From NCBI GenBank assembly GCA_015064735.1, contig SVRP01000009.1, forward strand, positions 8,474 through 72,473: a stretch of DNA of 64,000 nucleotides, in the 5' to 3' direction. Position numbers and translations under genes: made by a program. This document shows, piece by piece, positions 1-64,000 of this stretch. The stretch is from Oscillospiraceae bacterium (GTDB lineage Bacteria; Bacillota; Clostridia; Oscillospirales; CAG-272). Each line of letters opens with the position of its first letter. Positions within the stretch are counted from its first letter, which is position 1. The notes under the pieces were generated by a model. It ran no database searches. It worked only from the letters and a program-made list of their open reading frames with translations, and was not told the origin of the DNA.

Positions 1-1111
1 CTATTTCAGGACACTTGTCGCTGTCATCGGGAGAATAAAAGCTTTCCTTATTGCCGTCCGTAACCGTGTTGGCAGAACATTGTATATCTCTTTCACTGCT
101 TGCGGTTACCGTTGCGTCCTTAGCGAGGTCATATTCAAAGGCTTTGTCAAGCAGTTTTCTGAATTCCATGGCAGCCGCCACATCGTTTTCGTGTATCAAG
201 CCACGTCTGTCAGGCGGAAAGTTGAGAAGAAAATGACAGTTTTTGCCCACAGAATTAAACCAAAGATTTACGATGTTTGCGGGAGAACGCACCTCATCGT
301 CTTCTTCCGCATCGTATCCCCACGCGGGTCTTATGGAGACGTCAACCTCAGCGGGAATGAAGCACTCACCATTCGGGTCGCCGGAATTAAGCTCGGCGCA
401 TATCTCGTTTTCCAGAGAAGAACGATTGACCGTTGCAAAGCACGGATCGCCCGCAAAGCCCTTTTCGTTACCGACCCAGCGAACGTCAACGTAAGGCGCA
501 GCTTCGCGAGCGCCGAAAATAACCGCATTGGGTTGATACTTGCGAACGATATTCGCCCATCGCTCCCAATCGCAGGACACGTCTTTCATGCCGTTTCCGT
601 CCCACCAGCACTCGCATATTTCGCCATAATTGCTCATAAGCTCGGTAAGCTGTTCGGCAAAATAATCGTTGTAAGCCTCGCTTCCAAAGGACGGAGCGGT
701 CAGGTCCAACGGAGACAGGTATATACCTGCCTTTATACCAAATTCACGGCAAGCATCGGTAAATTCGCGAACGACATCCCCGTTTCCGTTCTTGTAGGGG
801 GAATTTTTAATAGAATTTTCGGTAGTTTTCGTCGGCCACAGACAAAAGCCTTCGTGGTGCTTAGCAGTAATTATTGCCGATTTGAAGCCCGCTTCTTTAA
901 ACATGCGCGCCCACTGACGGCAATCAAGCTCAGTCGGATTAAAGAAGCGATATGCCTCCTTGTCTCGGCCATGGTCCGACACAAACGTATAAACACCGAG
1001 GTGAACGAACGCCGACATCTCTCGTTCATACCAATCAAGCTGACGTGCCGTTGGTATCGCTTTCTCGGGGTAGAGTCCAAGAAGGCACGCTTTTTCCGTG
1101 ATTGATTTCAT
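1..1111 (-). CDS. alpha-L-fucosidase, GH29 family (partial, runs off left edge)
   Basis: Not in ORF track. Manual reverse translation from ATG at 1111 (GGAGG RBS at 1121-1125) gives MKSITEK...PTARQLDWYEREMSAFVHLG...FNPTELDCRQW...ITAKHHEGFCLWPT...YLSP...WWDG, typical GH29 motifs. Confidence 0.88.
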   Translation of the reverse strand, partial: MKSITEKACLLGLYPEKAIPTARQLDWYEREMSAFVHLGVYTFVSDHGRDKEAYRFFNPTELDCRQWARMFKEAGFKSAIITAKHHEGFCLWPTKTTENSIKNSPYKNGNGDVVREFTDACREFGIKAGIYLSPLDLTAPSFGSEAYNDYFAEQLTELMSNYGEICECWWDGNGMKDVSCDWERWANIVRKYQPNAVIFGAREAAPYVDVRWVGNEKGFAGDPCFATVNRSSLENEICAELNSGDPNGECFIPAEVDVSIRPAWGYDAEEDDEVRSPANIVNLWFNSVGKNCHFLLNFPPDRRGLIHENDVAAAMEFRKLLDKAFEYDLAKDATVTASSERDIQCSANTVTDGNKESFYSPDDSDKCPEI

Positions 1112-1188
1112 ACTTAAAATCCTCCATATTATTAAATTTATAAGATTATGGGAATTACCATATTCTTTTCATTCGAGCATTTGGCTAC

Positions 1189-2100
1189 TTATATTATCAA
1201 GGCTACACAAGCAACCGCAACCGCGATATAGGCAAACACGCCTAACCGTTCCCTGAATATCAGAGATCCAACCAATCCTACGATTATTCCCAGAGCCGAT
1301 GATATAGGTGAATAAATAGACACATCCATACGCGCGACGATCAATACGCTTACCAGCGACGATATGTTTGAGCATACGGTATTTCCGCCAATTGAGATAA
1401 GACGCTTTGGACGCAATAATTCAACGGATGCTCTGAATTCTCCTCTCTTACGCAAGCATACCGCCGCGAAAACTATCAAGGCGGCAATCAGTAAAATTAC
1501 GTTGGTAAAAAAGAAAAAGGAATTTTCGTCAGTTACTTCTTTCGAGATTGAAAAAGCTTTAAGCACCACTGTATTCAGACATCCGCAGGCAGTAATAACG
1601 GCTATTATCACCGCCAATGAAAAAATATTTCCTTTTTTTCTTTCTGTGGGTGATGCAATGGCGGTCTCCTTATTTTTTTGGTCAAATAACACGCATACAA
1701 TGGCAAAGACCATGATAACGAGTCGAATCACGTTTAATACTTCTACCTTCTCGGAGAAAAATATCCACCCCACGGCGGCAGTACAAACCATACTGCAAGA
1801 GCTCGATACTACGTTCACGTTTGAAATACTTGCATATCTGTAGACAACGAAGCCCGCTATGATGGATACCGCGACTATCGCCGCGTATGCAATCGAATAT
1901 AAGAGCGTAACGGTATTTACGTCTATTTTGAATCCTCCGGATATTGCGAAAAATAAGCATGCAACAAGGCTGTTTACAATAAGAACAAGCGAATATTTTG
2001 CTACGGAGTTTTCGCTTAACATATTACTGCATAGCTTGGAAAAAACCTTTGATCCGATTCCGGTAGCCGCAATAATCAGAAACAATACGGGAATACTCAT
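1189..2100 (-). CDS. EamA/DMT-family membrane transporter
   Basis: 303 aa, about 10 hydrophobic segments in two halves, 'WIFFSEK' and 'LIFRERL' EamA-type motifs. Confidence 0.7.
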   Translation of the reverse strand: MSIPVLFLIIAATGIGSKVFSKLCSNMLSENSVAKYSLVLIVNSLVACLFFAISGGFKIDVNTVTLLYSIAYAAIVAVSIIAGFVVYRYASISNVNVVSSSCSMVCTAAVGWIFFSEKVEVLNVIRLVIMVFAIVCVLFDQKNKETAIASPTERKKGNIFSLAVIIAVITACGCLNTVVLKAFSISKEVTDENSFFFFTNVILLIAALIVFAAVCLRKRGEFRASVELLRPKRLISIGGNTVCSNISSLVSVLIVARMDVSIYSPISSALGIIVGLVGSLIFRERLGVFAYIAVAVACVALII

Positions 2101-2212
2101 TTTCTAATTCTAATCCTTTTCTGTCTTTTAAAAAATTATATCAAACCCCCTTTACTATTACAAGTCATTTGTGATATAATTAATGGACATATTTTAGCGA
2201 GGTTTTAAAATT

Positions 2213-3010
2213 ATGAAAAAAGAAGATATCATGAAGGACAAGGTTGATAAATTTTTATTTTCTTCAGTCAGGCACACAGACGTAGAATGTGTAACTCATA
2301 TTCACGTAACCATGGAGATCGTTCTCGTTACGTCGGGAGAGCTTAACATGACAATAAACGGCAAAGAATATGTCATACCGGCGGGTTACGGCACATTTAT
2401 ACCACCGTTTGAACCTCATATGTTTCACTCAAAAAAGGTTAACGAATGCCACGTTCTGATGTTTGCGGGCGAGATAGCCGATTATTTTTCAAATTTTACC
2501 CAAACCCATTTATTTACCAGACATATTTTCCCTATCTCCCATGCATCCCTTGATCTCGTAAACAGGATTTTGCCTAACGAAACAAACACAGTTGACTGGA
2601 TAAGCGCAATTGCGGTAATTGCTCCTCTTTCTTATGATATTATTTGCGGCTGTGATTTTGAAGAAAGAAAATACCCCTTTGATGAAAACGCATATAGAAT
2701 ATTGGAATACGTCAACGAGAATTTTCGTGAGAATCTGACATTGGATACCGTTGCTCATGCCGTGGGTGTTCATCCCGTAACGGTTAGCAAAATATTCACA
2801 AGACACACAGGATACGGATTCTCCTATTACCTGCAATATACCCGGTGCGCATATGCCGCAAAACTTATCAACGTAAAATCCATGACGCTTTCTGAGATCG
2901 TTTACGAATCGGGCTTTGGTTGTATTCGCAGCTTTAACCGAGCCTTCCTTAACGTGTACGGTATCACTCCTACTGAATATAAAAGGCAAATACTGCATAT
3001 CCAAAATTGA
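2213..3010 (+). CDS. AraC-family transcriptional regulator
   Basis: N-terminal cupin (HIH..EI), C-terminal double HTH 'ESGFGCIRSFNRAF..YGITPTEY'; start may be 2231. Confidence 0.9.
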   Translation: MKKEDIMKDKVDKFLFSSVRHTDVECVTHIHVTMEIVLVTSGELNMTINGKEYVIPAGYGTFIPPFEPHMFHSKKVNECHVLMFAGEIADYFSNFTQTHLFTRHIFPISHASLDLVNRILPNETNTVDWISAIAVIAPLSYDIICGCDFEERKYPFDENAYRILEYVNENFRENLTLDTVAHAVGVHPVTVSKIFTRHTGYGFSYYLQYTRCAYAAKLINVKSMTLSEIVYESGFGCIRSFNRAFLNVYGITPTEYKRQILHIQN

Positions 3011-3199
3011 CTCCTTGCAAAATCGATCCTTATTTGCTGATTTTTCACTTTTTTGCTATTTATTTTTCTCTTTTTGCTATATAATCGCAAAGCTTAACTA
3101 CGACACAAAAAGTTTATATAAACTTCACAAATTATTCACTAAGTTCTGCTATACTGACGCTTGTAGACATAGCCAAATATTTTAAAGGAGTTACATACT

Positions 3200-4351
3200 A
3201 TGGCATTAACGTACATAATCAACGGTAAAATAGTACTTCCCGACTCTGTCGTGCGCGGAAAGTTTCTCGCGTTTGACGACGACAGCGGAAAGATATGCGG
3301 CATCGTGGACGAGCTTCCCGACGGTGCAAAAACCATTGATGCGGCAGGCAATTACGTTGCGCCCGGTCTCGTTGATATTCACATCCACGGATATCTCGGA
3401 GAGGACACCTGCGACGCAAAGCCCGAAGGAATCAAGAAAATGGCTTACGGTGTAGCGCAGAACGGTGTTACCTCTTTTCTTCCCACTACTATGACAGTCT
3501 CCAAGGACGAGATAGTAGCAGCTCTTGATGCTGTGCGCTCTCTCAAGGAAGAAAGCAAGAGCTGGGACGGCGCCGAGATAATCGGTGTTCACGCAGAGGG
3601 ACCCTTTATCAATCCCTCAAAAAAGGGTGCTCAAGCTGAGGAAAACATCCTCGCTCCCGATGCGGATTTTATAATTGAAAATTCGGATATTATCACATCG
3701 GTTACGCTTGCTCCCGAAATGGACGAGGGTCATAAGTGCATAAAGAAGCTGGCGGCAGAGTCAAATATTCTCGTATCCATGGGACATACCGACGCAAAAT
3801 TTGAGGAAGCCATGAGCGCGGCAAAGGACGGTGTAAATCACGCGACCCACCTCTTTAACGCAATGTCAGCATTGGCGCACAGAAATCCCGGCGTTGTCGG
3901 CGCGGCGCTTGCATCCGATAACGTATCCGTTGAGGTAATTGCCGACACCTTCCATATAAATCCCGGTCTTTACTCCATAATTGCCAAGGTCAAGGGAGAT
4001 AAGATGGTACTTATAACCGACTGTACCCGCGCGGGAGGCATGCCCGACGGAGAATACGATCTTGGCGGACAGCCCATATTCCTTAAGGGAATCGAGTGCC
4101 GACTTGCCGACGGTACCATTGCGGGAAGCGTTCTTAAGCTCAACTCTGCCGTAAAGAACGTTCTCGATCACACAGATCTTCCCGTATACGAGGTATTCAA
4201 AATGGCATCTCTCAACCCCGCAACCGCTATTCATTGCGACGATCGCATCGGTTCTCTTGATGCGGGCAAGGATGCGGATATCATTATTACCGACGAAAAC
4301 ATAAATATTATGAGAACTATCAAGAAAGGAAGAACAATTTATGAAGCTTAA
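3200..4351 (+). CDS. nagA: N-acetylglucosamine-6-phosphate deacetylase
   Basis: PGLVDIHIHG, HAEGPF, TLAPE, GHT, THLFNAM, LITD, IAGS motifs; AAGGAG RBS. Confidence 0.95.
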   Translation: MALTYIINGKIVLPDSVVRGKFLAFDDDSGKICGIVDELPDGAKTIDAAGNYVAPGLVDIHIHGYLGEDTCDAKPEGIKKMAYGVAQNGVTSFLPTTMTVSKDEIVAALDAVRSLKEESKSWDGAEIIGVHAEGPFINPSKKGAQAEENILAPDADFIIENSDIITSVTLAPEMDEGHKCIKKLAAESNILVSMGHTDAKFEEAMSAAKDGVNHATHLFNAMSALAHRNPGVVGAALASDNVSVEVIADTFHINPGLYSIIAKVKGDKMVLITDCTRAGGMPDGEYDLGGQPIFLKGIECRLADGTIAGSVLKLNSAVKNVLDHTDLPVYEVFKMASLNPATAIHCDDRIGSLDAGKDADIIITDENINIMRTIKKGRTIYEA

Positions 4352-5726
4352 GGTTAATGCGCCTCTCGATCCCGGCTTTATGCCCATGGCGGTCGTATTC
4401 CGCGATTTTGAAGCAGCCGTTGCGGCTGAGGGCGGTGAGAAGCTCACTATCGGACTTGAGAGAAACGACGGTCTCGTTTCGGTATTCACCGTTGACGTAT
4501 TTAAGGACGGCACGGGACACGATGAGGAGAACCACGAGTTCGTTGAAAGAATCGTTAAGACTCTCCTTTGGGTCCGCGGCGGTTACAAAATAATTATCGC
4601 CGGCTCCAAGTTAATTGCGGACAGAATAAAGGCCGATTACGCCAAGGACGGAATCCGCGCATTTGATAACGATTTTATGTCCGGTGTATACGAGGCTGAT
4701 TTTGAGGTGGTTCACGTTCCCTTTGAGCAGGCTCCCGTTGCTAACGAGACCGCTGCTCCCGTTGGCCGTCATCTTGACGGATGCCGTATAGGCTTCGATG
4801 CAGGCGGAAGCGACCGAAAGGTAAGCGCGGTGGTAGAAGGTGAGGCTACGTATTCCGAGGAGGTAGTTTGGTTCCCCAAGCTTCAGAACGATCCCAAGTA
4901 TCACTATGACGGAATCATGGAAGCAATGAAAACGGCTGCTTCCAAGATGCCCAGAGTTGACGCTATCGGTGTTTCCACCGCGGGTGTTGTTATCGGCAAC
5001 CGCATTATGACCTCTTCCCTTTTCCTTAAGGTAAAGAACGAAAATCCCGAAGCCTTCGAAAAGGTCGTTAAGAATATCTACACCGATATTGCGAAGGAGC
5101 TTGGAAATATCCCGATAGAGGTCGCTAACGACGGAGACGTTACCGCTCTTGCGGGAGCTATGGATCTCGGCGACACCAACGTTCTCGGTGTTGCTATGGG
5201 AACAAGTGAAGCAGGTGGATACGTTGACGGAAACGGAAACATTACGGGCTGGCTCAACGAGCTTGCATTCGTTCCCGCTGACTACAACAAGAACGCAATG
5301 GTTGACGAGTGGTCGGGCGATTACGGCTGCGGAGTTAAGTATTTCTCCCAGGATTCTGTAATCAAGCTTGCTCCCGCCGCAGGCATTGAGCTTGACGAGA
5401 GCGCATCTCCCGCAGAAAAGCTCAAGGTAGTTCAAGGTCTTATGGCAGAGGGCGACGAGCGCGCCGCAAAGATATACGAAACAATCGGAGCGTACTTCGG
5501 CTACGCTGTTGCTTACTACGCTATATTCTATGATATAAAGCACGTTCTCCTTATGGGTCGCGTATCCTCGGGTGAGGGCGGAAGCATTCTTCACAGAAAC
5601 TCTCAGAAGGTCCTTGCAGAGGAGTTTCCCGAGCTTGCTAAGAAGATCACTATCCATCTTCCCGATGAGAGCAGCCGCCGCGTAGGTCAGTCTATCGCCG
5701 CAGCAAGTCTCCCTAACATCAAGTAA
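4341..5726 (+). CDS. ROK-family protein, probable sugar (GlcNAc?) kinase with N-terminal extension
   Basis: GFDAGGS, GVSTAG, ANDGDV.ALA, GTS..GG motifs; overlaps nagA stop. Confidence 0.75.
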   Translation: MKLKVNAPLDPGFMPMAVVFRDFEAAVAAEGGEKLTIGLERNDGLVSVFTVDVFKDGTGHDEENHEFVERIVKTLLWVRGGYKIIIAGSKLIADRIKADYAKDGIRAFDNDFMSGVYEADFEVVHVPFEQAPVANETAAPVGRHLDGCRIGFDAGGSDRKVSAVVEGEATYSEEVVWFPKLQNDPKYHYDGIMEAMKTAASKMPRVDAIGVSTAGVVIGNRIMTSSLFLKVKNENPEAFEKVVKNIYTDIAKELGNIPIEVANDGDVTALAGAMDLGDTNVLGVAMGTSEAGGYVDGNGNITGWLNELAFVPADYNKNAMVDEWSGDYGCGVKYFSQDSVIKLAPAAGIELDESASPAEKLKVVQGLMAEGDERAAKIYETIGAYFGYAVAYYAIFYDIKHVLLMGRVSSGEGGSILHRNSQKVLAEEFPELAKKITIHLPDESSRRVGQSIAAASLPNIK

Positions 5727-5748
5727 ATAAAAGGCTTAGATACAAACA

Positions 5749-5778
5749 GGCTGTCTCAAATCCACATTTGAGACAGCC
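5749..5778. repeat. palindromic intergenic repeat copy 1, probable bidirectional terminator
   Basis: GGCTGTCTCAAAT-ccac-ATTTGAGACAGCC between convergent genes. Confidence 0.85.
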
Positions 5779-5783
5779 CCTTT

Positions 5784-6287
5784 TTACATCTTTGTGAGTC
5801 CTGTTTTTTCGAAAATCTTAATAAGTATAATTCCGACTGCGATACCCGCCGCGCCCTGAATTGCGTTTGCGGGAATATTTACGAGTGACGGTACGAAGCC
5901 GTAGAGAAAGCCCTCGAACACAAAATAACCCATTACCATGGCGATTTCAGCCAACACCGCGCCTATCAGCTGCGACGGAAGTCTGCCTATCTTCTTATGC
6001 ATAAGCTTGAAGCACACAAAGGCGATCAAAGCCATACAACCCTTTATAATAAAGGTTGCGGGAGCATATATAACGTATCCCGAGAACAGATCTGCAAGCG
6101 CAGAGCCAAGTCCTGCCGCAACGAAGCCGTATCCGGGAGCAAGTATCCAGCCCGCCAGAAGAACGATACAGTCGCCAAGGTTCAGATACCCCTTCATCGG
6201 GGACGGAATTTTAATAATCATGGTTGCAACACAAGCCAATGCCGCAATCAACGCTGTCATAACGATTTTTTTAGTTTTTGAATACAT
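5784..6287 (-). CDS. ECF transporter S component, possibly vitamin B6 (pyridoxine) specific
   Basis: 167 aa hydrophobic, 'GYLNLGD', 'GLGSALADL..GY..YAP.TF.IKG'; divergent from MocR regulator. Confidence 0.8.
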   Translation of the reverse strand: MYSKTKKIVMTALIAALACVATMIIKIPSPMKGYLNLGDCIVLLAGWILAPGYGFVAAGLGSALADLFSGYVIYAPATFIIKGCMALIAFVCFKLMHKKIGRLPSQLIGAVLAEIAMVMGYFVFEGFLYGFVPSLVNIPANAIQGAAGIAVGIILIKIFEKTGLTKM

Positions 6288-6381
6288 TTTTCAAATACCG
6301 CCTTTACTTTCTGTGTTATATAGTATATAATATATCTGACTATATAACAATTACCAATTAAGGAGTATTTTATATAACCAG

Positions 6382-7470
6382 ATGAAATATATTATTGATA
6401 CAAAAAAGCGTCCCGTTTATCTTCAGCTATACAGGCTTATAAGGGACGACATTATAAACGGACTCTATCCGCATAACACTAAGCTCCCCTCCAAACGAAA
6501 TCTTGCCCAGGATTCGGGAGTAAGCACCGTAACGGTGGAGCATGCCTATGCACTGCTCTGCGATGAGGGTTATGCCGAAGCAAGAGAACGGAGCGGATAT
6601 ATTGTTACCTTTCGAAGAAATGACGGATTTGCGGTCTCGGCAAAACCGGCGCTCGCCTATCATGCGTCATATCAGTCTCGACACTCATATCCCGACTTTC
6701 CAATATCGGTTTTAAGCAAGACCATGAGGAAGGTATTAGCCGATCACGGCGATCTTCTTCTCGAAAAATCTCCGAATTCAGGGTGTACCGAGCTTCGGGA
6801 AGCCATTAAGCATTATCTTGCGCGAAACCGCGGAATCTCGGTTGATACCCAACAAATAATTATTGGAGCAGGGTCTGAATATCTTTACGGTCTTATTGTG
6901 GAGCTTCTTGGAAGAAACAGTATTTTTGCCATCGAGTCCCCTTCCTATAAAAAAATTGAGCAGGTATACATGGCTACCGAGATAAAATATGAAGCTCTCC
7001 CCTTGACGCAATCCGGTATTGACAGTGATGCCCTCTCAAAAACCTCAGCCCATATTCTTCACACGACTCCCTACCGAAGCTATCCAAGCGGTGTTACCGC
7101 AACAGCATCAAAGCGGCACGAGTACCTCCGCTGGGCAAGTGAAAATCAGCGTTATATTATTGAAGACGACTTTGAGTCCGAGTTTTCGGTATCAACAAAG
7201 CCTACGGAAACGCTCTTTGCCCTATCGGATAAGGACAACGTTATATATCTCAATACTTTTTCAAAGACGATCTCCCCGTCCTTGCGTATAGGCTATACTG
7301 TGCTGCCCAAGCATCTTGTTTCTGTTTATGAAAAAAAGCTTGGCTTCTATTCCTGCACCGTACCTACATTTATGCAATACGTTCTTACAGAGCTTATAGA
7401 CAACGGAGATTTTGAGCGGCATATCAACCGTGTAAGAAGAAAAATAAGAAAAGAGCTGAATGATAAATAA
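6382..7470 (+). CDS. MocR/PdxR-type GntR regulator with PLP-binding aminotransferase-like domain
   Basis: wHTH 'KLPSKRNLA...S..TVEHAY..L..EGY' plus 'IIEDD', 'TFSKTISPSLRIGY'. Confidence 0.88.
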   Translation: MKYIIDTKKRPVYLQLYRLIRDDIINGLYPHNTKLPSKRNLAQDSGVSTVTVEHAYALLCDEGYAEARERSGYIVTFRRNDGFAVSAKPALAYHASYQSRHSYPDFPISVLSKTMRKVLADHGDLLLEKSPNSGCTELREAIKHYLARNRGISVDTQQIIIGAGSEYLYGLIVELLGRNSIFAIESPSYKKIEQVYMATEIKYEALPLTQSGIDSDALSKTSAHILHTTPYRSYPSGVTATASKRHEYLRWASENQRYIIEDDFESEFSVSTKPTETLFALSDKDNVIYLNTFSKTISPSLRIGYTVLPKHLVSVYEKKLGFYSCTVPTFMQYVLTELIDNGDFERHINRVRRKIRKELNDK

Positions 7471-7473
7471 CAA

Positions 7474-7529
7474 AAAATGCTTGCACTGTGTGTTCTCCGT
7501 TAGGAGCATCACATCGTGCAAGCGCTTTT
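7474..7529. terminator. hairpin between convergent MocR gene and mgsA
   Basis: gcttgcac...gtgcaagc stem with inner ctcc/ggag stem, flanked by A and T runs. Confidence 0.6.
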
Positions 7530-7534
7530 CGTTT

Positions 7535-7924
7535 TTATTCGGCTTTTATTGTAAAGGTTCCGTTTTTCAAGGATTCAAGCATGATAATTGCGCTGCTTGC
7601 GTTAGTTGCAAGAGGTATCTTCTGAACGTCGCAAAGTCGCAGAAGTGCCGAAACATCAGGCTCGTGGGGCTGTGCCGTCAGCGGATCGCGTAAGAAGATT
7701 ATAAGTCCAAGCTCTCCGTTTGCGAGCATTGCTCCTATCTGCTGGTCTCCTCCGAGAGGACCGCTTTTCATTCTATGTATCGGTAATGCGGTCTCGCCCA
7801 TAATAAGCGTTCCCGTGGTTCCCGTTGCGTAAAGCTCATAGTTTGCAAGCACGTCCTTATACTGCTTTGCAAGCTCGATTATTTCGTTTTTCTTCTTATC
7901 ATGTGCAATCAAAGCTATTTTCAT
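7535..7924 (-). CDS. mgsA: methylglyoxal synthase
   Basis: [42 protein letters not shown]; start moved to ATG 7924 (GGAGAGG RBS). Confidence 0.95.
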
Positions 7925-7957
7925 TATGTTTTTCTCCTCTCCAATAAAAGCTACCAA

Positions 7958-10900
7958 TTATCCTACGTTAAACGTAAACTGACTCTTTTCACTTGCGTAC
8001 TGATTGCGCGCCACCGAATAGTAGCGTACCGTTACGGTATTTCCGTCCTCGGAGAAATAAAGCATAGCTATAGTTGCGGTACTGCCGAGTTTCGAATCCA
8101 TGTGCTGAGGATTTATAAGGAGCTGAGTAACTGTATTTCCGTTTATGCCCTCTGTTCTTGTACATACGACATTGTCAGTTGGATCGTGTCCTGACAAAAC
8201 GAGAATAATATTTTTATGCTTGGATACAAGCTTATTCCACATATCGTCTCCGTCATTTTCTCCGCCCTGTGATTTGGATGCGGGATATGCATCGTTTCTG
8301 TCAAGAGTGGTTCCGTCGCGGAAGAGGTAACAATGGGTAATGATAATCACGCGGTGGTCGGAATATTTTCTTATAATTCCGTCCGCCCAATTCAAAACAG
8401 CATCGGATGCACCGTAATCGAGGTTAAGAAGCAAATACTTGGTATTTCCTACGGTAAAAGCGTTATACGTGTTTGACATATCTCCGCTCTCGTACGATCC
8501 GTCGATCTGGGCACGGTAAACACTGTCGTTAAAGGTTTTATTAAACAGAGAATTGAAACGAAGGTCGGGGTCGTAGTAATTTTTTCCGTTGACCTTCTTC
8601 CACAACTGAGGCTCTACCTTATCGTGGTTTCCTCTGACTACCGAAAAAGGAATAATCCCGTTAAGCTTATAAAGCTGCTCCTTGGCATAATCCCATTCTG
8701 CGGTATAGCTTTTCTGGGTCATGTCGCCAAGTCCCATTACGTATTTGATCTTGTGCTCATCCTTATTCACTATGAGCCAATTATAAAGCATTTCCAGATA
8801 TTCGGTCTTGTTGTCATACGGATTTGTGTCCTCATCCGAATACTCGTTATCGTAAGGGTCTCCGTTCGTTTTATCCGACAGATAATGGTCGTTGAAATAG
8901 TCCTCGCTGAGCTCCTGAATATCTCCGAGCACCGCAAATGAATAAGCGAAGTTCTCTACGGGAGCTACGTCATTCACATTTTGCCAGAGAATCTCCTTGG
9001 CAAGATGACATCCGTTAGCCGAAAGATCATTGGTACGGATATCGGTCGGGAGAGTAAAATCGTATGCTGCAATGGTATTTTCGTCTGGAACGAAATCCTT
9101 TCGATGCGCATCTTTTCTTATTTCCGATGCCGTGCGTACATCGCTCCAGACAGCCACTTTACTTATCACACCCGTAAAGTAATCTCCGTTACTCCCCATC
9201 CAACTCCCGCCTACGACAAGATTATTTTTCATGCCGTAGCTCTGTATTGGATCATTTTTACTGATATCCGACTGTTTTACCGTTTGCTTAAGCTCACCGT
9301 TCACATAGCAAAGCATCTGCGCCTTTTCTCTGTCGTGAACTATTGCAAGATGGGTCTGCTTATGGGCTCTTACATCGACCTTATCAAAGGTAAAAACGTT
9401 TTTTTTTACCGTTGCGTCAGCCAATCGTTCCCACATGGTTACCTTGGGATGTCCGTCCTCCGCTATCTCATAGGACACCTCTGAATGCCAATAGTCCTTA
9501 TTGCTGAGAAGCATTCCGTAAGAATTATTAACCGAAGGGGTAGCGGGATCGAGCTTCAAGGTCGCCTCAAAGGTCTGAGGCAACTCGGACATTTCCTTTG
9601 TCATGGAATAACGCTCGTTTTCCGAAAAGGTCATTCCCTCATCAACTATACATCCTGCCGTTGAAGCCTTACCGAAGTTCATGAAGAAAACGTTTCCTGT
9701 TTCCTCGGTCTCGGTTATTGTGAGAATAGAGTTTGTCTGATAATAGAGAGCTCCGGAGTGGAAATTACAGGACGACAGCAATGAAACGTACTGTCTCTTG
9801 TAATCCTTTACATAAGAGAACATAAGGTCCTTTGCGTGGATTCCGTGGCTCTTGGTATTGAAATACTTGAACGCAAGGTCCTTTCCTACCTCAAGATTCG
9901 CAAGAGAATCCCATTCGTAGTTACCAGCCTGAATACAAAGGCGGTTCTCGGGGTGCTTATGCTCATTGAAGGTCTTGGTAATAAGAACCTCCATGGTTTC
10001 GGCTATATTAAAGCCGTTTGAATAGTTTGCGCAGTTGAAATTAAAGATAATAGGCTCATCGGGATGATTCAACGTAGAGTTATACATATTCTGTACGTGC
10101 TCAACGTAAGGATTGTAATCGGGATTCCATGCGCTCATATCTCCGGGAAGCGGAGTAAACATAACCTTAAATATCTTATCGGTATCGCTTCCGAGCCAAA
10201 TAAGCTGTTCTTCTTGTGGAATCTCTGCTTCTCTGCCTTCGAATATGAGCTGTGCCTGAGCCGTATTTCTTTCGTTTATGAGATTTCTCATCTCATAAAT
10301 TGCCTCTTGCTTATAGTATTTCGCCATAAGCTTGATATAGTTTACTGTTGCGTTGTAAATCTCGTCGTGCCCCGTAAGGATAACTCCCGACTGAGAGCCA
10401 TTGTTTCCGTTACGGCCAAGATAGTCGATGGCGTCAAGATTGGAGCTTGAAAGGAAAATAGCCTTTTCGTATTCGGTTCCGTCGGTGGCAAGGTAGTGAG
10501 ATACCGTAAGCGACTTAACGTGCATCATGTCGGTTCCGCCCTTGTCCTCAAGAGACCATTCAACGGGACGGAATGTCATAAAATCGGATACCTTTTTGCC
10601 GTCCGCATACTTTGAATAGCAATCCTGCTCAAGACCTGCCTTAAAGTACTCGATATAGGAGGGCTCCTGGAAATTTATAAGAGTGCCCTCTGCGTTATAC
10701 TGCTTTACCTTATAGGAATTGAGCTGACCTACGATGGTTACGTCAATTCCGAGCTTTGCCGCTTCTACGAGCATAAAGGATATTCTTACAAATCCGTTAT
10801 TGTCGTAATCGTTGCCTTCACCGTAAAGGGAGCGCATATATCCGTAATAGCGGCTCTGCGGAAGAACGCATACGGCTATTGTAGGAGAGGTTCTGTAGGA

Positions 10901-11419
10901 TGAGAAGCATACTTCAACGTCAGCATCGGGATTCTTTATCTTATACTGTATGCACTGATAAAGGAGCAGACCGAGTCCTGCGTTGGGGTCGTTGAGAGCT
11001 TCGGATTTCTGTCTGTAAAAGGCATCTGCCATTACGGTCTTTCCGTTAATATTCGCATATGTAGCGGTTCCCAAGCTCTGAAGATTGGTTTTGTTATTTG
11101 CCGCAGGGAATTTTTCGTAATCCTGATTGATATATTCACCGACCTCGGGATTTACCTTAAGGAATTCATCCTCAAAGAAGGACTTATCCGTATCGTAAAC
11201 AGACGGCGCGATCGGACTGCCGTCCGATGCAAACGCACTTGCGGGAGGATTCTTCGCAAGCTTCATATCTCTATCAAGAACGTTTATCGGAAGCTCTCCC
11301 CCGTTTTCGGGGGAAAGCTTATCTACGTTATATGTAATAGCCGCCACGCTCATGGCGAGGGCGCCGACAACCATGCTTATTGCCAGCAAAACGCATATGA
11401 TTTTTTTTGTATTTCTCAT
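7958..11419 (-). CDS. secreted multidomain protein: tandem phospholipase-D-like domains + LamG-like domain + calcineurin-like metallophosphoesterase
   Basis: Signal peptide MRNTKK..VAA; HVK...SSSN and HAK...SSCN motifs; LamG-like 'HLAIVHD..CYVNG..VGG..F.G.I..VAVW'; GD/GD/GNHD/H/GHD MPP motifs; AAAGGAG RBS before 11419. Confidence 0.72.
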   Translation of the reverse strand: MRNTKKIICVLLAISMVVGALAMSVAAITYNVDKLSPENGGELPINVLDRDMKLAKNPPASAFASDGSPIAPSVYDTDKSFFEDEFLKVNPEVGEYINQDYEKFPAANNKTNLQSLGTATYANINGKTVMADAFYRQKSEALNDPNAGLGLLLYQCIQYKIKNPDADVEVCFSSYRTSPTIAVCVLPQSRYYGYMRSLYGEGNDYDNNGFVRISFMLVEAAKLGIDVTIVGQLNSYKVKQYNAEGTLINFQEPSYIEYFKAGLEQDCYSKYADGKKVSDFMTFRPVEWSLEDKGGTDMMHVKSLTVSHYLATDGTEYEKAIFLSSSNLDAIDYLGRNGNNGSQSGVILTGHDEIYNATVNYIKLMAKYYKQEAIYEMRNLINERNTAQAQLIFEGREAEIPQEEQLIWLGSDTDKIFKVMFTPLPGDMSAWNPDYNPYVEHVQNMYNSTLNHPDEPIIFNFNCANYSNGFNIAETMEVLITKTFNEHKHPENRLCIQAGNYEWDSLANLEVGKDLAFKYFNTKSHGIHAKDLMFSYVKDYKRQYVSLLSSCNFHSGALYYQTNSILTITETEETGNVFFMNFGKASTAGCIVDEGMTFSENERYSMTKEMSELPQTFEATLKLDPATPSVNNSYGMLLSNKDYWHSEVSYEIAEDGHPKVTMWERLADATVKKNVFTFDKVDVRAHKQTHLAIVHDREKAQMLCYVNGELKQTVKQSDISKNDPIQSYGMKNNLVVGGSWMGSNGDYFTGVISKVAVWSDVRTASEIRKDAHRKDFVPDENTIAAYDFTLPTDIRTNDLSANGCHLAKEILWQNVNDVAPVENFAYSFAVLGDIQELSEDYFNDHYLSDKTNGDPYDNEYSDEDTNPYDNKTEYLEMLYNWLIVNKDEHKIKYVMGLGDMTQKSYTAEWDYAKEQLYKLNGIIPFSVVRGNHDKVEPQLWKKVNGKNYYDPDLRFNSLFNKTFNDSVYRAQIDGSYESGDMSNTYNAFTVGNTKYLLLNLDYGASDAVLNWADGIIRKYSDHRVIIITHCYLFRDGTTLDRNDAYPASKSQGGENDGDDMWNKLVSKHKNIILVLSGHDPTDNVVCTRTEGINGNTVTQLLINPQHMDSKLGSTATIAMLYFSEDGNTVTVRYYSVARNQYASEKSQFTFNVG

Positions 11420-11436
11420 AGGTATCTCCTTTTGCA

Positions 11437-14400
11437 TCAGGCAAGCTCATTTACGGTTGCTTTGTTGGAATTAAGTATAAGCTTATCCCAATTGTTATTA
11501 ACATCGCTTCCCGTTACCTTGGATTTATTGATGTTCAATACGTTTTTCGCATTGCTTATGAAGATAAATCCGATAACCTTATTTGCTGTATTATTGGAAA
11601 GTGTTGCGCTGTTAACAGTCAGTGTCGTAGCTGAGCCGGAAGTCATATAGAATACTGCTCCCTTTGATTTGGTTGCATTGTCGTGTGCATTAAGGTCGGT
11701 AACAGTTACGGATGCCGCAGAGCCTATGTATATAGCACCGTTATTTCCAACGTTATTCTTAAGCTCCACCTGATTGAGTGTTACCGACGTACCGGTTGCA
11801 TAGGAGGATATTGCTCCACCTGAGTACGCCACGTTTCCGTCAAATACAGTTCCCGTTATTGTAGCCTGTGTTTTAGCTCTTGCATCAAGAGCGCCGCCGT
11901 AATAAGAGCTTGTCGCGCCACCGGTTACCTTGTTTTCCTTCATAGTACCACCGTTTACCGTGAGAACTACGTTTTCAGCTGTTATTGCTCCGCCTCTCGT
12001 TCCCGCTTCGTTTTCGGTAAAGTCAGTATCGGTAACCGTTACAGTAGCATCTATAACGTAGACAGCTCCGCCGTTTTCGTCTGCAGTGTTGCCTGTAAAG
12101 CTACTATTTGAAACGTCTATTGATTTTTTCGCAACATAAATTGCTCCGCCGTTGGTTGCAGTATTATTCGCAAAGGTACAGCCGTTAATATCAGCATCTC
12201 CACTGACAAGGTAAACTGCTCCACCGTTAGTTGCACCGTTTGCGGTGAACGTGGAATCGGTAATATTCAACGTCGTGTAGGCATATACCGCTCCGCCGTT
12301 GGTGCCTGTGGTATTTTCGCTGAATTCGCTCTTCTCTATGTTCAATACCGCATCAGTATAGCCCCAGAACACTCCGCCGTTTGTACCTGAGGTATTCTTT
12401 GTAAACTTCGAGTCGGATACATTGAGTGTAGATTCTCTTGCAACGCTTATTGCTCCGCCATACTGCTTCGCGCTGTTTTCCTCAAATGCGGCTCCGGTTA
12501 TCTCTACGGTAACGTACTCTGCTACGTAGATAGCTCCGCCTCTTGCCGTTGTTGCGGATTCCGTTGCATTTGCTGCGTTCTTTCTGAATGTTGAGCCGTC
12601 AACAGTAACTACTACCGTATCCTTTTTCGCCTTTTCGAGCACAGATACGTAAATCGCTCCGCCTCTGTACGCGGTATTTTCCTCGTACAGCGAGTCGGTA
12701 TCGTTAAGGGTCGCTGCTTTATCCAAGAAGATAGCTCCGCCATTAGTTGCCGCGATATTCTTCTTAAAGGTAGCGCCTTCAATTACAGCCTTACCCGCTA
12801 CGTTATCGGGAGTCTCTTCGGGGTCTGCAACCTCAGCAACGTAAATTGCTCCGCCGTTGGTCGCCGTATTGCCGATGAATTCAGAACCGCTGTTCTGTAC
12901 AGGTGTGCTTACACCCTCAATCTCAACGGTGGTATCTATACCGTCCTTATAGGTTGCGTTCTCGGCAACGTATACGGCTCCGCCGCTTGTCGCGGTGTTA
13001 CCCGTAAACGTACAGCCAACGGTAGAGGTTGTTCCACTGTTAACACAGATAGCTCCGCCAATTTCCGAGGTGTTCTCGGTAAAGGTGCAGTTGCTTACGT
13101 TAACAGTCGAGCTTGCGTAAATTGCTCCGCCCTTCTTGTCTGCCTCATTCTTTGTGAAGGCGGTGTTCCTTATGTCGATTGCCGTAGATACGCTGAATGC
13201 TCCTCCGGCATTACCTGTTGTATTTTCTTCAAATACAGAATCTTCTACGGTTATTCCGTTACATCCGGACGCGTAGATTGCGCCGCCGCCCGTGCTGTTT
13301 GCTCTGTTCTTATTTGCGACAACATTCTTTAATTCTGCCGCAGCTGCGTTGAGGTATATTGCTCCGCCGCAGTTGGTTGCGTTATTTTCCGTGAATGTTG
13401 CCGTATCTATAGCTATCTTTGCCTTGCTGTTGGTTGCCGCTGCAAATGCACCGCCGTACATTGCGCTGTTACCCGAGAAGGTTGAGCCACCGGTTACAGA
13501 TACCGTTGCTCCCTGTGTAACTCCGATTGCGCCGCCGTAAGTCTTTGCCGTGTATCCAAGCTTTTCCGCAGGCTTTACAAAGCCGTTATTCTTGAACTCG
13601 GAGCCCGAAAGAGTCATTGCGGCATCCGCTCCGTAAACACATACGGCACCGCCGTATATTCTCGTATCGCTCGACGAGCTTGTTTCGGGAACATATGCGG
13701 CATTAGACTCAAACTTACATCCGGACACCGTGGAGTTTGATCCCTTGGCTGCGTATATTGCGCTTCCTGCCGCAAGATAAACTGCCTTTGTGGATGTTAC
13801 GTTGTTAAGATGAACCGTGTTATTATTAAATTCGGAATCAGCTACGTTCATTCCTGCCACGGTATAAAGCGCACCGCCGTTTACCGCATCGTTTCCTATG
13901 AATTTAGAATTCTTTACATTGAGAGTCGAATAAGCATATACCGCTCCGCCGTATCCATTGGTCGTATTTCCGTTGAACTCGGTTGCTTCGATTTCAAATA
14001 CCGAATCGGTGTAACCCCAGAGCGCTCCACCGTTGCTTCTTGAGATATTATTCTTAAAGGTAGCCCCGCTCACCTTAAGAGTTGCCTCTCTTGCAAGGTC
14101 TAACGCTCCTCCGTACTGTGCGGAGAAGTTTTCCTCGAATATTGCGTCGGTTACTTCAACGGTAACGTACTCAGCAACGTGAATTGCTCCACCTCTGGAT
14201 TTTCCATCGGATTCCTCCGTTGTGTTATCCGCTTTATTATTCGTGAAAATCGAATCCGTAAAGGTTGCCAATACGGTATCTTTCTTTTCCTTTTCATACA
14301 CGCCTATGCAGACTGCTCCACCTCTGTATGCGGTATTTCCGCTATAAAGAGATCCTCTATCCTTAAGGACAGAGGCCTCGGTTACGTTTATAGCTCCGCC

Positions 14401-16143
14401 GACTCCGCTCTTGGATACTGCCGCATTGTTCGTAAAGATACAACTTTCAAGCTCTGCGTATGTGCCTTTTCCGCTATCGTCCTTAGCCGATGCAAGCATT
14501 ATTGCTCCACCGCTGCTTGCTTGGTTTTCGTGAAAGGTACAGCCGTTAAGAATAAGCTGACGGATAGCATCCGAGCCTGCGTATGCGTGATATATCGAAC
14601 CGCCGTAGCTCTTTGCCGTATTGCCTATAAACTTCGTATTATACGCGGTTACGGGTCCCGATGTGGAAATAGCTCCTCCGCTTCCCTTCTCAGCTTTATT
14701 ATTCTCAAAGAGAACTCCGTCGTAAATAACTACGGGAGAGTCATAGTAGGAAAGGATCGCTCCTCCCTGCGTACCTGCGTAGTTGCCTCTGAATACAACG
14801 GTATTTTCAGCAGCTCCCTCAGAGCTTATAAAGGTATCTGCGCTGAGGCTTCCCGACGTACATATAGCGCCGCCCTTATTACCTGCGTAGTTATTTTCAA
14901 AGACGCCGGCATAGATCTTTACAACACCGTTGGAGTAAACAACTCCGCCTCGGTTGGCTTGATTGTTGGAAACAGTTCCTTTATGTATGCGAACCGTTCC
15001 GTTATTATATATAACTCCACCGTATCCGGAAAGATTTACTGCCTCTCCGTTTTCGTCGGTAGTTGACGTGGTATTTACGCTGTTGTTTTCAATAACACCG
15101 CCGTACATATGGAATGCCGATCCGTCTCCGACGATTGCAACGGCACCGCCTATTGTCTTACCGGTTCCTATGTACTCCTTGGGAGCATTGTAGGATCTTT
15201 CGTTTCCGACCTTCTTATGGTTGACTATAGATACTCCATCATACATATTGAAGTTTCCGCCGTATATAAGGAAGAATGCGCTTCCCACTACGTCAACCTC
15301 GGTATTGTCGCTGTTACCGTCTACAGTGAGCATGATACTGTCGGAGGTCCATTCGTCCTTTCCGAGAGTAAGCTCTGCCGCCTTTCCAAACTTAACGATA
15401 GACGATTCTCCGTCCTCGGTCTGACCTACTACAAAGAGGTCTCCGTTATAGTTCTTGGCTCTTGTGAGCTTTATAGGCTTTTCGGAGAAAATACGGGTCT
15501 TTCCCGTTACGTAAACAGGGCTGTCTATAACGATATCGCTTGTAAGACGTATCAGATCAGCTCCTCCCTCTGCGCGCTCACGAAGCTCCGCAAGGGTATT
15601 GGTATCCAGGAGCTCCCACCTTGCATAGATATTTACATGCTCGGTAACGGTTCCCTTAGATGGGAAGGGCTTGCCTTCTTCATCAAACCAACCAATGAAT
15701 TTATAACCCGCTCTTACGGGATCCTCAATAGAATAAATGCCGTCTTCGGATACGCCCCAATAAAGAACACCGCCAAGACCCTTGTCTATGGTTATGTAGT
15801 ATTTTGCGGGGATCTTGCTTAACGTGCGCTCCTCGTAGAAGCCGCAAACGCTACAGTCTCTGCGCTCAAGACCTTCTGCGTTTGGCGTATGCTCAACAAG
15901 AGTCCTCCATTCGCTGAAGCTGTGTCCCTTTGCGGGTATCTCCTCGGTCTTAACCTCTCCGCAGGAGGAGCAGGTGTAGGACATACTGCCGCTCTCGGTA
16001 CAGGTAGGCTCTTTATCAACCGTACCCTCTCCAAAGCGGTGCTTATGTGGGATAAGCGCAATAATAACGCCTACAGCCACTCCCACCGCCAAAACAGCAG
16101 CAACGATAATTATCCATGCTTTTTTGGTCATGTTAACTTTCAT
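11437..16143 (-). CDS. large N-terminally anchored surface protein with Pmp-like GGA(I/V)/FxxN beta-helix repeats
   Basis: N-terminal TM, Cys/His repeats (PTCTESG..C..C), Listeria-Bacteroides-repeat-like 'P.RAGYKFIGWF...IYARW', then dozens of FxxN..GGAI repeats. Confidence 0.8.
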   Translation of the reverse strand: MKVNMTKKAWIIIVAAVLAVGVAVGVIIALIPHKHRFGEGTVDKEPTCTESGSMSYTCSSCGEVKTEEIPAKGHSFSEWRTLVEHTPNAEGLERRDCSVCGFYEERTLSKIPAKYYITIDKGLGGVLYWGVSEDGIYSIEDPVRAGYKFIGWFDEEGKPFPSKGTVTEHVNIYARWELLDTNTLAELRERAEGGADLIRLTSDIVIDSPVYVTGKTRIFSEKPIKLTRAKNYNGDLFVVGQTEDGESSIVKFGKAAELTLGKDEWTSDSIMLTVDGNSDNTEVDVVGSAFFLIYGGNFNMYDGVSIVNHKKVGNERSYNAPKEYIGTGKTIGGAVAIVGDGSAFHMYGGVIENNSVNTTSTTDENGEAVNLSGYGGVIYNNGTVRIHKGTVSNNQANRGGVVYSNGVVKIYAGVFENNYAGNKGGAICTSGSLSADTFISSEGAAENTVVFRGNYAGTQGGAILSYYDSPVVIYDGVLFENNKAEKGSGGAISTSGPVTAYNTKFIGNTAKSYGGSIYHAYAGSDAIRQLILNGCTFHENQASSGGAIMLASAKDDSGKGTYAELESCIFTNNAAVSKSGVGGAINVTEASVLKDRGSLYSGNTAYRGGAVCIGVYEKEKKDTVLATFTDSIFTNNKADNTTEESDGKSRGGAIHVAEYVTVEVTDAIFEENFSAQYGGALDLAREATLKVSGATFKNNISRSNGGALWGYTDSVFEIEATEFNGNTTNGYGGAVYAYSTLNVKNSKFIGNDAVNGGALYTVAGMNVADSEFNNNTVHLNNVTSTKAVYLAAGSAIYAAKGSNSTVSGCKFESNAAYVPETSSSSDTRIYGGAVCVYGADAAMTLSGSEFKNNGFVKPAEKLGYTAKTYGGAIGVTQGATVSVTGGSTFSGNSAMYGGAFAAATNSKAKIAIDTATFTENNATNCGGAIYLNAAAAELKNVVANKNRANSTGGGAIYASGCNGITVEDSVFEENTTGNAGGAFSVSTAIDIRNTAFTKNEADKKGGAIYASSTVNVSNCTFTENTSEIGGAICVNSGTTSTVGCTFTGNTATSGGAVYVAENATYKDGIDTTVEIEGVSTPVQNSGSEFIGNTATNGGAIYVAEVADPEETPDNVAGKAVIEGATFKKNIAATNGGAIFLDKAATLNDTDSLYEENTAYRGGAIYVSVLEKAKKDTVVVTVDGSTFRKNAANATESATTARGGAIYVAEYVTVEITGAAFEENSAKQYGGAISVARESTLNVSDSKFTKNTSGTNGGVFWGYTDAVLNIEKSEFSENTTGTNGGAVYAYTTLNITDSTFTANGATNGGAVYLVSGDADINGCTFANNTATNGGAIYVAKKSIDVSNSSFTGNTADENGGAVYVIDATVTVTDTDFTENEAGTRGGAITAENVVLTVNGGTMKENKVTGGATSSYYGGALDARAKTQATITGTVFDGNVAYSGGAISSYATGTSVTLNQVELKNNVGNNGAIYIGSAASVTVTDLNAHDNATKSKGAVFYMTSGSATTLTVNSATLSNNTANKVIGFIFISNAKNVLNINKSKVTGSDVNNNWDKLILNSNKATVNELA

Positions 16144-16413
16144 AGCTTGAACCTTTCTTTTAGATTATTCTGCTAAATTTGTCTTATCATATCGCATTCT
16201 ATACAATAGATAACATATTATACACCTAAACGGGGATTTTGTCAATATATATTTTATTTTGTAGCGTTCAGGCGAAAATTCCTCCCGCTACGGTAGCTCT
16301 TTAAAAAATATTTTTGAATAAAATTTTGGTTTTCTCTTTATTTTCCCTCCGAATCATGCTATAATTGTGTTACAATATGTTGACAACAGGCTTCAACTCA
16401 AAGGAGAAACGCT

Positions 16414-17934
16414 ATGACTTATTACCTTGGAATAGAATTTGGATCTACGAGAATTAAAGCAGTAAAAATAGACGAGAGAGCGTCGGTTATTGCTTCGGGA
16501 GATTTTACCTGGGCTTCGAGCAAAAAAGACGGAATATGGACCTATGACCTTGCGGATGCCAAAGAAGGTCTGAAGGTTGCGCTTAAAGGCGTTGGAGACC
16601 TTAGCGGAATAGCCGCCATGGGTATTTCGGGCATGATGCACGGCCATCTTGCATTTGATGAAAATTGGAATTTGCTTGTTCCTTTCCGCACTTGGCAAAA
16701 TACTGTTACAGCCGAGGCGGCAGGTATTCTCACAAAGGAATTCAATTTCAATATTCCTCAGAGGTGGAGCATCTCACATCTATACCAAGCAATACTCAAT
16801 GATGAGCCTCATGTAAAAAACATCGCTCATATCACCACTCTCGCAGGATATATTCACTACCTTCTGACAGGCGTAAACGCCGTAGGAGCAGGAGAAGCGT
16901 CAGGAATATTTCCTATTGACGAAAATTGCAATTATGACAAGAAAATGCTCGAGAAATTTAACGTTCTTGCAAAAAAATCCGGCTTTAACAAGAACGTAGA
17001 AGATTTGCTTCCCGAGGTACTGCCGGCAGGCAAATGGGCAGGCAAGCTTACAGAGGAAGGCTCACGTCTTACAGGCGGACTCCTCCCCACAGGAATCCCC
17101 TTTGCTCCCCCCGAGGGAGACATGGGCACGGGAATGGTTGCCACCAACTCGGTTACTCCGAGAACCGGAAACGTTTCGGCAGGAACATCTATAAATGCCA
17201 TGGTAGTTCTTGAGCGCCCATTGAAAAAGGTGTACGAGGAGGTTGACGTAGTAACTACACCCTCGGGCAGATTCGTAGCCATGGTTCACTGCAATAACTG
17301 TACCACCGACAGCAACGCGTGGATCTCGGTATTGGGCGAAGCCGCAGCTCTGTTCGGCGCAGACACCGACGGAGAGCTATATACGAAGCTTTACAGAAAA
17401 TCACTTGAGGGTGCTCCCGACTGCGGCGGTGTTATTGTATGTAACTATATCTCGGGTGAGAGCATGACAGGCTTTACCTCGGGCAGACCGATGGTCATAC
17501 GAACCGAGGGCGCGGAGCTCACTCTTGCCAATCTTATGCGCTCGACTCTCTATTCGACTATGGCTACCTTAAAAATCGGTATGGACATACTTTACGGTGA
17601 GGGCGTTGCTATTGACTCCTTTATGGGACACGGCGGACTTTTCAAGACCGAGGGTGTATGTCAGAAATATCTTGCGGCGGCATTTGATGCTCCCGTCAGC
17701 TGTATGACTACCGCAGGCGAGGGCGGTCCTTACGGAATGGCTGTTCTCGCGGCATTCTGCCATCAGTGTCAGGACGGTACCGCGCTTGAGGATTTCCTTG
17801 CGAACAAAATCTTCAAGGATACCCCATACACCACGGTTTGTCCGGATCGGGCGGACGTAGAGGGCTTTGCCAAATATATGAAGCTCTACACGGAGATGCT
17901 CCGTGTAGAAAAAACCGCGACCGAGGTTTTATAA
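16414..17934 (+). CDS. FGGY-family carbohydrate kinase (ribulokinase/xylulokinase-like)
   Basis: LGIEFGSTRIKA, GISGMMHG, PFRTW, IPQRWS, SAGTS, GHGG, EGG.YG motifs. Confidence 0.85.
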   Translation: MTYYLGIEFGSTRIKAVKIDERASVIASGDFTWASSKKDGIWTYDLADAKEGLKVALKGVGDLSGIAAMGISGMMHGHLAFDENWNLLVPFRTWQNTVTAEAAGILTKEFNFNIPQRWSISHLYQAILNDEPHVKNIAHITTLAGYIHYLLTGVNAVGAGEASGIFPIDENCNYDKKMLEKFNVLAKKSGFNKNVEDLLPEVLPAGKWAGKLTEEGSRLTGGLLPTGIPFAPPEGDMGTGMVATNSVTPRTGNVSAGTSINAMVVLERPLKKVYEEVDVVTTPSGRFVAMVHCNNCTTDSNAWISVLGEAAALFGADTDGELYTKLYRKSLEGAPDCGGVIVCNYISGESMTGFTSGRPMVIRTEGAELTLANLMRSTLYSTMATLKIGMDILYGEGVAIDSFMGHGGLFKTEGVCQKYLAAAFDAPVSCMTTAGEGGPYGMAVLAAFCHQCQDGTALEDFLANKIFKDTPYTTVCPDRADVEGFAKYMKLYTEMLRVEKTATEVL

Positions 17935-17965
17935 TAGATATAATAGATAAATCAGGAGAAATCTT

Positions 17966-18730
17966 ATGACCCTTGTACTTCTTACGGCACTTGGAGTAGG
18001 TGGCGCTACGGTTATCGGAGCGATTATCGGTTTTGTTTTCAAAAATATAACCCACAAGTTTTCGGACGTGGTTCTTTCCTTTGCGGCGGGAATCATGCTT
18101 TCGGCAGCTGTTTTCGGGCTTATTGAGCCTTCCTTCGCTCACGGAGAGAATAAATTCGGGCTTGGCATAGGTCTACTCGTAACTGTTGCGGGAATTTTTG
18201 TCGGTGCGCTCTGTCTCAATCTTACCGACAAGCTGGTTCCCCACCTGCACCGACTTGCCGGAGCGGATATAGAAGCACACGACAACAGGGATTTAAGCAA
18301 AATTTTGCTTTTCGTTCTCGCTATAGCAATACATAATCTCCCCGAAGGTATAGCTGCGGGTGTGGGATTCGGCTCGGACAACACGGGCGAAGCTCTCGTT
18401 ATCGCGGGAGGAATCGCCTTGCAGAATATTCCCGAGGGAATGATAATAATCGGCCCCATGCTTGCTGCCGGTATATCAAAAAAGCGCACGCTGATCTGCG
18501 CTATCGGTACGGGACTTGTTGAGGTAATCGGAACGCTTATAGGATATTTTGCCGTCAGTGTTGCCGAAATCATTTTACCATTCGCTCTTGCCTTTGCGGG
18601 CGGCACTATGCTTTACATCATAAGCGACGAAATGATTCCCGAGACTCACCACGACGGCGGTCGGGCTACAACGTATTCCCTGCTTATCGGTTTTGTATTT
18701 ATGCTGGCTATGGATATCCTGCTTGGATAA
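17966..18730 (+). CDS. ZIP-family (ZupT/GufA) metal transporter
   Basis: HNLPEG, QNIPEG, 'FAAGIML', 'EMIPE' motifs. Confidence 0.9.
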   Translation: MTLVLLTALGVGGATVIGAIIGFVFKNITHKFSDVVLSFAAGIMLSAAVFGLIEPSFAHGENKFGLGIGLLVTVAGIFVGALCLNLTDKLVPHLHRLAGADIEAHDNRDLSKILLFVLAIAIHNLPEGIAAGVGFGSDNTGEALVIAGGIALQNIPEGMIIIGPMLAAGISKKRTLICAIGTGLVEVIGTLIGYFAVSVAEIILPFALAFAGGTMLYIISDEMIPETHHDGGRATTYSLLIGFVFMLAMDILLG

Positions 18731-18854
18731 CCAAAATAAAATATCCCCTGTATTTTGACTCGTTTTGCATATAAAATGGCAGAAAACGCATAGACATAGT
18801 GCGTTGTTACTGCTATAATGTATGAAAGCATCATTCAGATTCAGGGGATTTTTT

Positions 18855-20120
18855 ATGTTAAAAGACACTTATAGGTTCAGCCGATTTATGTACATACTAG
18901 AAGCGGCATTCGAATATTTTATCTCAATACTTGTTGCGGGAGCATATCTTGCGAAGCTGACCTCGGAGCTTGGCGTTTCAGACAGTGTTACGGGAATTCT
19001 CAGCTCTGTCGTTTCTCTTGCCTGCGGAGCTCAGGTTTTCGCTATTTTTCTTTTTAAGAACGGCTCGTCAAAGAAAGGCGTTACGATTCTGCACAGTATA
19101 AATCAGCTCTGCTTTGCCTTCATGTATCTCGTTCCGTTTATTGACATACCAAGAGATACGAAAATCGTTGTGTTCATACTGCTCCTCCTTTCGGGACATT
19201 TCATCAATAACGTAGTTCAGCCCTCAAAAATAAACTGGTTCATGGCTCTTGTGGATGACAGCAAGAGAGGTCGCTTTACCGCCAACAAGGAGATCGTTTC
19301 TCTGCTCGGCGGAATGATATTCTCCTTTGCAATGGGTTCGCTCATTGACCGTTACGAGGCGATGGGCCGCATAAAGGAATCCTTTATAATCTGCGGCATT
19401 ACCATTCTCGGTCTCACAGTCCTGCACACCGCAACCCTTATTATGTCAAGGGAAAAGCCCGCAACAGAAAAAGAAAAGGCTCCCATGCGAGAAATTCTTA
19501 CCGGACTTCTTAGGGACAGAAGCTATTTCAAGGTCATATTCGTATCAGTTCTCTGGAACGTCTCCCATTACGTTTCAACTCCGTTTTACGGTACGTATAC
19601 CGTAAAAGAGCTCGGATTTTCCATGACGTTTATCTCGATAATTTCAATGGTTTACGCTCTGGTACGTTCGGCTTTTTCCCGTCCTCTCGGGCGATATGCT
19701 GACAAGCGTTCGTTTGATAAAATGCTGACCGTCTGCTTTTTGGTAGCCATGGTTGGCTTTGCTGTAAATATATTCACCGTTCCTTCCAACGGAAAGGTAT
19801 TTTACATGATTTACTACGTTTTGTACGCAGTGGGAATGGCTGGTATCAACAGCGGCGGAATAAATCTTATATACGAGCATGTCAGCCCCGAAAAGAGAGT
19901 TTGCGCTCTCGCTCTTAAAAACACGCTTGCGGGCATCGCGGGATTTCTTACGACCATTGTTGCAAGCCGTCTGGTAGCCCATATTCAAGCCAACGGAAAC
20001 ACATTCTTCGGTATGCACGTATACGCGCAGCAGGTTACCTCAGCCTTGAGTGTAATTCTGGTTGCCGTAACTATAATATATCTCAATACAGTCGTCATTA
20101 AAAGACACTCCCCGAGGTGA
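18855..20120 (+). CDS. MFS transporter
   Basis: About 12 TM segments, 'GRYADKR' loop motif; start moved to ATG 18855. Confidence 0.75.
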   Translation: MLKDTYRFSRFMYILEAAFEYFISILVAGAYLAKLTSELGVSDSVTGILSSVVSLACGAQVFAIFLFKNGSSKKGVTILHSINQLCFAFMYLVPFIDIPRDTKIVVFILLLLSGHFINNVVQPSKINWFMALVDDSKRGRFTANKEIVSLLGGMIFSFAMGSLIDRYEAMGRIKESFIICGITILGLTVLHTATLIMSREKPATEKEKAPMREILTGLLRDRSYFKVIFVSVLWNVSHYVSTPFYGTYTVKELGFSMTFISIISMVYALVRSAFSRPLGRYADKRSFDKMLTVCFLVAMVGFAVNIFTVPSNGKVFYMIYYVLYAVGMAGINSGGINLIYEHVSPEKRVCALALKNTLAGIAGFLTTIVASRLVAHIQANGNTFFGMHVYAQQVTSALSVILVAVTIIYLNTVVIKRHSPR

Positions 20121-20122
20121 TT

Positions 20123-20944
20123 ATGAGTAACGAATATAATTTTAAAATTCCAACCATTACGAATTACGAGGTAAACTACTATTTCAGCGATACCGAAACA
20201 CTTTGTCCCGCAAGGATTTACCCTTTTCATATGCATGATTCTATAGAAATATATATCCTTCTTGAGGGAGACGTTTCCTTTGCCGTTGAATCATCTCTTT
20301 ATAAGCTGTCAGCAGGAGATGCCATTATAACAAAGCCCAATGAAATGCACAACTGTATCCTCAATTCGGATTCTCTTCACAAGCATCTGTGCTTTTGGTT
20401 TGACTGCGGCTCAGGATTCCTTTTCGGGGATTTCCTTTCCCATGATTTCGGAAAAAACAACCTTGTATCCCCCGATGCGGAGTCCAAGAAAACACTTTCA
20501 AATCTTTACGAGGAGCTTAAGGGCGCATCCGATGCAGGCGACACTCACAGACAGTTTTATATTACGCTCCAAATCCTTTACATTCTGAGAAAATTCGTTT
20601 CCGGCGAATCCTCTCCGCAGATTCTTCCCGATTCTCTTACTGCAATTCTTCGGGATATAGACGAAAACTTTTCTGAAATAAAAAGGATCGAGGATATTGT
20701 CTCTAAGCACTTTATTTCACGAAGCACGTTAAACAGACTTTTCAGAGAATATCTGCATACCACTCCGAAAAAATATCTTGAATCCAAACGCCTTGCTTAT
20801 TCCCGTATGTTACTCCGTGAAGGGAAAAGCGTATTGGACGCTTGTATGGAGGCGGGCTTTTCCGATTGCTCTAACTATATCCGTCTCTTCAGGAAGCACT
20901 TTGACATTACTCCAAAGCAATATAAAGACAGCAAAAAATTTTAA
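20123..20944 (+). CDS. AraC-family transcriptional regulator
   Basis: H.HD..EI cupin plus 'AGFSDCSNYIRLFRKHF..TPKQY'. Confidence 0.9.
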   Translation: MSNEYNFKIPTITNYEVNYYFSDTETLCPARIYPFHMHDSIEIYILLEGDVSFAVESSLYKLSAGDAIITKPNEMHNCILNSDSLHKHLCFWFDCGSGFLFGDFLSHDFGKNNLVSPDAESKKTLSNLYEELKGASDAGDTHRQFYITLQILYILRKFVSGESSPQILPDSLTAILRDIDENFSEIKRIEDIVSKHFISRSTLNRLFREYLHTTPKKYLESKRLAYSRMLLREGKSVLDACMEAGFSDCSNYIRLFRKHFDITPKQYKDSKKF

Positions 20945-20948
20945 TTGC

Positions 20949-20985
20949 AAAAACGGTCTCGTTCGCTGATTTGAGACCGTTTTTT
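20949..20985 (+). terminator. intrinsic terminator
   Basis: aaaaacggtctc...gagaccgtttttt. Confidence 0.75.
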
Positions 20986-20995
20986 GGTTATTTTA

Positions 20996-21024
20996 TTGAC
21001 TTTTATTAGCTTTGGTAGTATAAT
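20996..21024 (+). promoter_or_regulatory. sigmaA-type promoter of GDPD gene
   Basis: TTGACT-17nt-TATAAT. Confidence 0.65.
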
Positions 21025-21105
21025 TTCATTGTAATACAGCGCAAAGACCGACTTGTTTGCCGCTTACTTATAATTTTTTAAAAAACACGTGAAAGGAAAC
21101 TGATT

Positions 21106-21942
21106 ATGGACACAAAAGTAACTCTTGCCGCCCACAGAGGCTGGCGCGGAAAGTATCCCGAAAACACAATGCTCGGCTTCCGTAAGGCGCTTGAGCTTGA
21201 CATTGATGCAATTGAGATGGATGCTCACATGACAAAGGATTATCAAATAGTAGTTTGCCACGACGCAACTCTCGACCGCACCACCGACACCTGCGGCGAA
21301 ATTTGCCGCATGACTCTTGAGGAAGTACGCAAGGCTGATGCGGGAATCAAGTTTGGAGAAGAATTCAAGGGCGAAAAGGTTCCCACCTTTGAGGAATTTC
21401 TGGAGCTTATGGCAAGCCGCCCCGACATCAGACTCCTGCTTGAGCTTAAGGACTATCCCGAGGTTATTGGAGATTTCGCTTACGCCTCCGCCGAGCTTAC
21501 CCTTTCTCTTTGCAGAAAGTACGGTATCTTCGGCAGCGACAGACTGACCGTTATCACGTTCTCTACGGGCATCTGCGCGTGGCTGAGAACACGCTATACC
21601 AAGGAAGATTTCCTCATCCACGGCTTCTATCCCAAGACTAAAATGAAGGGCTGGGAGAATGACGAGCCTTACAAATACTACGACGAGGTATGTCTTTTCA
21701 ACAACGGTGAGCGGGACCCTCAGGGCTTCCCCATCGACCGCGGAACGGTAGTTGCCGACAAGGCAAGATTTACCGAGTTTGCCCTTATGGGAATAAAGCC
21801 CTGCGTATATTACAGGCTCAACACCGACGAGGACGTTCACCGCTTGGCTTACGAGTACGGCGCTATCGGATTCACCTCCGACCACCCCGACATCTGCGGA
21901 CAGATACTCGATAAGATCGGCGCGAGAAAATTGAAGAAATAA
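21106..21942 (+). CDS. glycerophosphodiester phosphodiesterase family protein
   Basis: AHRG...PENT, E.D.H.TKD..IVVCHD, LELK, FTSDHP. Confidence 0.88.
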   Translation: MDTKVTLAAHRGWRGKYPENTMLGFRKALELDIDAIEMDAHMTKDYQIVVCHDATLDRTTDTCGEICRMTLEEVRKADAGIKFGEEFKGEKVPTFEEFLELMASRPDIRLLLELKDYPEVIGDFAYASAELTLSLCRKYGIFGSDRLTVITFSTGICAWLRTRYTKEDFLIHGFYPKTKMKGWENDEPYKYYDEVCLFNNGERDPQGFPIDRGTVVADKARFTEFALMGIKPCVYYRLNTDEDVHRLAYEYGAIGFTSDHPDICGQILDKIGARKLKK

Positions 21943-21950
21943 TAGGTATT

Positions 21951-21994
21951 AAACAATAATCCGACGAACGTAAAAATTCGTCGGATTATTGTTT
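21951..21994. terminator. bidirectional terminator hairpin
   Basis: aaacaataatccgacgaa / ttcgtcggattattgttt perfect inverted repeat between convergent genes. Confidence 0.8.
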
Positions 21995-21999
21995 ATAAA

Positions 22000-23130
22000 T
22001 TAACCCTTTCCGTCAGGTACAAACAAACATCTAAATGTATGTCCGCCTGCGTCGTAGGTAAGCAGTATACATCTTGCGGAATAGGACATGTTATCGAATC
22101 TGTTCATAACGCAAAGCTCTAAATACCCCTTCTCGTTTCCTTTCTTATCAAGAACGGTATACTTGTTTCCGTTTTTCTCACCTATAACGATCTCCTCGCG
22201 CTCATAAACCCCTTCTTTGTTTATACCTACCCACCCGACGGTTCCGCCTTTAGCTGCATAGAGCTCCATATTGTAATAAAATCCGCCGACGGTATACCAA
22301 TACCCATTATAATCGTCTATACTGAAATCGGTATCCGCTGCTTTCGGTTCGCTGCTTTCGTAGTGGGTAAAATAATATACGCCTTTGGGAATATCATAAG
22401 CTCCCGAATCTATTCCCTTTGTGACTGTGATCAACATTCCGTCGCCATCGAAGGAAACGCTTCCCTTAAGCTGATACGGATTGTTTTCGAATTCTCGGAA
22501 GATCAAAACTCCGTCCTTTTCTTCCGCAAACACGTCGAAATACCCGGGAATTCTGTCTCTCTGGTTAAAGCCGAATCTCAGATAGCCCTCTCCGTATCCG
22601 CTGACGAAAATGCAGAAATCGACGTCGGTTAAACTGCCGCAGTACCAATCTCCGTAAAGCCCTGACAGAGGTACGTTCGTAGCTTTGGGGCTTTCGTCAA
22701 ATACTATTTTCTTGTTTTCAAGCTCTTTATCGTATTCCCATTCTTCAAGGAAAAGAGTCAAATTTTCATTTTCGGTATCGATTTCAACCCTTCCGCTTAC
22801 TTCGTCGTATTCGGAAAAGAAGGTTATTTTTCCTCCGTCAAGAGTGAGCACGATGTCGCTCGTGGTTTCACCCAAGGTCAGACTTGTATAAGCTTTTTTT
22901 CTGTCGGCAGATATTCTGTATATCTTTATCTCCCCAAATTCATCGCACTTCCACACCCCTGCTACGGTGTCGGGAATCGCTTTAAGGGACCCATTTTCGG
23001 GCAGCTCGACGTTACCGTTATTAACCACGCCGCCATGAGCCTCATTTTTTACTATGACCTCTCGGTAACCGCAGGATGACACCGACAAAACAGTCAAAAG
23101 CACAAGTAAAACAGATAAAAGCTTTTTCAT
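22000..23130 (-). CDS. hypothetical lipoprotein (paralog of 23358-24584)
   Basis: MKK-hydrophobic-VSSC lipobox; shares motif blocks with neighbour. Confidence 0.7.
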   Translation of the reverse strand: MKKLLSVLLVLLTVLSVSSCGYREVIVKNEAHGGVVNNGNVELPENGSLKAIPDTVAGVWKCDEFGEIKIYRISADRKKAYTSLTLGETTSDIVLTLDGGKITFFSEYDEVSGRVEIDTENENLTLFLEEWEYDKELENKKIVFDESPKATNVPLSGLYGDWYCGSLTDVDFCIFVSGYGEGYLRFGFNQRDRIPGYFDVFAEEKDGVLIFREFENNPYQLKGSVSFDGDGMLITVTKGIDSGAYDIPKGVYYFTHYESSEPKAADTDFSIDDYNGYWYTVGGFYYNMELYAAKGGTVGWVGINKEGVYEREEIVIGEKNGNKYTVLDKKGNEKGYLELCVMNRFDNMSYSARCILLTYDAGGHTFRCLFVPDGKG

Positions 23131-23266
23131 TTTAAATCTCCTTTTTCATTCTTATGAGTCCATTTTATCACCGCAAAAAAGCGGCGTCAATAGGGTGGGG
23201 GAAATTTTTTTTACAGAGGCTATTTTTCGCCTGAAGTGGTGAAAAAAACCTATTTTCAAACGAAGG

Positions 23267-23296
23267 GGCTGTCTCAAATGAAAATTTGAGACAGCC
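23267..23296. repeat. palindromic intergenic repeat copy 2
   Basis: GGCTGTCTCAAAT-gaaa-ATTTGAGACAGCC. Confidence 0.85.
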
Positions 23297-23357
23297 TATT
23301 TTCTGTATTTGACCGGAATGGCAAAATGATTTTTGTCAAATCATTAAGCCGCAACGC

Positions 23358-24584
23358 TCAGCCCTTTGCGGTATCATCCGAATAGACAAAGTAAACACTT
23401 TTCTCACGGGTACCGTTTTTGTCCTCATAAAGAACCAACTGAATACAATCCTTTGTTTTACTGTAAGAAGCGGGATAATACATATGGTTACAGAGATACA
23501 TCTCTCCTATTTCTTTACCGTCAGAAGCAACCAAAGGAATTCGGGTGCTTGTTCCGTTATCACCTATACTGAATTGGGTAGTCGTCCAAAGTGAGGTTGT
23601 TCTGTCGTATTGAGTTACGGTTCCGATACCCACCGATATGCGTCTGAGATCAAGATTGACATAAAGAGAGCTCCATTCGGTTGCCATTGACGACAACTGA
23701 TCTCGATTAACGGTAGAAAACCGTGTTGCATAATCGTAATCGAAATAATATATTCCCTTTTCGAGGTTTAACCACTGGGCGCCCTCATTAACGAAAAGCA
23801 AAATACCGGTTCCTCTGTGCTCAAGGATTCCGTTAATTGTTCCCGTGCTGTCCAAAAATGCCCATTTTCCGTTATTGGGTATAGCGAAAAAGGTTGCAGA
23901 TGCTCCTGTTTCAAGCTCAGTAAACTTGAATGTGATTTCTCTACTGTTATAGCTCAGGGTCCTTAAGCTATACTGTCCGCCGGACCGTTCACTAAGACTG
24001 CCTTGCTTTGATTCATCAAATACTTCTCCGTATATACCCTCAAGGGAGAAATCCACACTGTTGCCGGGTCTTGAGTCGAAAACAAGCTCCTCTCTTGCGA
24101 GCCACGCATCGCCTTCCCAGCTACTAAGCATAAGCGTCAAAACCCTTTCACCGACGGTGATCTTTCCGCTTCTCGTTCCGTTATTGGACGAAAAGCTTAT
24201 AACTCCGTCTTTATATTCTCCGACAAAGCGGTCTTTAACTCTGCCAACCTCTACAAGAAATTCTACCCGTCTTCCGTCAGACGATATTCTGTATATTACA
24301 ATGCGGTACGAATCATTTAAATTGCAATGCCAGGCTCCTGCATGCCTTGCGGAAAGTTTGTAAAATTCACCGTCCTTCAGGTCAGTATTTACGTCGAAGC
24401 TATCTTGAGTATAACTCTCCGAGCTGCCGTCATCCGAGACTATGCCATCACTTCCGCTGATGCTCGGTAGATCCGAGCTATCAAAAAACTGAACATCTAC
24501 GTCCTCAATGGAAAGCTTGAACATTGCTATAATAAAAACTGTCAAAAACATAACGGCGAGTAATATCGATAAAAATATTTTCAT
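23358..24584 (-). CDS. hypothetical membrane-anchored exported protein (paralog of 22000-23130)
   Basis: N-terminal hydrophobic anchor, Ser/Asp linker; start moved to ATG 24584 (AAGGAGG RBS). Confidence 0.7.
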   Translation of the reverse strand: MKIFLSILLAVMFLTVFIIAMFKLSIEDVDVQFFDSSDLPSISGSDGIVSDDGSSESYTQDSFDVNTDLKDGEFYKLSARHAGAWHCNLNDSYRIVIYRISSDGRRVEFLVEVGRVKDRFVGEYKDGVISFSSNNGTRSGKITVGERVLTLMLSSWEGDAWLAREELVFDSRPGNSVDFSLEGIYGEVFDESKQGSLSERSGGQYSLRTLSYNSREITFKFTELETGASATFFAIPNNGKWAFLDSTGTINGILEHRGTGILLFVNEGAQWLNLEKGIYYFDYDYATRFSTVNRDQLSSMATEWSSLYVNLDLRRISVGIGTVTQYDRTTSLWTTTQFSIGDNGTSTRIPLVASDGKEIGEMYLCNHMYYPASYSKTKDCIQLVLYEDKNGTREKSVYFVYSDDTAKG

Positions 24585-24814
24585 TTTCAAGCCCTCCTTT
24601 TTCATTCTCACAGATTTATTTTAGCATATCGAAAAAAACATGTCAATACGGTGTGAAAAAAAACTTTTTTAACGCACCGTTTTTGCGAAAAGTGGTGAAA
24701 AAATCCTATTTTTGATCTACTGCCGGAATTTTTATTTTTTTTAATTATTGCTGTGGGACTGTTATGATCGCTATACAAAATTGTTATAAATATTATATAA
24801 ATCCTATTTTTTTA

Positions 24815-24843
24815 TTGACAAAGTATTTTGTCAGTGGTATAAT
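24815..24843 (+). promoter_or_regulatory. consensus sigmaA promoter of paaK-ior operon with overlapping operator-like palindrome
   Basis: TTGACA-17nt-(TG)-TATAAT; TGACAAA-gtat-TTTGTCA at 24816-24833. Confidence 0.75.
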
Positions 24844-24924
24844 TTAATTTGTATTATTTTTGTATATGCGATTTTGATCGCTAATACGAAGCCAAAAAAA
24901 TATGCAAAAAAGGAAAAAGGAAAA

Positions 24925-26223
24925 ATGATCTGGTCAAAAGAAGAGACTCTCCCAAGAGAGGAAATAGAAAAAATACAGTTAGAGCGATTGCAGGAAACTG
25001 TAAACCGAGTATACGAAAAGGTTGCTCCATATCGCAAAAAGATGGACGATGCGGGTGTTAAGCCGGAGGATATAAAAACTCTCGCCGACCTTTCAAAGCT
25101 CCCCTTTGTTACCAAGCAGGACATGAGAGACAACTATCCCTTCGGTCTTTTCGCAGTAGACAGAGACGAGCTTGTGCGAATTCACGCATCCAGCGGTACT
25201 ACGGGTAAACCTACCGTCGTAGGATACACTCAGGGCGACCTCGAAACATGGACCGAATGCGTAACGCGTATTGCCTGCATGGGCGGAGCAAGCTCTCACG
25301 ACGTAGCACAGATATGCTTCGGCTACGGAATGTTTACAGGCGCTCTCGGTCTCCACTACGGACTTGAGAATATGGGCGCAGCTATTGTTCCCTCATCCAC
25401 CGGTAACTCTCAAAAGCAGATAATGTACATGCAGGACTTCGAGACATCTCTGCTCGTCGCGACTCCATCCTACGCGCTTCGCCTGGCTGAGGTGGCAAGA
25501 GAAATGGGGATTGATCCCGCAAAGGATCTCAAGGTCAAGATAGCCCTTGTGGGAAGCGAGCTCCTCACCGACGCTATGCGTGAGGAAATGCACAAATTCT
25601 GGGGAGACGATATTCTTATTACCTCCAACTACGGAATGAGCGAGCTTATGGGTCCCGGTGTCTCGGGTGAATGTACCGAGCTTTGCGGAATGCACATAAA
25701 CGAGGACTTCTTTATACCCGAAATAATCAATCCCGAAACGGGAGAGGTACTCCCCGCGGGAGAAAAGGGTGAGCTTGTTATCACCTGCATCAAGAAAGAG
25801 GGTATCCCGCTTATCCGTTACAGAACCAAGGATATTACCCGTTTGTTCTACGAAAAGTGCAAGTGCGGAAGAACCTTCTGCAGAATGGAAAATCTTTCGG
25901 GAAGAAGCGACGACATGCTTAAAATACGCGGCGTAAACGTGTTCCCGAGCCAGATAGAGGAAGTAATCCTCAGTGTTGAGGAGCTCGGTCCTCACTACGA
26001 GATCATCCTCGAGCGTGAGGGATATCTCGACAAGATGACCGTTAAGGTAGAGCTTGCTCAGAGTACCGACTCCTTCTCGGAGCTTGAGCGCATCACAAGA
26101 GACGTAAGAAACAAACTGAAAATAATGCTGGGTCTGGACGCAAAGGTTATGCTTGAATCCCCCAACACTCTTCAGAGATTTGAAGGAAAGGCAAAAAGAG
26201 TTAAGGATTTAAGGAGTAAATAA
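24925..26223 (+). CDS. paaK: phenylacetate(arylacetate)-CoA ligase, copy 1
   Basis: RDNYPFG, HASSGTTGKP, YG.FTG.LG, YGMSE..GPG, RYRT.D, GRSDDM..IRGVNVFP.QIE; start moved to ATG 24925. Confidence 0.92.
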   Translation: MIWSKEETLPREEIEKIQLERLQETVNRVYEKVAPYRKKMDDAGVKPEDIKTLADLSKLPFVTKQDMRDNYPFGLFAVDRDELVRIHASSGTTGKPTVVGYTQGDLETWTECVTRIACMGGASSHDVAQICFGYGMFTGALGLHYGLENMGAAIVPSSTGNSQKQIMYMQDFETSLLVATPSYALRLAEVAREMGIDPAKDLKVKIALVGSELLTDAMREEMHKFWGDDILITSNYGMSELMGPGVSGECTELCGMHINEDFFIPEIINPETGEVLPAGEKGELVITCIKKEGIPLIRYRTKDITRLFYEKCKCGRTFCRMENLSGRSDDMLKIRGVNVFPSQIEEVILSVEELGPHYEIILEREGYLDKMTVKVELAQSTDSFSELERITRDVRNKLKIMLGLDAKVMLESPNTLQRFEGKAKRVKDLRSK

Positions 26224-26225
26224 TC

Positions 26226-27965
26226 ATGAGCAATAAAGTTATTATGCTCGGTAACGAGGCAATCGCAAGAGGCGCGTACGAGGCAGGAGTTAAGGTCTCC
26301 AGCGCATACCCCGGAACACCGAGTACCGAAATCAGCGAATATCTCGCTAAATATGACGAAGTATACACCGAATGGGCTCCCAACGAAAAGGTTGCCGCTG
26401 AGGTCGCTATAGGCGCATCCATTGCGGGCGTTCGCAGTCTCGCTTGTATGAAGCACGTCGGTCTCAACGTAGCAAGCGACCCCCTTTACACCTTTGCTTA
26501 TACGGGTGTTACGGGCGGCTCCGTTCTCGTCGTTGCAGACGACCCCGGTCTTGCAAGCTCCCAGAACGAGCAGGACACAAGAATGATAGCAAGAGCGGCG
26601 CACGTTCCGGTTCTTGAGCCCTCCGACAGCGGAGAAGCTAAGGACTTCATGAAGTACGCGTATGAGCTCAGCGAAAAATACGATACGCCCGTTATTCTCC
26701 GCACCACCACAAAGCTTGCTCACTCACAGAGCACCGTTGAGCTTTGCGACAGAGTTGAGGTAGAGGACAAAGCTTATGAGAGAAACGTAGCAAAGTACGT
26801 CATGATGCCCGCGTCCGCCATCGGAAGACACCTCTACGTTGAGGACAGAGAAAGGAGAATGGCTGCCGACAGCGCATCCTTCCCCGTAAACAAGGTTGAA
26901 ATAAACGATAAGAAGCTCGGCTTCATTACCTGCGGTATCGCTTACCAGTACGTTAAGGAAGCTTGCCCCGACGCAAGCGTTCTTAAGCTCGGTCTCGTTA
27001 ACCCCATCTCCCGTGAGCTTATCGCAAGCTTTATTGAGCAGGTCGAAACAGTTTACGTATTTGAGGAGCTTGAGCCCGTTATCGAGGAGCAGGTCCGCGC
27101 TTGGGGCTTTGACGTTAAGGGTAAGGAATGCTTTACCCGTCAGGGCGAATACAGCGCAAATATGCTCAAGAAGGTAATCTACGGAGAAGGCGGAGCTGTT
27201 TTTGCAAAGCAGGAAACTCCCAACCGTCCTCCCATACTCTGCCCCGGCTGTCCCCACAGAAGTGTATTCTCTGTTCTTAACAAGCTGAAGATTCACGCAT
27301 CGGGCGACATTGGCTGCTACACTCTCGGAGCGGTTGCTCCTCTGAGCGTTATTGATTCCACCATTTGTATGGGCGCAAGTATTTCGGCTCTCCACGGCAT
27401 GGAAAAGGCAAGAGGCAAGGAATACGTTAAGAACTGGGTTGCCGTTATCGGAGACTCCACTTTCTTACATACAGGTATTAACTCTCTCGTTAACATGGTA
27501 TACAATAAGGCTACCGGCACAGTTATGATTCTCGACAACCGTACCACGGGTATGACGGGACATCAGGACCATGCGGCTACGGGTAAGACCCTTAAGGGCG
27601 AGGAAACCAATGCCATAGACTTCCCCACCCTCTGCCGTGCTATCGGTGTTGAAAACGTAATCGAGGTAAACGCCTTCGACGTTAAGGAGCTTGAGCGCGT
27701 TATTACCGAAAGCGTAAACAGCGATACTCTCACTGTTATTATAACCAAGTCTCCCTGCGTTCTCCTCAAGGGTCAGAAGTTCCCGAACAAGTGCGCAGTA
27801 GACCCCGACAAGTGCAGAAAATGCGGAATGTGTATGAAAATAGGATGTCCCGCAATGACTAAGGGTGAGGACGGAAAGGTCAAGATAGACCCCACAATGT
27901 GCAACGGCTGCGGCCTTTGCAAGAATTATTGCAAATTCGGCGCAATAGAAACGGTGGTGAAGTAA
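26226..27965 (+). CDS. iorA: indolepyruvate:ferredoxin oxidoreductase alpha subunit
   Basis: LGNEAIARG, YPGTPSTE, MKHVGLNVA.D, CPGCPH, GDIGC, GDSTF.H, C-terminal 2x CxxCxxC ferredoxin. Confidence 0.95.
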   Translation: MSNKVIMLGNEAIARGAYEAGVKVSSAYPGTPSTEISEYLAKYDEVYTEWAPNEKVAAEVAIGASIAGVRSLACMKHVGLNVASDPLYTFAYTGVTGGSVLVVADDPGLASSQNEQDTRMIARAAHVPVLEPSDSGEAKDFMKYAYELSEKYDTPVILRTTTKLAHSQSTVELCDRVEVEDKAYERNVAKYVMMPASAIGRHLYVEDRERRMAADSASFPVNKVEINDKKLGFITCGIAYQYVKEACPDASVLKLGLVNPISRELIASFIEQVETVYVFEELEPVIEEQVRAWGFDVKGKECFTRQGEYSANMLKKVIYGEGGAVFAKQETPNRPPILCPGCPHRSVFSVLNKLKIHASGDIGCYTLGAVAPLSVIDSTICMGASISALHGMEKARGKEYVKNWVAVIGDSTFLHTGINSLVNMVYNKATGTVMILDNRTTGMTGHQDHAATGKTLKGEETNAIDFPTLCRAIGVENVIEVNAFDVKELERVITESVNSDTLTVIITKSPCVLLKGQKFPNKCAVDPDKCRKCGMCMKIGCPAMTKGEDGKVKIDPTMCNGCGLCKNYCKFGAIETVVK

Positions 27966-27966
27966 T

Positions 27967-28539
27967 ATGACTAAAAATATAATGATAGTTGGTGTTGGCG
28001 GTCAGGGCACGCTTCTGACCAGCCGTATAATCGGAAAGACCGCTCTTTCTCAGGGGCTTGACGTAAAGATATCCGAGGTTCACGGAATGGCTCAGAGAGG
28101 CGGAAGCGTCGTTACCTTCGTTCGCTTTGGCGAGAAGGTTTGCGAGCCCGTCGTTGAAGAGGGGCAGGCAGACGTTATTATAGCTTTTGAGCGTCTTGAG
28201 GCTATGAGATACTCTCATTTCCTTAAGAAGGACGGAATTCTTATAGTTAACGATTGCAGAATTGATCCAATGACAGTCGTTATCGGTGCTAAGCAATACC
28301 CCGAAAACATACTTGAGGATCTCGGCAAAAAGCACACGGTATACTCCATTGACGGTCAGAAAATTGCTATTGAGCTTGGAAACAGCAAGGTACTCAACTC
28401 GGTTGTTCTCGGATATTCGGCAAAGCATATCGGATTTGACAAGGAAACCTGGCTTGACATTGTGTCTTCAACCGTTCCTCCAAAAACCGTTGAGCTCAAC
28501 CAAAAAGCATTTATCACAGGGTATGATATGCAGAAATAA
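27967..28539 (+). CDS. iorB: indolepyruvate:ferredoxin oxidoreductase beta subunit
   Basis: GVGGQG, SEVHGMAQRGGSV. Confidence 0.95.
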   Translation: MTKNIMIVGVGGQGTLLTSRIIGKTALSQGLDVKISEVHGMAQRGGSVVTFVRFGEKVCEPVVEEGQADVIIAFERLEAMRYSHFLKKDGILIVNDCRIDPMTVVIGAKQYPENILEDLGKKHTVYSIDGQKIAIELGNSKVLNSVVLGYSAKHIGFDKETWLDIVSSTVPPKTVELNQKAFITGYDMQK

Positions 28540-28553
28540 GGAGAACACTAAAA

Positions 28554-29852
28554 ATGATCTGGAATGAAACAAAAGAATGTATGAGCCGCGATCAGATGAC
28601 TAATCTTCAGAGCGCAAGACTTGTAAAGCTCGTTGATTACGTTTATCACAACGTTGAATTTTACCGCAAGAAAATGCAGGCGGTAGGTCTCATGCCGGGC
28701 GATATTAAGAGCATCGAGGATATAACCAAGCTCCCCTTCACCACAAAGGACGACCTCCGCGATACCTATCCCTTCGGTCTCTTTGCCGTACCCAATTCCG
28801 AAATCGTAAGAATCCACGCTTCCAGCGGTACTACGGGTAAGGCAACCGTTGTAGGATACACAAGATACGACCTGGAAATCTGGGCAGAGTGCGTTGCCCG
28901 TTGTATGACAATGGCGGGTATCGGAAAGGACGATATTATCCAGGTTGCTTACGGCTACGGTCTCTTTACCGGCGGACTTGGCGCGCACAGCGGCGCCGAG
29001 AAGATTGGTGCAACCGTTGTTCCCATGAGCACAGGTAACTCCAAAAAGCTCACGACTATGATGGTTGACTTCGGTGCAACCGCAATTGCTTGTACTCCCT
29101 CTTATCTGCTCCATATTTCAGAGGTTCTTGCCACTGAGGGCTTGCTTGACAAGATCAAGCTCAGAGCTGCCGTTTGCGGTGCTGAGCCCTGGACAGAAAA
29201 GATGCGTCAGGAAATCGAGAAGCGGCTTAACATAAAGGCATACGACATTTACGGCTTGAGTGAGGTAATGGGACCCGGCGTTGCTTGCGACTGCCAGTTC
29301 CACAAGGGTCTCCACGTTTGCGAGGATCACTTCTATCCCGAAATACTCAATTCCGCAACTCTTACTCCCGTTGCGGAGGGTGAGACCGGTGAGCTTGCCT
29401 TCACCACTCTCACAAAACAGGGTATTCCTCTTATCCGTTACAGAACCAAGGACCTTACGAGCATTGACCGTTCTCCCTGCGAATGCGGAAGAACCAGTGC
29501 GAGAATCTCCCGCTTCAAGGGCCGTGTTGACGACATGCTCATTATCCGCGGGGTAAACGTATTCCCAAGCCAGGTTGAGGCGGCTCTTGTTGACGTTGAG
29601 GAGGTTACACCTCACTACATGATGGTGGTTGACCGAATCAATAACCTTGACACACTTGAAATTCAGGTTGAGATAGACCAGAAGTATTATACCGACGAAA
29701 TAAGAGCTATTGAGGCACTCAACAAGAAGATCTCTCACATTATTCAGCAGGCTCTCGGTATTAATGCAAAGATCAAGATAGTTGAGCCTCAGACCCTTGT
29801 AAGAAGCGAGGGCAAGGCTGTTCACGTAATAGACAACCGTAAATACGACTGA
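28554..29852 (+). CDS. paaK: phenylacetate(arylacetate)-CoA ligase, copy 2
   Basis: HASSGTTGK, GAEPW, YGLSE..GPG, GRVDDMLIIRGVNVFPSQ. Confidence 0.92.
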   Translation: MIWNETKECMSRDQMTNLQSARLVKLVDYVYHNVEFYRKKMQAVGLMPGDIKSIEDITKLPFTTKDDLRDTYPFGLFAVPNSEIVRIHASSGTTGKATVVGYTRYDLEIWAECVARCMTMAGIGKDDIIQVAYGYGLFTGGLGAHSGAEKIGATVVPMSTGNSKKLTTMMVDFGATAIACTPSYLLHISEVLATEGLLDKIKLRAAVCGAEPWTEKMRQEIEKRLNIKAYDIYGLSEVMGPGVACDCQFHKGLHVCEDHFYPEILNSATLTPVAEGETGELAFTTLTKQGIPLIRYRTKDLTSIDRSPCECGRTSARISRFKGRVDDMLIIRGVNVFPSQVEAALVDVEEVTPHYMMVVDRINNLDTLEIQVEIDQKYYTDEIRAIEALNKKISHIIQQALGINAKIKIVEPQTLVRSEGKAVHVIDNRKYD

Positions 29853-29871
29853 TTTAAAGGAGGATTTTAAA

Positions 29872-30300
29872 ATGTTTGCAAAGCAGCTTACAGTATTTAT
29901 CGAAAACAGAACGGGCAGACTCAGCGAGGTTCTTAACGTTCTTAAGGAAAACGGCGTAAACATCATTTCCATGAGCCTTGCCGATACCACAGAGTTCGGT
30001 CTGCTCAGACTTATCGTAAACGATCCTGTACTCGGAAAGGAAAAGCTTACCGAGGGTGGCTTCTCTTCCCTTATTTCCGACGTTTCAATTATAAAGATTC
30101 CCCACAAGGCAGGCAGCCTTCAGGAGCTTCTTAAGGCGATCGACGACAACGGAGTCAACATAGAGTACATGTACGGTCTGTCGGTAGATACTGACAAGGC
30201 GTACGTTGTTCTCAAGGCATCAAACATAGCTCTCGCGGACGAGATACTCACCAAGAACAACATAGAGACCATTTCCTGCGAGCAGCTTATTAAAATGTAA
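29872..30300 (+). CDS. ACT-domain (amino-acid-binding) protein
   Basis: KQLTVFIEN..GRL...ADT.EFGLLRLIV, NIEYMY; usual paaK/ior neighbour. Confidence 0.85.
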   Translation: MFAKQLTVFIENRTGRLSEVLNVLKENGVNIISMSLADTTEFGLLRLIVNDPVLGKEKLTEGGFSSLISDVSIIKIPHKAGSLQELLKAIDDNGVNIEYMYGLSVDTDKAYVVLKASNIALADEILTKNNIETISCEQLIKM

Positions 30301-30313
30301 CAGAGGTTACTCA

Positions 30314-31123
30314 ATGATAATTGATTTTCACACGCATCTTTTCCCCGAAAAAATTGCGGCAAGGACTATTGATTATCTTTCGAAAAAGGGCGGTATACCG
30401 CCCTTTTCCGACGGAACGGCTTCAGGGCTTATACACTCACTTGAGCGCGCGAAGGCAGATATTGCCGTAAATCTGCCCGTGCTTACCAACCCCTCGCAGT
30501 TTGAAAGCGTCAACCGCTTTGCCTGCGAAATAAATGAGCAATATAAAAACGCGGAGAGACGAATAATCTCTTTTGGCGGCATTCACCCTCTTTGCGAGGA
30601 TATTGACGGCAAGATGAAGCAATTAAAGGGCATGGGCTTTCTTGGTGTAAAGGTACACCCGGACTATCAGGAGACCCCCTTTAACAGTGATGGATATATT
30701 CGAATACTGCAATGCGCAAAGGAATACGATCTCATCGTGGTTACACATGCGGGAATAGATGCAGGATACCGCGACCGCCCCGTAATGTGCACGCCGGCAC
30801 TTGCTAAGGAAGTCATAGATAAGGTTGGACACGGCAAGCTCGTTCTTGCCCACCTTGGTGGATACGAGACCGTAGAGCAGGTATTCGAGCTGCTTTGCGG
30901 TAAGGACGTTTATTTTGACACAGCTTACGTTCTTCGCTTTATAGGCGAGGAAAACTTCAAAAAATTGCTCAAATTGCACGGTGAAGACAGGATACTCTTT
31001 GCCAGCGATTCGCCGTGGAGCGATATTGACGGCGACGTTAAAATCTTAAAATCTTTTGAACTTGGAAAAGAAACCGAGGACAAGCTATTCTGCCAAAATG
31101 CAAAAAGGCTTCTCGGTATATAG
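30314..31123 (+). CDS. amidohydrolase-2 family metal-dependent hydrolase
   Basis: IIDFHTH, GVKVHPDYQ, H.G, AHLGG, LFASDSPW. Confidence 0.85.
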   Translation: MIIDFHTHLFPEKIAARTIDYLSKKGGIPPFSDGTASGLIHSLERAKADIAVNLPVLTNPSQFESVNRFACEINEQYKNAERRIISFGGIHPLCEDIDGKMKQLKGMGFLGVKVHPDYQETPFNSDGYIRILQCAKEYDLIVVTHAGIDAGYRDRPVMCTPALAKEVIDKVGHGKLVLAHLGGYETVEQVFELLCGKDVYFDTAYVLRFIGEENFKKLLKLHGEDRILFASDSPWSDIDGDVKILKSFELGKETEDKLFCQNAKRLLGI

Positions 31124-31131
31124 GTGATATT

Positions 31132-32325
31132 ATGGGATACAATCAGAAAATGTACGGACTTGGCAGCAAGCGCTCCATAATCCGTGAAATCTTTGAATAC
31201 AGCAAAACGAGAGCTGCGGAGATCGGAGCTGAAAACGTGTTTGATTTCAGTCTCGGAAACCCCAGTGTTCCCGCTCCAAAGGAGGTCAATGACACGGTTA
31301 AGGAGCTTCTCGAAACCGAAAGTCCCGTGCTTCTTCACGGATACACCTCTGCTCAGGGCGACGCAAAAGTAAGACAGACTATCGCTGACAGCATAAAGAC
31401 GCGTTTTGGAGTTGACATGTCTCCAAACGGAATTTATATGACCTGCGGTGCGGCTGCTTCGCTTTCCATCTGCCTTAAGGCAATAATCGAAAAGGAGGGT
31501 GAGGAGGTAATCGCCTTTGCTCCTTTCTTTACAGAATACAGAGTATTTATCGAAAATGCGGGCGGCACTATCGTTGTAAGCAAGCCTGACCCGAATACTC
31601 TTTCCATAGATATTGCAGATTTTGAGGACAAAATAACTCCCAATACAAAGGCAATTATTATGAATTCCCCCAACAATCCCAGTGGCGTTGTATACACCGA
31701 GGAAACAGTAAAGGCTGTTTGCGATATTCTTCGCAAGAAGTCCGAGGAATACGGACACGTTATTTATCTCATCGCCGATGAGCCGTACCGTGAGCTCGTT
31801 TACTCGGGTGTTGACGTTCCTTATCTTATGAACTATTACGATAACACTCTCGTTTGTTACTCATATTCAAAATCCCTTTCTCTTCCCGGTGAGAGAATCG
31901 GATACATAGCTGTTTGTCCCAAGATGGAGGACGGTCAGAACGTATATCTCGCTATCTGCGGAGCGGGAAGATCCTTGGGTTACGTTTGCGCACCCAGCCT
32001 TTTCCAGCAGGTTATCGCCCGTTGCATCAACGCAAAGGTAGATATAAACGTATACCGTGAGAACAGAGACCTTCTTTACGATAATTTGACCGCTTACGGC
32101 TACGATTGTGTTAAGCCCGACGGCGCGTTCTATCTCTTTGTAAAGGCTCTTGAACCCGATGCTTACGCATTCTACGAAAAGGCAAAGAAACACGAAATTC
32201 TCGTGGTTCCCTGCGACGATTTCGGTGTTGAGGGCTACGTGAGAATAGCATACTGCGTGGACAAGTCAAGGGTTCTCGGCGCACTCCCCGCATTCAAGGC
32301 TCTTGCTGAGGAATACGGCAAATAA
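31132..32325 (+). CDS. class I/II PLP-dependent aminotransferase
   Basis: FSLGNP, NSPNNPSG, DEPY, SYSKSLSLPGERIG. Confidence 0.92.
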   Translation: MGYNQKMYGLGSKRSIIREIFEYSKTRAAEIGAENVFDFSLGNPSVPAPKEVNDTVKELLETESPVLLHGYTSAQGDAKVRQTIADSIKTRFGVDMSPNGIYMTCGAAASLSICLKAIIEKEGEEVIAFAPFFTEYRVFIENAGGTIVVSKPDPNTLSIDIADFEDKITPNTKAIIMNSPNNPSGVVYTEETVKAVCDILRKKSEEYGHVIYLIADEPYRELVYSGVDVPYLMNYYDNTLVCYSYSKSLSLPGERIGYIAVCPKMEDGQNVYLAICGAGRSLGYVCAPSLFQQVIARCINAKVDINVYRENRDLLYDNLTAYGYDCVKPDGAFYLFVKALEPDAYAFYEKAKKHEILVVPCDDFGVEGYVRIAYCVDKSRVLGALPAFKALAEEYGK

Positions 32326-32372
32326 AGCGCTTGCGACAGTAAAAAAATACATATCGTCAGTAAAAAAGTACC

Positions 32373-32425
32373 TTGACAAATATTTAAAAATAGTTTACCA
32401 TATAACCGTATGGTAAACTATTTTT
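32373..32425 (+). promoter_or_regulatory. putative promoter overlapped by 17-bp perfect inverted repeat
   Basis: TTGACA 32373, TACCAT at 17-nt spacing; aaaaatagtttaccata / tatggtaaactattttt at 32386-32425. Confidence 0.55.
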
Positions 32426-32437
32426 TTGGAGGTAGCT

Positions 32438-34090
32438 ATGCTTACGATTTTCCACGGATACGTTCCCGAGGTCTGGGACGCTTATTTTAAGGCAGGTCTT
32501 ATAAGCGGAAACGACGGTATTCGCTTTTGTCAGACAACCCGCTTTGACGACACGAAGAAATTCAACAAAATGGCGGCAAAGGGGTCAACATTTTATAATA
32601 TCGTCAACGACCTTAAGTTTCCCCTTTACGTAGATAGATTGCAGGGCGGTACCTATATTGATGCCTATCCCTACGACCAAGCTCTCGTCAACGAATACAA
32701 GGAGCTTCTCGGAGATAATTTCTGGGGATTCCAGATGCACGAGTGGCTCTCAAATTATATGTCCGACCTGAAAAAGCTCAACGGCTTGTATAAAAAGGAT
32801 TGGACGGTCGAAAAGATCAAGGCTCATATAAAGAAGGATTATCCCTATCCTTTCCTTTTTCTTGAAAGCATGACCGCCGAGGAAATGGCGCGTTACGGAA
32901 AGCCCGAAAGCTATGAAGAATTCTATGGCAACATGACCGACGTATACAGAAAGCGCCAGAAGATCGGAGAGCTTATCCCCGTTGACAGCGCGTTACTCAT
33001 GTACGCTTTTGAAATTTCGTCGGGTGCGAAGCGTCTTTTACCCGAGGTCGGCGCTCAGACCAGCGACGCAAGAGTGCAGATATGCTACGCAAGAGGAATG
33101 ACACGTAAGGAGGGACTCCATTTCGGAGTCTACTACGAGCCTTGGGGCAGACCTCCACGCACTAAGGAGCACGATTATTCCACTGGACGTCCCGAATGCA
33201 CCGCCTGCTGCTATCACAGAGAGCAAAAAAACGAATGGGGCATCGGCGGCTCGGCTGATTTTCCGTTTCACACCGAGGGTCCCAACGGCGGAAGCTCCCG
33301 CTCTCTCCAAAAGAGGATATTCCTTTACTCCTACCTCTCGGGGGCTGAATTTCTCAGCGAGGAATGGGGCGTTTGCAACGTATTCTACGATTGGAAGGAT
33401 TTCGAGCTTTCTCCTTACGGTCTCGTGAAGAAATATCTCGTTGACTTTATGAATAAGTATCCCGACGTAGGCGCTCCCGTTACCCCTATCGGAGTTATTA
33501 TGCCGGGGGACCTTCCCATGCTCGAAAACGTATTCAAGAAGCCGCTTTACAAGCCGGCATTCCCCTACAAGAGCGACGCGTATACCAAGGTTCTTGAGGG
33601 CGTAAACGAGCTTTTCGCGAAGACCGCGCCCATGCTCGGAAACGAAAACATCACCATGGTGAACTGCGTATATCCCGATGCACTTGATCTGCTTAACGAC
33701 GGTTTCGGAGATATATCGAAATACGATTATCTCGTTGACCTTACGTCCGATCCCGAATTTGCGCGAAGGCATAGCAATATATGCGAAATATCCGACGTTA
33801 AAAATATTCTCAGAAGGACTCTGCCCTGCTACGTGGAAGGAGATATTCATTGGCTCGTCAACGAACGCGCAGGCGGCGGATATTATCTCACCGTATTCAA
33901 CAACGGCGGTGTTATGAGAATTATCGAGGACGGAGAATACACTCTTCCCGAGGCTGATGCCACGGTAACCGTTACCTTCAAGAACGGTGCTTCCCCTGTG
34001 CTCTGCGAGGGTAAGGCAAATCTCGAAAAGGACGGAGACGTATACCGACTTAAGGTCAAAGCGGGAGATTTCGCGTTTATAAAATTCTAA
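32438..34090 (+). CDS. hypothetical cytoplasmic protein (about 550 aa)
   Basis: Long ORF with genome-typical codon usage, GGAGG RBS before ATG 32438, own terminator; no family recognised. Confidence 0.8.
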   Translation: MLTIFHGYVPEVWDAYFKAGLISGNDGIRFCQTTRFDDTKKFNKMAAKGSTFYNIVNDLKFPLYVDRLQGGTYIDAYPYDQALVNEYKELLGDNFWGFQMHEWLSNYMSDLKKLNGLYKKDWTVEKIKAHIKKDYPYPFLFLESMTAEEMARYGKPESYEEFYGNMTDVYRKRQKIGELIPVDSALLMYAFEISSGAKRLLPEVGAQTSDARVQICYARGMTRKEGLHFGVYYEPWGRPPRTKEHDYSTGRPECTACCYHREQKNEWGIGGSADFPFHTEGPNGGSSRSLQKRIFLYSYLSGAEFLSEEWGVCNVFYDWKDFELSPYGLVKKYLVDFMNKYPDVGAPVTPIGVIMPGDLPMLENVFKKPLYKPAFPYKSDAYTKVLEGVNELFAKTAPMLGNENITMVNCVYPDALDLLNDGFGDISKYDYLVDLTSDPEFARRHSNICEISDVKNILRRTLPCYVEGDIHWLVNERAGGGYYLTVFNNGGVMRIIEDGEYTLPEADATVTVTFKNGASPVLCEGKANLEKDGDVYRLKVKAGDFAFIKF

Positions 34091-34098
34091 TCTTTTTC

Positions 34099-34136
34099 AA
34101 ACCGAGGAATGCAAAAATGCTTTCCTCGGTTTTTTT
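34099..34136 (+). terminator. intrinsic terminator
   Basis: aaaccgagga...tcctcggttttttt. Confidence 0.75.
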
Positions 34137-34238
34137 GAGTAAAAAGGCGAATTTACTGTGAATATATTACACAATCTGTATGCTCAGAAGCACAAATTTG
34201 TTGATTGTGTTGAAAATAAATATTTTTTTAACAAACTA

Positions 34239-34267
34239 TTGAAATAAAATCCTATATATGTTATAAT
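34239..34267 (+). promoter_or_regulatory. sigmaA promoter of mdh-fumC-hdr-flx-frd cluster
   Basis: TTGAAA-17nt-(TG)-TATAAT. Confidence 0.7.
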
Positions 34268-34312
34268 AATATGGTTATATTTTTATATTTTTCTTTTTTA
34301 AGGAGGTATATT

Positions 34313-35251
34313 GTGAATAAAATCGCAATAATCGGAACAGGAAGCGTTGGTTCTACAATCGCTTACACACTTACAGTTATGGGTATCGCATCGGAGATCG
34401 TTGTGATTGACATTAACAAGGAAAAGGCTCTCGGAGAAGCTCTTGACATTCGTCAGGGTACTCCCTTCTGCACCCCCTGCTCTATCTATGCCGGAGACTA
34501 CAGCGACGCCGCCGGTGCAAACATCGTGGTTCTTACCTGCGGTATTGCAAGAAGACCCGGTCAGACAAGACTTGAGCTTGCCCAGACCAACGTAGATATT
34601 ACCAAGCAAATAATTCCCCAGGTAACAAAATACGCGCCCAATGCAAACTATATCATAGTAAGTAACCCCGTTGATATCCTCACGTACACCTTCCACAAGT
34701 ATTCCGATCTTCCCGAAAACAGAATAATAGGTTCGGGTACTATCCTTGATACTGCACGTCTTCGCGCACGTCTTTCCGAGTACTACAAGATAAGCCAGAA
34801 GAACGTTCACGCTTACGTTTTCGGTGAGCACGGAGATTCCTCTTTCGTTCCGTGGTCTGTCGCAAACATTTCAAACATCCCGATTCACGAGTGTAAAAAG
34901 CTCGTTCCCGATATGGACCTTCCCGATCTCGATTATGCCGAGATTGAAGATTACGTTAAAAAGTCGGGCGGACGCGTTATCCAGAGAAAGGGAGCCACCT
35001 TCTACGCGGTTTCGATCTCTGTTTGCCACGTTATCCAGTGCTTGCTCAGCGGACTTGATTCTACTATGACCGTTTCCACCCTTATGCACGGTGAATACGG
35101 TATTGACGACGTATGTCTCAGCACCCTTTGTATAGTTGGTAACGACGGTATCCGTTGCAAGGTAAACGTTCCTTTGAACGACGAAGAAATCGCAAAGCTC
35201 CGCAAGAGCGCAGATACCCTCAAGGGTGTTATCAACAGCATCAACATATAA
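34313..35251 (+). CDS. mdh: malate dehydrogenase (LDH-like superfamily)
   Basis: GTGSVG Rossmann motif; specificity loop GIARRPGQTR has Arg at the position that is Gln in LDH; GEHGD; next to fumC; GTG start 34313 after AGGAGG. Confidence 0.8.
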   Translation: MNKIAIIGTGSVGSTIAYTLTVMGIASEIVVIDINKEKALGEALDIRQGTPFCTPCSIYAGDYSDAAGANIVVLTCGIARRPGQTRLELAQTNVDITKQIIPQVTKYAPNANYIIVSNPVDILTYTFHKYSDLPENRIIGSGTILDTARLRARLSEYYKISQKNVHAYVFGEHGDSSFVPWSVANISNIPIHECKKLVPDMDLPDLDYAEIEDYVKKSGGRVIQRKGATFYAVSISVCHVIQCLLSGLDSTMTVSTLMHGEYGIDDVCLSTLCIVGNDGIRCKVNVPLNDEEIAKLRKSADTLKGVINSINI

Positions 35252-35275
35252 GTACATTTTTAAGAGGTGAAATTT

Positions 35276-36652
35276 ATGGAATACCGTATTGAACACGATT
35301 CTATGGGCGATATGCAGGTTCCCGCTGACCGTCTTTGGGCGGCACAGACTCAGAGAAGCTGCGAAAACTTTAGAATTGGCGTGGACATCGAGACCATGCC
35401 CCGTGAGATAACCCACGCTTTTGGAATACTTAAAAAGGCTGCGGCTCTCGCCAACCACGAGCTTAAGAGTGAAAAGATGACCGCTGAAAAGCTTGAGGCT
35501 ATTTCCAAGGCTTGCGACGAGGTGATTTCGGGAGAGCTTAATTCTCACTTTCCTCTCGTTGTATGGCAGACGGGCTCCGGTACGCAGTCAAATATGAACG
35601 CCAACGAGGTAATAGCTAACAGAGCTAACCAGATAGCAGGCAAGAAGCTTGCTCATCCCAATGATGATATAAACATGAGTCAGTCCTCCAACGACACCTT
35701 CCCCACCGCAATGCACATTTCCGCGGTTATCGCTATTGAGGATAAGCTCATTCCCGCAATAGAGCTTCTTATTGAGACCTTCAAAAGGCTCGAAGCCGAA
35801 AACGAGGGCATAGTAAAATCGGGACGTACCCATCTTCAGGATGCGACTCCCATTAAATTCAGTCAGGAAATAAGCGGCTGGAGATCTTCTCTTGAGCGCG
35901 ACGTTGAGCTTCTCAAACTGGCTGTTGCTCCTCTTCGCGAGCTTGCTCTCGGTGGAACTGCCGTTGGTACGGGTCTTAACACCCCCAAGGGCTTTGACGT
36001 TCTCGTAGCAAAAAAGGTTGCGGAGCTTACCGGTAAGCCTTTTGTAACCGCATCCAACAAGTTCCATGCTCTTACCTCCAAGGATGAGCTGGTATTTGCT
36101 CACGGCGCTATCAAGGCAACCGCTTGCGATATGATGAAAATAGCTAACGACGTTCGTTGGTTGGCTTCGGGTCCCCGCGACGGTCTCGGTGAGATCTTCA
36201 TTCCCGAAAATGAGCCCGGCTCCTCTATTATGCCCGGTAAGGTCAACCCCACCCAGTGTGAGGCTGTTACTATGGTAGCCGTTCAGGTGATGGGTAATGA
36301 CGTTGCTGTTTCCATGGCAGCGTCTCAGGGTAACTTTGAGCTTAACGTATTTATGCCCGTTGCGGCTTACAATTTCCTTCAGTCTGCAAGACTTCTTGCA
36401 GAGTCTATCGTTTCCTTTAACAACAACTGCGCTGTTGGAATCAAGGCTAACAAGGAAAAAATGCACCACAATCTTCATAACTCCTTAATGCTTGTTACCG
36501 CGCTCAACCCCTACATCGGATACGAAAATGCGGCAAAGACCGCCAAGAAGGCTTATAAGGACAACATCTCCCTTAAGGAGGCTTGTGTTCAGCTTGGTTT
36601 CCTTACGGAGGAAAAGTTTGACGAGGTATTCCACCCCGAACAGATGGTATAA
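35276..36652 (+). CDS. fumC: class II fumarate hydratase
   Basis: WQTGSGTQSNMN, HPND, SSNDTFPT, GRTHLQDA, GSSIMPGKVNP. Confidence 0.97.
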   Translation: MEYRIEHDSMGDMQVPADRLWAAQTQRSCENFRIGVDIETMPREITHAFGILKKAAALANHELKSEKMTAEKLEAISKACDEVISGELNSHFPLVVWQTGSGTQSNMNANEVIANRANQIAGKKLAHPNDDINMSQSSNDTFPTAMHISAVIAIEDKLIPAIELLIETFKRLEAENEGIVKSGRTHLQDATPIKFSQEISGWRSSLERDVELLKLAVAPLRELALGGTAVGTGLNTPKGFDVLVAKKVAELTGKPFVTASNKFHALTSKDELVFAHGAIKATACDMMKIANDVRWLASGPRDGLGEIFIPENEPGSSIMPGKVNPTQCEAVTMVAVQVMGNDVAVSMAASQGNFELNVFMPVAAYNFLQSARLLAESIVSFNNNCAVGIKANKEKMHHNLHNSLMLVTALNPYIGYENAAKTAKKAYKDNISLKEACVQLGFLTEEKFDEVFHPEQMV

Positions 36653-36674
36653 TTCAAATTTTTTGGAGGTAATA

Positions 36675-37466
36675 ATGAAAGTAAGTTATTTCCCCGGATG
36701 TACGCTCAGAACAAAGGCAAAGGAGCTTGACCTTTATGCTCGCAGAAGTGCTGAAGTCCTCGGCATCGAGCTTTGCGAGATAGAGGACTGGCAGTGCTGC
36801 GGCGGTGTTTTCGTATCTGCCAAGGACGAGATCGCTTCCAAGCTCTCCTCGGTACGCGCTCTTCGTGCCGCAAGAGACGAGAACATGCCTTTGGTAACCG
36901 TATGCTCGGCTTGTCATAATGTTATAAAGCAAACTAACCACGCAATGCAGACCGATGAGACCTTCGCAAACAGAGTAAACAACTACCTTGCGCAGGACAA
37001 AACTCCCACCGAATATCACGGTGAGACCGAGGTTCTTCATTATCTTGAAATGCTCCGCGACATGGTAGGATTTGACAAAATAAAAGCGGCTGTGAAGAAT
37101 CCACTCACAGGAAAGAAGATCGCGGCTTACTATGGCTGTCTTCTTCTTCGTCCCGGCAACGTAATGGCTTTCGATGACGTAGAAAATCCCACGATTATTG
37201 AGGATTTCATTCGCGCTATCGGAGCGGAGCCGATTATATACGCCCAGAGAAACGAGTGCTGCGGCGGCTACATAGCTCTCGAGGACCCCGCTACCGCAAA
37301 AAAGAGAAGCAACGCGGTTTCCGAAAATGCCGCAAATTGCGGTGCTGAAATGATAGTTACCGCTTGTCCTCTTTGCAAATACAATCTCGTAAAAAACGGT
37401 TCTTCTATTCCCGTTATTTATTTTACCGAGCTCCTTGCTGAAGCGCTCGGAGTTAAGGAGGGCTGA
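36675..37466 (+). CDS. hdrB: heterodisulfide reductase subunit B-like
   Basis: Two CCG domains: YFPGC..CCG..CSAC and YYGC..CCG..CPLC; start moved to ATG 36675 (GGAGG RBS). Confidence 0.9.
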   Translation: MKVSYFPGCTLRTKAKELDLYARRSAEVLGIELCEIEDWQCCGGVFVSAKDEIASKLSSVRALRAARDENMPLVTVCSACHNVIKQTNHAMQTDETFANRVNNYLAQDKTPTEYHGETEVLHYLEMLRDMVGFDKIKAAVKNPLTGKKIAAYYGCLLLRPGNVMAFDDVENPTIIEDFIRAIGAEPIIYAQRNECCGGYIALEDPATAKKRSNAVSENAANCGAEMIVTACPLCKYNLVKNGSSIPVIYFTELLAEALGVKEG

Positions 37467-37468
37467 TC

Positions 37469-37861
37469 ATGCACAATAATTCCGAAAAACAAAAGGAACA
37501 GCTTCTTCGCATGAGCGGTGTAAATCCCCTCAAATGTATGAAGTGCGGAAAATGCTCTGCAACCTGCCCCTCTTACGACGAAATGGAATATCACCCCCAT
37601 CAGTTCGTTTACATGGTAGAATCGGGGGACATTGAGACTTTGAGAAAATCCGACTCTATCTACAAGTGTCTTACCTGCTTCGCTTGCGTTGACCGTTGTC
37701 CCAGAGGCGTTGAGCCCGCAAAGCTTATCGAAGCTCTCAGACTTTCTGTTATCCGCGAGAAGGGCGCAAATCACCTTAAGGCGGAGGACATTCCCGCTCT
37801 CATCGATGACGATACGCCTCAGCAGGCGGTCATGAGCGCATTCAGAAAATACTCTAAGTAG
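37469..37861 (+). CDS. hdrC: heterodisulfide reductase subunit C-like
   Basis: CMKCGKCSATCP and CLTCFACVDRCPRG. Confidence 0.9.
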   Translation: MHNNSEKQKEQLLRMSGVNPLKCMKCGKCSATCPSYDEMEYHPHQFVYMVESGDIETLRKSDSIYKCLTCFACVDRCPRGVEPAKLIEALRLSVIREKGANHLKAEDIPALIDDDTPQQAVMSAFRKYSK

Positions 37862-37878
37862 GAAAGGAGAAAACAACT

Positions 37879-39873
37879 ATGCAAAGAATTGGCGTATTTG
37901 TCTGCCACTGCGGTACCAACATCGCAGGAACGGTAGACGTTAAAGCAGTTGCAGAAGCACTCAAGTCAGAGCCCGGTGTTGTTATCTCCACCGAGTATCA
38001 GTATATGTGCTCTCAGGCAGGACAGGATCTTATAAAGGCGGCTATTGCCGAACACAAACTGACGGGCATCGTTGTATGCTCCTGCTCGCCCCGTATGCAC
38101 GAGGCAACCTTCAGAAAGACTGCCGCTGCGGCAGGACTCAACCCCTACATGGTCGAAATAGCAAATATCCGCGAGCAGTGCTCTTGGGTACATAAGGAAA
38201 TGACAATCGGCACCGAAAAGGCTATAATCCTCGGAAAAGCAGCTATTGCTAAGGTAAACCTTAACGCTCCCCTTACCCCCGGAGAGAGCCCTGTAACAAA
38301 GCGCGCCCTCGTTATCGGAGGCGGTATTGCGGGCATTCAGACCGCTCTCGACATTGCAGACGCAGGCTTTCCCGTTGATATAGTTGAGACCAAGCCCACT
38401 ATTGGCGGTAAGATGGCTCAGCTTGACAAAACCTTCCCCACCCTCGACTGCGCGGCTTGTATCCTTACACCTAAGATGGTTGACGTTGCGCAGAACGAGA
38501 ATATCAGAATATTCTCTTACAGCGAAGTAACCGAGGTTGGCGGATTCGTAGGAAACTTCGAGGTTACAATTAAGAAAAAGGCTCGTTACGTAAAGGAAGA
38601 CCTCTGTACCGGATGCGGTCTCTGCACCGAAAAGTGTCCTCAGAAGAAGGTTCCCAATGAGTTTAACCTCGGAATGGACAACAGACGCGCAATCTACATT
38701 CCCTTTGCTCAGGCAGTTCCGAAGGTTGCGACCATCGACCCCGACTACTGTACTATGCTCAAGACCGGCAAGTGCGGAGTCTGCTCCAAGGTTTGTACCG
38801 CAAAGGCTATAGACTATCAGGCAAAGGATGAATTTATTACCGAAAAATACGGCGCTATCGTTGTAGCTACCGGATTTAACCCCATTTCCATGGATAAATT
38901 CGATGAGTATGCCTACTCACAGTCTCCCGACGTTATCACATCTCTTGAGCTTGAGCGTCTTATGAATGCCGCAGGTCCTACGGGCGGTACACTTCTCCGT
39001 CCCTCCGACAGAGAGCATCCTCACACTATCGTTCTCGTTCAGTGTGTAGGCTCCCGTTGCGCAGCCTGCGCCGAAAAGGGCAAGGAGTATTGCTCTAAGA
39101 TATGCTGTATGTATACTGCTAAGCATGCAATGCTTATCCGTGATAAATATCCCGACACCGAGGTTTACGTATTCTACATAGACGTTCGTACTCCCGGTAA
39201 GAACTTCGACGAGTTCTATCGCAGAGCCGTTGAGGAATACGGAGTTCACTACGTTAAGGGTATGGTCGGTAAGGTTACTCCCGAGGGCAAGAAGCTCAAG
39301 GTTCAGGCTTCCGATCTTATCGCTAACAAGCAGCTCCACATTGATGCCGATCTCGTAGTTCTCGCGGCAGCTATTGAGCCCGACAAGTCGGCTCGTCCTT
39401 TGGCTACTATGCTTACGGCAAGCATGGATACCAACGACTTCTTCACAGAGGCTCACCCCAAGCTCCGTCCCGTTGAGAGCCCCACGGCAGGTGTATTCCT
39501 TTCGGGCGCATGTCAGGGTCCCAAGGATATTCCCGAGACCGTTTCCCAGGCAGGAGCTGCGGCATCCAAGGTAATCGGACTTCTCTGCAAGGACAAGCTC
39601 ACGGGTAACCCCTGCGTTGCTCATTCCGATGAGCTTATGTGTAACGGCTGTTCCACCTGCGCAAACGTATGTCCTTACGGAGCGATCTCCTATATCGACA
39701 AGGAATTCAGAATGCCCGACAGAACGACAAAGATTCGTCGCGTAGCATCTGTTAACGAGGCTGTGTGCCAGGGTTGCGGTGCTTGTACCGTTGCTTGTAT
39801 GTCCGGTGCTATGGATCTTAAGGGCTTCCTTAACAAACAAATTATGGCGGAGGTAGATGCAATATGCAAGTAA
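37879..39873 (+). CDS. hdrA: heterodisulfide reductase subunit A-like (FAD, Fe-S)
   Basis: IGVFVCHCG.NI, CSPRMHE.TF, NIREQCSWVH, GGGIAG, KTFPTLDC, QCVGSR, CS.ICC, several ferredoxin motifs. Confidence 0.95.
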   Translation: MQRIGVFVCHCGTNIAGTVDVKAVAEALKSEPGVVISTEYQYMCSQAGQDLIKAAIAEHKLTGIVVCSCSPRMHEATFRKTAAAAGLNPYMVEIANIREQCSWVHKEMTIGTEKAIILGKAAIAKVNLNAPLTPGESPVTKRALVIGGGIAGIQTALDIADAGFPVDIVETKPTIGGKMAQLDKTFPTLDCAACILTPKMVDVAQNENIRIFSYSEVTEVGGFVGNFEVTIKKKARYVKEDLCTGCGLCTEKCPQKKVPNEFNLGMDNRRAIYIPFAQAVPKVATIDPDYCTMLKTGKCGVCSKVCTAKAIDYQAKDEFITEKYGAIVVATGFNPISMDKFDEYAYSQSPDVITSLELERLMNAAGPTGGTLLRPSDREHPHTIVLVQCVGSRCAACAEKGKEYCSKICCMYTAKHAMLIRDKYPDTEVYVFYIDVRTPGKNFDEFYRRAVEEYGVHYVKGMVGKVTPEGKKLKVQASDLIANKQLHIDADLVVLAAAIEPDKSARPLATMLTASMDTNDFFTEAHPKLRPVESPTAGVFLSGACQGPKDIPETVSQAGAAASKVIGLLCKDKLTGNPCVAHSDELMCNGCSTCANVCPYGAISYIDKEFRMPDRTTKIRRVASVNEAVCQGCGACTVACMSGAMDLKGFLNKQIMAEVDAICK

Positions 39874-40298
39874 AAGAATATAAGCCCCTTATCGTGGCGT
39901 TCTGTTGTAACTGGTGTTCCTACGCGGGCGCAGACCTTGCGGGAAACAACAGACTTAACTACCCTGCTGACGTAAAGATCATACGAGTTCCCTGCTCCTG
40001 CAGAGTTAACCCCATGTTCATTCTCCGCGCGTTCCAGAGAGGCGCGGACGGTGTTATAATCTGCGGTTGCCACCCCGGCGACTGCCACTACACCTCGGGT
40101 AACTACTACACCCGCCGCCGTATGGCTCTTCTCTTCTCTATGCTCGACTACCTCGGCATAGAAAGAGAACGTACCCGCGTTGAATGGGTATCCGCTGCTG
40201 AGGGCGCAAAGTTTGCGGCTACTATGAACGACTTCGCAGAGAAGGTTGCTTCTCTTGGCGAAAACAAGAGATTGGAGGATTTACGATGCAAGAAATAA
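39864..40298 (+). CDS. flxD: MvhD-like [2Fe-2S] subunit (FlxD)
   Basis: FCCNWCSYAGADLAG, RVPCSCRV, GADGV...GCHPGDCHY, WVSAAEG. Confidence 0.88.
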   Translation: MQVKEYKPLIVAFCCNWCSYAGADLAGNNRLNYPADVKIIRVPCSCRVNPMFILRAFQRGADGVIICGCHPGDCHYTSGNYYTRRRMALLFSMLDYLGIERERTRVEWVSAAEGAKFAATMNDFAEKVASLGENKRLEDLRCKK

Positions 40299-41272
40299 CC
40301 CGTGATATTCTCTTAGAACGCGCAGAGGCTCTTCTTGCTGACGGCACGGTTGACCGTGTTCTCGGTTGGAAAAAGGGTGAGTTTGCATACGACGTAACTC
40401 CCGCCGTATTCACTACGGCTGATGAGCTTCGCGCAGAGTTCGTATGGAACGATTTCTGCGGAGCTAACTTCTCCAAGTATCTCATAAAGGAGACCGCAAA
40501 GAAGGACACTAAGGTTCTCGTTTTCCTTAAGTCCTGCGATACATACAGCTTTAATCAGCTCCTTACCGAGCATCGCTTTGACAGAGAAAAGGTTTACGTA
40601 ATCGGTGTTCCCTGCAACGGCATGCTCGATCCCAAGAAGGTAAAAGACAAAGCAGAGAGTGTTCTTTCTGTTACCGATAACGGAACAGAGGTCGCTATTG
40701 AGACTCTTTACGACGGTATCGTTACCGTAGCAAGAGATGAGCTTCTCCCCGACAGATGTCTTAATTGTAAGTCTAAAAAGCATGTAGCCTACGACGAGCT
40801 TCTCGGAACCGAGGGAGACGTTGTTGCAAACGCAAGATTTGACGAGGTTGCCCGCCTTGAGGCTATGACTCCCGACGAGCGCTTTGCATTCTGGCAGAAC
40901 GAGCTTTCCCGTTGCATCCGTTGCAACGCTTGCCGCGACGTTTGTCCCGCTTGTACCTGCGAAAAGTGCGTATTTGACAACCCCAATTCGGGTGTTGACA
41001 ACAAGGCTCCCGCAAATGAGTTCGAGGAAAAGATGTTCCACATCATCCGCGCATTCCACGTTGCGGGCAGATGCACCGACTGCGGCGAATGCTCCAGAGT
41101 TTGTCCTCAGAGCATTCCTCTCCACCTGCTCAACCGTAAGTTCATCAAGGACATTGACGAGTTCTACGGAGAGTATCAGGCAGGAGCAGAGGCAGGAAGC
41201 CGCGCTCCTATCGTAAACTACGACCTTAACGACCTGGAGGCATCCGAGGCAGTTGAAAGGGGGAACGAATAA
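40286..41272 (+). CDS. flxC: 4Fe-4S dicluster protein (FlxC-like)
   Basis: CIRCNACRDVCPACTC..C, RAFHVAGRCTDCGEC.RVCP. Confidence 0.8.
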   Translation: MQEITRDILLERAEALLADGTVDRVLGWKKGEFAYDVTPAVFTTADELRAEFVWNDFCGANFSKYLIKETAKKDTKVLVFLKSCDTYSFNQLLTEHRFDREKVYVIGVPCNGMLDPKKVKDKAESVLSVTDNGTEVAIETLYDGIVTVARDELLPDRCLNCKSKKHVAYDELLGTEGDVVANARFDEVARLEAMTPDERFAFWQNELSRCIRCNACRDVCPACTCEKCVFDNPNSGVDNKAPANEFEEKMFHIIRAFHVAGRCTDCGECSRVCPQSIPLHLLNRKFIKDIDEFYGEYQAGAEAGSRAPIVNYDLNDLEASEAVERGNE

Positions 41273-42297
41273 TGCGTAAAATAGCAGTAAACAATCTCGA
41301 TTCCCTTTTTGCCGCAATCGCTGCGGAATACAAGCTTTATATTCCCGTTGATACCGATGCGGGGGCTAAGTTCTCCGAATGGAGCGAGGGCGCAAAGCTT
41401 TCCGACGCGCTCAATACTGTAAGAAGCGCAAAGGATTTCTTCTTCCCTCAGACCGAAAATCTTGTCGATTTCAAGATGGAGGGAAAAACCATTGAAATAA
41501 TCGACAACAGAAGCGAGTGCGAGGATTTCGCGGTATTCGGAGTTCGCGCTTGCGACGTTAAGAGCTTTGAGATACTCGACAGAGTATTTCTTTCCGAGCC
41601 TGTCGATACGTACTACAAAAACCGCAGAGACCACGGTGTAATAATCTCCATGGCTTGTAACAAGCCTGCCGAGACCTGCTTCTGCGGAACCTTTGGCATT
41701 GACGCGTCCGCTCCCGAGGGAGATATAGTTTGCTACAAGACCGACGATATTCTCTATCTTGAGGCTAAGACCGAGAAGGGTGAGAAGCTTCTCGCTCTTG
41801 TAGCGGCCTTGACCGAGGATACCGATAATTCGGCTGTTGAAGCGCAGAAGAAGCTCATCAAGGAGCGTCTTGACAGACTTCCCTTGAAAAATCTCAAGGC
41901 TGACGCGTTTGGCGACGGCAAGACAAGCAAGTTCTTTGATGCTCCCGAATGGAGCGAGCTTTCCGAGACCTGTCTCGGTTGCGGAACCTGCACCTTTGTT
42001 TGCCCAACCTGTCAGTGCTACGACATCAAGGATTTCAACACCGGACACGGCGTTAAGCGTTTCCGTTGCTGGGATTCCTGCATGTATTCCGATTTCACAA
42101 GAATGGCGCACGGAAACTCCCGTAACAGCCAGCTTGAGCGTTTCCGTCAGAGATTTATGCACAAGCTTGTGTACTATCCCACCAACAACGACGGTCTCTT
42201 CTCCTGCGTAGGCTGCGGAAGATGTATTTCCAAGTGCCCCATCAATATGAACATTGTTAAAGTTATGAAAAAGCTGGGAGGAAAGGAAAATGACTGA
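41272..42297 (+). CDS. flxB: AsrA-like 4Fe-4S protein (FlxB)
   Basis: CLGCGTCTFVCPTCQC, RCWDSC, RFRQRFMHK, CVGCGRC...CP. Confidence 0.82.
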   Translation: MRKIAVNNLDSLFAAIAAEYKLYIPVDTDAGAKFSEWSEGAKLSDALNTVRSAKDFFFPQTENLVDFKMEGKTIEIIDNRSECEDFAVFGVRACDVKSFEILDRVFLSEPVDTYYKNRRDHGVIISMACNKPAETCFCGTFGIDASAPEGDIVCYKTDDILYLEAKTEKGEKLLALVAALTEDTDNSAVEAQKKLIKERLDRLPLKNLKADAFGDGKTSKFFDAPEWSELSETCLGCGTCTFVCPTCQCYDIKDFNTGHGVKRFRCWDSCMYSDFTRMAHGNSRNSQLERFRQRFMHKLVYYPTNNDGLFSCVGCGRCISKCPINMNIVKVMKKLGGKEND

Positions 42298-43123
42298 CAT
42301 GAAAGAAGCTCTCATTCCCGTTTTGGGTGTCGTTACCGATATCCGTATCGATACCCCCGACGTAAAAACCTTCCGCGTTGTAACCCCCGACGGCAAAAAA
42401 GCATTTGACCACAAGCCCGGTCAGTGCGCTATGCTTTCGATCCCCGGCGTAGGCGAGGCAATGTTCTCTATTACCTCATCTCCTACAAATACCGAGTTCA
42501 TGGAATTTTCCATAAAGAAATGCGGTTGTCTTACCGATTGGCTCCACTCTATGGAGGTAGGTCAGCAGGTAACGATCCGTGGTCCTTACGGAAATCCCTT
42601 CCCCGTTGATACTGCTTTCGTAGGTCAGGATATGCTCTTTATTGCGGGCGGTATCGGACTTGCTCCCCTGCGCTCTGTCATAAACTACTGCCGTCATTAC
42701 CGCGACAGATACGGTAAGATAGACATAGTTTACGGTTCAAGAAGCATGCAGGATCTCGTTGACTACAAGGAGATAATCGACGAATGGGCAACCGACGCAG
42801 GTGTTAACGTACATCTCACCATAGACCGCGAGCAGCCCGAATGGACGGGACACGTCGGTTTCGTTCCCAACTACGTAAAGGAGCTTGGATTTGATACCAA
42901 CAAAACAGCTATCCTCTGCGGTCCTCCCATTATGATCAAGTTCACTTTGGCAGGACTTCAGGAGCTTGGCTTCGACAAAACACAGATATACACCACACTG
43001 GAGCTTCGTATGAAATGCGGTTTCGGTAAGTGCGGACGTTGCAACGTAGGCGCAAAGTACGTTTGCAAGGACGGTCCCGTTTTCCGTTGCGACGAGCTTG
43101 ACGAGCTTCCCGACGAATATTGA
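42290..43123 (+). CDS. flxA: AsrB/PyrK-like FAD/NAD-binding [2Fe-2S] subunit (FlxA)
   Basis: PGQ, IRGPYG, AGGIGLAPLR, CGPPIM, MKCGFGKCGRC, CKDGPVF. Confidence 0.88.
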   Translation: MTDMKEALIPVLGVVTDIRIDTPDVKTFRVVTPDGKKAFDHKPGQCAMLSIPGVGEAMFSITSSPTNTEFMEFSIKKCGCLTDWLHSMEVGQQVTIRGPYGNPFPVDTAFVGQDMLFIAGGIGLAPLRSVINYCRHYRDRYGKIDIVYGSRSMQDLVDYKEIIDEWATDAGVNVHLTIDREQPEWTGHVGFVPNYVKELGFDTNKTAILCGPPIMIKFTLAGLQELGFDKTQIYTTLELRMKCGFGKCGRCNVGAKYVCKDGPVFRCDELDELPDEY

Positions 43124-43139
43124 TAAAGGAGAACATCTC

Positions 43140-43814
43140 ATGGAAAATATGGTAAATATTTATCTTTACGGCAAAAAGTACGAAGTACCCGCAAGCCTTA
43201 CTATAATGAATGCCATGGAGTACGCAGGCTATCAGCTCGTTCGCGGAGTCGGATGCCGTTGCGGATTCTGCGGGGCTTGTGCTACCATCTACCGTATAAA
43301 GGGACAGAACGAGCTTAAGACCTGTCTTGCTTGTCAGACTAAGGTCGAGGACAATATGTACATAGCTACTCTCCCCTTCTTCCCCCTCGTTAAGCAGCCC
43401 TACGATATTGAAAAGGTAAAGCCCACAGAGCAGATCATGATGCAGCTTTATCCCGAAATATACGCTTGCGTTGGCTGTAACGCCTGTACCAAGGCTTGTA
43501 CTCAGGACCTTAACGTAATGCAGTATATCGCTTACGCTCAGAGAGGCGAATACGAAAAGTGCGCTGAGGAATCCTTTGACTGCGTAATGTGCGGTGTTTG
43601 CTCATCACGTTGCCCCGCAGGTATTACGCATCCCCAGGTTGGTCTCCTTGCCCGCCGTCTTACCGGTAAGTATCTCGCTCCCGAAACTCAGCACCTCCTC
43701 GAAAGGGTTGCCGAGATAGAATCGGGCAACTGCGAGGCTGCTCTTCAGGACATCATGCACAAGACCGCGGAAGAGCTCAAGGAAATGTACAACAACCGTG
43801 ATTTTGAGAAATAA
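43140..43814 (+). CDS. frdB: soluble fumarate reductase/succinate dehydrogenase Fe-S subunit
   Basis: CRCGFCGAC...CLAC [2Fe-2S] plus CVGCNAC...C and CVMCGVC...CP; start moved to ATG 43140. Confidence 0.8.
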   Translation: MENMVNIYLYGKKYEVPASLTIMNAMEYAGYQLVRGVGCRCGFCGACATIYRIKGQNELKTCLACQTKVEDNMYIATLPFFPLVKQPYDIEKVKPTEQIMMQLYPEIYACVGCNACTKACTQDLNVMQYIAYAQRGEYEKCAEESFDCVMCGVCSSRCPAGITHPQVGLLARRLTGKYLAPETQHLLERVAEIESGNCEAALQDIMHKTAEELKEMYNNRDFEK

Positions 43815-43828
43815 GGAGGAGCCGAGAA

Positions 43829-45478
43829 ATGTATACACCCGAAATGTTAGAATCCATTAAAAAGGTTGAGGCTACACGTGAGGAGCGTTTAAAACAGGTT
43901 CTCGCCGGCAACCATCCCCGTCGTATGACCGCGGAGGAAAAGGATCAGGTTCTTCTTGAAAATCACCCCGACCATATTCAGTCTCAGTTCGCTGAGCTTG
44001 TTATCGGTCCTAATAAGGGCGAAAAGGTTCCGCTTGAGCTTGCCGAGATGCTTCAGGCTAACCCCAGAGTTAAGCCCTCTGATATTGACCTTTCCAAGAT
44101 CGATTACGACGTTGACGTACTCATTATCGGCGGCGGCGGAGCAGGTTCCGCTGCGGCTATTATGGCTCACGAAAACGGCGCAAACGTAATGATCGTTACA
44201 AAGCTTCGCCACGGTGACGCAAACACCATGATGGCTGAAGGCGGTATTCAGGCAGCTGATAAGCCTAACGACAGTCCCGCACAGCACTACCTTGACGTTA
44301 TGGGCGGCGGACACTTCAAGAACGTTCCCGAGCTGGTTTACAAGCTCGTTAACGACGCTCCCGTATGTATCAAGTGGCTCAACGACCTTGGCGTTATGTT
44401 CGACAAGGAAGCTGACGGAACCATGGTTACCACCCACGGCGGCGGAACCTCCCGCAAGCGTATGCACGCCGCAAAGGACTACTCGGGCGCTGAGATCATG
44501 AGAGTTCTCCGCGACGAGGTACAGAACAGGCAGATCCCCGTTGTTGATTTCACCTCGGCTATCGAGATAATCAAGGACGAAAACGGCAGAGCGGCAGGCG
44601 CGGTTCTTATGAACATGGAGACGCAGGAGCTCCTTATCGCGAGAGCCAAGACCGTTATCATCGCAACCGGTGGCGCAGGCCGTATGCACTATCAGGGCTT
44701 CCCCACCTCCAACCACTACGGAGCAACCGCTGACGGTCTCGTAATGGCTTACAGAGCAGGCGCTCCACTCCTTTATGCTTACACACTCCAGTATCACCCC
44801 ACGGGTGCTGCTTACCCCTCACAGATATTCGGCGCGCTCGTAACCGAGAAGGTTCGTTCTATCGGCGCTCAGCTTATCAACGCTGACGGCGAAGCATTTA
44901 TGTATCCCCTTGAGACCCGCGACGTTTGCGCATCAAGCGTTATCCGCGAGTGCAAGAGAGGCAAGGGTGTTGACACCTTTGACGGCGGTAAGGGTATCTG
45001 GCTCGACTCTCCTATGATCGACATGATCCACGGCGAGGGAACCATTGAAAAGCGTATTCCCGCTATGATGCGTATGTACCTCAAGTACGGTATTGATATG
45101 CGTAAGCAGCCTATACTTATCTACCCCACTCTCCACTACCAGAACGGCGGTATCAAGATTGCCGATAACGGTATGTCCGACGTTGAAAATCTCTTTGTTG
45201 CAGGTGAGGCAGTCGGCGGTATCCACGGTGAGAACAGACTTATGGGTAACTCCCTCCTTGACATTATCGTATTCGGTAGAAACGCGGGTGTTCATGCTGC
45301 TGAGGCCGCAAAGAATACTAAGGTTGGCGAGAAGCTCAGCCTTGACCACGTTGAAAGCTTTATGAAGGAAATGGCTGACGCAGGTATCGTAACCGACGCT
45401 GTATCCCCCAAGCTTCTTCCCAGATATACTCACGGAAATCCCGTATTCGACGAGCCTAACGCAAAGCTCATGAAATAA
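43829..45478 (+). CDS. frdA: soluble fumarate reductase flavoprotein subunit (FrdA/TfrA-like)
   Basis: GGGGAG, AEGG, ATGG, QYHPT, TEKVR, TRD, HYQNGG, HGENRLMGNSL. Confidence 0.85.
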   Translation: MYTPEMLESIKKVEATREERLKQVLAGNHPRRMTAEEKDQVLLENHPDHIQSQFAELVIGPNKGEKVPLELAEMLQANPRVKPSDIDLSKIDYDVDVLIIGGGGAGSAAAIMAHENGANVMIVTKLRHGDANTMMAEGGIQAADKPNDSPAQHYLDVMGGGHFKNVPELVYKLVNDAPVCIKWLNDLGVMFDKEADGTMVTTHGGGTSRKRMHAAKDYSGAEIMRVLRDEVQNRQIPVVDFTSAIEIIKDENGRAAGAVLMNMETQELLIARAKTVIIATGGAGRMHYQGFPTSNHYGATADGLVMAYRAGAPLLYAYTLQYHPTGAAYPSQIFGALVTEKVRSIGAQLINADGEAFMYPLETRDVCASSVIRECKRGKGVDTFDGGKGIWLDSPMIDMIHGEGTIEKRIPAMMRMYLKYGIDMRKQPILIYPTLHYQNGGIKIADNGMSDVENLFVAGEAVGGIHGENRLMGNSLLDIIVFGRNAGVHAAEAAKNTKVGEKLSLDHVESFMKEMADAGIVTDAVSPKLLPRYTHGNPVFDEPNAKLMK

Positions 45479-45485
45479 TCGAATT

Positions 45486-45521
45486 TTCAGGCGAGCTCGC
45501 ACATGCGAGCTCGCCCTGAAA
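45486..45521 (+). terminator. GC-rich hairpin after frdA (terminator or processing/stability site)
   Basis: ggcgagctcgca / tgcgagctcgcc with flanking ttcag/ctgaa; no strong U tract. Confidence 0.5.
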
Positions 45522-45636
45522 TGCGTAAAACTGAACGGATATATTGTAGACAGAAATCCGTTTCTGTTTGAAATATACCCGTTCAATCACAATTTAACTT
45601 TAATTTGTATTTTTAATTATTATTTGGAGGCATAAA

Positions 45637-46926
45637 ATGCAAATCTTCAGTTTTTTTGACGGCAAATTCTCGTTATCCATCAACGGCGTAACATTCCTCA
45701 TTTTTTCGGTTTTGCTTATAGCAGGTCTTGGATATCTCCTCGGCCGTATAACCATAAAGGGAGTTAACCTTGGAACCGCGGGAGTTTTTCTCGTAGCTCT
45801 TCTCTTCGGTTGCTTCTTCTTCAATCCCATTGACAAAATGTTCCCTTCCCTTGCAGGAACGGGAATAGCAGAATGGTGGCCCAATCTTTCAGAGCAGCTT
45901 AAGGGATACACGGGTAACGCATTAAAGGTCGTTGAAAACCTCGGTCTTATTCTCTTTGTAACCTCTGTTGGCTTTATTGCAGGTCCCAAATTCTTTGGCA
46001 ATCTTAAGAAAAACTTCAAGACCTATATTCTTCTCGGTCTCGTTATCATAATTTCGGGAGCTCTCGTATGCGCGGGCTGTATCGCTCTTGCGCAGGCTAC
46101 TATGAAGGACGTTCCCGGTCAGCAGCTCACAGCTATTATGACAGGTCTGTTCTCCGGCGCGCTTACTTCTACCCCCGCATTCTCAGCCTCTAAGGAAGCA
46201 ATCGGACCCGAGCTTTCCGAGTATGTTGCGGTAGGTAACGGAATTGCTTACATATTCGGTGTTATCGGCGTTGTTCTCTTCGTTCAGCTCATTCCCAAAT
46301 TCATGAAGGCAGATATGGCGGCTGAGCGCGCAAAGCTCTCCGGTGGCAGCGGAGACAACGGCGAAGATCCCGTTGAAGTTAAGAACGAAAGAAAGTTCAT
46401 TGAAATAGATCCCTTTGGAATTGCGGCATTCGCTGTAGCAGCGATCCTCGGTGTTCTCGTTGGAACCGTAAAGATCGGTTCTTTCTCTCTGACTACCACC
46501 GGCGGATGCTTGCTCGTAGCTCTTATATTCGGACATTTCGGGCACTTCGGTCCCATAAAGGTTATGCCTCCCGCGGCAACCCTTAAGGTTTTCAGAGAGC
46601 TCGGTCTTATGCTCTTCCTTATCGGCGCGGGAATTGCAGGCGGCGCAAAGTTCGTAGAGTGCTTCCAGGCTATCTACTTCCTCTACGGCGCGCTTATGAC
46701 CCTTGTACCCATGATCATTGGATTTATCTTCGCAAAGTACGTTTTGAAGCTTCATTTGCTCAATGCTCTCGGCTCAATTACGGGAGGTATGACATCTACC
46801 CCCGCACTCGGAACTCTAATTCAGGTTTCGGGTACTGAAGACGTTGGAGCTGCATACGCGGCTACCTATCCTATTGCGCTTATTTCCGTAGTTCTTTCGT
46901 CTCAGATACTCATTATGATATTCTAA
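45637..46926 (+). CDS. AAE-family (AspT/YidE/YbjL) transporter, candidate succinate exporter
   Basis: Duplicated membrane halves with 'LG.AGVFLVAL', 'GALTSTPA' and 'GGMTSTPAL..YAATYP'; short linker, no TrkA-C domains. Confidence 0.8.
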   Translation: MQIFSFFDGKFSLSINGVTFLIFSVLLIAGLGYLLGRITIKGVNLGTAGVFLVALLFGCFFFNPIDKMFPSLAGTGIAEWWPNLSEQLKGYTGNALKVVENLGLILFVTSVGFIAGPKFFGNLKKNFKTYILLGLVIIISGALVCAGCIALAQATMKDVPGQQLTAIMTGLFSGALTSTPAFSASKEAIGPELSEYVAVGNGIAYIFGVIGVVLFVQLIPKFMKADMAAERAKLSGGSGDNGEDPVEVKNERKFIEIDPFGIAAFAVAAILGVLVGTVKIGSFSLTTTGGCLLVALIFGHFGHFGPIKVMPPAATLKVFRELGLMLFLIGAGIAGGAKFVECFQAIYFLYGALMTLVPMIIGFIFAKYVLKLHLLNALGSITGGMTSTPALGTLIQVSGTEDVGAAYAATYPIALISVVLSSQILIMIF

Positions 46927-46931
46927 AGAAC

Positions 46932-46954
46932 GGGCTGTCTCACAGAGACAGCCC
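46932..46954. repeat. palindromic intergenic repeat copy 3 (shortened)
   Basis: GGGCTGTCTC-aca-GAGACAGCCC right after transporter stop. Confidence 0.75.
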
Positions 46955-46996
46955 ACTCTTTGAAGAATTATATTCAAATTGAAAAAGGATATAAAA

Positions 46997-48613
46997 ATGT
47001 CAAAAAAGTATTCATCCCGCGTAAAAAATATACTTATTCCCTGTTGCTTCTTTTCAATATTGACGGGAATAATTACGGGCGCAATTATTTTCCTTTTCAG
47101 AATATCTGCAGAGCTTGTAATACATCAGTCGGACAATGTATTCGGATTTGTAAGGGAGCATCCCGTATTTTTACCTTTGCTTATCCTCGGAGCGGCAATC
47201 CTCGGTGCAATTGCATATTTTATAATAAAGCTTTTCCCCAACAGCCGAGGCGGAGATGCCCAGACTACTATCACCTCATTGCGTGGATTTATTCCGCTCA
47301 GGTGGATACAAAATACCGTCGTCCTGTTTTTCTCCTCGCTAATCACCTATTTTTCAGGTGTTACACTAGGAGAAGAAGGTACCAGCGTTCAGATGGGCGC
47401 GGCTGTCGGTAAAGGTACTGTAAACACCTTTGCAAAAAAGAGATACAGGCGCGCGTGGGAGCGTTACATCATGACGGGAGGCGCTTGCGGAGGCTTTGCG
47501 GCGGTAACCTGCGCTCCTCTTACGGCTATTCTTTTCGCCTTCGACGAGGCTCACAGAAAATTCTCGCCCATTCTGTTTATGTCAACCTCTACTGCGGTTC
47601 TCGCGTCTTGGTCGGTTATGCAGGGACTTTGTTCTGTTTTTTCGGTAGAGCCGAGACTTTTCGTGCTTAATACCCCCGACGTGCTTCCAATAGAACTTTT
47701 ATGGGCTCCTATCATAGTTGGGGCATTGTGCGGCGGTCTCGCTATACTCTATGCTAAGGGTTATAAGAAAACCGAGGATTTTCTTAATAAAACGCTCAAA
47801 AAAGTTCCTCTTTTCGCAAAATTTATCGGCGTTTTTGTAATTACCGCTATTTTTGGATTTGCGACCTCGCACCTTATCGGATCGGGACACAATATAATCC
47901 ACGACCTGTTTGAGGGACACGCGCCGGTATGGTATATGCTCCTGCTCTATCTCGTTATCCGTTCTGTAATGCTGCTTCTTTCGGCGGCTCTTGAAATAGC
48001 GGGAGGTCTTTCTGTTCCCGCCATGGCAGTAGGAGCAATGATAGGCTCACTTTGCGCCCAAGCCCTTACGGCTATGAACATATTTTCTGCGGAATACACT
48101 CCCATTCTCGTTATAGTAGGCGTGGCTTCGTTTATGGCGGCTACAAACCGAGCTCCCCTTAATGCAATTACCTTTGCATGCGAGGCGCTATTTGGATTTA
48201 CCAACCTAATATCTATTGCTATAGGTGTTGCGGTATCCTTTATAGTTATAGAGCCTCTTGGTGTTACCGCATTCTCCGACGTCATTATTGAGGAGAAAAT
48301 ACACGATTATTATCACGGCAAGGAGGTTCACACGGTTGACGTACACATGACCGTCAGAACAAATTCCTTTATTATGGGCAAGGAAATACGGGATATTCTC
48401 TGGCCCGCCAACTGCGCTGTGGTATCGGTCAACAAGCTGCATGTAGGACACCTCGCTATAGAAACCGGCGATATTCTCCACATCAGATATAAAACCATTG
48501 ATCCGGAGGAGACATACGCTATACTCGAATCTATTGTTGGACGGCAAAAGGGAGAAACCGACATGCACGACGTTCACCAAGGTGATGAAAATTATACTAT
48601 TCCCGAACAGTAA
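46997..48613 (+). CDS. ClC-family chloride channel/transporter homologue with C-terminal TrkA-C-like domain
   Basis: LG.EG.SVQMGA, GA..GFAA...APL..ILF..DE, RAPL.A; C-terminal 'GKEIRDILWPANC.VVSV'. Confidence 0.8.
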   Translation: MSKKYSSRVKNILIPCCFFSILTGIITGAIIFLFRISAELVIHQSDNVFGFVREHPVFLPLLILGAAILGAIAYFIIKLFPNSRGGDAQTTITSLRGFIPLRWIQNTVVLFFSSLITYFSGVTLGEEGTSVQMGAAVGKGTVNTFAKKRYRRAWERYIMTGGACGGFAAVTCAPLTAILFAFDEAHRKFSPILFMSTSTAVLASWSVMQGLCSVFSVEPRLFVLNTPDVLPIELLWAPIIVGALCGGLAILYAKGYKKTEDFLNKTLKKVPLFAKFIGVFVITAIFGFATSHLIGSGHNIIHDLFEGHAPVWYMLLLYLVIRSVMLLLSAALEIAGGLSVPAMAVGAMIGSLCAQALTAMNIFSAEYTPILVIVGVASFMAATNRAPLNAITFACEALFGFTNLISIAIGVAVSFIVIEPLGVTAFSDVIIEEKIHDYYHGKEVHTVDVHMTVRTNSFIMGKEIRDILWPANCAVVSVNKLHVGHLAIETGDILHIRYKTIDPEETYAILESIVGRQKGETDMHDVHQGDENYTIPEQ

Positions 48614-48620
48614 TTAAAAG

Positions 48621-48662
48621 AAAAGTGGCTGTCTCAAATTTTCATTTGAGACAGCCACTTTT
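48621..48662. repeat. palindromic intergenic repeat copy 4, bidirectional terminator
   Basis: aaaagt-GGCTGTCTCAAAT-tttc-ATTTGAGACAGCC-actttt; core is the exact reverse complement of copy 2. Confidence 0.85.
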
Positions 48663-48693
48663 TTGGGGATAGTCAGATGCCCCTTTTATTAAC

Positions 48694-50742
48694 TTACATC
48701 ATATATTCGGCTCTGCTGATTATATGGTCCTGGAATTCCTTATCAAGCTCGCAGAAGTATCCGCTCCATCCCCATACTCTTACTATAAGGTTGGGATACT
48801 GCTCGGGATGCGCCTTCGCCTCGAGAAGTCGCTCGCGGTTTATGGAGTTTATCTGAAGCTGATGTCCGCCAAGCTGAACGAATGCCTTAACGAACTGAGC
48901 TACCTTCTTTTCGCCATCCTCGTTACGGAATACCGTATCGTGAAGCTCTATGGTGAAGGGACCGCCGTTACACATCTGAGACAGGTCGTGCTTGGTAAAG
49001 GACTGAAGTACCGAAAGAGGTCCTTCGGTCTTTGTGGTAATTGCGGGAGAAAAGCTACAGCTAAAGGGAGTGAACGCGTTTCTTCCGTCTGCCGTAGCGG
49101 GAAGATCTCTCGATGCCCAGATATATGACTGCGCACTACCCGTTCCTACTCTCCATTTACCGCCGTAGTATCCGTTAGGCTTACCGTGGAGATATTTTAC
49201 AGCCATATCCATTATAGCACCCGCAAGCTCGTCAACGTAGTCGTCGTTATTACCCATCTTAGGCGCGGAGAGAAGCTTATTCTGAATCTCCTCGTAGCCC
49301 TTGAAGTCGGCATCCATTGCCGCGATAAGCTCGTCAGCGGTTACAGATTTATCCTCAAATACACACTTTTTAACTGCTGCCAAGGAGTCCGCCGCATTGG
49401 AAATTCCTCCGCCGAGAACTCCGAAGTTAGTATACTTAGCTCCGCCCTCGGTCTCGTCAAGTCCCTGCTCAAGGCATCCGTCCACAAAGAGAGACAGATA
49501 CATATGGCGAGATGAGCAACGGTTACTTTCGCGGTTATTATCACCGTTATAGTGCGCTCTGTGAGCTTCAGCAGCCTCGTACATCTTCTTATCGACGGCA
49601 ACCATCAACTCGTCGAAGCTCTTTACATCCTTGATATTTTCTCTGATAGCATCGTTTACGTGCTTAATAAAGAGGAAAAATCCTCTGTTGGGAATATCGT
49701 AGCCGTTATTAGGCGAGAGAACCTCCCAACAAGCGGCAACGGTATAGTTCCACGCGTCGTCCTCGTCGTAACCGAGTCCTATCATGTAAGGCACGATAAG
49801 GTCGTCGTTGCAGTACTGCGGGAAGCCAAGCCCCTTCTTAGTAAGCTTGGTGCCGTAATCGTATACCCAATCGGGGGTATTCTTACCTACGCGGATATTT
49901 ATCTTGGGGTCGATAAGATTAAGCTCCAAAGACGCCTGCATACAAAGGTCCGTAAGGTCGTTAAAGAGATAATTTCCGTTCTTATCAAAGCCCGCAAGGA
50001 CCATACTCTGTCCGTTATCACCCTGCTGACAGCCGAAGTAAATGTCTGCGTCAATATTAAGGGATATGAAGAGCATTTCAAGTATCTCAAAAAGCTCGTC
50101 GCGGGATACGCCCTTCTTTATATCTGCCTCGTAGTAAGGAAGCATATACTGGTCAAAGCGTCCGATCGTCAGGTGGGTTGCATGAGAGCAACGGAGGGTA
50201 AATACTATGATCTTAAAGAACACACAAGCCTCATAGAAGCTACGCGCAGGCTTTCTCGGAACCTGCTTGAGCGCCTCGGCAAGACGTGTATTTCCTGCCT
50301 TTTCTGCTGCCTCACGGTATCTCTCTGCGATCTCAATAGATGCAACTACGCTACGGCGCATTGCCTCGTAGAACAAGGGAGAACACCCGTCAGTGTTAAC
50401 CTTTTCATATTTTGCAATTTCTTCAAGAGTAGCATCAAAGCCCTGTCCTATGATTCTTGCGTAGTTAGGCGTGTTATTACCGGGACCGCTCTTTATCTTT
50501 CTTCCTTTGCGGTCAAGATAATAAGGAAGGTTTATGAGGCTTCTGTTAAATCCGAGAATATCATTCTCAAGAAAAACGGGAGTCTCCGCCTTAAGCATTT
50601 CCTCAAGGACTACGGTATCACGCATGGAATAATCTTCTGCGTTTATCTTTTCTGTTACGTCAAAATCCGCGTTGTCGATTCTGTTCTTTCGGTATTCCTT
50701 TGAAAGAAGAACGTTTAAAAAGCTTTGTACTCTTTCTGTCAT
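48694..50742 (-). CDS. glycyl-radical enzyme (PFL superfamily), function unknown
   Basis: GRFDQY, G.GFP...ND, Cys loop VAACWE, PKMGNNDDYVD, ATADGR, Gly loop LIVRVWGWSGYF. Confidence 0.9.
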   Translation of the reverse strand: MTERVQSFLNVLLSKEYRKNRIDNADFDVTEKINAEDYSMRDTVVLEEMLKAETPVFLENDILGFNRSLINLPYYLDRKGRKIKSGPGNNTPNYARIIGQGFDATLEEIAKYEKVNTDGCSPLFYEAMRRSVVASIEIAERYREAAEKAGNTRLAEALKQVPRKPARSFYEACVFFKIIVFTLRCSHATHLTIGRFDQYMLPYYEADIKKGVSRDELFEILEMLFISLNIDADIYFGCQQGDNGQSMVLAGFDKNGNYLFNDLTDLCMQASLELNLIDPKINIRVGKNTPDWVYDYGTKLTKKGLGFPQYCNDDLIVPYMIGLGYDEDDAWNYTVAACWEVLSPNNGYDIPNRGFFLFIKHVNDAIRENIKDVKSFDELMVAVDKKMYEAAEAHRAHYNGDNNRESNRCSSRHMYLSLFVDGCLEQGLDETEGGAKYTNFGVLGGGISNAADSLAAVKKCVFEDKSVTADELIAAMDADFKGYEEIQNKLLSAPKMGNNDDYVDELAGAIMDMAVKYLHGKPNGYYGGKWRVGTGSAQSYIWASRDLPATADGRNAFTPFSCSFSPAITTKTEGPLSVLQSFTKHDLSQMCNGGPFTIELHDTVFRNEDGEKKVAQFVKAFVQLGGHQLQINSINRERLLEAKAHPEQYPNLIVRVWGWSGYFCELDKEFQDHIISRAEYMM

Positions 50743-51587
50743 AATACTCTTACCTCAATTCCGTATTCGTTAAATATTTCTATTCTTGGTTGCGGAGGTA
50801 TATCTCCGTCAAAATCTGTTACGTATTTTCTGCCCATGAGCAAATATTTGCCTCCCGCCATCTTATTGTACGGCAGAAGCTCTATTTTTCCTACTCCGAG
50901 GCTACTCATAAATGCTGCGGTCTCTCTTATGTTTTTCTCCGTATCGTTTACCGTGGGTATCAGGGGAATTCGGGTTATGAAATCCTTACCGCTCCTTGCA
51001 AGCAGCTTGTAATTCTCAAGAATCTGACTATTGTCCACACCTGTATAATGCTTATGAATCTCGCTGTCCATATGTTTAAGGTCATACAGAACAAAATCAC
51101 ATTCTTCAAGAACCTTCAAAAACACGTCCCGCTCGGCAAATCCGCAGGTCTGGAGGGCTCTGTTGGTCTTTCCCCTCAAAAGCTTCATACATTCAAGAAC
51201 AAACTGCCAATGAGACAGAGGCTCGCCACCCGAAAAGGTTACTCCCCCTCCGCTCATATTGAGTATGCTTATATTCTTTTTGATCCTTTCGACCATCTCC
51301 TCGGGGGTATAGTCTATACCGCTCTCGCGCACAAGCTTTCTTGGGCATACCCCCGCACTTTCGGGCACAAGACAAGGCTTTCCGGTAAGTTCCTCACCCT
51401 TTTTCATGCACGCTCCGCACCCCAAGCATCCGTTAGGACTTCTCGCCATTTCTTTTTCGAAGCGTTGCCCCTCGGGGTTATGACACCACATGCAACGAAG
51501 AGGACACCCCTTCATAAAGATAGTCATTCTTATACCCGGACCGTCGTAGGTAGAAAATTCCTCAATTGAGAAAACTCTTCCGACCAT
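50739..51587 (-). CDS. glycyl-radical enzyme activating enzyme (radical SAM)
   Basis: DGPGIR..F.KGCPLRCMWCHNPE, GGVTFSGGEP, RIPLIP, LLPYN. Confidence 0.93.
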   Translation of the reverse strand: MVGRVFSIEEFSTYDGPGIRMTIFMKGCPLRCMWCHNPEGQRFEKEMARSPNGCLGCGACMKKGEELTGKPCLVPESAGVCPRKLVRESGIDYTPEEMVERIKKNISILNMSGGGVTFSGGEPLSHWQFVLECMKLLRGKTNRALQTCGFAERDVFLKVLEECDFVLYDLKHMDSEIHKHYTGVDNSQILENYKLLARSGKDFITRIPLIPTVNDTEKNIRETAAFMSSLGVGKIELLPYNKMAGGKYLLMGRKYVTDFDGDIPPQPRIEIFNEYGIEVRVL

Positions 51588-51626
51588 ATATCAATCTCCT
51601 CGCAATTTATATGTCCTTCTGCGATC

Positions 51627-51655
51627 ATTATAACACAGTATTATGTCAATTTCAA
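51627..51655 (-). promoter_or_regulatory. sigmaA promoter of activase-GRE operon
   Basis: Minus strand TTGAAA-17nt-(TG)-TATAAT. Confidence 0.65.
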
Positions 51656-51704
51656 GCCATAAAACTATATTTTTTAGCCATTTTTTGACTTTTTATCTGC
51701 GTTT

Positions 51705-52685
51705 TTATTTTAAACAGAGTATATTCATAAGAGCATCTGAATGTTCTCTACTGTCAGAAACAGAGTCAATGACCTTAGAAAGGACCTCAATGTTTTGATT
51801 TCTCCCTGCACAGCAAGCACCTATGGGATAATTTTTCGCAAACGTCTTGAGAGGCTCGGCATCAAAATGCTCAAGTATCGGAGTTATCAAGATTTCGGGA
51901 TATACTCTCTCCGTCAATGCGGACAGAGTATTAACGTCAAACTCCGGCAATATTTCAAGGGAGACCGCTCCGACAAAAAATCCGCGCCCGTGAATATATT
52001 CCAAAAGTGCGCTTGCGCATTCGGCATTGCCGTTTGCCCTAATGTAAACCTCATGGATTTTATGCTGTTTATCACCGAGCAAAAGCTCGATAAAAATCGA
52101 TATGCATAATGTCTGAATACTTACATAATTATATTTTTCGCCACTCGCAAGATCATTAAAAGCAAGCTCTGCGGTGTGAGGATCAGGACGCATGTACGGT
52201 GCCTTATACGCATCGATTTCTATACATATCTCGCCATTTTTTTCCTCCGTTGCCTCCCGTATTATTTTATGGGTAAGCTCCGTGTAGTTTTTACATTCTG
52301 TTACATATTTCGACACATATTTATCTATATTAAACCGATCGTATTTCTCCGATTTAGGAGTTTTGCGTTCAAGCATGGGTTCTTCGAAAAAGCAGTCATT
52401 CTCTTTTTCTTCGTATGACTTAGCGTGTATTATTTTCCACCGCGCACATGATCCGCTTCTCGAATATTCTCCAAATTTTAAGCAAGGTATTCCCAAGGTT
52501 TCAAGCTCTTTTTTGTACTTCAGTACCTCTTTGTGCCCCGCCATTAAAGGTAAACATCTTTCCCACTCGTCAAAGAGTTCAAAATCAGACGCTTTCCCGT
52601 TTGTGTATTTTTCATCACTATGCAATTCGAGCAATATCTTGATTTTATTCTGATTTTCCCTATTTTTTGATATATTTTTCAGCAC
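51705..52685 (-). CDS. degenerate uronate isomerase (UxaC)-like protein
   Basis: 'EKYTNGKASDFELFDEW..CLP...GH......EL..LGI' resembles the UxaC N-terminal block; metal-binding HxH absent. Confidence 0.5.
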   Translation of the reverse strand: MLKNISKNRENQNKIKILLELHSDEKYTNGKASDFELFDEWERCLPLMAGHKEVLKYKKELETLGIPCLKFGEYSRSGSCARWKIIHAKSYEEKENDCFFEEPMLERKTPKSEKYDRFNIDKYVSKYVTECKNYTELTHKIIREATEEKNGEICIEIDAYKAPYMRPDPHTAELAFNDLASGEKYNYVSIQTLCISIFIELLLGDKQHKIHEVYIRANGNAECASALLEYIHGRGFFVGAVSLEILPEFDVNTLSALTERVYPEILITPILEHFDAEPLKTFAKNYPIGACCAGRNQNIEVLSKVIDSVSDSREHSDALMNILCLK

Positions 52686-52872
52686 TTATATTCTCCTCAA
52701 TTTTTTGAAGGACGTTTGAACGAAAATTTGTAAATAAGATTACGCTATCATTATAGCAGTTTTTTCTCTGTTTTACAAGCAATTAGCAAATAATAAAGAT
52801 TTTTTTATAAATATTTAATATTATGTAGACATTTTATTTAAACTGTGATATAATAAAATGATGTATTAGGTC

Positions 52873-53502
52873 ATGGAGGTGGAATCTTTGAAAATTGTTC
52901 CTATCTGCTCGGATTCTTACGGCGCGAATACCTATCTTTTGGTATCATTGGATGAGGCGTTTATAGTAGACCCTACGGTATCGGTAGGCGCTATGCTCAA
53001 GGCAGTGGAAAAGGAAGGCGCAAGCCTTAAGGGGATTCTTCTCACTCACGGACATTTCGATCATCTTTTTTCACTGGATCCCCTGCGCAAGGATACGGGA
53101 GTCGGCGCATACATTCACCAAAAAGATGCTATTATGCTGACCGACGGCAAAAAAAACGCTTTTTTTGATTTTTTCGGGAAGGAGCGCACTTATGCACCCG
53201 CAGAGCATCTTCTCTCAGGCGGTGAGCTTTTACCGCTTGGAAATGAAAAATTAGAGGTCATACATACACCCGGACACACTCAAGGCTCGGTATGCTACCG
53301 TTGCGGCGACATTCTCGTAACGGGAGACACTCTTTTTTCCAATACCTACGGCAGATGCGATCTGTACGGCGGTAACATGACCCAGATGCGAGAATCGCTC
53401 AAGCATCTGTCTTCCCTTGACGGTAATATCGTAATATATCCCGGACACGGAGAAGCCGAAATACTTTCAAACGCGCTTAGCTCCGTTGATTATCTTTTAT
53501 AA
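52873..53502 (+). CDS. MBL-fold metallo-hydrolase (glyoxalase II-like)
   Basis: THGHFDH, HTPGHT.GS, GDTLF, YPGHG; start may be TTG 52888. Confidence 0.9.
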   Translation: MEVESLKIVPICSDSYGANTYLLVSLDEAFIVDPTVSVGAMLKAVEKEGASLKGILLTHGHFDHLFSLDPLRKDTGVGAYIHQKDAIMLTDGKKNAFFDFFGKERTYAPAEHLLSGGELLPLGNEKLEVIHTPGHTQGSVCYRCGDILVTGDTLFSNTYGRCDLYGGNMTQMRESLKHLSSLDGNIVIYPGHGEAEILSNALSSVDYLL

Positions 53503-53519
53503 ACGAAAGGAATTTTAAC

Positions 53520-55205
53520 ATGGACTACAACAGACTTGCCCAATTGCTGTTTCCCAACATAGATAGGCTTCCGTCCGACATTGAAAACGAATTTCCCAAA
53601 AGAGAGCTTCCCGAGGGAGCGAAGGTAACAAGATTTGCCCCCAGTCCCACGGGATTCGTACACTTTGGCGGTCTCTTCCCCACTACAGTTGCGGAAAGAC
53701 TCGCTCACCAAAGCGGAGGAGTTCTCTATCTCCGAATAGAGGACACCGATGCAAAGCGAGAGGTTCCCGGAGCCGCTGAGGCACTCATCAGAACTCTTTC
53801 GGTATACGGTGTTGACTTTGACGAGGGTGCCGTCATTGGAGAGGACGGAAAGATCTGCGACAAGGGCATTTACGGTCCCTACAAGCAAAGCATGAGAGGC
53901 TCTATCTATCAGACCTATGCTAAGCAGCTCGTACGCGAGGGAAAGGCTTACCCCTGCTTTACCACAGAGGAAGAGCTTGAGGAGCTTTCAAAGGTAAACA
54001 AGAAAGAGGAAATCAAAAACACCGACTGGCAGGCAGAGGCTGAGGCAAGACGCGCTCAGATGCTTGCACAGCGCAACTTCACCATTGAGGACGTTGAAAA
54101 GAATCTTGCAGAGGGTAACCCCTTTGTGCTTCGTATTCTTGCAGACGGAGACCCTGAGCGAAAGATAAAATTCACCGACCTCGTAAAAGGAAACATGGAA
54201 ATTCCCGAAAACGACGAGGACTTCGTTCTTCTAAAGTCCGACGGAATTCCCACTTACCACTTTGCTCATGCAGTTGACGATCACCTTATGGGAACTACCC
54301 ATGTCATTCGCGGTGAGGAATGGTTACCGAGCCTTGCAAAGCATCTTCAGCTTTTCAGATATCTCGGCTTCAGGGCTCCCAAATATATGCACATAGCGCA
54401 GATAATGCGTCTTGACGAGGCCGGAAACAAAAAGAAGCTTTCAAAACGCGATATGGGCGCAAACATGGACGACTACACCAGAATGGGATACTGTCCCGAG
54501 GCTGTGTGCGAGTACGTTATGACCCTGCTCAACTCCAACTACGAGGAGTGGAGAATGCAGAATCCCGATAAGAGCTACCGCGACTTCCCCTTCAACATAA
54601 AGAAAATGTCGGTATCGGGTTGTCTTTTCGATTTCAATAAGCTTGGCGACGTATCGAAGAACGTAATATCCAAAATGGACGCAAAGGCTGTAACCGAAAA
54701 GATCACCGCCTGGGCGCTTGAATTCGACAAGGAGCTTGGAGAGCTTCTTGCCCGCGATGTATCCTATGCGGAAAAGATATTCGCTATCGGCAGAGGCGGA
54801 AAGAAGCCCCGTAAAGATCTTGCAACCTGGGCTGATGCCAGAGGTTATATGGGATTCTTCTACGATGAGCTCTTTGCTCTTGAGGCTTCCTACGACGAAA
54901 AATACGACAAAAACGATATTCGGAAGGTACTTGAGGGATTCCTTGAGAGCTACGATGAGTTCGACGATATGAACACTTGGTTCGACAAGATTAAGGCTAT
55001 CGGAGAAGGGCTTGGATACACCTCCGACATGAAGGCTTACAAGGCTGACCCCTCAGCCTTTAAGGGCAACGTAGCCGACGTCAGTATGTTTATAAGACTT
55101 GCGGTAATCGGCAAGCTCAATGCTCCCGATATGTACTCGGTCATGCAGATTCTCGGCAAGGAAAGAGTAGAAAACAGAATAAAGGATATGCTTAACACGC
55201 TTTAA
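53520..55205 (+). CDS. gltX: glutamate--tRNA ligase
   Basis: TRFAPSPTG..HFGG, LRIEDTD, YGPY.QS, PTYHFAHAVDD, RGEEW, KLSKR. Confidence 0.95.
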   Translation: MDYNRLAQLLFPNIDRLPSDIENEFPKRELPEGAKVTRFAPSPTGFVHFGGLFPTTVAERLAHQSGGVLYLRIEDTDAKREVPGAAEALIRTLSVYGVDFDEGAVIGEDGKICDKGIYGPYKQSMRGSIYQTYAKQLVREGKAYPCFTTEEELEELSKVNKKEEIKNTDWQAEAEARRAQMLAQRNFTIEDVEKNLAEGNPFVLRILADGDPERKIKFTDLVKGNMEIPENDEDFVLLKSDGIPTYHFAHAVDDHLMGTTHVIRGEEWLPSLAKHLQLFRYLGFRAPKYMHIAQIMRLDEAGNKKKLSKRDMGANMDDYTRMGYCPEAVCEYVMTLLNSNYEEWRMQNPDKSYRDFPFNIKKMSVSGCLFDFNKLGDVSKNVISKMDAKAVTEKITAWALEFDKELGELLARDVSYAEKIFAIGRGGKKPRKDLATWADARGYMGFFYDELFALEASYDEKYDKNDIRKVLEGFLESYDEFDDMNTWFDKIKAIGEGLGYTSDMKAYKADPSAFKGNVADVSMFIRLAVIGKLNAPDMYSVMQILGKERVENRIKDMLNTL

Positions 55206-55224
55206 AAGACAAGAGGTAAGAAAA

Positions 55225-56883
55225 ATGGAAGAAATAGCAAGCAATTTTATACACGATATCATTGACGCAGACCTTACAGAAAATCCCAATCTCAAAATAC
55301 ACACGCGTTTTCCCCCCGAGCCTAACGGATATCTTCACATCGGCTCGGTAAAGGCAATTTGCGTAAACACCGACGTTGCCAACAAATATTCGGGACTTTT
55401 TAACCTCCGCTACGACGACACCAATCCCGCAAAGGAGTCAGACGAATTTGTACGCTCTATTCGCGAGGACCTTGAATGGCTTGGAGCTACACCTACGGGA
55501 GGAGTTTTCTACGGCTCCGACTATTTTGGAAAGTGCTATGAATTTGCCGTTCAGCTTATAAAACAGGGCGATGCTTACGTATGCGACCTTTCAAAGGATG
55601 ACCTTGCGGATTATAAGGGTACCGACCGCTCCGTGGCATCCAAGGAGTCGCCCTACCGCAACAGAACGGTTGAGGAAAATCTCGAGCTCTTCGAAAGAAT
55701 GAAGAACGGTGAATTTCCCGACGGAGCGCGTACTCTGCGCGCAAAGATCGATCCCTCAAGCGACAATCCTTATCTTCGCGACCCTGTTATTTACAGAATA
55801 AAGCACATTCACCATCACCGTCAGGGAGACGAATGGTGCGTATATCCTATGTATGACTTTGCGCACCCCATTCAGGATGCTCTTGAGGGCATCACTCACT
55901 CTCTCTGCTCCAGCGAATTCCGTAACCACCGTCCTCTTTACGATTGGGTAGTGGATAAGATAGGTTTTGAGCAGAAGCCCCATCAGTGGGAATTCGGAAG
56001 AATGAACATTACCTATACGGTTATGTCCAAGAGATATTTGCGCCAGCTCGTCGAGGAGGGTTACGTTGACGGTTGGGATGATCCCCGTTTGCCCACCCTT
56101 TGCGGCTTGCGCCGCCGCGGATATACTCCCACAGCGCTCTTCAATTTTGTGCGTGAGGCAGGCGTTACGAACACCGACCATACTGTAGACGTACGCCAGC
56201 TTGAGGCATGTGTCCGCGACGACCTCAATGAGAACGCACAAAGACGCATCGGTATCGGTAACCCCATAAAGGTCATTATCGACAACTATCCCGAGGATAA
56301 AGAGGAGACCTTTACCGTTTCCAATCACCCCCAGAAGCCTGAATTTGGCACAAGAGAGGTGCCCATGACCCGCGAGGTATATATTGACGCATCCGATTTT
56401 GCAGAGGTTCCACCTCCCAAGTTCTTCAGACTTAAGCCCGATGGCGAGGTTCGTCTTATGGGCGGATATATCATAAAATACGCGGGAATCGAAAAGGATG
56501 CCGAAGGCAATATCATCTGCATCCATGCCACCGCTGACCTTGAGTCGGGCAACGGTTCTCCCGTTGACGGCAGAAAGGTAAAGGGTACCATACATTGGCT
56601 TTCCGCTAAGCATGCGGTTCCCGCAACATTTATGCTTTACGACCGTCTTTTCAATATTGAGAATACTGCTGACGTTCCCGAAGGAAAAACCTACCTTGAC
56701 TTCCTTAATGAAAATTCTCTTACCAAGCTTGAAGGTGCTATGGTTGAGCCCTCACTCTGCGACGCGGAGGCAGGAGAAAAGTTCCAATTTGTAAGAGACG
56801 GATACTACTGCAAGGATTCAAAGCATGAAAACACATTTAACAGAGTTGTCGGTCTTAAGGACAGCTTTCCCGCAAAGAAATAA
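55225..56883 (+). CDS. glnS: glutamine--tRNA ligase
   Basis: TRFPPEPNGYLHIG, DDTNP, YPMYDFAH, MSKR, GWDDPR.PT..GLRRRG, KGTIHW. Confidence 0.95.
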   Translation: MEEIASNFIHDIIDADLTENPNLKIHTRFPPEPNGYLHIGSVKAICVNTDVANKYSGLFNLRYDDTNPAKESDEFVRSIREDLEWLGATPTGGVFYGSDYFGKCYEFAVQLIKQGDAYVCDLSKDDLADYKGTDRSVASKESPYRNRTVEENLELFERMKNGEFPDGARTLRAKIDPSSDNPYLRDPVIYRIKHIHHHRQGDEWCVYPMYDFAHPIQDALEGITHSLCSSEFRNHRPLYDWVVDKIGFEQKPHQWEFGRMNITYTVMSKRYLRQLVEEGYVDGWDDPRLPTLCGLRRRGYTPTALFNFVREAGVTNTDHTVDVRQLEACVRDDLNENAQRRIGIGNPIKVIIDNYPEDKEETFTVSNHPQKPEFGTREVPMTREVYIDASDFAEVPPPKFFRLKPDGEVRLMGGYIIKYAGIEKDAEGNIICIHATADLESGNGSPVDGRKVKGTIHWLSAKHAVPATFMLYDRLFNIENTADVPEGKTYLDFLNENSLTKLEGAMVEPSLCDAEAGEKFQFVRDGYYCKDSKHENTFNRVVGLKDSFPAKK

Positions 56884-56901
56884 TTAAACGGAGAACAGAT
56901 T

Positions 56902-57174
56902 ATGAATTTTCTTTTTATTTATCTCGCTGCAATTTCTCTTATTTCGATAGTCGTATGTATTTACGATAAATTTGCAGCAAAGCACGCAACGCGCCACCGT
57001 ACAAGAGAGGCGACTCTTCTTATACTTTCCGCTCTTGGCGGCTCTGTCGCAATGTTTTTGACAATGCTTTTGATAAGACATAAAACCAAGCACGTGAAGT
57101 TCATGCTCGGCATCCCCCTTATAATGATTCTTCAGGCGGCAGCAGTGTTTCTTCTCTTCCGTTTCGTTTTATAA
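56902..57174 (+). CDS. DUF1294-family small membrane protein
   Basis: DK..A....R..E..L...GGS.......RHKT.H.KF. Confidence 0.8.
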   Translation: MNFLFIYLAAISLISIVVCIYDKFAAKHATRHRTREATLLILSALGGSVAMFLTMLLIRHKTKHVKFMLGIPLIMILQAAAVFLLFRFVL

Positions 57175-57200
57175 CCTACCAGAATTGAAAGGATATTAAA

Positions 57201-58808
57201 ATGACAGCAGATCTTTCAAGATTCAGCCTCATATACCCCGATGAAGCATCGGGAACCGCAGCCCACGATAACGGCGACAAGAGCGCTGTTGATATGTTCG
57301 TCCTTGACGAGCTGGGACTTACAGAAATATTCAAGCTCAAAAACAGCGATCTCAACGAATATTTCACCACCGATCCCGCAGTTATCAGGCATAGAATGGA
57401 GGTTTTCGGGGATATGGTGGAAAACCCCGAAATATCCACTACTCTCAACAAACTTATTCCGATTCTTAACGATATTATGGAGCTCCGCCGTCTTGAGGCG
57501 GATACGGGAAACACCGAGAATTATCTCGAAAGTCTTACCGAGATAGAGCTTTATATTTCAAGTATTTCCACACTCTACGAAGGTCTTTGCCCTATAAAAG
57601 GCAGATTTAAGAGCCATGCCTTTATTACGCTTTCCGACCGCATAACAGAGCTTGTTGAAAGCGATTATTACAAGGAGCTTAACAAAAAGCTCCGCGAGCT
57701 TACCAACAGAGTTCGGGATATCAAGAGCGTAACTATCGGTGTAAATCTTGATGCCCAGCTCCGACCCACAAGTGCGGGAGTTCTTTCGGTAAATCCCGAA
57801 GCGTTCCGCTCGGGAGACGTAATAGACAAGATTCTCCGTCTTAACTTCAAGGAAGACGAATACACTTGCATTGCAAACCTCGTTCCCTTTAACAAAAAGC
57901 AGTCTGAAAATCAGAAAACAGCCCTTGCTCTCGCTTTCAACTCGGCAATCAACGACGTGTATAAGCAGTCCTTGCGGTCATGGAAAAAGATAGTTCAGTC
58001 TTACGTTCTTGAGAACACCGATTTTCTTTTGAATCTCGTCCCCGAAATAGAATTTCTAGTGAAGGGAACGCTCCTGCTCCGGTACCTCAAATCGAGAGGT
58101 CTTGCGCTTTGCATCCCCGAAATAAAGACCGACGAGATAATTTTCAAGGCAACGGGACTTTATAACCCCTGCGTAGCGGTCAAGGTTGACGACGATATCG
58201 TTACCAATGACCTTGATTTCTGCGAGGACGATGCCCTTATATTCGTACTCACAGGACCTAACCGAGGCGGTAAATCTGTTATCACCTGCGCTATGGGTCT
58301 TGCCCAAGCAATGATGCAGCTTGGAATGTTCGTTCCTGCGGACAGCGCAACTATCAGCATCGCAGACAGCATTTACACCCACTTCCCTACGGGAGCTGAC
58401 GACACTATCGACAAGGGTAGGCTCGGTGAGGAATGTGCCCGTCTTAACGACATATTCCTGAAGGTTACAAGTAAGAGTCTCGTGCTTCTTGACGAATCTC
58501 TCTCCTCTACGGGCTCATTTGAGGCTTCATATATTGCCGCAGAGGTTCTTGCGGGTCTTAGCCGCGTTGGATGCCGTTGTCTATTTTCAACTCACCTTCA
58601 CGAGCTTGCGTCCGAGATCGACGGAATAAACGCGCGGACCGCAAATGACGGCGGTGTGAAGATAGACTCGCTGGTTGCGGGAATTGAAGAGGGCAAGCGT
58701 TCCTTCAAGATTCACAGAATTAAGCCCGACGGAAAGAGCTATGCACGCGATATTGCCGCTAAATACGGAATCACCTACGAAAACATCGTAAAAAATATTG
58801 AAAGATAA
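57201..58808 (+). CDS. MutS-related protein (domain V ATPase only)
   Basis: TGPNRGGKS, Q.G.FVPA, THF, GRLGEE, LLDES.SST, FSTHLHEL. Confidence 0.85.
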   Translation: MTADLSRFSLIYPDEASGTAAHDNGDKSAVDMFVLDELGLTEIFKLKNSDLNEYFTTDPAVIRHRMEVFGDMVENPEISTTLNKLIPILNDIMELRRLEADTGNTENYLESLTEIELYISSISTLYEGLCPIKGRFKSHAFITLSDRITELVESDYYKELNKKLRELTNRVRDIKSVTIGVNLDAQLRPTSAGVLSVNPEAFRSGDVIDKILRLNFKEDEYTCIANLVPFNKKQSENQKTALALAFNSAINDVYKQSLRSWKKIVQSYVLENTDFLLNLVPEIEFLVKGTLLLRYLKSRGLALCIPEIKTDEIIFKATGLYNPCVAVKVDDDIVTNDLDFCEDDALIFVLTGPNRGGKSVITCAMGLAQAMMQLGMFVPADSATISIADSIYTHFPTGADDTIDKGRLGEECARLNDIFLKVTSKSLVLLDESLSSTGSFEASYIAAEVLAGLSRVGCRCLFSTHLHELASEIDGINARTANDGGVKIDSLVAGIEEGKRSFKIHRIKPDGKSYARDIAAKYGITYENIVKNIER

Positions 58809-58830
58809 TAAGTTCCGAAAGGAGGATCTT

Positions 58831-59310
58831 ATGAATACAGAAATTTTAACTCTTCTTGAAAACGATGCCCGTCTTACCCCCGAGCAGCTTTCGGTTATGC
58901 TTAACAAGAGCAAGGACGAGATCGAAAAAGAAATAAACAGAATGGAGCAAAACGGTACTATTCTCGGTTATAAGACAATTATTGACTGGGAAAAGACCGA
59001 AAAAGACCCCGTTATAGCAATGATCGACGTAAAGCTCACGCCTCAGAGAGACAAAGGCTTTGACAGAGTTGCGGAAAAGATATATAACTACCCCGAGGTC
59101 AAGTCTGTTTACCTTATGTCGGGTGCATACGATCTTTCGGTGGTTATTGAAGGAAAGACTATGAAGGAGGTCGCTTCATTCGTTTCCCAGAAGCTCTCCA
59201 CCATAGATGCCGTTAACTCCACCGCTACCCATTTTGTTCTTCACAAGTACAAGGACAAGGGCGTTCTTTATGACGCTCCCGAAATCGATGAGAGAGGAAA
59301 TTTCACCTGA
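58831..59310 (+). CDS. Lrp/AsnC-family regulator (YugG/AlaR-like)
   Basis: HTH plus 'YLMSGAYDL', 'TATHFVL.KYK..G'; coupled to downstream aminotransferase; start moved to ATG 58831. Confidence 0.88.
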   Translation: MNTEILTLLENDARLTPEQLSVMLNKSKDEIEKEINRMEQNGTILGYKTIIDWEKTEKDPVIAMIDVKLTPQRDKGFDRVAEKIYNYPEVKSVYLMSGAYDLSVVIEGKTMKEVASFVSQKLSTIDAVNSTATHFVLHKYKDKGVLYDAPEIDERGNFT

Positions 59311-60476
59311 TGATAGATTACAGTAAAGTTCTTTCCCAAACGGTGGTCAATACACCTAAATCGGGAATACGTAAATTTTTTGATCTTATGAGCACTATGG
59401 ACGACGTAGTCGGTCTTACCGTTGGCGAGCCCGACTTTCAGACGCCTTGGCACATAAGAGAGGCAGGTATTGAAAGCCTTGAGCGAGGTAAGACCTACTA
59501 CACCGCAAATGCAGGTCTTATGCAACTCAGAAGCGAAATTTCAAGCTATATGAACCGCCGCTTCTCGGTCTCCTACAAGCCCGAAAGCGAGGTTATAGTT
59601 ACCGTAGGCGGAAGCGAGGCAATCGATATTGCCTTCCGCTCAATGATAGAATCGGGAGACGAGGTTATCGTTCCCACACCTTCCTTCGTTTGCTACGCGC
59701 CTCTCGTAAAAATGGCGGGTGGAGTTCCCGTTATTCTCGAAACCAAGTTTGAGGACAAATTCAAAATAGATCCCGAAGCACTTAAGGCGGCTATTACTCC
59801 TAAGACCAAGCTTCTGGTTCTTGCATATCCCAACAACCCCACGGGCGCAATTATGACCCGTGAGGACCTTTTGGAAATTGCAGAGGTTATTCGCGACACG
59901 AATATTGTCGTTCTTTCTGACGAAATATATGCTGAGATGACATATTCGGGTAACCACTGCTCTATTGCTTCTATTGATGGCATGTGGGAGCGTACCGTTA
60001 TTTCCAGCGGATTTTCAAAGGCTTTCGCGATGACGGGTTGGCGTCTCGGATACATCTGCGCACCTGCGCCCCTTTGCGAGCAGATGCTTAAGATCCACCA
60101 ATACGGAATAATGTCATCTCCCACCACTGCTCAGTTTGCCGCTATTGAAGCGCTGAAAAACGGCGAGGACGATATAAAAATGATGGTTGACGAGTACAAC
60201 CGTCGCCGCCGTTATATATTCAACGGTCTTAAGAGCATCGGAATTGAATCCTTCGAGCCCGAAGGCGCATTCTATATCTTCCCCAAGATCGGCGACTTCG
60301 GTCTTTCGGGCGAGGAATTCTGCAATAAGCTTCTTTACGAATATAAGTGCGCTATCGTTCCCGGTAACGCGTTCGGCAGCAGCGGCGAGGGATTTGCGAG
60401 AATTTCCTACGCTTACTCCATAAAGCACATAACTCAGGCACTTGAGAGAATTGAAGCCTTTGTTAAGACGCTTTAA
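59310..60476 (+). CDS. class I/II aminotransferase (YugH/AlaT-like)
   Basis: SGIRKFFD, GEPDF.TP, YPNNPTG, DEIY, GFSKAFAMTGWRLG. Confidence 0.92.
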   Translation: MIDYSKVLSQTVVNTPKSGIRKFFDLMSTMDDVVGLTVGEPDFQTPWHIREAGIESLERGKTYYTANAGLMQLRSEISSYMNRRFSVSYKPESEVIVTVGGSEAIDIAFRSMIESGDEVIVPTPSFVCYAPLVKMAGGVPVILETKFEDKFKIDPEALKAAITPKTKLLVLAYPNNPTGAIMTREDLLEIAEVIRDTNIVVLSDEIYAEMTYSGNHCSIASIDGMWERTVISSGFSKAFAMTGWRLGYICAPAPLCEQMLKIHQYGIMSSPTTAQFAAIEALKNGEDDIKMMVDEYNRRRRYIFNGLKSIGIESFEPEGAFYIFPKIGDFGLSGEEFCNKLLYEYKCAIVPGNAFGSSGEGFARISYAYSIKHITQALERIEAFVKTL

Positions 60477-60522
60477 TAAAAAATGCTTAGAGATTATAGC
60501 TGTTCTCTAAAGGACAGTTATT

Positions 60523-60564
60523 CAAAAACACGGCATATCTCGAGAGAGGTATGCCGTGTTTTTG
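60523..60564 (+). terminator. intrinsic terminator
   Basis: caaaaacacggcata...tatgccgtgtttttg. Confidence 0.8.
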
Positions 60565-60703
60565 TATTTGCGGACACAAATGCAGCGCTTCTTATGCTTT
60601 AATTAAAGACTGCAAAACGAGTGACAAAAGTAACGCAAAGGCACTTATGGCAAGTAATTTCCATAAGTGCTTTTTGCTACCTTCCGAGCGGTGCGTCACC
60701 CCT

Positions 60704-60894
60704 CGTGTCATCCTGAGCGGAGGAAGGCGCGTGCGCCGCCCGCAGTCGAACCCGTAGGGCGATGCGTAGCATCGGGATCTACGAGGGAAAAGGATGATAT
60801 TCGCGCCCGAGATCCTGCTCGGCTTTGCCTCGCACTGCTCCGCAGTTCGACTTCGCCAACCGCATTGCGGTTTTGCTACGCTCAGGATGACACG
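60704..60894. mobile_element. palindromic MITE/REP-like element (191 bp)
   Basis: Perfect 16-bp terminal inverted repeat CGTGTCATCCTGAGCG / CGCTCAGGATGACACG, nested inner pairings, GC-rich in AT-rich spacer. Confidence 0.7.
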
Positions 60895-61018
60895 GGCGGA
60901 TTTCGCTTCACAAGAAAATATGTCTTTATTTAAGGCAGCGCTTGTCAGGAAAAATGACAATATAATTCTTACTCTTCCGTAAGGTGCGTTTTACGTTTAA
61001 AAAATTCTTTCGAGTTGC

Positions 61019-61047
61019 TTGATTTTTCTAAAAGTATGTGATATAAT
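61019..61047 (+). promoter_or_regulatory. sigmaA promoter driving structured RNA
   Basis: TTGATT-17nt-(TG)-TATAAT. Confidence 0.7.
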
Positions 61048-61053
61048 AAGTAT

Positions 61054-61262
61054 GCCAAACCAACTGAATATTTTAGCAAAGACTATTTTTATCTTTAGGG
61101 GATAGTTATACCCTTTTGTTGTTACGTCAATAATGAATTTGTTAAAAACGCAAATTCCTACTGACGTGGCATAATTAGGGATAGTTTTTGCTTCTCAGTT
61201 GGTTTGGCGACTATCGGAGTTTGCGTTTTTGGTGCGGTTTACTTCGGTAGCCGCACTTTTTT
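61054..61262 (+). ncRNA. candidate structured ncRNA or leader RNA (family unassigned)
   Basis: 14-bp closing stem 61054-67/61195-208, further nested stems, followed by cTTCGg-loop terminator and T6. Confidence 0.6.
61232..61262 (+). terminator. intrinsic terminator or attenuator
   Basis: gtgcggtttac-ttcg-gtagccgcac-tttttt. Confidence 0.75.
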
Positions 61263-61282
61263 ATATACTGATGGGAGGATAT

Positions 61283-61516
61283 ATGAGCAAAAATATTCCC
61301 AAAAATGTTATCGATATTACCGGCATAGAACTTATGCCCGGAGAACCTCTCGTTTGTCTTGGAAATGGGGAGCAAGGCTTTGAGTGTTGTTGCGACGAAT
61401 GTGCCTACTATTTGCTTTGTTATCCTGAATTTGACGCAAAAAACAATCAAGGAAATATTGCCGAGAATAATGTTTATATTTCTCAATCGCATAAAAAGGA
61501 CGAGGAATTATTATAA
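61283..61516 (+). CDS. small Cys-rich hypothetical protein (77 aa)
   Basis: GGGAGG RBS; C-LGNG....ECCCDEC.Y...C motif. Confidence 0.6.
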   Translation: MSKNIPKNVIDITGIELMPGEPLVCLGNGEQGFECCCDECAYYLLCYPEFDAKNNQGNIAENNVYISQSHKKDEELL

Positions 61517-61597
61517 TTCCTCGTCCTTTCCTGTCGGGATGTAACGTATTCAAAAACCGTTCTTAAGAGTACTTCGGATTGTCTCTGAGCTTTTTTA

Positions 61598-61996
61598 TTA
61601 GTCCTCGTCGTCATCATCTTCTTCGGACAAATTCGCTTCTGCGGCTATTTCGTCAAGTAGTTCCTCTTCCTCGGATGCTCTGATTGCCTTTTCATTGGCA
61701 ATTCTTTCGGCACGGGCCTGCTTCGCTTCCTCAATAGCGGATGCAACACTTTTAATCTTTTCACGGACTGTATCTATATTGTCAACCACAGGAGCTATTT
61801 TTTCAGCCTGAGAAATTCCCGTCTTCAGCTGTCTGTAAGTAAGCTTTCCAAGGGTCTCGTATTCCTTGTTTCTTTTGTTTTCAAGAGCTCTGAGTTTAAT
61901 ATGGAGCGAGGTAATATCAGCGACCTCTCCGGTTCCCTTTATAGCCGATTTTGCCATTCTCTTAGCAGAGGATTTTATTTTTTCCCAATTAGCCAT
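61598..61996 (-). CDS. hypothetical coiled-coil protein with acidic tail
   Basis: Helical Lys/Glu/Ala-rich sequence; AAAGGAG RBS before ATG 61996 (alternative TTG 62014 also has an RBS). Confidence 0.7.
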   Translation of the reverse strand: MANWEKIKSSAKRMAKSAIKGTGEVADITSLHIKLRALENKRNKEYETLGKLTYRQLKTGISQAEKIAPVVDNIDTVREKIKSVASAIEEAKQARAERIANEKAIRASEEEELLDEIAAEANLSEEDDDDED

Positions 61997-62061
61997 AATC
62001 TTCTCCTTTAGCAATATTATCTCCTTTATTATACACTATTTATCCTCAATTGTAAATAGCA

Positions 62062-62090
62062 GAATAAAAAAAGTTTATACGGGAAAACTT
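62062..62090 (+). promoter_or_regulatory. possible forespore sigmaF/sigmaG-type promoter
   Basis: GAATA-15nt-GGAAAACT upstream of spoVAC. Confidence 0.35.
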
Positions 62091-62128
62091 TTATTAATAT
62101 ATCAGTTCAAATCTGCAAAGGAGAAAAA

Positions 62129-62581
62129 ATGAATATAGATAAGGAACAGTACAAAAAATATGCCGCTGCTCACGCGCCAAAATCCCCTATCATAAAAGAC
62201 TGCGCTCTCGCCTTTCTGTTCGGCGGAATAATATGCGTCATAGGAGAATTCCTGATAAATATATATTCTGTTTACGCAAATATGGCTTTTTCGGATGCTT
62301 CAAGTCTTTCATCCATTACCCTTATATTTATTGCGGTAGCCCTTACTGCCATAGGAGTTTTTGACAAAATCGCTAAGCTGGCGGGTGCCGGCACTCTTGT
62401 GCCCATTACGGGATTTGCGAACTCGGTCGCATCTCCCGCGATAGATAGCCATTCCGAGGGTCTTGTTCTTGGTGTAGGCGCAAAAATATTCACGGTTGCG
62501 GGTCCCGTTCTTCTTTACGGAACTCTTGCAGGTGCCGTTTACGGAGTAATTTATTATATTGCTACCGGATTTTTCACTTGA
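62129..62581 (+). CDS. spoVAC: stage V sporulation protein AC
   Basis: AFLFGG.IC..G, AGAGTLVPITGFANS, EG.VLGVG.K.F..AGPV. Confidence 0.92.
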   Translation: MNIDKEQYKKYAAAHAPKSPIIKDCALAFLFGGIICVIGEFLINIYSVYANMAFSDASSLSSITLIFIAVALTAIGVFDKIAKLAGAGTLVPITGFANSVASPAIDSHSEGLVLGVGAKIFTVAGPVLLYGTLAGAVYGVIYYIATGFFT

Positions 62582-63056
62582 CAGCCTTTTGAGGATTTCC
62601 GCAATACCCTTTTGCCATAACGAACACCACGTACCTTCCCTCTCTTATGACTCTTATTCCGTCGCAAAGCGATGAAAATCCCGTTCCGTTAAGGGCAACT
62701 CGCAAAAGCTGCAATCGGTTCATACACATGAATTCCACGCTTCTTGCGTCGGTTGCCGAATAACATTTAAACACCGCGATTTCGCACGGCTCTCCGGATG
62801 ATACGAAAAGAGCGTATTCCTCCATAAGCGAGAAGTAGCGTTCCGAGTCCTCACCGTACATGGCTTTTCTCATGCTCTCGGTAAAGTACCCGTCTGTCCC
62901 CGCCTCGCTGTGCGAGCGGTATATTTTTCCGGCAGGTAAATTTTTTACGTCGTCGGTTATCCCGTTCAAGATTTTCTCGCAAGGCTTATTATTCGTTCCG
63001 CAGCAAACCAGACTCAAAGCAACCGCCAATATCAATATCAAAGAAAAAAATCTCAT
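62574..63056 (-). CDS. hypothetical lipoprotein
   Basis: Hydrophobic signal ending LVCC-G; 'EIAVFKC', 'GRYVVF'; GGAGG RBS before ATG 63056. Confidence 0.65.
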   Translation of the reverse strand: MRFFSLILILAVALSLVCCGTNNKPCEKILNGITDDVKNLPAGKIYRSHSEAGTDGYFTESMRKAMYGEDSERYFSLMEEYALFVSSGEPCEIAVFKCYSATDARSVEFMCMNRLQLLRVALNGTGFSSLCDGIRVIREGRYVVFVMAKGYCGNPQKAVK

Positions 63057-63118
63057 AAGATCCTCCGTAAATGCTTTTACAGAGTATTTTATGAGATTTT
63101 TTCTTTTTTCATAACCTG

Positions 63119-63694
63119 TCAACCTGAAAAGCCCTTTCCTCCAACAACTCCCGAAACCGTTTTGGCAATAATCTTTATATCCTCGGCGATGCTGATATTC
63201 CTCAAATACCTTACGTCAAGCCTTGCCTTTTCTATATCTTCAATCTCATCCCTGCCGTTCACCTGCGCAAGTCCCGTTATTCCCGGACGGATGCGATACA
63301 CACCGCATCTTTGCCGAAGTCGGTGTATCTCGCCCTCTCCCGCAATAAGCGGTCTCGGACCTACGAGGCTCATGTCCCCTAAAAAAACATTTAAAAGCTG
63401 GGGAAGCTCATCCAAGCTGCATCTTCGCAACACTGCCCCCACGGGAGTTATATAATCCCTTGAATTTTCAAATCTCGCGGTAGGGAGACCGTCCGGTGCC
63501 CACCTGTACATGGTTCTGAATTTATAGCAAACGAAAATTCTTCCGTCCTTACCTACACGTTCCTGCTTGAATATTGCGCCTCCTCGAGACGTAAGCATAA
63601 TTATAAACGATATAATAAGCATTGGAAGCGCGAGAAATATCAAAAGCAATCCCGACAGCAAAATATCAAGAATTCTTTTTACGGTTATATACAC
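63119..63694 (-). CDS. bacterial sugar transferase (priming phosphoglycosyltransferase, small PglC-like)
   Basis: KRILDI, F.QERVG..G..F..YKFRTM, SLDELPQL.NV..GDMSLVGPRP, PGITGLAQVNGR. Confidence 0.93.
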   Translation of the reverse strand: MYITVKRILDILLSGLLLIFLALPMLIISFIIMLTSRGGAIFKQERVGKDGRIFVCYKFRTMYRWAPDGLPTARFENSRDYITPVGAVLRRCSLDELPQLLNVFLGDMSLVGPRPLIAGEGEIHRLRQRCGVYRIRPGITGLAQVNGRDEIEDIEKARLDVRYLRNISIAEDIKIIAKTVSGVVGGKGFSG

Positions 63695-63825
63695 TCGACC
63701 TCACTTCCTCTCCCCGTAAAATTAGGATATGTATTTTCAGGGAAATAATTCAATTCGTTAAAATGTTGATTTTTTCTTGACTATATGCTATTATATTATT
63801 GAGATAAATTCGGGAGGTGTCTTGT

Positions 63826-64000
63826 ATGATACTTAATATTGTTCTGATTACAGCAGCCGTTTTGGTGATATGGTTTTTTTCAAGTCTTCTTTTCTTTTAT
63901 CTTGCCTGCTCACAGTACAGAGTTCCCGACAAAAGCACTGCATGCGGTGGGCACGACGTTCCGGAACGCGCAGTTAAGGCTCTGCGAGAAGCGCAGATAT
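63826..64000 (+). CDS. partial CDS with N-terminal membrane anchor (runs off right edge)
   Basis: GGAGGTG RBS, ATG 63826, open frame MILNIVLITAAVLVIWFFSSLLFFYLAC... to window end. Confidence 0.6.
   Translation, partial: MILNIVLITAAVLVIWFFSSLLFFYLACSQYRVPDKSTACGGHDVPERAVKALREAQI

Follow-up and report, generated by a model that had tools for sequence, protein, structure and literature searches.

A conserved hdrBCA-flxDCBA-frdBA gene set with mdh and fumC in an uncultured Clostridia bacterium: a proposed quinone-independent pathway of succinate formation from oxaloacetate

The locus described here raises the question of how a soluble fumarate-reductase-type flavoprotein encoded beside an Flx-Hdr gene set would receive its electrons, and whether their passage to fumarate would be coupled to the reduction of ferredoxin. 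It lies in a window of 64,000 nucleotides (the whole stretch of DNA analysed) from the 2.1-Mb genome of a member of the Clostridia, uncultured and living in gut or rumen. Gene starts were adjusted from the sequence after ORF calling, and families were assigned using Pfam-type domains and NCBIfam models. The resulting features are collected in Table 1.

Layout and conservation of the locus

Family assignments made for all 12 genes reproduce the gene content of the first-pass annotation, which had placed the twelve behind a single promoter. Eleven of them, mdh-fumC-hdrBCA-flxDCBA-frdBA, are indeed tightly packed 3′ of a promoter-like site, with intergenic spacings from mdh to frdA of 15, 22, 2, 17, -10, -13, -1, -8, 16 and 14 nt. 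The twelfth, encoding an AAE-family transporter, shares the strand of the others, but it follows frdA only after a gap of 158 nt that contains a strong hairpin, and it has a weak promoter-like site of its own, which leaves its place in the same transcriptional unit uncertain. At the other end, the predicted intrinsic terminator of the upstream gene sets the 5′ boundary of the operon, and the promoter-like site falls between this terminator and the ribosome-binding site of mdh. The promoter match is weak by itself, because the scan returned 23 such sites where shuffled sequences gave 15.8 ± 4.9; its position, however, fits. Metatranscriptome contigs from four bovine-gut runs of one study cover mdh to frdA at 92-99% likeness and span the flxA/frdB and frdB/frdA junctions; DNA carry-over is possible, and they constitute weak RNA evidence for the operon.

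Table 1. Predicted genes and signals of the locus (window coordinates)
Feature	Position	Strand	Assignment and evidence
Intrinsic terminator	about 34100-34136	+	Upstream gene; hairpin and U-run, -21.1 kcal/mol, z -5.5
Promoter-like site	34239-34267	+	TTGAAA, 17 nt, TG-extended TATAAT; 11/12 matches plus TG
Ribosome-binding site	34301-34307	+	AAGGAGG, 5′ of mdh
mdh	34313 (GTG)-35251	+	LDH scaffold with Arg, predicted NADH malate dehydrogenase; Ldh_1_N, Ldh_1_C
fumC	35267-36652	+	Class II fumarate hydratase; TIGR00979, 705.7 bits (cut-off 664.75); Lyase_1, FumaraseC_C
hdrB	36675-37466	+	Two CCG domains; PF02754 twice; ten conserved Cys
hdrC	37469-37861	+	Two [4Fe-4S] motifs; TIGR03290 and Fer4 matches
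hdrA	37879-39873	+	Full-length flavin/Fe-S subunit, presumed bifurcating site; match to 5odc_A
flxD	39864-40298	+	MvhD-type [2Fe-2S] protein; PF02662, E 1.1e-55
flxC-like	40286-41272	+	Fe-S protein, named by position; Fer4 dicluster, residues 205-277
flxB	41272-42297	+	Fe-S protein like sulfhydrogenase beta subunit and AsrA; Fer4_22
flxA	42290-43123	+	FAD/NAD(P)H-binding, [2Fe-2S] site, presumed NADH entry; FAD_binding_6, NAD_binding_1, DHODB_Fe-S_bind
frdB	43140-43814	+	Divergent Fe-S subunit; Fer2_4, Fer4
frdA	43829-45478	+	Soluble fumarate-reductase-type flavoprotein; FAD_binding_2, residues 96-476
Hairpin	45485-45522	+	Between frdA and AAE gene; strong, no U-run, -29.3 kcal/mol, z -5.35
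Weak promoter-like site	45594-45623		5′ of AAE gene; 9/12
AAE gene	45637-46926	+	AAE-family (Asp-Al_Ex) transporter, 429 aa; PF06826 in two or more stretches

The proposed linkage of the frd genes with hdr and flx is borne out by synteny. The order hdrB-hdrC-hdrA-flxD-flxC-flxB-flxA-frdB-frdA recurs in 57/57 loci whose upstream flank extends for 7.3 kb or more, drawn from 80 picked by FrdA likeness (69% identity or more), although such counts are not independent, because the loci were chosen by this likeness and are mutually related. The same order is found in the loci of relatives (6/6), and 41 related genomes divide into 10 with both an FrdA orthologue and HdrA and 31 in which neither was found. 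The variable parts are mdh (41/53 loci) and fumC (38/53), one or both of which belong to the operon in 49/53. As for the transporter, in which no TrkA_C domain was detected, it is presumed to be a succinate exporter or dicarboxylate exchanger; its gene does lie 3′ of frdA, as had been claimed for an exporter within the unit, but within 3 kb in only 40/60 loci.

Enzymes from oxaloacetate to succinate

The mdh product, encoded by the sole Ldh-family gene found in the genome, scores above the NCBIfam L-LDH cut-offs. At the specificity position (Gln102), however, it carries Arg80, which aligns with the Gln of the LDH 4m1q and with the Arg of 1y6j, and arginine occupies this position in 43/43 cluster-linked homologues, in agreement with its earlier description as an Arg-type MDH. 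Together with the class II fumarase, this LDH-type MDH would yield fumarate.

The following step would fall to FrdB and FrdA, which by sequence are non-canonical and Tfr-like. FrdB contains two complete CxxCxxCxxxC motifs besides a [2Fe-2S] motif, their cysteines being conserved across loci; it weakly matches the N-terminus of TfrB (NCBIfam), and domain searches revealed no CCG domain in it. FrdA has a 95-aa N-terminal extension and an Asn at the covalent-FAD His position, and a domain search found it to be devoid of Succ_DH_flav_C. Its predicted dicarboxylate site (H323, R343, H436 and R470) is kept in 80/80 loci and aligns with the corresponding His/Arg residues of SdhA and NadB chains. Every NCBIfam cut-off is missed by both proteins: the best model for FrdA is TfrA (338.7 against a cut-off of 718), and the sdhA/frdA and nadB models give 273.8 (cut-off 567.3) and 272.1 bits. 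Fumarate is consequently assigned as the substrate on the strength of these four residues and of the mdh/fumC context.

The near-equal sdhA/frdA and nadB scores, the missed cut-offs and the rank of NadB chains among the best PDB sequence matches would also suit an L-aspartate oxidase, or a reductase of another unsaturated acid, served by Hdr/Flx. We consider this highly improbable. In structural comparisons, the FrdA model (pLDDT 92.9) finds E. coli FrdA (1kf6_A) as its top match, with FrdA and SdhA leading and NadB ranking 44th. On contig C7, nadA is overlapped at its end by another FAD_binding_2 gene, the two forming a nadA-nadB pair; FrdA is therefore unlikely to be the housekeeping L-aspartate oxidase, an identity which the first-pass annotation had named as fatal to its proposal. 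Moreover, FrdA has a dedicated Fe-S partner in FrdB, to which it is naturally fused in the homologue P0127, and mdh and/or fumC accompany it in most loci.

The Flx-Hdr set and the passage of electrons to fumarate

The CCG domains of HdrB are defined by C9, C41, C42, C77 and C80 and by C155, C195, C196, C231 and C234, all kept in 57/57 loci. HdrB matches methanogen HdrB structures over its full length (E 1e-46), while its best NCBIfam match is SdhE (9.6e-47; 159.9 bits against a cut-off of 500). Eight cysteines of HdrC are conserved across loci. HdrA, encoded by the one hdrA gene of this genome, aligns with the solved methanogen HdrA 5odc_A (E 2.7e-203; query 3-661, chain 5-648), keeps both ferredoxin-type domains and has 29 conserved cysteines, including four CxxCxxCxxxC motifs. 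Among the Flx subunits, FlxC contains 15 conserved cysteines and N-terminal FrhB_FdhB matches below cut-off, and FlxB matches the ShyB, HydB and AsrA models, each under its cut-off.

Domain and NCBIfam searches found no frdCD, hydrogenase large subunit or dsrC among the 12 cluster genes, as stated in the first-pass annotation. In the genome, which is 95% complete, the DsrC family gave no match, and no UbiA-family (quinone) prenyltransferase was found by a search whose control was positive in 14/14 genomes, in keeping with the quinone-free route that had been suggested. Rnf (RnfD) and two [FeFe]-hydrogenase genes were found, so that predicted ferredoxin sinks are present, and a GTP-type PEPCK is encoded.

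A complex model of HdrB, HdrC and FrdB reached a score of 0.83, whereas the best of three controls stayed at 0.00; the score mark is reached by 58/80 solved complexes and 2/110 mismatched pairs, a calibration that is only rough because custom alignments were used and three chains submitted. Runs share at least 94% of contacts, with partner pLDDT of at least 76. In this model, the ferredoxin domain of FrdB is predicted to dock on the first CCG site of HdrB: FrdB residues 96-137 and 159-161, around C110, C113 and C116, are in contact with residues 9 and 38-41 of HdrB (C9 and C41) and with the C-terminal tail of HdrC (105-130). No similar complex is evident by sequence, since the HdrB profile retrieved only HdrB among solved chains.

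On balance, gene content, cofactor motifs, strict linkage and genome context favour an operon whose products would convert oxaloacetate to succinate in the cytoplasm, independently of quinones, with Frd docked on Flx-Hdr and ferredoxin most likely reduced by bifurcation; beyond the modelled docking, the bifurcation itself and the way the electrons run are inferred. The divergent, two-subunit soluble FrdA/FrdB would be joined via FrdB to HdrB and HdrC of FlxABCD-HdrABC. NADH would enter at FlxA, and FlxB, FlxC and FlxD would carry electrons to the HdrA flavin. The high-potential branch would then run from HdrC through the two CCG clusters of HdrB, acting as a relay rather than a disulfide site, to the Fe-S clusters of FrdB, the FAD of FrdA and fumarate, while the low-potential branch, through flavin-based bifurcation, would most likely serve to reduce ferredoxin (2 NADH + fumarate + oxidised ferredoxin → 2 NAD+ + succinate + reduced ferredoxin). 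Rnf or [FeFe]-hydrogenase could consume the reduced ferredoxin, and the dicarboxylate would be moved by the AAE-family transporter, often encoded next door.

With all ten cysteines kept, thiol/disulfide chemistry may nevertheless occur at the CCG site of HdrB. Flx-Hdr would then reduce a soluble disulfide (either in a protein or formed by a pair of small thiols) at HdrB, and FrdAB would re-oxidise the thiol as a methanogen-style thiol:fumarate reductase. The available text of PMC7282089 has Flx-Hdr passing electrons to 'ferredoxin (and thiols)', and homologues are named tfrAB in that of PMC6315080. Among NCBIfam models, FrdA also scores best with TfrA, and partial matches to TfrB are given by each of FrdB, HdrC and HdrB. 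TfrB, however, is said to oxidise thiols through its CCG part, and FrdB lacks the CCG domains found there. Because of this, and because a genome-wide search found CCG domains only in HdrB, DsrC was not found and the model puts FrdB directly over the first CCG site, direct transfer from NADH through Flx, HdrA/C/B and FrdB/A to fumarate, with bifurcation to ferredoxin, is probably the mechanism, and the thiol route appears distinctly unlikely.

[quoted passage not shown] An energy balance for Blautia luti, as given in the text available from PMC12773636, assumes an NADH-dependent fumarate reductase. On the other hand, H2 is reported to abolish succinate formation in Pseudoclostridium thermosuccinogenes, from which the authors infer ferredoxin coupling (PMC7282089, section available). 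A full-length HdrA with both ferredoxin-type domains and its many conserved cysteines would be costly for a wire, and Rnf and hydrogenases able to use reduced ferredoxin are present. A non-bifurcating enzyme therefore seems rather unlikely.

Relation to known systems

The seven subunit types are those of FlxABCD-HdrABC of Desulfovibrio vulgaris, which Ramos et al. in 2015 reportedly proposed to act on the disulfide of DsrC; here, in contrast, no DsrC was found, a fumarate reductase is fixed beside the set and the order is hdrBCA-flxDCBA. The thiol:fumarate reductase TfrAB of Methanothermobacter, said to have been described by Heim et al. in 1998, is likewise soluble and quinone-independent and provides the top NCBIfam model for FrdA. 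FrdB, HdrC and HdrB match successive parts of TfrB (17-92, 119-220 and 374-477 of 488), but the CCG half of TfrB is missing from FrdB and is supplied by a separate HdrB. FrdA matches only 6-414 of the 546 residues of TfrA, ending after the FAD and capping part, and adds its N-terminal extension; the scores are far under the family cut-offs. In the case of SdhABE (type E succinate:quinone reductase/methylmenaquinol:fumarate reductase), SdhE, the CCG partner of SdhAB, offers a precedent, in that a CCG protein works there beside a fumarate reductase/succinate dehydrogenase Fe-S subunit. However, SdhE links to the membrane quinone, no quinone prenyltransferase was found here, and HdrB, well below the SdhE cut-off, resembles methanogen HdrB throughout.

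The flx-hdr-frd cluster of P. thermosuccinogenes, mentioned in the first-pass annotation, is documented by Koendjbiharie et al. (PMC7282089), who cite a 2019 preprint for it. In the available part of that paper, this 'succinate operon' encodes fumarate hydratase and a putative succinate transporter together with seven Flx-Hdr and two fumarate reductase genes, and is reported to rise about 4-fold under CO2 limitation. By this description, the parts list and the proposed function (fumarate reduction driven by NADH, with ferredoxin reduced in a coupled reaction) are the same, and a GTP-dependent PEPCK is used there. The present unit differs in being headed by mdh, in the assignment of its transporter to the AAE family and in its host, P. 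thermosuccinogenes being a thermophile. Of the entry enzyme and exporter once thought to set this version apart, only the in-operon mdh, itself variable among loci, exceeds the published description as available, a putative transporter being included there.

In tubeworm symbionts and Thioflavicoccus mobilis, tfrAB are interspersed with flxABCD-hdrABC in rTCA clusters, and a single complex with direct electron passage to the reductase has been proposed (Rubin-Blum et al. 2019, PMC6315080, as far as its available text goes). The Tfr-like reductase among flxABCD-hdrABC genes is shared; those clusters, however, serve autotrophic CO2 fixation with korABCD and aclAB, whereas a fermentative succinate branch is predicted here. 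An FrdA homologue from a marine Gammaproteobacteria MAG (P0130) is 47% identical and has the same N-terminal extension.

The coupling idea is thus not new, being in print twice in the available texts (PMC7282089 and PMC6315080), and the literature searched yielded no biochemical test of whether ferredoxin is reduced in an NADH- and fumarate-dependent manner. What is added here is the strict synteny, the co-occurrence, the genome context, the separate nadB, the non-canonical Frd and the docking model. If the proposal is true, succinate would be made without quinones by a soluble fumarate reductase wired to an NADH-oxidising, ferredoxin-reducing Hdr/Flx complex.

Layout and limits of the cluster

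Open reading frames together with Pfam and NCBIfam searches of the window place twelve genes in a single orientation, mdh-fumC-hdrBCA-flxDCBA-frdBA followed by a gene for an AAE transporter, in agreement with the gene families and common orientation listed by the first-pass annotation. Successive genes from mdh to frdA are separated by 15, 22, 2, 17, -10, -13, -1, -8, 16 and 14 nt. The intrinsic terminator of the preceding gene stands directly before the unit and marks its 5′ limit; the 554-aa open reading frame that ends in this canonical terminator matched no Pfam or NCBIfam family. The promoter-like site ahead of mdh agrees at 11 of 12 positions and carries a TG extension, and such matches are not rare, with 23 in the stretch and 15.8 ± 4.9 in shuffled versions of it. 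The start of mdh was set at a GTG codon with an AAGGAGG site ahead of it, because homology and the ribosome-binding site both point there, in preference to ATG 34271, which lies only 4 nt past the -10 box. For hdrB and frdB, the sequence and the onset of homology place the starts at ATG codons, and the longer open reading frames beginning at TTG 36492 and TTG 43098, respectively, were dropped in their favor.

The AAE gene follows as the twelfth after a 158-nt gap, which contains a hairpin of -29.3 kcal/mol without a U-run (45485-45522) and a weak promoter-like site; a second hairpin lies 3′ of the AAE gene. The next gene, encoding a ClC-type channel or exchanger, begins 52 nt past the AAE gene and probably lies outside the system, since of six relatives' loci only the closest keeps it (1/6) and it occurs within 6 kb in 0/60 species-representative loci. 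Convergent with the ClC gene is a unit encoding a 682-aa glycyl-radical enzyme (PFL-like and Gly_radical domains) with its radical-SAM activase, and the two share a bidirectional terminator-like hairpin. Elsewhere in the window, two predicted proteins stand out by their size (1159 and 1568 aa); they carry Laminin_G_3, right-handed beta-helix and Chlam_PMP repeats and are probably surface proteins. Another region holds an indolepyruvate/2-oxoacid:ferredoxin oxidoreductase-like pair (POR_N/TPP_enzyme_C and POR) between two phenylacetate-CoA ligase-like genes (AMP-binding_C_2), followed by an ACT-domain gene; the set suggests a unit for fermenting aromatic amino acids, which would be a further ferredoxin-linked step. 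No Rfam family reached its gathering score across the whole window.

Positions of the cluster and of neighboring features in the window
Feature	Position	Strand
Very large predicted proteins, probably surface proteins	7958-16143	-
Oxidoreductase pair with ligase-like genes	24874-30300	
554-aa open reading frame	32426-34090	
Promoter-like site	34239-34267	
mdh (GTG start 34313)	34313-35251	+
hdrB, ATG start	36675	+
frdB, ATG start	43140	+
ClC-type gene	46979-48613	
Bidirectional terminator-like hairpin	48621-48662	
Glycyl-radical enzyme and activase	48694-51587	-

Enzymes and electron carriers encoded by the cluster

The product of mdh, the only Ldh-family gene found in its genome with this query, would probably be called a lactate dehydrogenase by automatic annotation. 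It passes two NCBIfam L-LDH cut-offs (355 against 339 and 337.7 against 303.55) and misses the MDH cut-offs (270.3 against 283 for NF004863), and all 60 PDB matches listed are named L-LDH or lactate dehydrogenase save 4q3n_A (MGS-M5). Its Arg80 aligns with a Gln in the LDH 4m1q and with an Arg in the Clostridium thermocellum chain 1y6j, and Arg occupies this position in 43/43 cluster-linked homologues. We take position 80 to correspond to the specificity position Gln102 of LDH, at which a change from Gln to Arg switches the preference to oxaloacetate; on this ground the initial assignment to an Arg-type malate dehydrogenase is upheld. FumC exceeds the class II fumarate hydratase cut-off (TIGR00979, 705.7 bits against 664.75). 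The AAE protein matches Asp-Al_Ex (PF06826, E = 8.5e-58) over at least two stretches, that is, with the duplicated domain, and Pfam found no TrkA_C domain in it.

By its sequence, the fumarate reductase of the cluster is not a classical one. FrdA, of 549 aa, contains FAD_binding_2 at residues 96-476, with no match to Succ_DH_flav_C (PF02910) and with a 95-aa N-terminal extension that matches no family. Its best NCBIfam model is TfrA (338.7 bits, cut-off 718), followed by sdhA/frdA (TIGR01812, 273.8 bits, cut-off 567.3) and nadB (TIGR00551, 272.1 bits, cut-off 452.75), and it therefore lies under all three. Residues H323, R343, H436 and R470, which we take to form the dicarboxylate site (two His, two Arg), align with His and Arg residues in chains of SdhA and NadB and are kept in 80/80 loci. 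Asn132, conserved in 80/80 loci, occupies the position of a His in the SdhA chain 7d6v_A, presumably the one that carries covalent FAD in FrdA/SdhA, and the enzyme appears to lack the residue for covalent flavin attachment. The AlphaFold model (pLDDT 92.9) is confident, including the N-terminal extension, and its top structural match is E. coli FrdA, with NadB at rank 44. A second FAD_binding_2 gene of the same genome, 30% identical to FrdA, starts at the end of nadA on another contig, so that the two form a nadA-nadB pair; this paralogue and the missed NadB cut-off argue against the possibility, raised at the outset, that FrdA is an L-aspartate oxidase.

FrdB, of 224 aa, carries one [2Fe-2S] motif along with two CxxCxxCxxxC motifs, both complete, hence no 3Fe-type motif, and sequence searches found no close solved relative. 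In TfrAB the Fe-S and CCG halves are fused within TfrB, whereas FrdB aligns to TfrB over 17-92 only, the CCG half being missing, and Pfam found no CCG domain in it. Among the database homologues, P0127 (727 aa) is a natural fusion of FrdB and FrdA, with [2Fe-2S] and Fer4 dicluster domains ahead of a FrdA part that is 53% identical to that of the window.

The cluster encodes the complete FlxABCD-HdrABC subunit set. HdrA, present in one copy in the genome, has flavin and Fe-S domains, matches the solved methanogen HdrA 5odc_A end to end (E = 2.7e-203, residues 3-661) and has 29 conserved Cys, including four CxxCxxCxxxC motifs. HdrB matches solved HdrB structures over its full length and retains both CCG motifs (ten Cys in 57/57 loci), and HdrC has two [4Fe-4S] motifs with eight conserved Cys. 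Among the Flx proteins, Pfam identifies FlxD as an MvhD-type protein and finds FAD-binding, NAD-binding and [2Fe-2S] domains in FlxA; FlxB is akin to the sulfhydrogenase beta subunit and AsrA, while FlxC is named solely by its Fe-S motifs and position.

Conservation and expression

In six relatives' loci, mdh, hdrBCA, flxDCBA and frdBA occur in the window order in 6/6, with fumC in 5/6 and the AAE gene in 5/6. Close relatives from a protein search, all at 91% identity or above, are labelled Ruminococcaceae, Oscillospiraceae or Clostridia bacterium. A scan of species-representative genomes gave at least 600 pattern matches, at least 580 of them confirmed, and counts were made on the best 80 of these confirmed loci (FrdA identity at least 69%). 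Since selection was by likeness to FrdA and the loci are related to one another, the counts apply to this FrdA subfamily and are not independent events. The order hdrB-hdrC-hdrA-flxD-flxC-flxB-flxA-frdB-frdA is invariant in the 57/57 loci whose sequence extends 7.3 kb or more upstream of frdA; where 9.7 kb or more is present upstream, mdh occurs in 41/53 loci and fumC in 38/53 (both in 30, neither in 4), and where 3 kb or more is present downstream, an AAE gene lies within 3 kb in 40/60 loci. Across 41 genomes (that of the window, 24 from the same genus and a further 16 from the same order), a FrdA orthologue of at least 62% identity and HdrA occur together in the same 10, and neither was found in the remaining 31, whose completeness is 70-100%. 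The synteny search proposed in the first-pass annotation thus returned a single gene order, and its concern that frd and hdr/flx might not be co-conserved is answered by the shared 10/41 genomes.

Identity to the window differs between modules. In three loci (L049, L052, L095) hdrA is 91-94% identical and frdA just 72-73%, and in three others (L017, L018, L083) frdA is 92-94% and hdrA 87-91% identical; among loci L017-L096, frdB follows frdA and the flx genes follow hdrA. This discordance suggests that lineages have exchanged the frdBA module against the hdr-flx module. Clusters of this type, with a FrdA of 69-72% identity, also occur on MAG contigs labelled Treponema/Spirochaetales, Synergistaceae, Planctomycetota and Bacteroides/Bacteroidaceae (L045, L050, L059, L061, L066, L071, L078, L088, L091); either the block moved horizontally or the contigs were misbinned. 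More distant homologues of FrdA that share the N-terminal extension come from marine Gammaproteobacteria/Thiotrichales MAGs (P0130, 47% identity) and from a record named Prochlorococcus sp. MIT 1201 (P0139/P0288, 42%).

Four bovine-gut metatranscriptome runs of one study contained 8-10% of the sampled words. Their short contigs span mdh to frdA at 92-99% likeness, most being 90-95% alike and therefore from relatives, and several cross the junctions hdrA/flxD, flxD/flxC, flxC/flxB, flxB/flxA, flxA/frdB and frdB/frdA; RNA-library contigs may be DNA-derived, and these bridging contigs are no proof of one transcript. Cover over the AAE and ClC genes (45523-48528) was near-empty in the four runs, which is not usable as evidence of a transcript end, and the joints between contigs are no more usable for this purpose. 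In Pseudoclostridium thermosuccinogenes, a succinate operon is reported in PMC7282089, by RNA-seq, to be about 4-fold up under CO2 limitation.

Proposed electron path and its meaning

A single Flx-Hdr-Frd assembly is the most likely reading of the cluster. NADH would be oxidized at FlxA and its electrons passed to the HdrA flavin, where they would be split, one branch running through HdrC, HdrB, FrdB and FrdA to fumarate and the other reducing ferredoxin. With textbook potentials of -320 mV for NADH, about +30 mV for fumarate/succinate and about -450 mV for ferredoxin, the overall reaction is exergonic when two NADH are used.

The contact that this path calls for was modelled with HdrB, HdrC and FrdB, each given as a 41-row alignment and FrdB serving as the partner; the structure prediction suggested at first pass, run on these three chains, did dock them. 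The model scored 0.83, a mark attained by 58/80 solved complexes and 2/110 mismatched pairs in a calibration that is only approximate here because custom alignments and three chains were used. The best of three controls scored 0.00, and swapping out HdrB abolished the score. Runs agreed in at least 94% of contacts, with a partner pLDDT of at least 76. The HdrB profile matched no solved chain other than HdrB, so that memory of a similar complex is not evident as the source of the score. The modelled interface comprises FrdB residues 96-137 and 159-161, around its first 4-Cys motif, HdrB residues 9, 12-14, 38-41, 54-58 and 104-109, including C9 and C41 of the first CCG motif, and the C-terminal tail of HdrC (residues 105-130). 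FrdB is thereby predicted to sit over the first CCG site of HdrB, where a disulfide would bind.

Alternatively, a diffusible thiol could shuttle between Hdr and Frd. In Desulfovibrio, the DsrC disulfide is the proposed high-potential acceptor of Flx-Hdr; the window encodes the same subunit set, but its 2.1-Mb, 95%-complete genome yielded no DsrC family match. Nor was any CCG domain found in this genome beyond the two of this HdrB, and together with the absence of a CCG domain from FrdB and the modelled docking of FrdB on the disulfide-binding site, this makes a thiol mediator the disfavored explanation. Direct transfer within one assembly would still allow Flx-Hdr to act as a plain wire that does not bifurcate. 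Bifurcation is preferred because a complete HdrA is kept and because the genome encodes RnfD and two [FeFe]-hydrogenases. The genome also has a GTP-type PEPCK and a PYC_OADA protein, no ATP-type PEPCK, and no UbiA-family prenyltransferase, the control search for the last being positive in 14/14 genomes. Of the interpretation offered at first pass, the linkage of Frd to Hdr/Flx is borne out by the invariant order and shared genomes, while the bifurcation in this complex is something we infer. We consider evenly balanced the fuller proposal of a bifurcating Hdr-type complex devoid of disulfide chemistry, in which the HdrB CCG clusters only relay electrons to docked FrdB and the fumarate C=C bond is the high-potential acceptor, a block that, spread over hundreds of Clostridia species from gut and rumen and also on contigs assigned to other phyla, would give such bacteria, through ferredoxin and Rnf, their main quinone-free energy gain while they make succinate.

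The coupling hypothesis is already published, and the window cluster belongs to that proposed kind. As described in PMC7282089, the P. thermosuccinogenes succinate operon, CDQ83_RS03315-RS03365, comprises a fumarate hydratase, seven Flx-Hdr genes, two fumarate reductase genes and a putative succinate transporter; compared by description, the window matches this content, its in-operon mdh being the only part unnamed there, and the precedent named by the first-pass annotation is correct. For tubeworm symbionts and Thioflavicoccus mobilis, PMC6315080 describes rTCA clusters in which tfrAB is intermingled with flxABCD-hdrABC, and proposes a complex passing electrons directly to the reductase. The full-text literature searched, outside which most subscription journals lie, yielded no biochemical demonstration of the coupling, and the portions available of PMC8085960, PMC12773636 and PMC12887300 contain nothing on an Hdr-linked fumarate reductase.

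With the hypothesis in print, the value of the present analysis lies in the breadth of a strict and widespread linkage (at least 580 confirmed matches in species-representative genomes), in a genome context that speaks against a thiol mediator, and in a concrete docking model that would place FrdB on the first CCG site of HdrB, which together make the hypothesis directly testable. Records labelled as Lachnospiraceae isolates among the matches listed (L058, L086, L090) are apparent cultured carriers and make the experiment feasible. Succinate is a major gut cross-feeding and host-signalling product, and in the textbook pathway its formation depends on a quinol:fumarate reductase in the membrane. 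If the proposal is true, Clostridia without quinones would obtain one reduced ferredoxin for each fumarate and, via Rnf, an ion gradient; models of gut and rumen fermentation would need altered energy and hydrogen balances, and Hdr-type electron bifurcation would acquire a new class of acceptor.

Follow-up and report, generated by a model that had tools for sequence, protein, structure and literature searches.

The window analysed here is the whole 64,000-nt stretch of contig SVRP01000009.1 from an Oscillospiraceae bacterium, and towards its right-hand end, on the plus strand, lies a compact unit made up of a sigma-A type promoter, a long rod-like RNA and an intrinsic terminator, with a small cysteine-rich open reading frame (ORF) and its ribosome-binding site directly behind (Table 1). 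The 209 nt of 61054-61262 fold at -79.4 kcal/mol in RNAfold (z -8.20), and 0 of 200 shuffled sequences folded as well. In this fold the rod, P1-P2-P3-P4, takes up 155 nt and is followed by a 22-nt unpaired segment that we call block D, a UUCG-loop hairpin and six uridines. The minus strand of the same interval folds more weakly (-62.9 kcal/mol, z -7.39). An inverted-repeat search recovered the P1 arms (61054-67/61195-208) as 14 nt of 100% complementarity and the P2 arms (61075-86/61181-92) as 12 nt of 92% complementarity.

Table 1. Features of the element and of the gene behind it (window coordinates).
Feature	Position	Strand	Remarks
Sigma-A type promoter	61019-61047	+	promoter scan; positions conserved in 120 family copies
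Promoter elements	-35 TTGATT 61019-24; 17-nt spacer; TG 61039-40; -10 TATAAT 61042-47	+	
Start G	61054	+	6 nt past -10; first base of the 14-bp helix P1
P1 5' strand GCCAAACCAACUGA	61054-61067	+	partner 61195-61208; covariation at positions 8 and 10-14 in the family alignment
AAUA, P1-P2 internal loop, 5' side	61067-61070	+	nearly invariant
P2 5' strand	61075-61086	+	partner 61181-61192; sequence variable, pairing kept (helices 2-6)
Block B GGGGAUAGUUAUACCCUUUU	61098-61117	+	conserved, A3 columns 136-195; large 5'-side bulge between P2 and P3
P3 5' strand	61120-61129	+	partner 61162-61171; all 10 pairs with both-side changes (helix 7)
Apical hairpin P4 (GAAUUUG / CAAAUUC), A-rich loop	61135-61158	+	P4 pairs 96.2% kept (helix 8)
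Block C AAAAACGCAAAUUCC	61144-61158	+	P4 loop plus P4 3' arm
P3 3' strand	61162-61171	+	
P2 3' strand	61181-61192	+	
P1 3' strand	61195-61208	+	61200-61203 (UGGU) alternatively pairs 61210-61213 (ACUA), the anti-P1 hairpin
Block D, relay segment GACUAUCGGAGUUUGCGUUUUU	61209-61230	+	between rod and terminator
Intrinsic terminator	61231-61262	+	hairpin 61231-61257, UUCG loop; U tract 61257-61262
Terminator apex ACUUCGGUAG	61241-61250	+	antiterminator partner of 61211-61220
Downstream gene	RBS GGGAGG 61273-78; ORF 61283-61516	+	77-aa Cys-rich ORF; ORF list

A preliminary description of this DNA had proposed these stems, an extended -10 promoter with a start near 61054 and a UUCG-loop terminator. 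Each of the stems was recovered by the arm searches and RNAfold, and the promoter scan placed the promoter such that the start falls on the first base of the rod, at a distance that is fixed in the family. The terminator hairpin folds at -14.2 kcal/mol in RNAfold with U6 after it, and 99% of its pairs are kept in the family (helix 9). The hairpin 61231-61257 is absent from the listing of a scan for terminator-like sequences, and its stem is interrupted.

The same description left the RNA unassigned, and our Rfam check agrees with this: no family of Rfam 15 reached its gathering score anywhere in the 64-kb window (0 matches), and at E<=10 no relevant family appeared in 60450-61650. Searches of 11 other loci at gathering score and of one short-form copy at E<=1 likewise gave no match to the element itself. 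The sole Rfam match in those 11 loci was a drum RNA in a relative (locus L178), where a tandem of three units of the element begins about 200 nt downstream of it. We also considered K-turn, loop E and tetraloop-receptor readings of block B and the AAUA loop, as well as leader-peptide and anti-SD pairing readings; for all of these a convincing match was lacking at the level of sequence, and they were dropped.

Copies of the element and covariation of the rod

A BLAST search against the bacterium's own genome found 3 further sites with block D, and each of these shows the same order of promoter, GCCAAAC start, rod, block D and terminator. With a covariance model trained on 58 copies (R2) we obtained 12 matches in the genome at E<=0.01, namely 5 of a long form (200-218 nt, 138-210 bits) and 7 of a short form (153-171 nt, 30.5-81 bits) without block B. 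The latter block, with the family form GGGAUAnnUAUACCCUUUUU, is restricted to the long form and is missing in the 150-170-nt short-form copies; a mutual-information scan over all column pairs found no covarying partner for it.

Within the genus, 35 of 36 genomes had BLAST matches, with full-length identity running from 96% down to about 68% and identity over block D alone from 85 to 98%. In a class-level sample the covariance model (E<=1e-4) found matches in 35 of 151 genomes and 26 of 108 genera, with up to 13 per genome, all of these counts being floors with 15 candidates scored per genome. The exact 27-nt block D motif occurs in at least 120 stretches of a collection of species-representative genomes, and among the motif matches listed all were from metagenome-assembled genomes of gut Clostridia (Oscillospiraceae, Acutalibacteraceae, Faecousia, Fimenecus, Christensenellaceae, "Eubacterium sp. 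CAG:180" and similar). We think that these copies are best read as a large, undescribed, multicopy leader RNA family in uncultured gut Clostridia.

Conservation within the family is uneven. The base of P1 (GCCAAAC/GUUUGGC), AAUA, block B in the long form, the block C hairpin, block D, and the base and apex of the terminator are near-invariant, and P2 and P3 are essentially without conserved sequence. For instance, columns 27-29 of our alignment A3, which fall in AAUA, hold A in 99, U in 95 and A in 100 of about 101-104 copies. This alignment comprises 107 model-aligned matches, fitted to the model and including 4 weak reverse-strand matches and 2 truncated copies; its loci from L038 onward were gathered by the exact block D pattern, so conservation of block D in A3 is a matter of ascertainment. 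A second alignment, A5, contains BLAST-derived and model-derived loci only and is free of the block D pattern bias.

Across A3, 94.9% of 5192 rod cells are paired as compared to 71.7% in column shuffles, and 47 of the 53 rod pairs have changes on both sides; 0 of 500 shuffles reached any of the five measures used. When the partner was slid by 1-3 columns as a control, pairing was 33-44%. Phylogeny-aware contrasts on the key covariations had no power, as supported branches yielded just 1 independent pair; on an unsupported FastTree tree 11 changes were counted. The homologues carry the compensatory changes that the preliminary description had suggested looking for, and its suggestion that G-U pairs point to selection at the RNA level stands as well: the family has many G-U and U-G pair types, and the covariance model scores one locus at 248 bits on the plus strand versus 27 bits on the minus strand. 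From these two observations together we conclude that selection acts on the plus-strand RNA.

The strand asymmetry bears directly on whether the unit might instead be a DNA-level element, such as a MITE-like palindrome, an invertible switch or an integron attC-like site. Some of its properties are reminiscent of one: it is multicopy, its 14-nt terminal inverted repeats are perfect, its reverse strand folds well too (z -7.4), the small, heterogeneous genes behind it are cassette-like, and its GCCAAAC...GTTTGGC ends resemble attC inverse-core and core sites. We nevertheless regard a DNA-level origin as very improbable. The internal stems differ completely between copies yet stay paired, the many G-U and U-G pairs would turn into A-C mismatches if the opposite strand were the one to fold, the 248 versus 27 bits favour one strand, and both promoter and terminator sit within the conserved unit. 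The copies are moreover mostly dispersed and not in cassette arrays, and mobile-element searches returned 0 matches among 72,556 plasmids, 3 exact block D matches in viral contigs and 1 partial match in phage records; judging by these searches, the element does not appear to be borne by mobile elements. As for integrons, the attC core consensus is RYYYAAC and GTTRRRY; GCCAAAC and GTTTGGC each miss it at one position, the units have their own promoter and the copies are dispersed, and the attC reading is disfavoured on these points. In the DNA runs X1 and X7 we saw skips only and no strand-change joints, which is no proof against inversion as contigs drop rare variants.

Complete units also occur in tandem, each with its own promoter and terminator: two each at loci L012, L032 and L049, three plus a remnant at L178, and four short-form units within 1.8 kb on contig C27 (8382-10139). 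Tandem units with their own promoters fit sRNA genes as well as attenuators. This brings us to a stand-alone, trans-acting sRNA family, in which a stable 210-nt RNA would use block D as its seed and the downstream gene would be leaky or unrelated; in a mixed version, terminated leaders would act in trans on block C of other copies. We think this unlikely, though by no means far-fetched. In its favour, each unit is equipped with a promoter and a strong terminator of its own, arrays of whole units are a layout more typical of sRNA genes, and conservation between copies and species is much higher in blocks C and D than in the stems, as expected if the pairing is between molecules. Two results speak against it, the first being the placement of genes described below and the second the conserved pairing of block D with the terminator apex, an antiterminator that would be superfluous for an sRNA.

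Promoter position and the genes behind the copies

The distance from the promoter to the first G of the RNA is fixed in 120 copies. In these, the T and T of the -35 element are kept in 98% and 82%, the TG in 81% and 84%, the -10 positions in 83/88/62/88/56/88%, and a T stands at -1 in 89%.

In 79 of the 115 copies with enough downstream sequence, a co-oriented ORF of at least 60 aa preceded by a Shine-Dalgarno (SD) sequence begins 5-60 nt past the U tract, versus 138 of 2360 random positions (5.8%) drawn from the same loci; when the criteria were relaxed, such an ORF lay within 260 nt in 116 of 121 copies. A gap of 5-60 nt leaves no room for a separate promoter of the downstream gene, and it is this placement that argues against the stand-alone sRNA. 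In the copy described here, 20 nt separate the U tract from the ATG of the 77-aa ORF. Its cysteine-rich product has no Pfam or NCBIfam family and 875 homologous clusters, for which the source names shown are only "hypothetical protein"; a paralogue in the bacterium's own genome (contig C23) is likewise found behind an RNA copy.

A Pfam scan of 80 downstream proteins returned BspA-type LRR_5 repeats in 11, Listeria-Bacteroides repeats in 4, collagen repeats in 2, AMP-binding enzymes in 3, zinc-ribbon proteins in 6, the AbrB/MazE fold in 3 and SLOG in 2, with no family in 40. By eye, many downstream proteins start with a signal or lipoprotein-like sequence. No common pathway that would hint at a ligand was found among the 80.

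Metatranscriptome contigs of relatives cover block D and the terminator, although contigs cannot show transcription, ends or read-through. For instance, the contig of record 10 in run X23 spans 61188-61374, and records 21 and 22 of run X24 begin at 61209 and continue past 61261. Of 24 sequencing runs, 2 were RNA (0.06 and 0.04 of the words); the four runs examined all consisted of contigs, those of the two RNA runs being from relatives.

Block D and its three competing partners

The two halves of block D have different partners: the 3' half can pair with block C, and the 5' half with either the terminator apex or the 3' strand of P1. The first of these pairings had been noticed in the preliminary description as a 15-nt complementarity between 61144-58 and 61216-30, and it is present in this copy at 93%. 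It joins GGAGUUUGCGUUUUU of block D to AAAAAYGCAAAUUCC of the P4 loop and 3' arm over 15 bp, covaries, and is kept in diverged subfamilies. In A3, a U-to-C change in block D is accompanied by an A-to-G change in block C in 7 of 8 cases. In A5, pairs form in 98.2% of the 1197 cells of the D:C pairing and the anti-P1 hairpin taken together, and both sides have changed in 10 of the 19 pairs, with slid controls at 34-66%.

A second pairing that had been proposed, GACTATC with GATAGTT, exists in the 61054-61262 copy yet is not conserved: 473 of 699 cells are paired, and a C:N pair is kept in 25 of 99. The GACUAUC segment covaries instead with the P1 3' strand and the terminator apex. In the first of these alternatives, the anti-P1 hairpin, the P1 3' strand contributes UNGU and block D its partner ACNA. 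Its variable position (A3 columns 443:454) is UA in 45 copies, AU in 35 and GU in 24, with 0 non-pairs in 104, and it is paired in 71 of 72 cases in A5. Enforcing this hairpin in the 61054-61262 copy costs 17.5 kcal/mol relative to the rod, and because of this cost it is presumably relevant only when the 5' strand of P1 is bound or removed. In the fold constrained to anti-P1, the freed 5' GCCAAAC pairs with GUUUGCG of block D. The perfect covariation of anti-P1 is hard to square with its energy cost.

The other alternative was missed by the preliminary description. Here CNAUCGGAGU of block D (61211-61220) pairs with (A/G)CUUCGGUNG at 61241-61250 and forms an antiterminator, with 89.5% of 702 cells paired and 8 of 10 pairs changed on both sides, as compared to 32-47% in slid controls. 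Of the ten pairs, the inner six are present in about 96% of cells, as compared to only 79.1% for the outer four. At the variable position (columns 454:508) we counted 37 UA, 36 AU and 11 UG versus 13 non-pairs. That the terminator contains the conserved CUUCGGUAG is explained by this second use of its apex in antiterminator pairing. As a result, the family has a chain of linked positions, which runs from position 8 of the RNA to its P1 partner at nt 148, to nt 159 in block D and on to a position in the terminator.

In A5, 13 diverged or short copies carry other block D sequences, e.g., GGAGCUACAUGUUUUU and GAGGGAACACUUUUU. In all 13, block D is complementary to the interior of the rod (-14.6 to -20.2 kcal/mol; no more than 6 of 200 shuffled block D sequences did as well) and also to the terminator (-14.0 to -24.5 kcal/mol). 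For the latter complementarity, 12 of the 13 were equalled by no more than 1 of 200 shuffles, and the remaining one by 31 of 200.

The competing states lie close in energy. In the tail 61209-61262 the minimum-energy fold is the antiterminator, at -15.0 kcal/mol, as against -14.2 for the terminator hairpin; for the whole RNA, rod plus terminator comes to -79.4 and rod plus antiterminator to -79.2 kcal/mol. To open P4 and block C takes 8.6 kcal/mol, and the duplex of block D with block C contributes -18.6. The D:C state is a pseudoknot, so that its energy is approximate and its penalty an estimate, not a computed value; with that penalty allowed for, the captured state would be similar in energy to the other two. 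Three near-isoenergetic and mutually exclusive states are what one would expect of a switch.

Alternatively, the leader might be a constitutive structure that senses nothing, with a rod that guards the 5' end of the mRNA or serves as an RNase III site and a terminator that damps expression by a fixed fraction. The 5' end is indeed buried in a 14-bp helix, the equilibrium probabilities (ligand-free, pseudoknots ignored) are 0.24 for the antiterminator and 0.76 for the terminator, and the downstream genes are functionally heterogeneous, 40 of 80 being without a Pfam family. We give this reading little credence, as it is hard to explain without switching why three exclusive, near-isoenergetic states should be conserved across subfamilies, and some 20 nearly invariant unpaired bases (block B, AAUA) would be purposeless in a simple stabiliser.

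Proposed mechanism, known systems and meaning

The preliminary description had left the choice between a stand-alone sRNA, possibly a 6S-like, antitoxin or guide RNA, and an attenuator of the downstream cysteine-rich ORF. It is the attenuator branch that is supported, namely by the fixed promoter distance, the ORF and ribosome-binding site close behind, the conserved and covarying pairing of the rod apex with block D, and the antiterminator that the preliminary description had missed. The 6S, antitoxin and guide RNA identities found no Rfam support, and a 6S identity is also contradicted by the multicopy 5'-leader position. We therefore favour, with reasonable though not high confidence, a cis-acting, riboswitch-like transcription attenuator, belonging to a multicopy family of 5' leaders that has so far gone undescribed. 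The unit has what such an attenuator calls for, that is, a promoter upstream, a terminator, a gene directly behind, and a conserved pairing that is exclusive with the terminator. The structures, their covariation, the near-equal energies, the fixed promoter and the position of the gene are all observations made by computation.

We envisage that such an attenuator would work as follows. Transcription would start at G61054 from the strong extended -10 promoter, and the first 155 nt would fold into the rod P1-P2-P3-P4, whose stems drift between copies while the pairing stays. The next 22 nt, block D, would act as a relay, its partners being mutually exclusive. With the rod intact and block D free, the 5' half of the block, CUAUCGGAGU, would pair with the emerging terminator apex before the 3' arm of the terminator is made; the antiterminator would compete with the terminator, and polymerase would read into the gene 20 nt downstream. 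If block D were captured, no antiterminator would form, the terminator would fold and transcription would stop at 61257-61262.

There are two possible routes of capture. In the first, the rod apex would take up block D through the 15-bp D:C pairing, which opens P4, and the A-rich loop could be the toehold. In the second, with the P1 5' strand unavailable, the P1 3' strand would capture block D as the anti-P1 hairpin. We infer that the terminator is used conditionally and that some signal tips the balance between the states; which of them is on and which off is deduced from the logic of the pairings. For the long form, we would guess at a ligand or protein as the signal, with the apical hairpin and the block B bulge as its site of action. 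The leaders may also have a dual role, or copies may cross-talk in trans by way of their blocks C and D.

Comparison with known systems helps to place the family. T-box leaders are similarly multicopy, with a long variable 5' stem, a 3' antiterminator segment that is the most conserved part and is set against an intrinsic terminator, and a gene directly behind. Unlike T-boxes, however, this RNA has no Rfam T-box match even at E<=10, the genes behind the family are not those of aminoacyl-tRNA synthetases or amino-acid metabolism, and the relay block would be sequestered by the apex of its own rod. In transcriptional ON riboswitches such as the pbuE/ydhL adenine riboswitch, the intact 5' domain bars a downstream segment from the terminator and read-through results. 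The proposed leader mechanism shares with them a folded 5' domain as the read-through state, and differs in a P1 of 13-14 bp that is stable without ligand and in the extra, three-partner relay block.

In Clostridia, c-di-GMP riboswitches occur in several copies per genome before heterogeneous genes for surface, adhesion and secreted proteins. The leader family likewise fronts heterogeneous surface-type genes in multiple copies; unlike c-di-GMP riboswitches, it has no GEMM-I or GEMM-II match in Rfam and takes the form of a rod. By analogy, then, the family would seem closest in logic to T-box leaders and transcriptional ON riboswitches, and in regulon flavour to c-di-GMP riboswitches. The resemblance to 6S RNA lies in a rod of about 200 nt with its own promoter and terminator, whereas the 6S model gives no match, and the leaders are multicopy, stand before genes, and have a one-sided bulge as compared to the central open bubble of 6S.

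Among orphan RNAs, drum, FuFi-1, skipping-rope and DUF3800-I are presented in a 2017 paper as conserved structured RNAs of unknown function from gut and Firmicute genomes that end in an intrinsic terminator (PMC5737381). A conserved RNA followed by an intrinsic terminator is what our family has in common with them; it differs in that their Rfam models give no match to it and in that most of its copies (79/115) front a gene. Our literature searches turned up no description of the leader family, which could still be present, without a name, in the supplements of large screens. Block D strings had 0 matches in 7 supplementary files of Fremin and Bhatt 2021 (PMC8040213), and the family may sit unnamed among other candidates of that study. 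In our view the family is a new class of leader/attenuator, with a relay of unusual architecture.

This leads us to a more speculative proposal, to which we lend only tentative weight and which we think may well not hold in full. The family might constitute a new riboswitch-like class in which the 155-nt rod senses a cellular signal via the block B bulge and the A-rich apical loop and relays it, through the three-partner block, to the terminator, thereby coordinating a regulon of surface, membrane and small cysteine-rich proteins across many uncultured gut Clostridia. The different C/D "codes" of subfamilies within one genome could then form orthogonal circuits, and terminated leaders might cross-talk in trans.

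The carriers of these leaders are mostly uncultured gut Clostridia, whose gene regulation is essentially uncharted, and with up to 13 or more copies per 2-Mb genome the family would be a major regulatory layer. It would govern how the cell surface is presented, through proteins with BspA-type LRR, Listeria-Bacteroides and collagen-like repeats, lipoproteins and zinc-ribbon membrane proteins, as well as AbrB-like regulators and many uncharacterised small proteins. For RNA biology, the leader would represent an orphan switch of unusual layout, in which the two ends of a long rod both feed into a single relay segment, and it provides a chain of exclusive pairings that can be tested by mutation, together with natural variants of the relay code.

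Leader arrays in a relative and on a second contig

In L178, a locus of a relative that carries leader copies, each unit of the tandem array has a promoter of its own and a single gene lies downstream of them all; a drum RNA with its own terminator is situated approximately 200 nt upstream of this array. A search for drum RNA in the genome of the window itself gave no match, and its control gave none either. In the short-form cluster on contig C27, which belongs to the same genome as the window, two units 483 nt apart are followed after 143 nt by a duplicate of this pair with the same 483-nt spacing, and a gene comes next; the two 483-nt spacers are near-identical to each other, with no convincing gene inside either.

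Coordinates of features in and around leader loci
Feature	Location	Basis
GC-rich imperfect palindrome, ~220 nt	window 60680-60900	sequence and fold
77-aa Cys-rich protein, motif GFECCCDEC	window 61283-61516
Drum RNA (RF02958), 76.3 bits	L178:705-822	Rfam match, relative's locus
Leader array, remnant plus three complete tandem units	L178:930-1700
Four short-form leader units in 1.8 kb	C27:8382-10139 = L195:1883-3640, minus strand
Ordinary terminator hairpin, after aminotransferase operon	window 60627-60684
Ordinary terminator hairpin, between Cys-rich ORF and convergent gene 61598-62014	window 61489-61531

The Cys-rich protein and two ordinary terminators

The protein encoded directly behind the window's leader belongs to a large, unannotated family (875 clusters, 42-135 aa) for which no Pfam or NCBIfam model was found, and in a gut metagenome run the summed depth was very high over the central part of its gene. 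Matches of the two ordinary terminator hairpins to miR-430 and Plastid-psbA-2 in Rfam were weak, far under the gathering score, and were rejected as spurious.

A palindrome upstream of the leader

The palindrome, surrounded by an AT-rich intergenic region, is closed by the inverted repeats GTGTCATCCTGAGCG and CGCTCAGGATGACAC and has a folding energy of -102.6 kcal/mol (z -3.3). Contigs C23 and C9 of this genome carry partial copies that are 75% identical to it. The palindrome may be an insertion of the MITE type, or else a further structured RNA.
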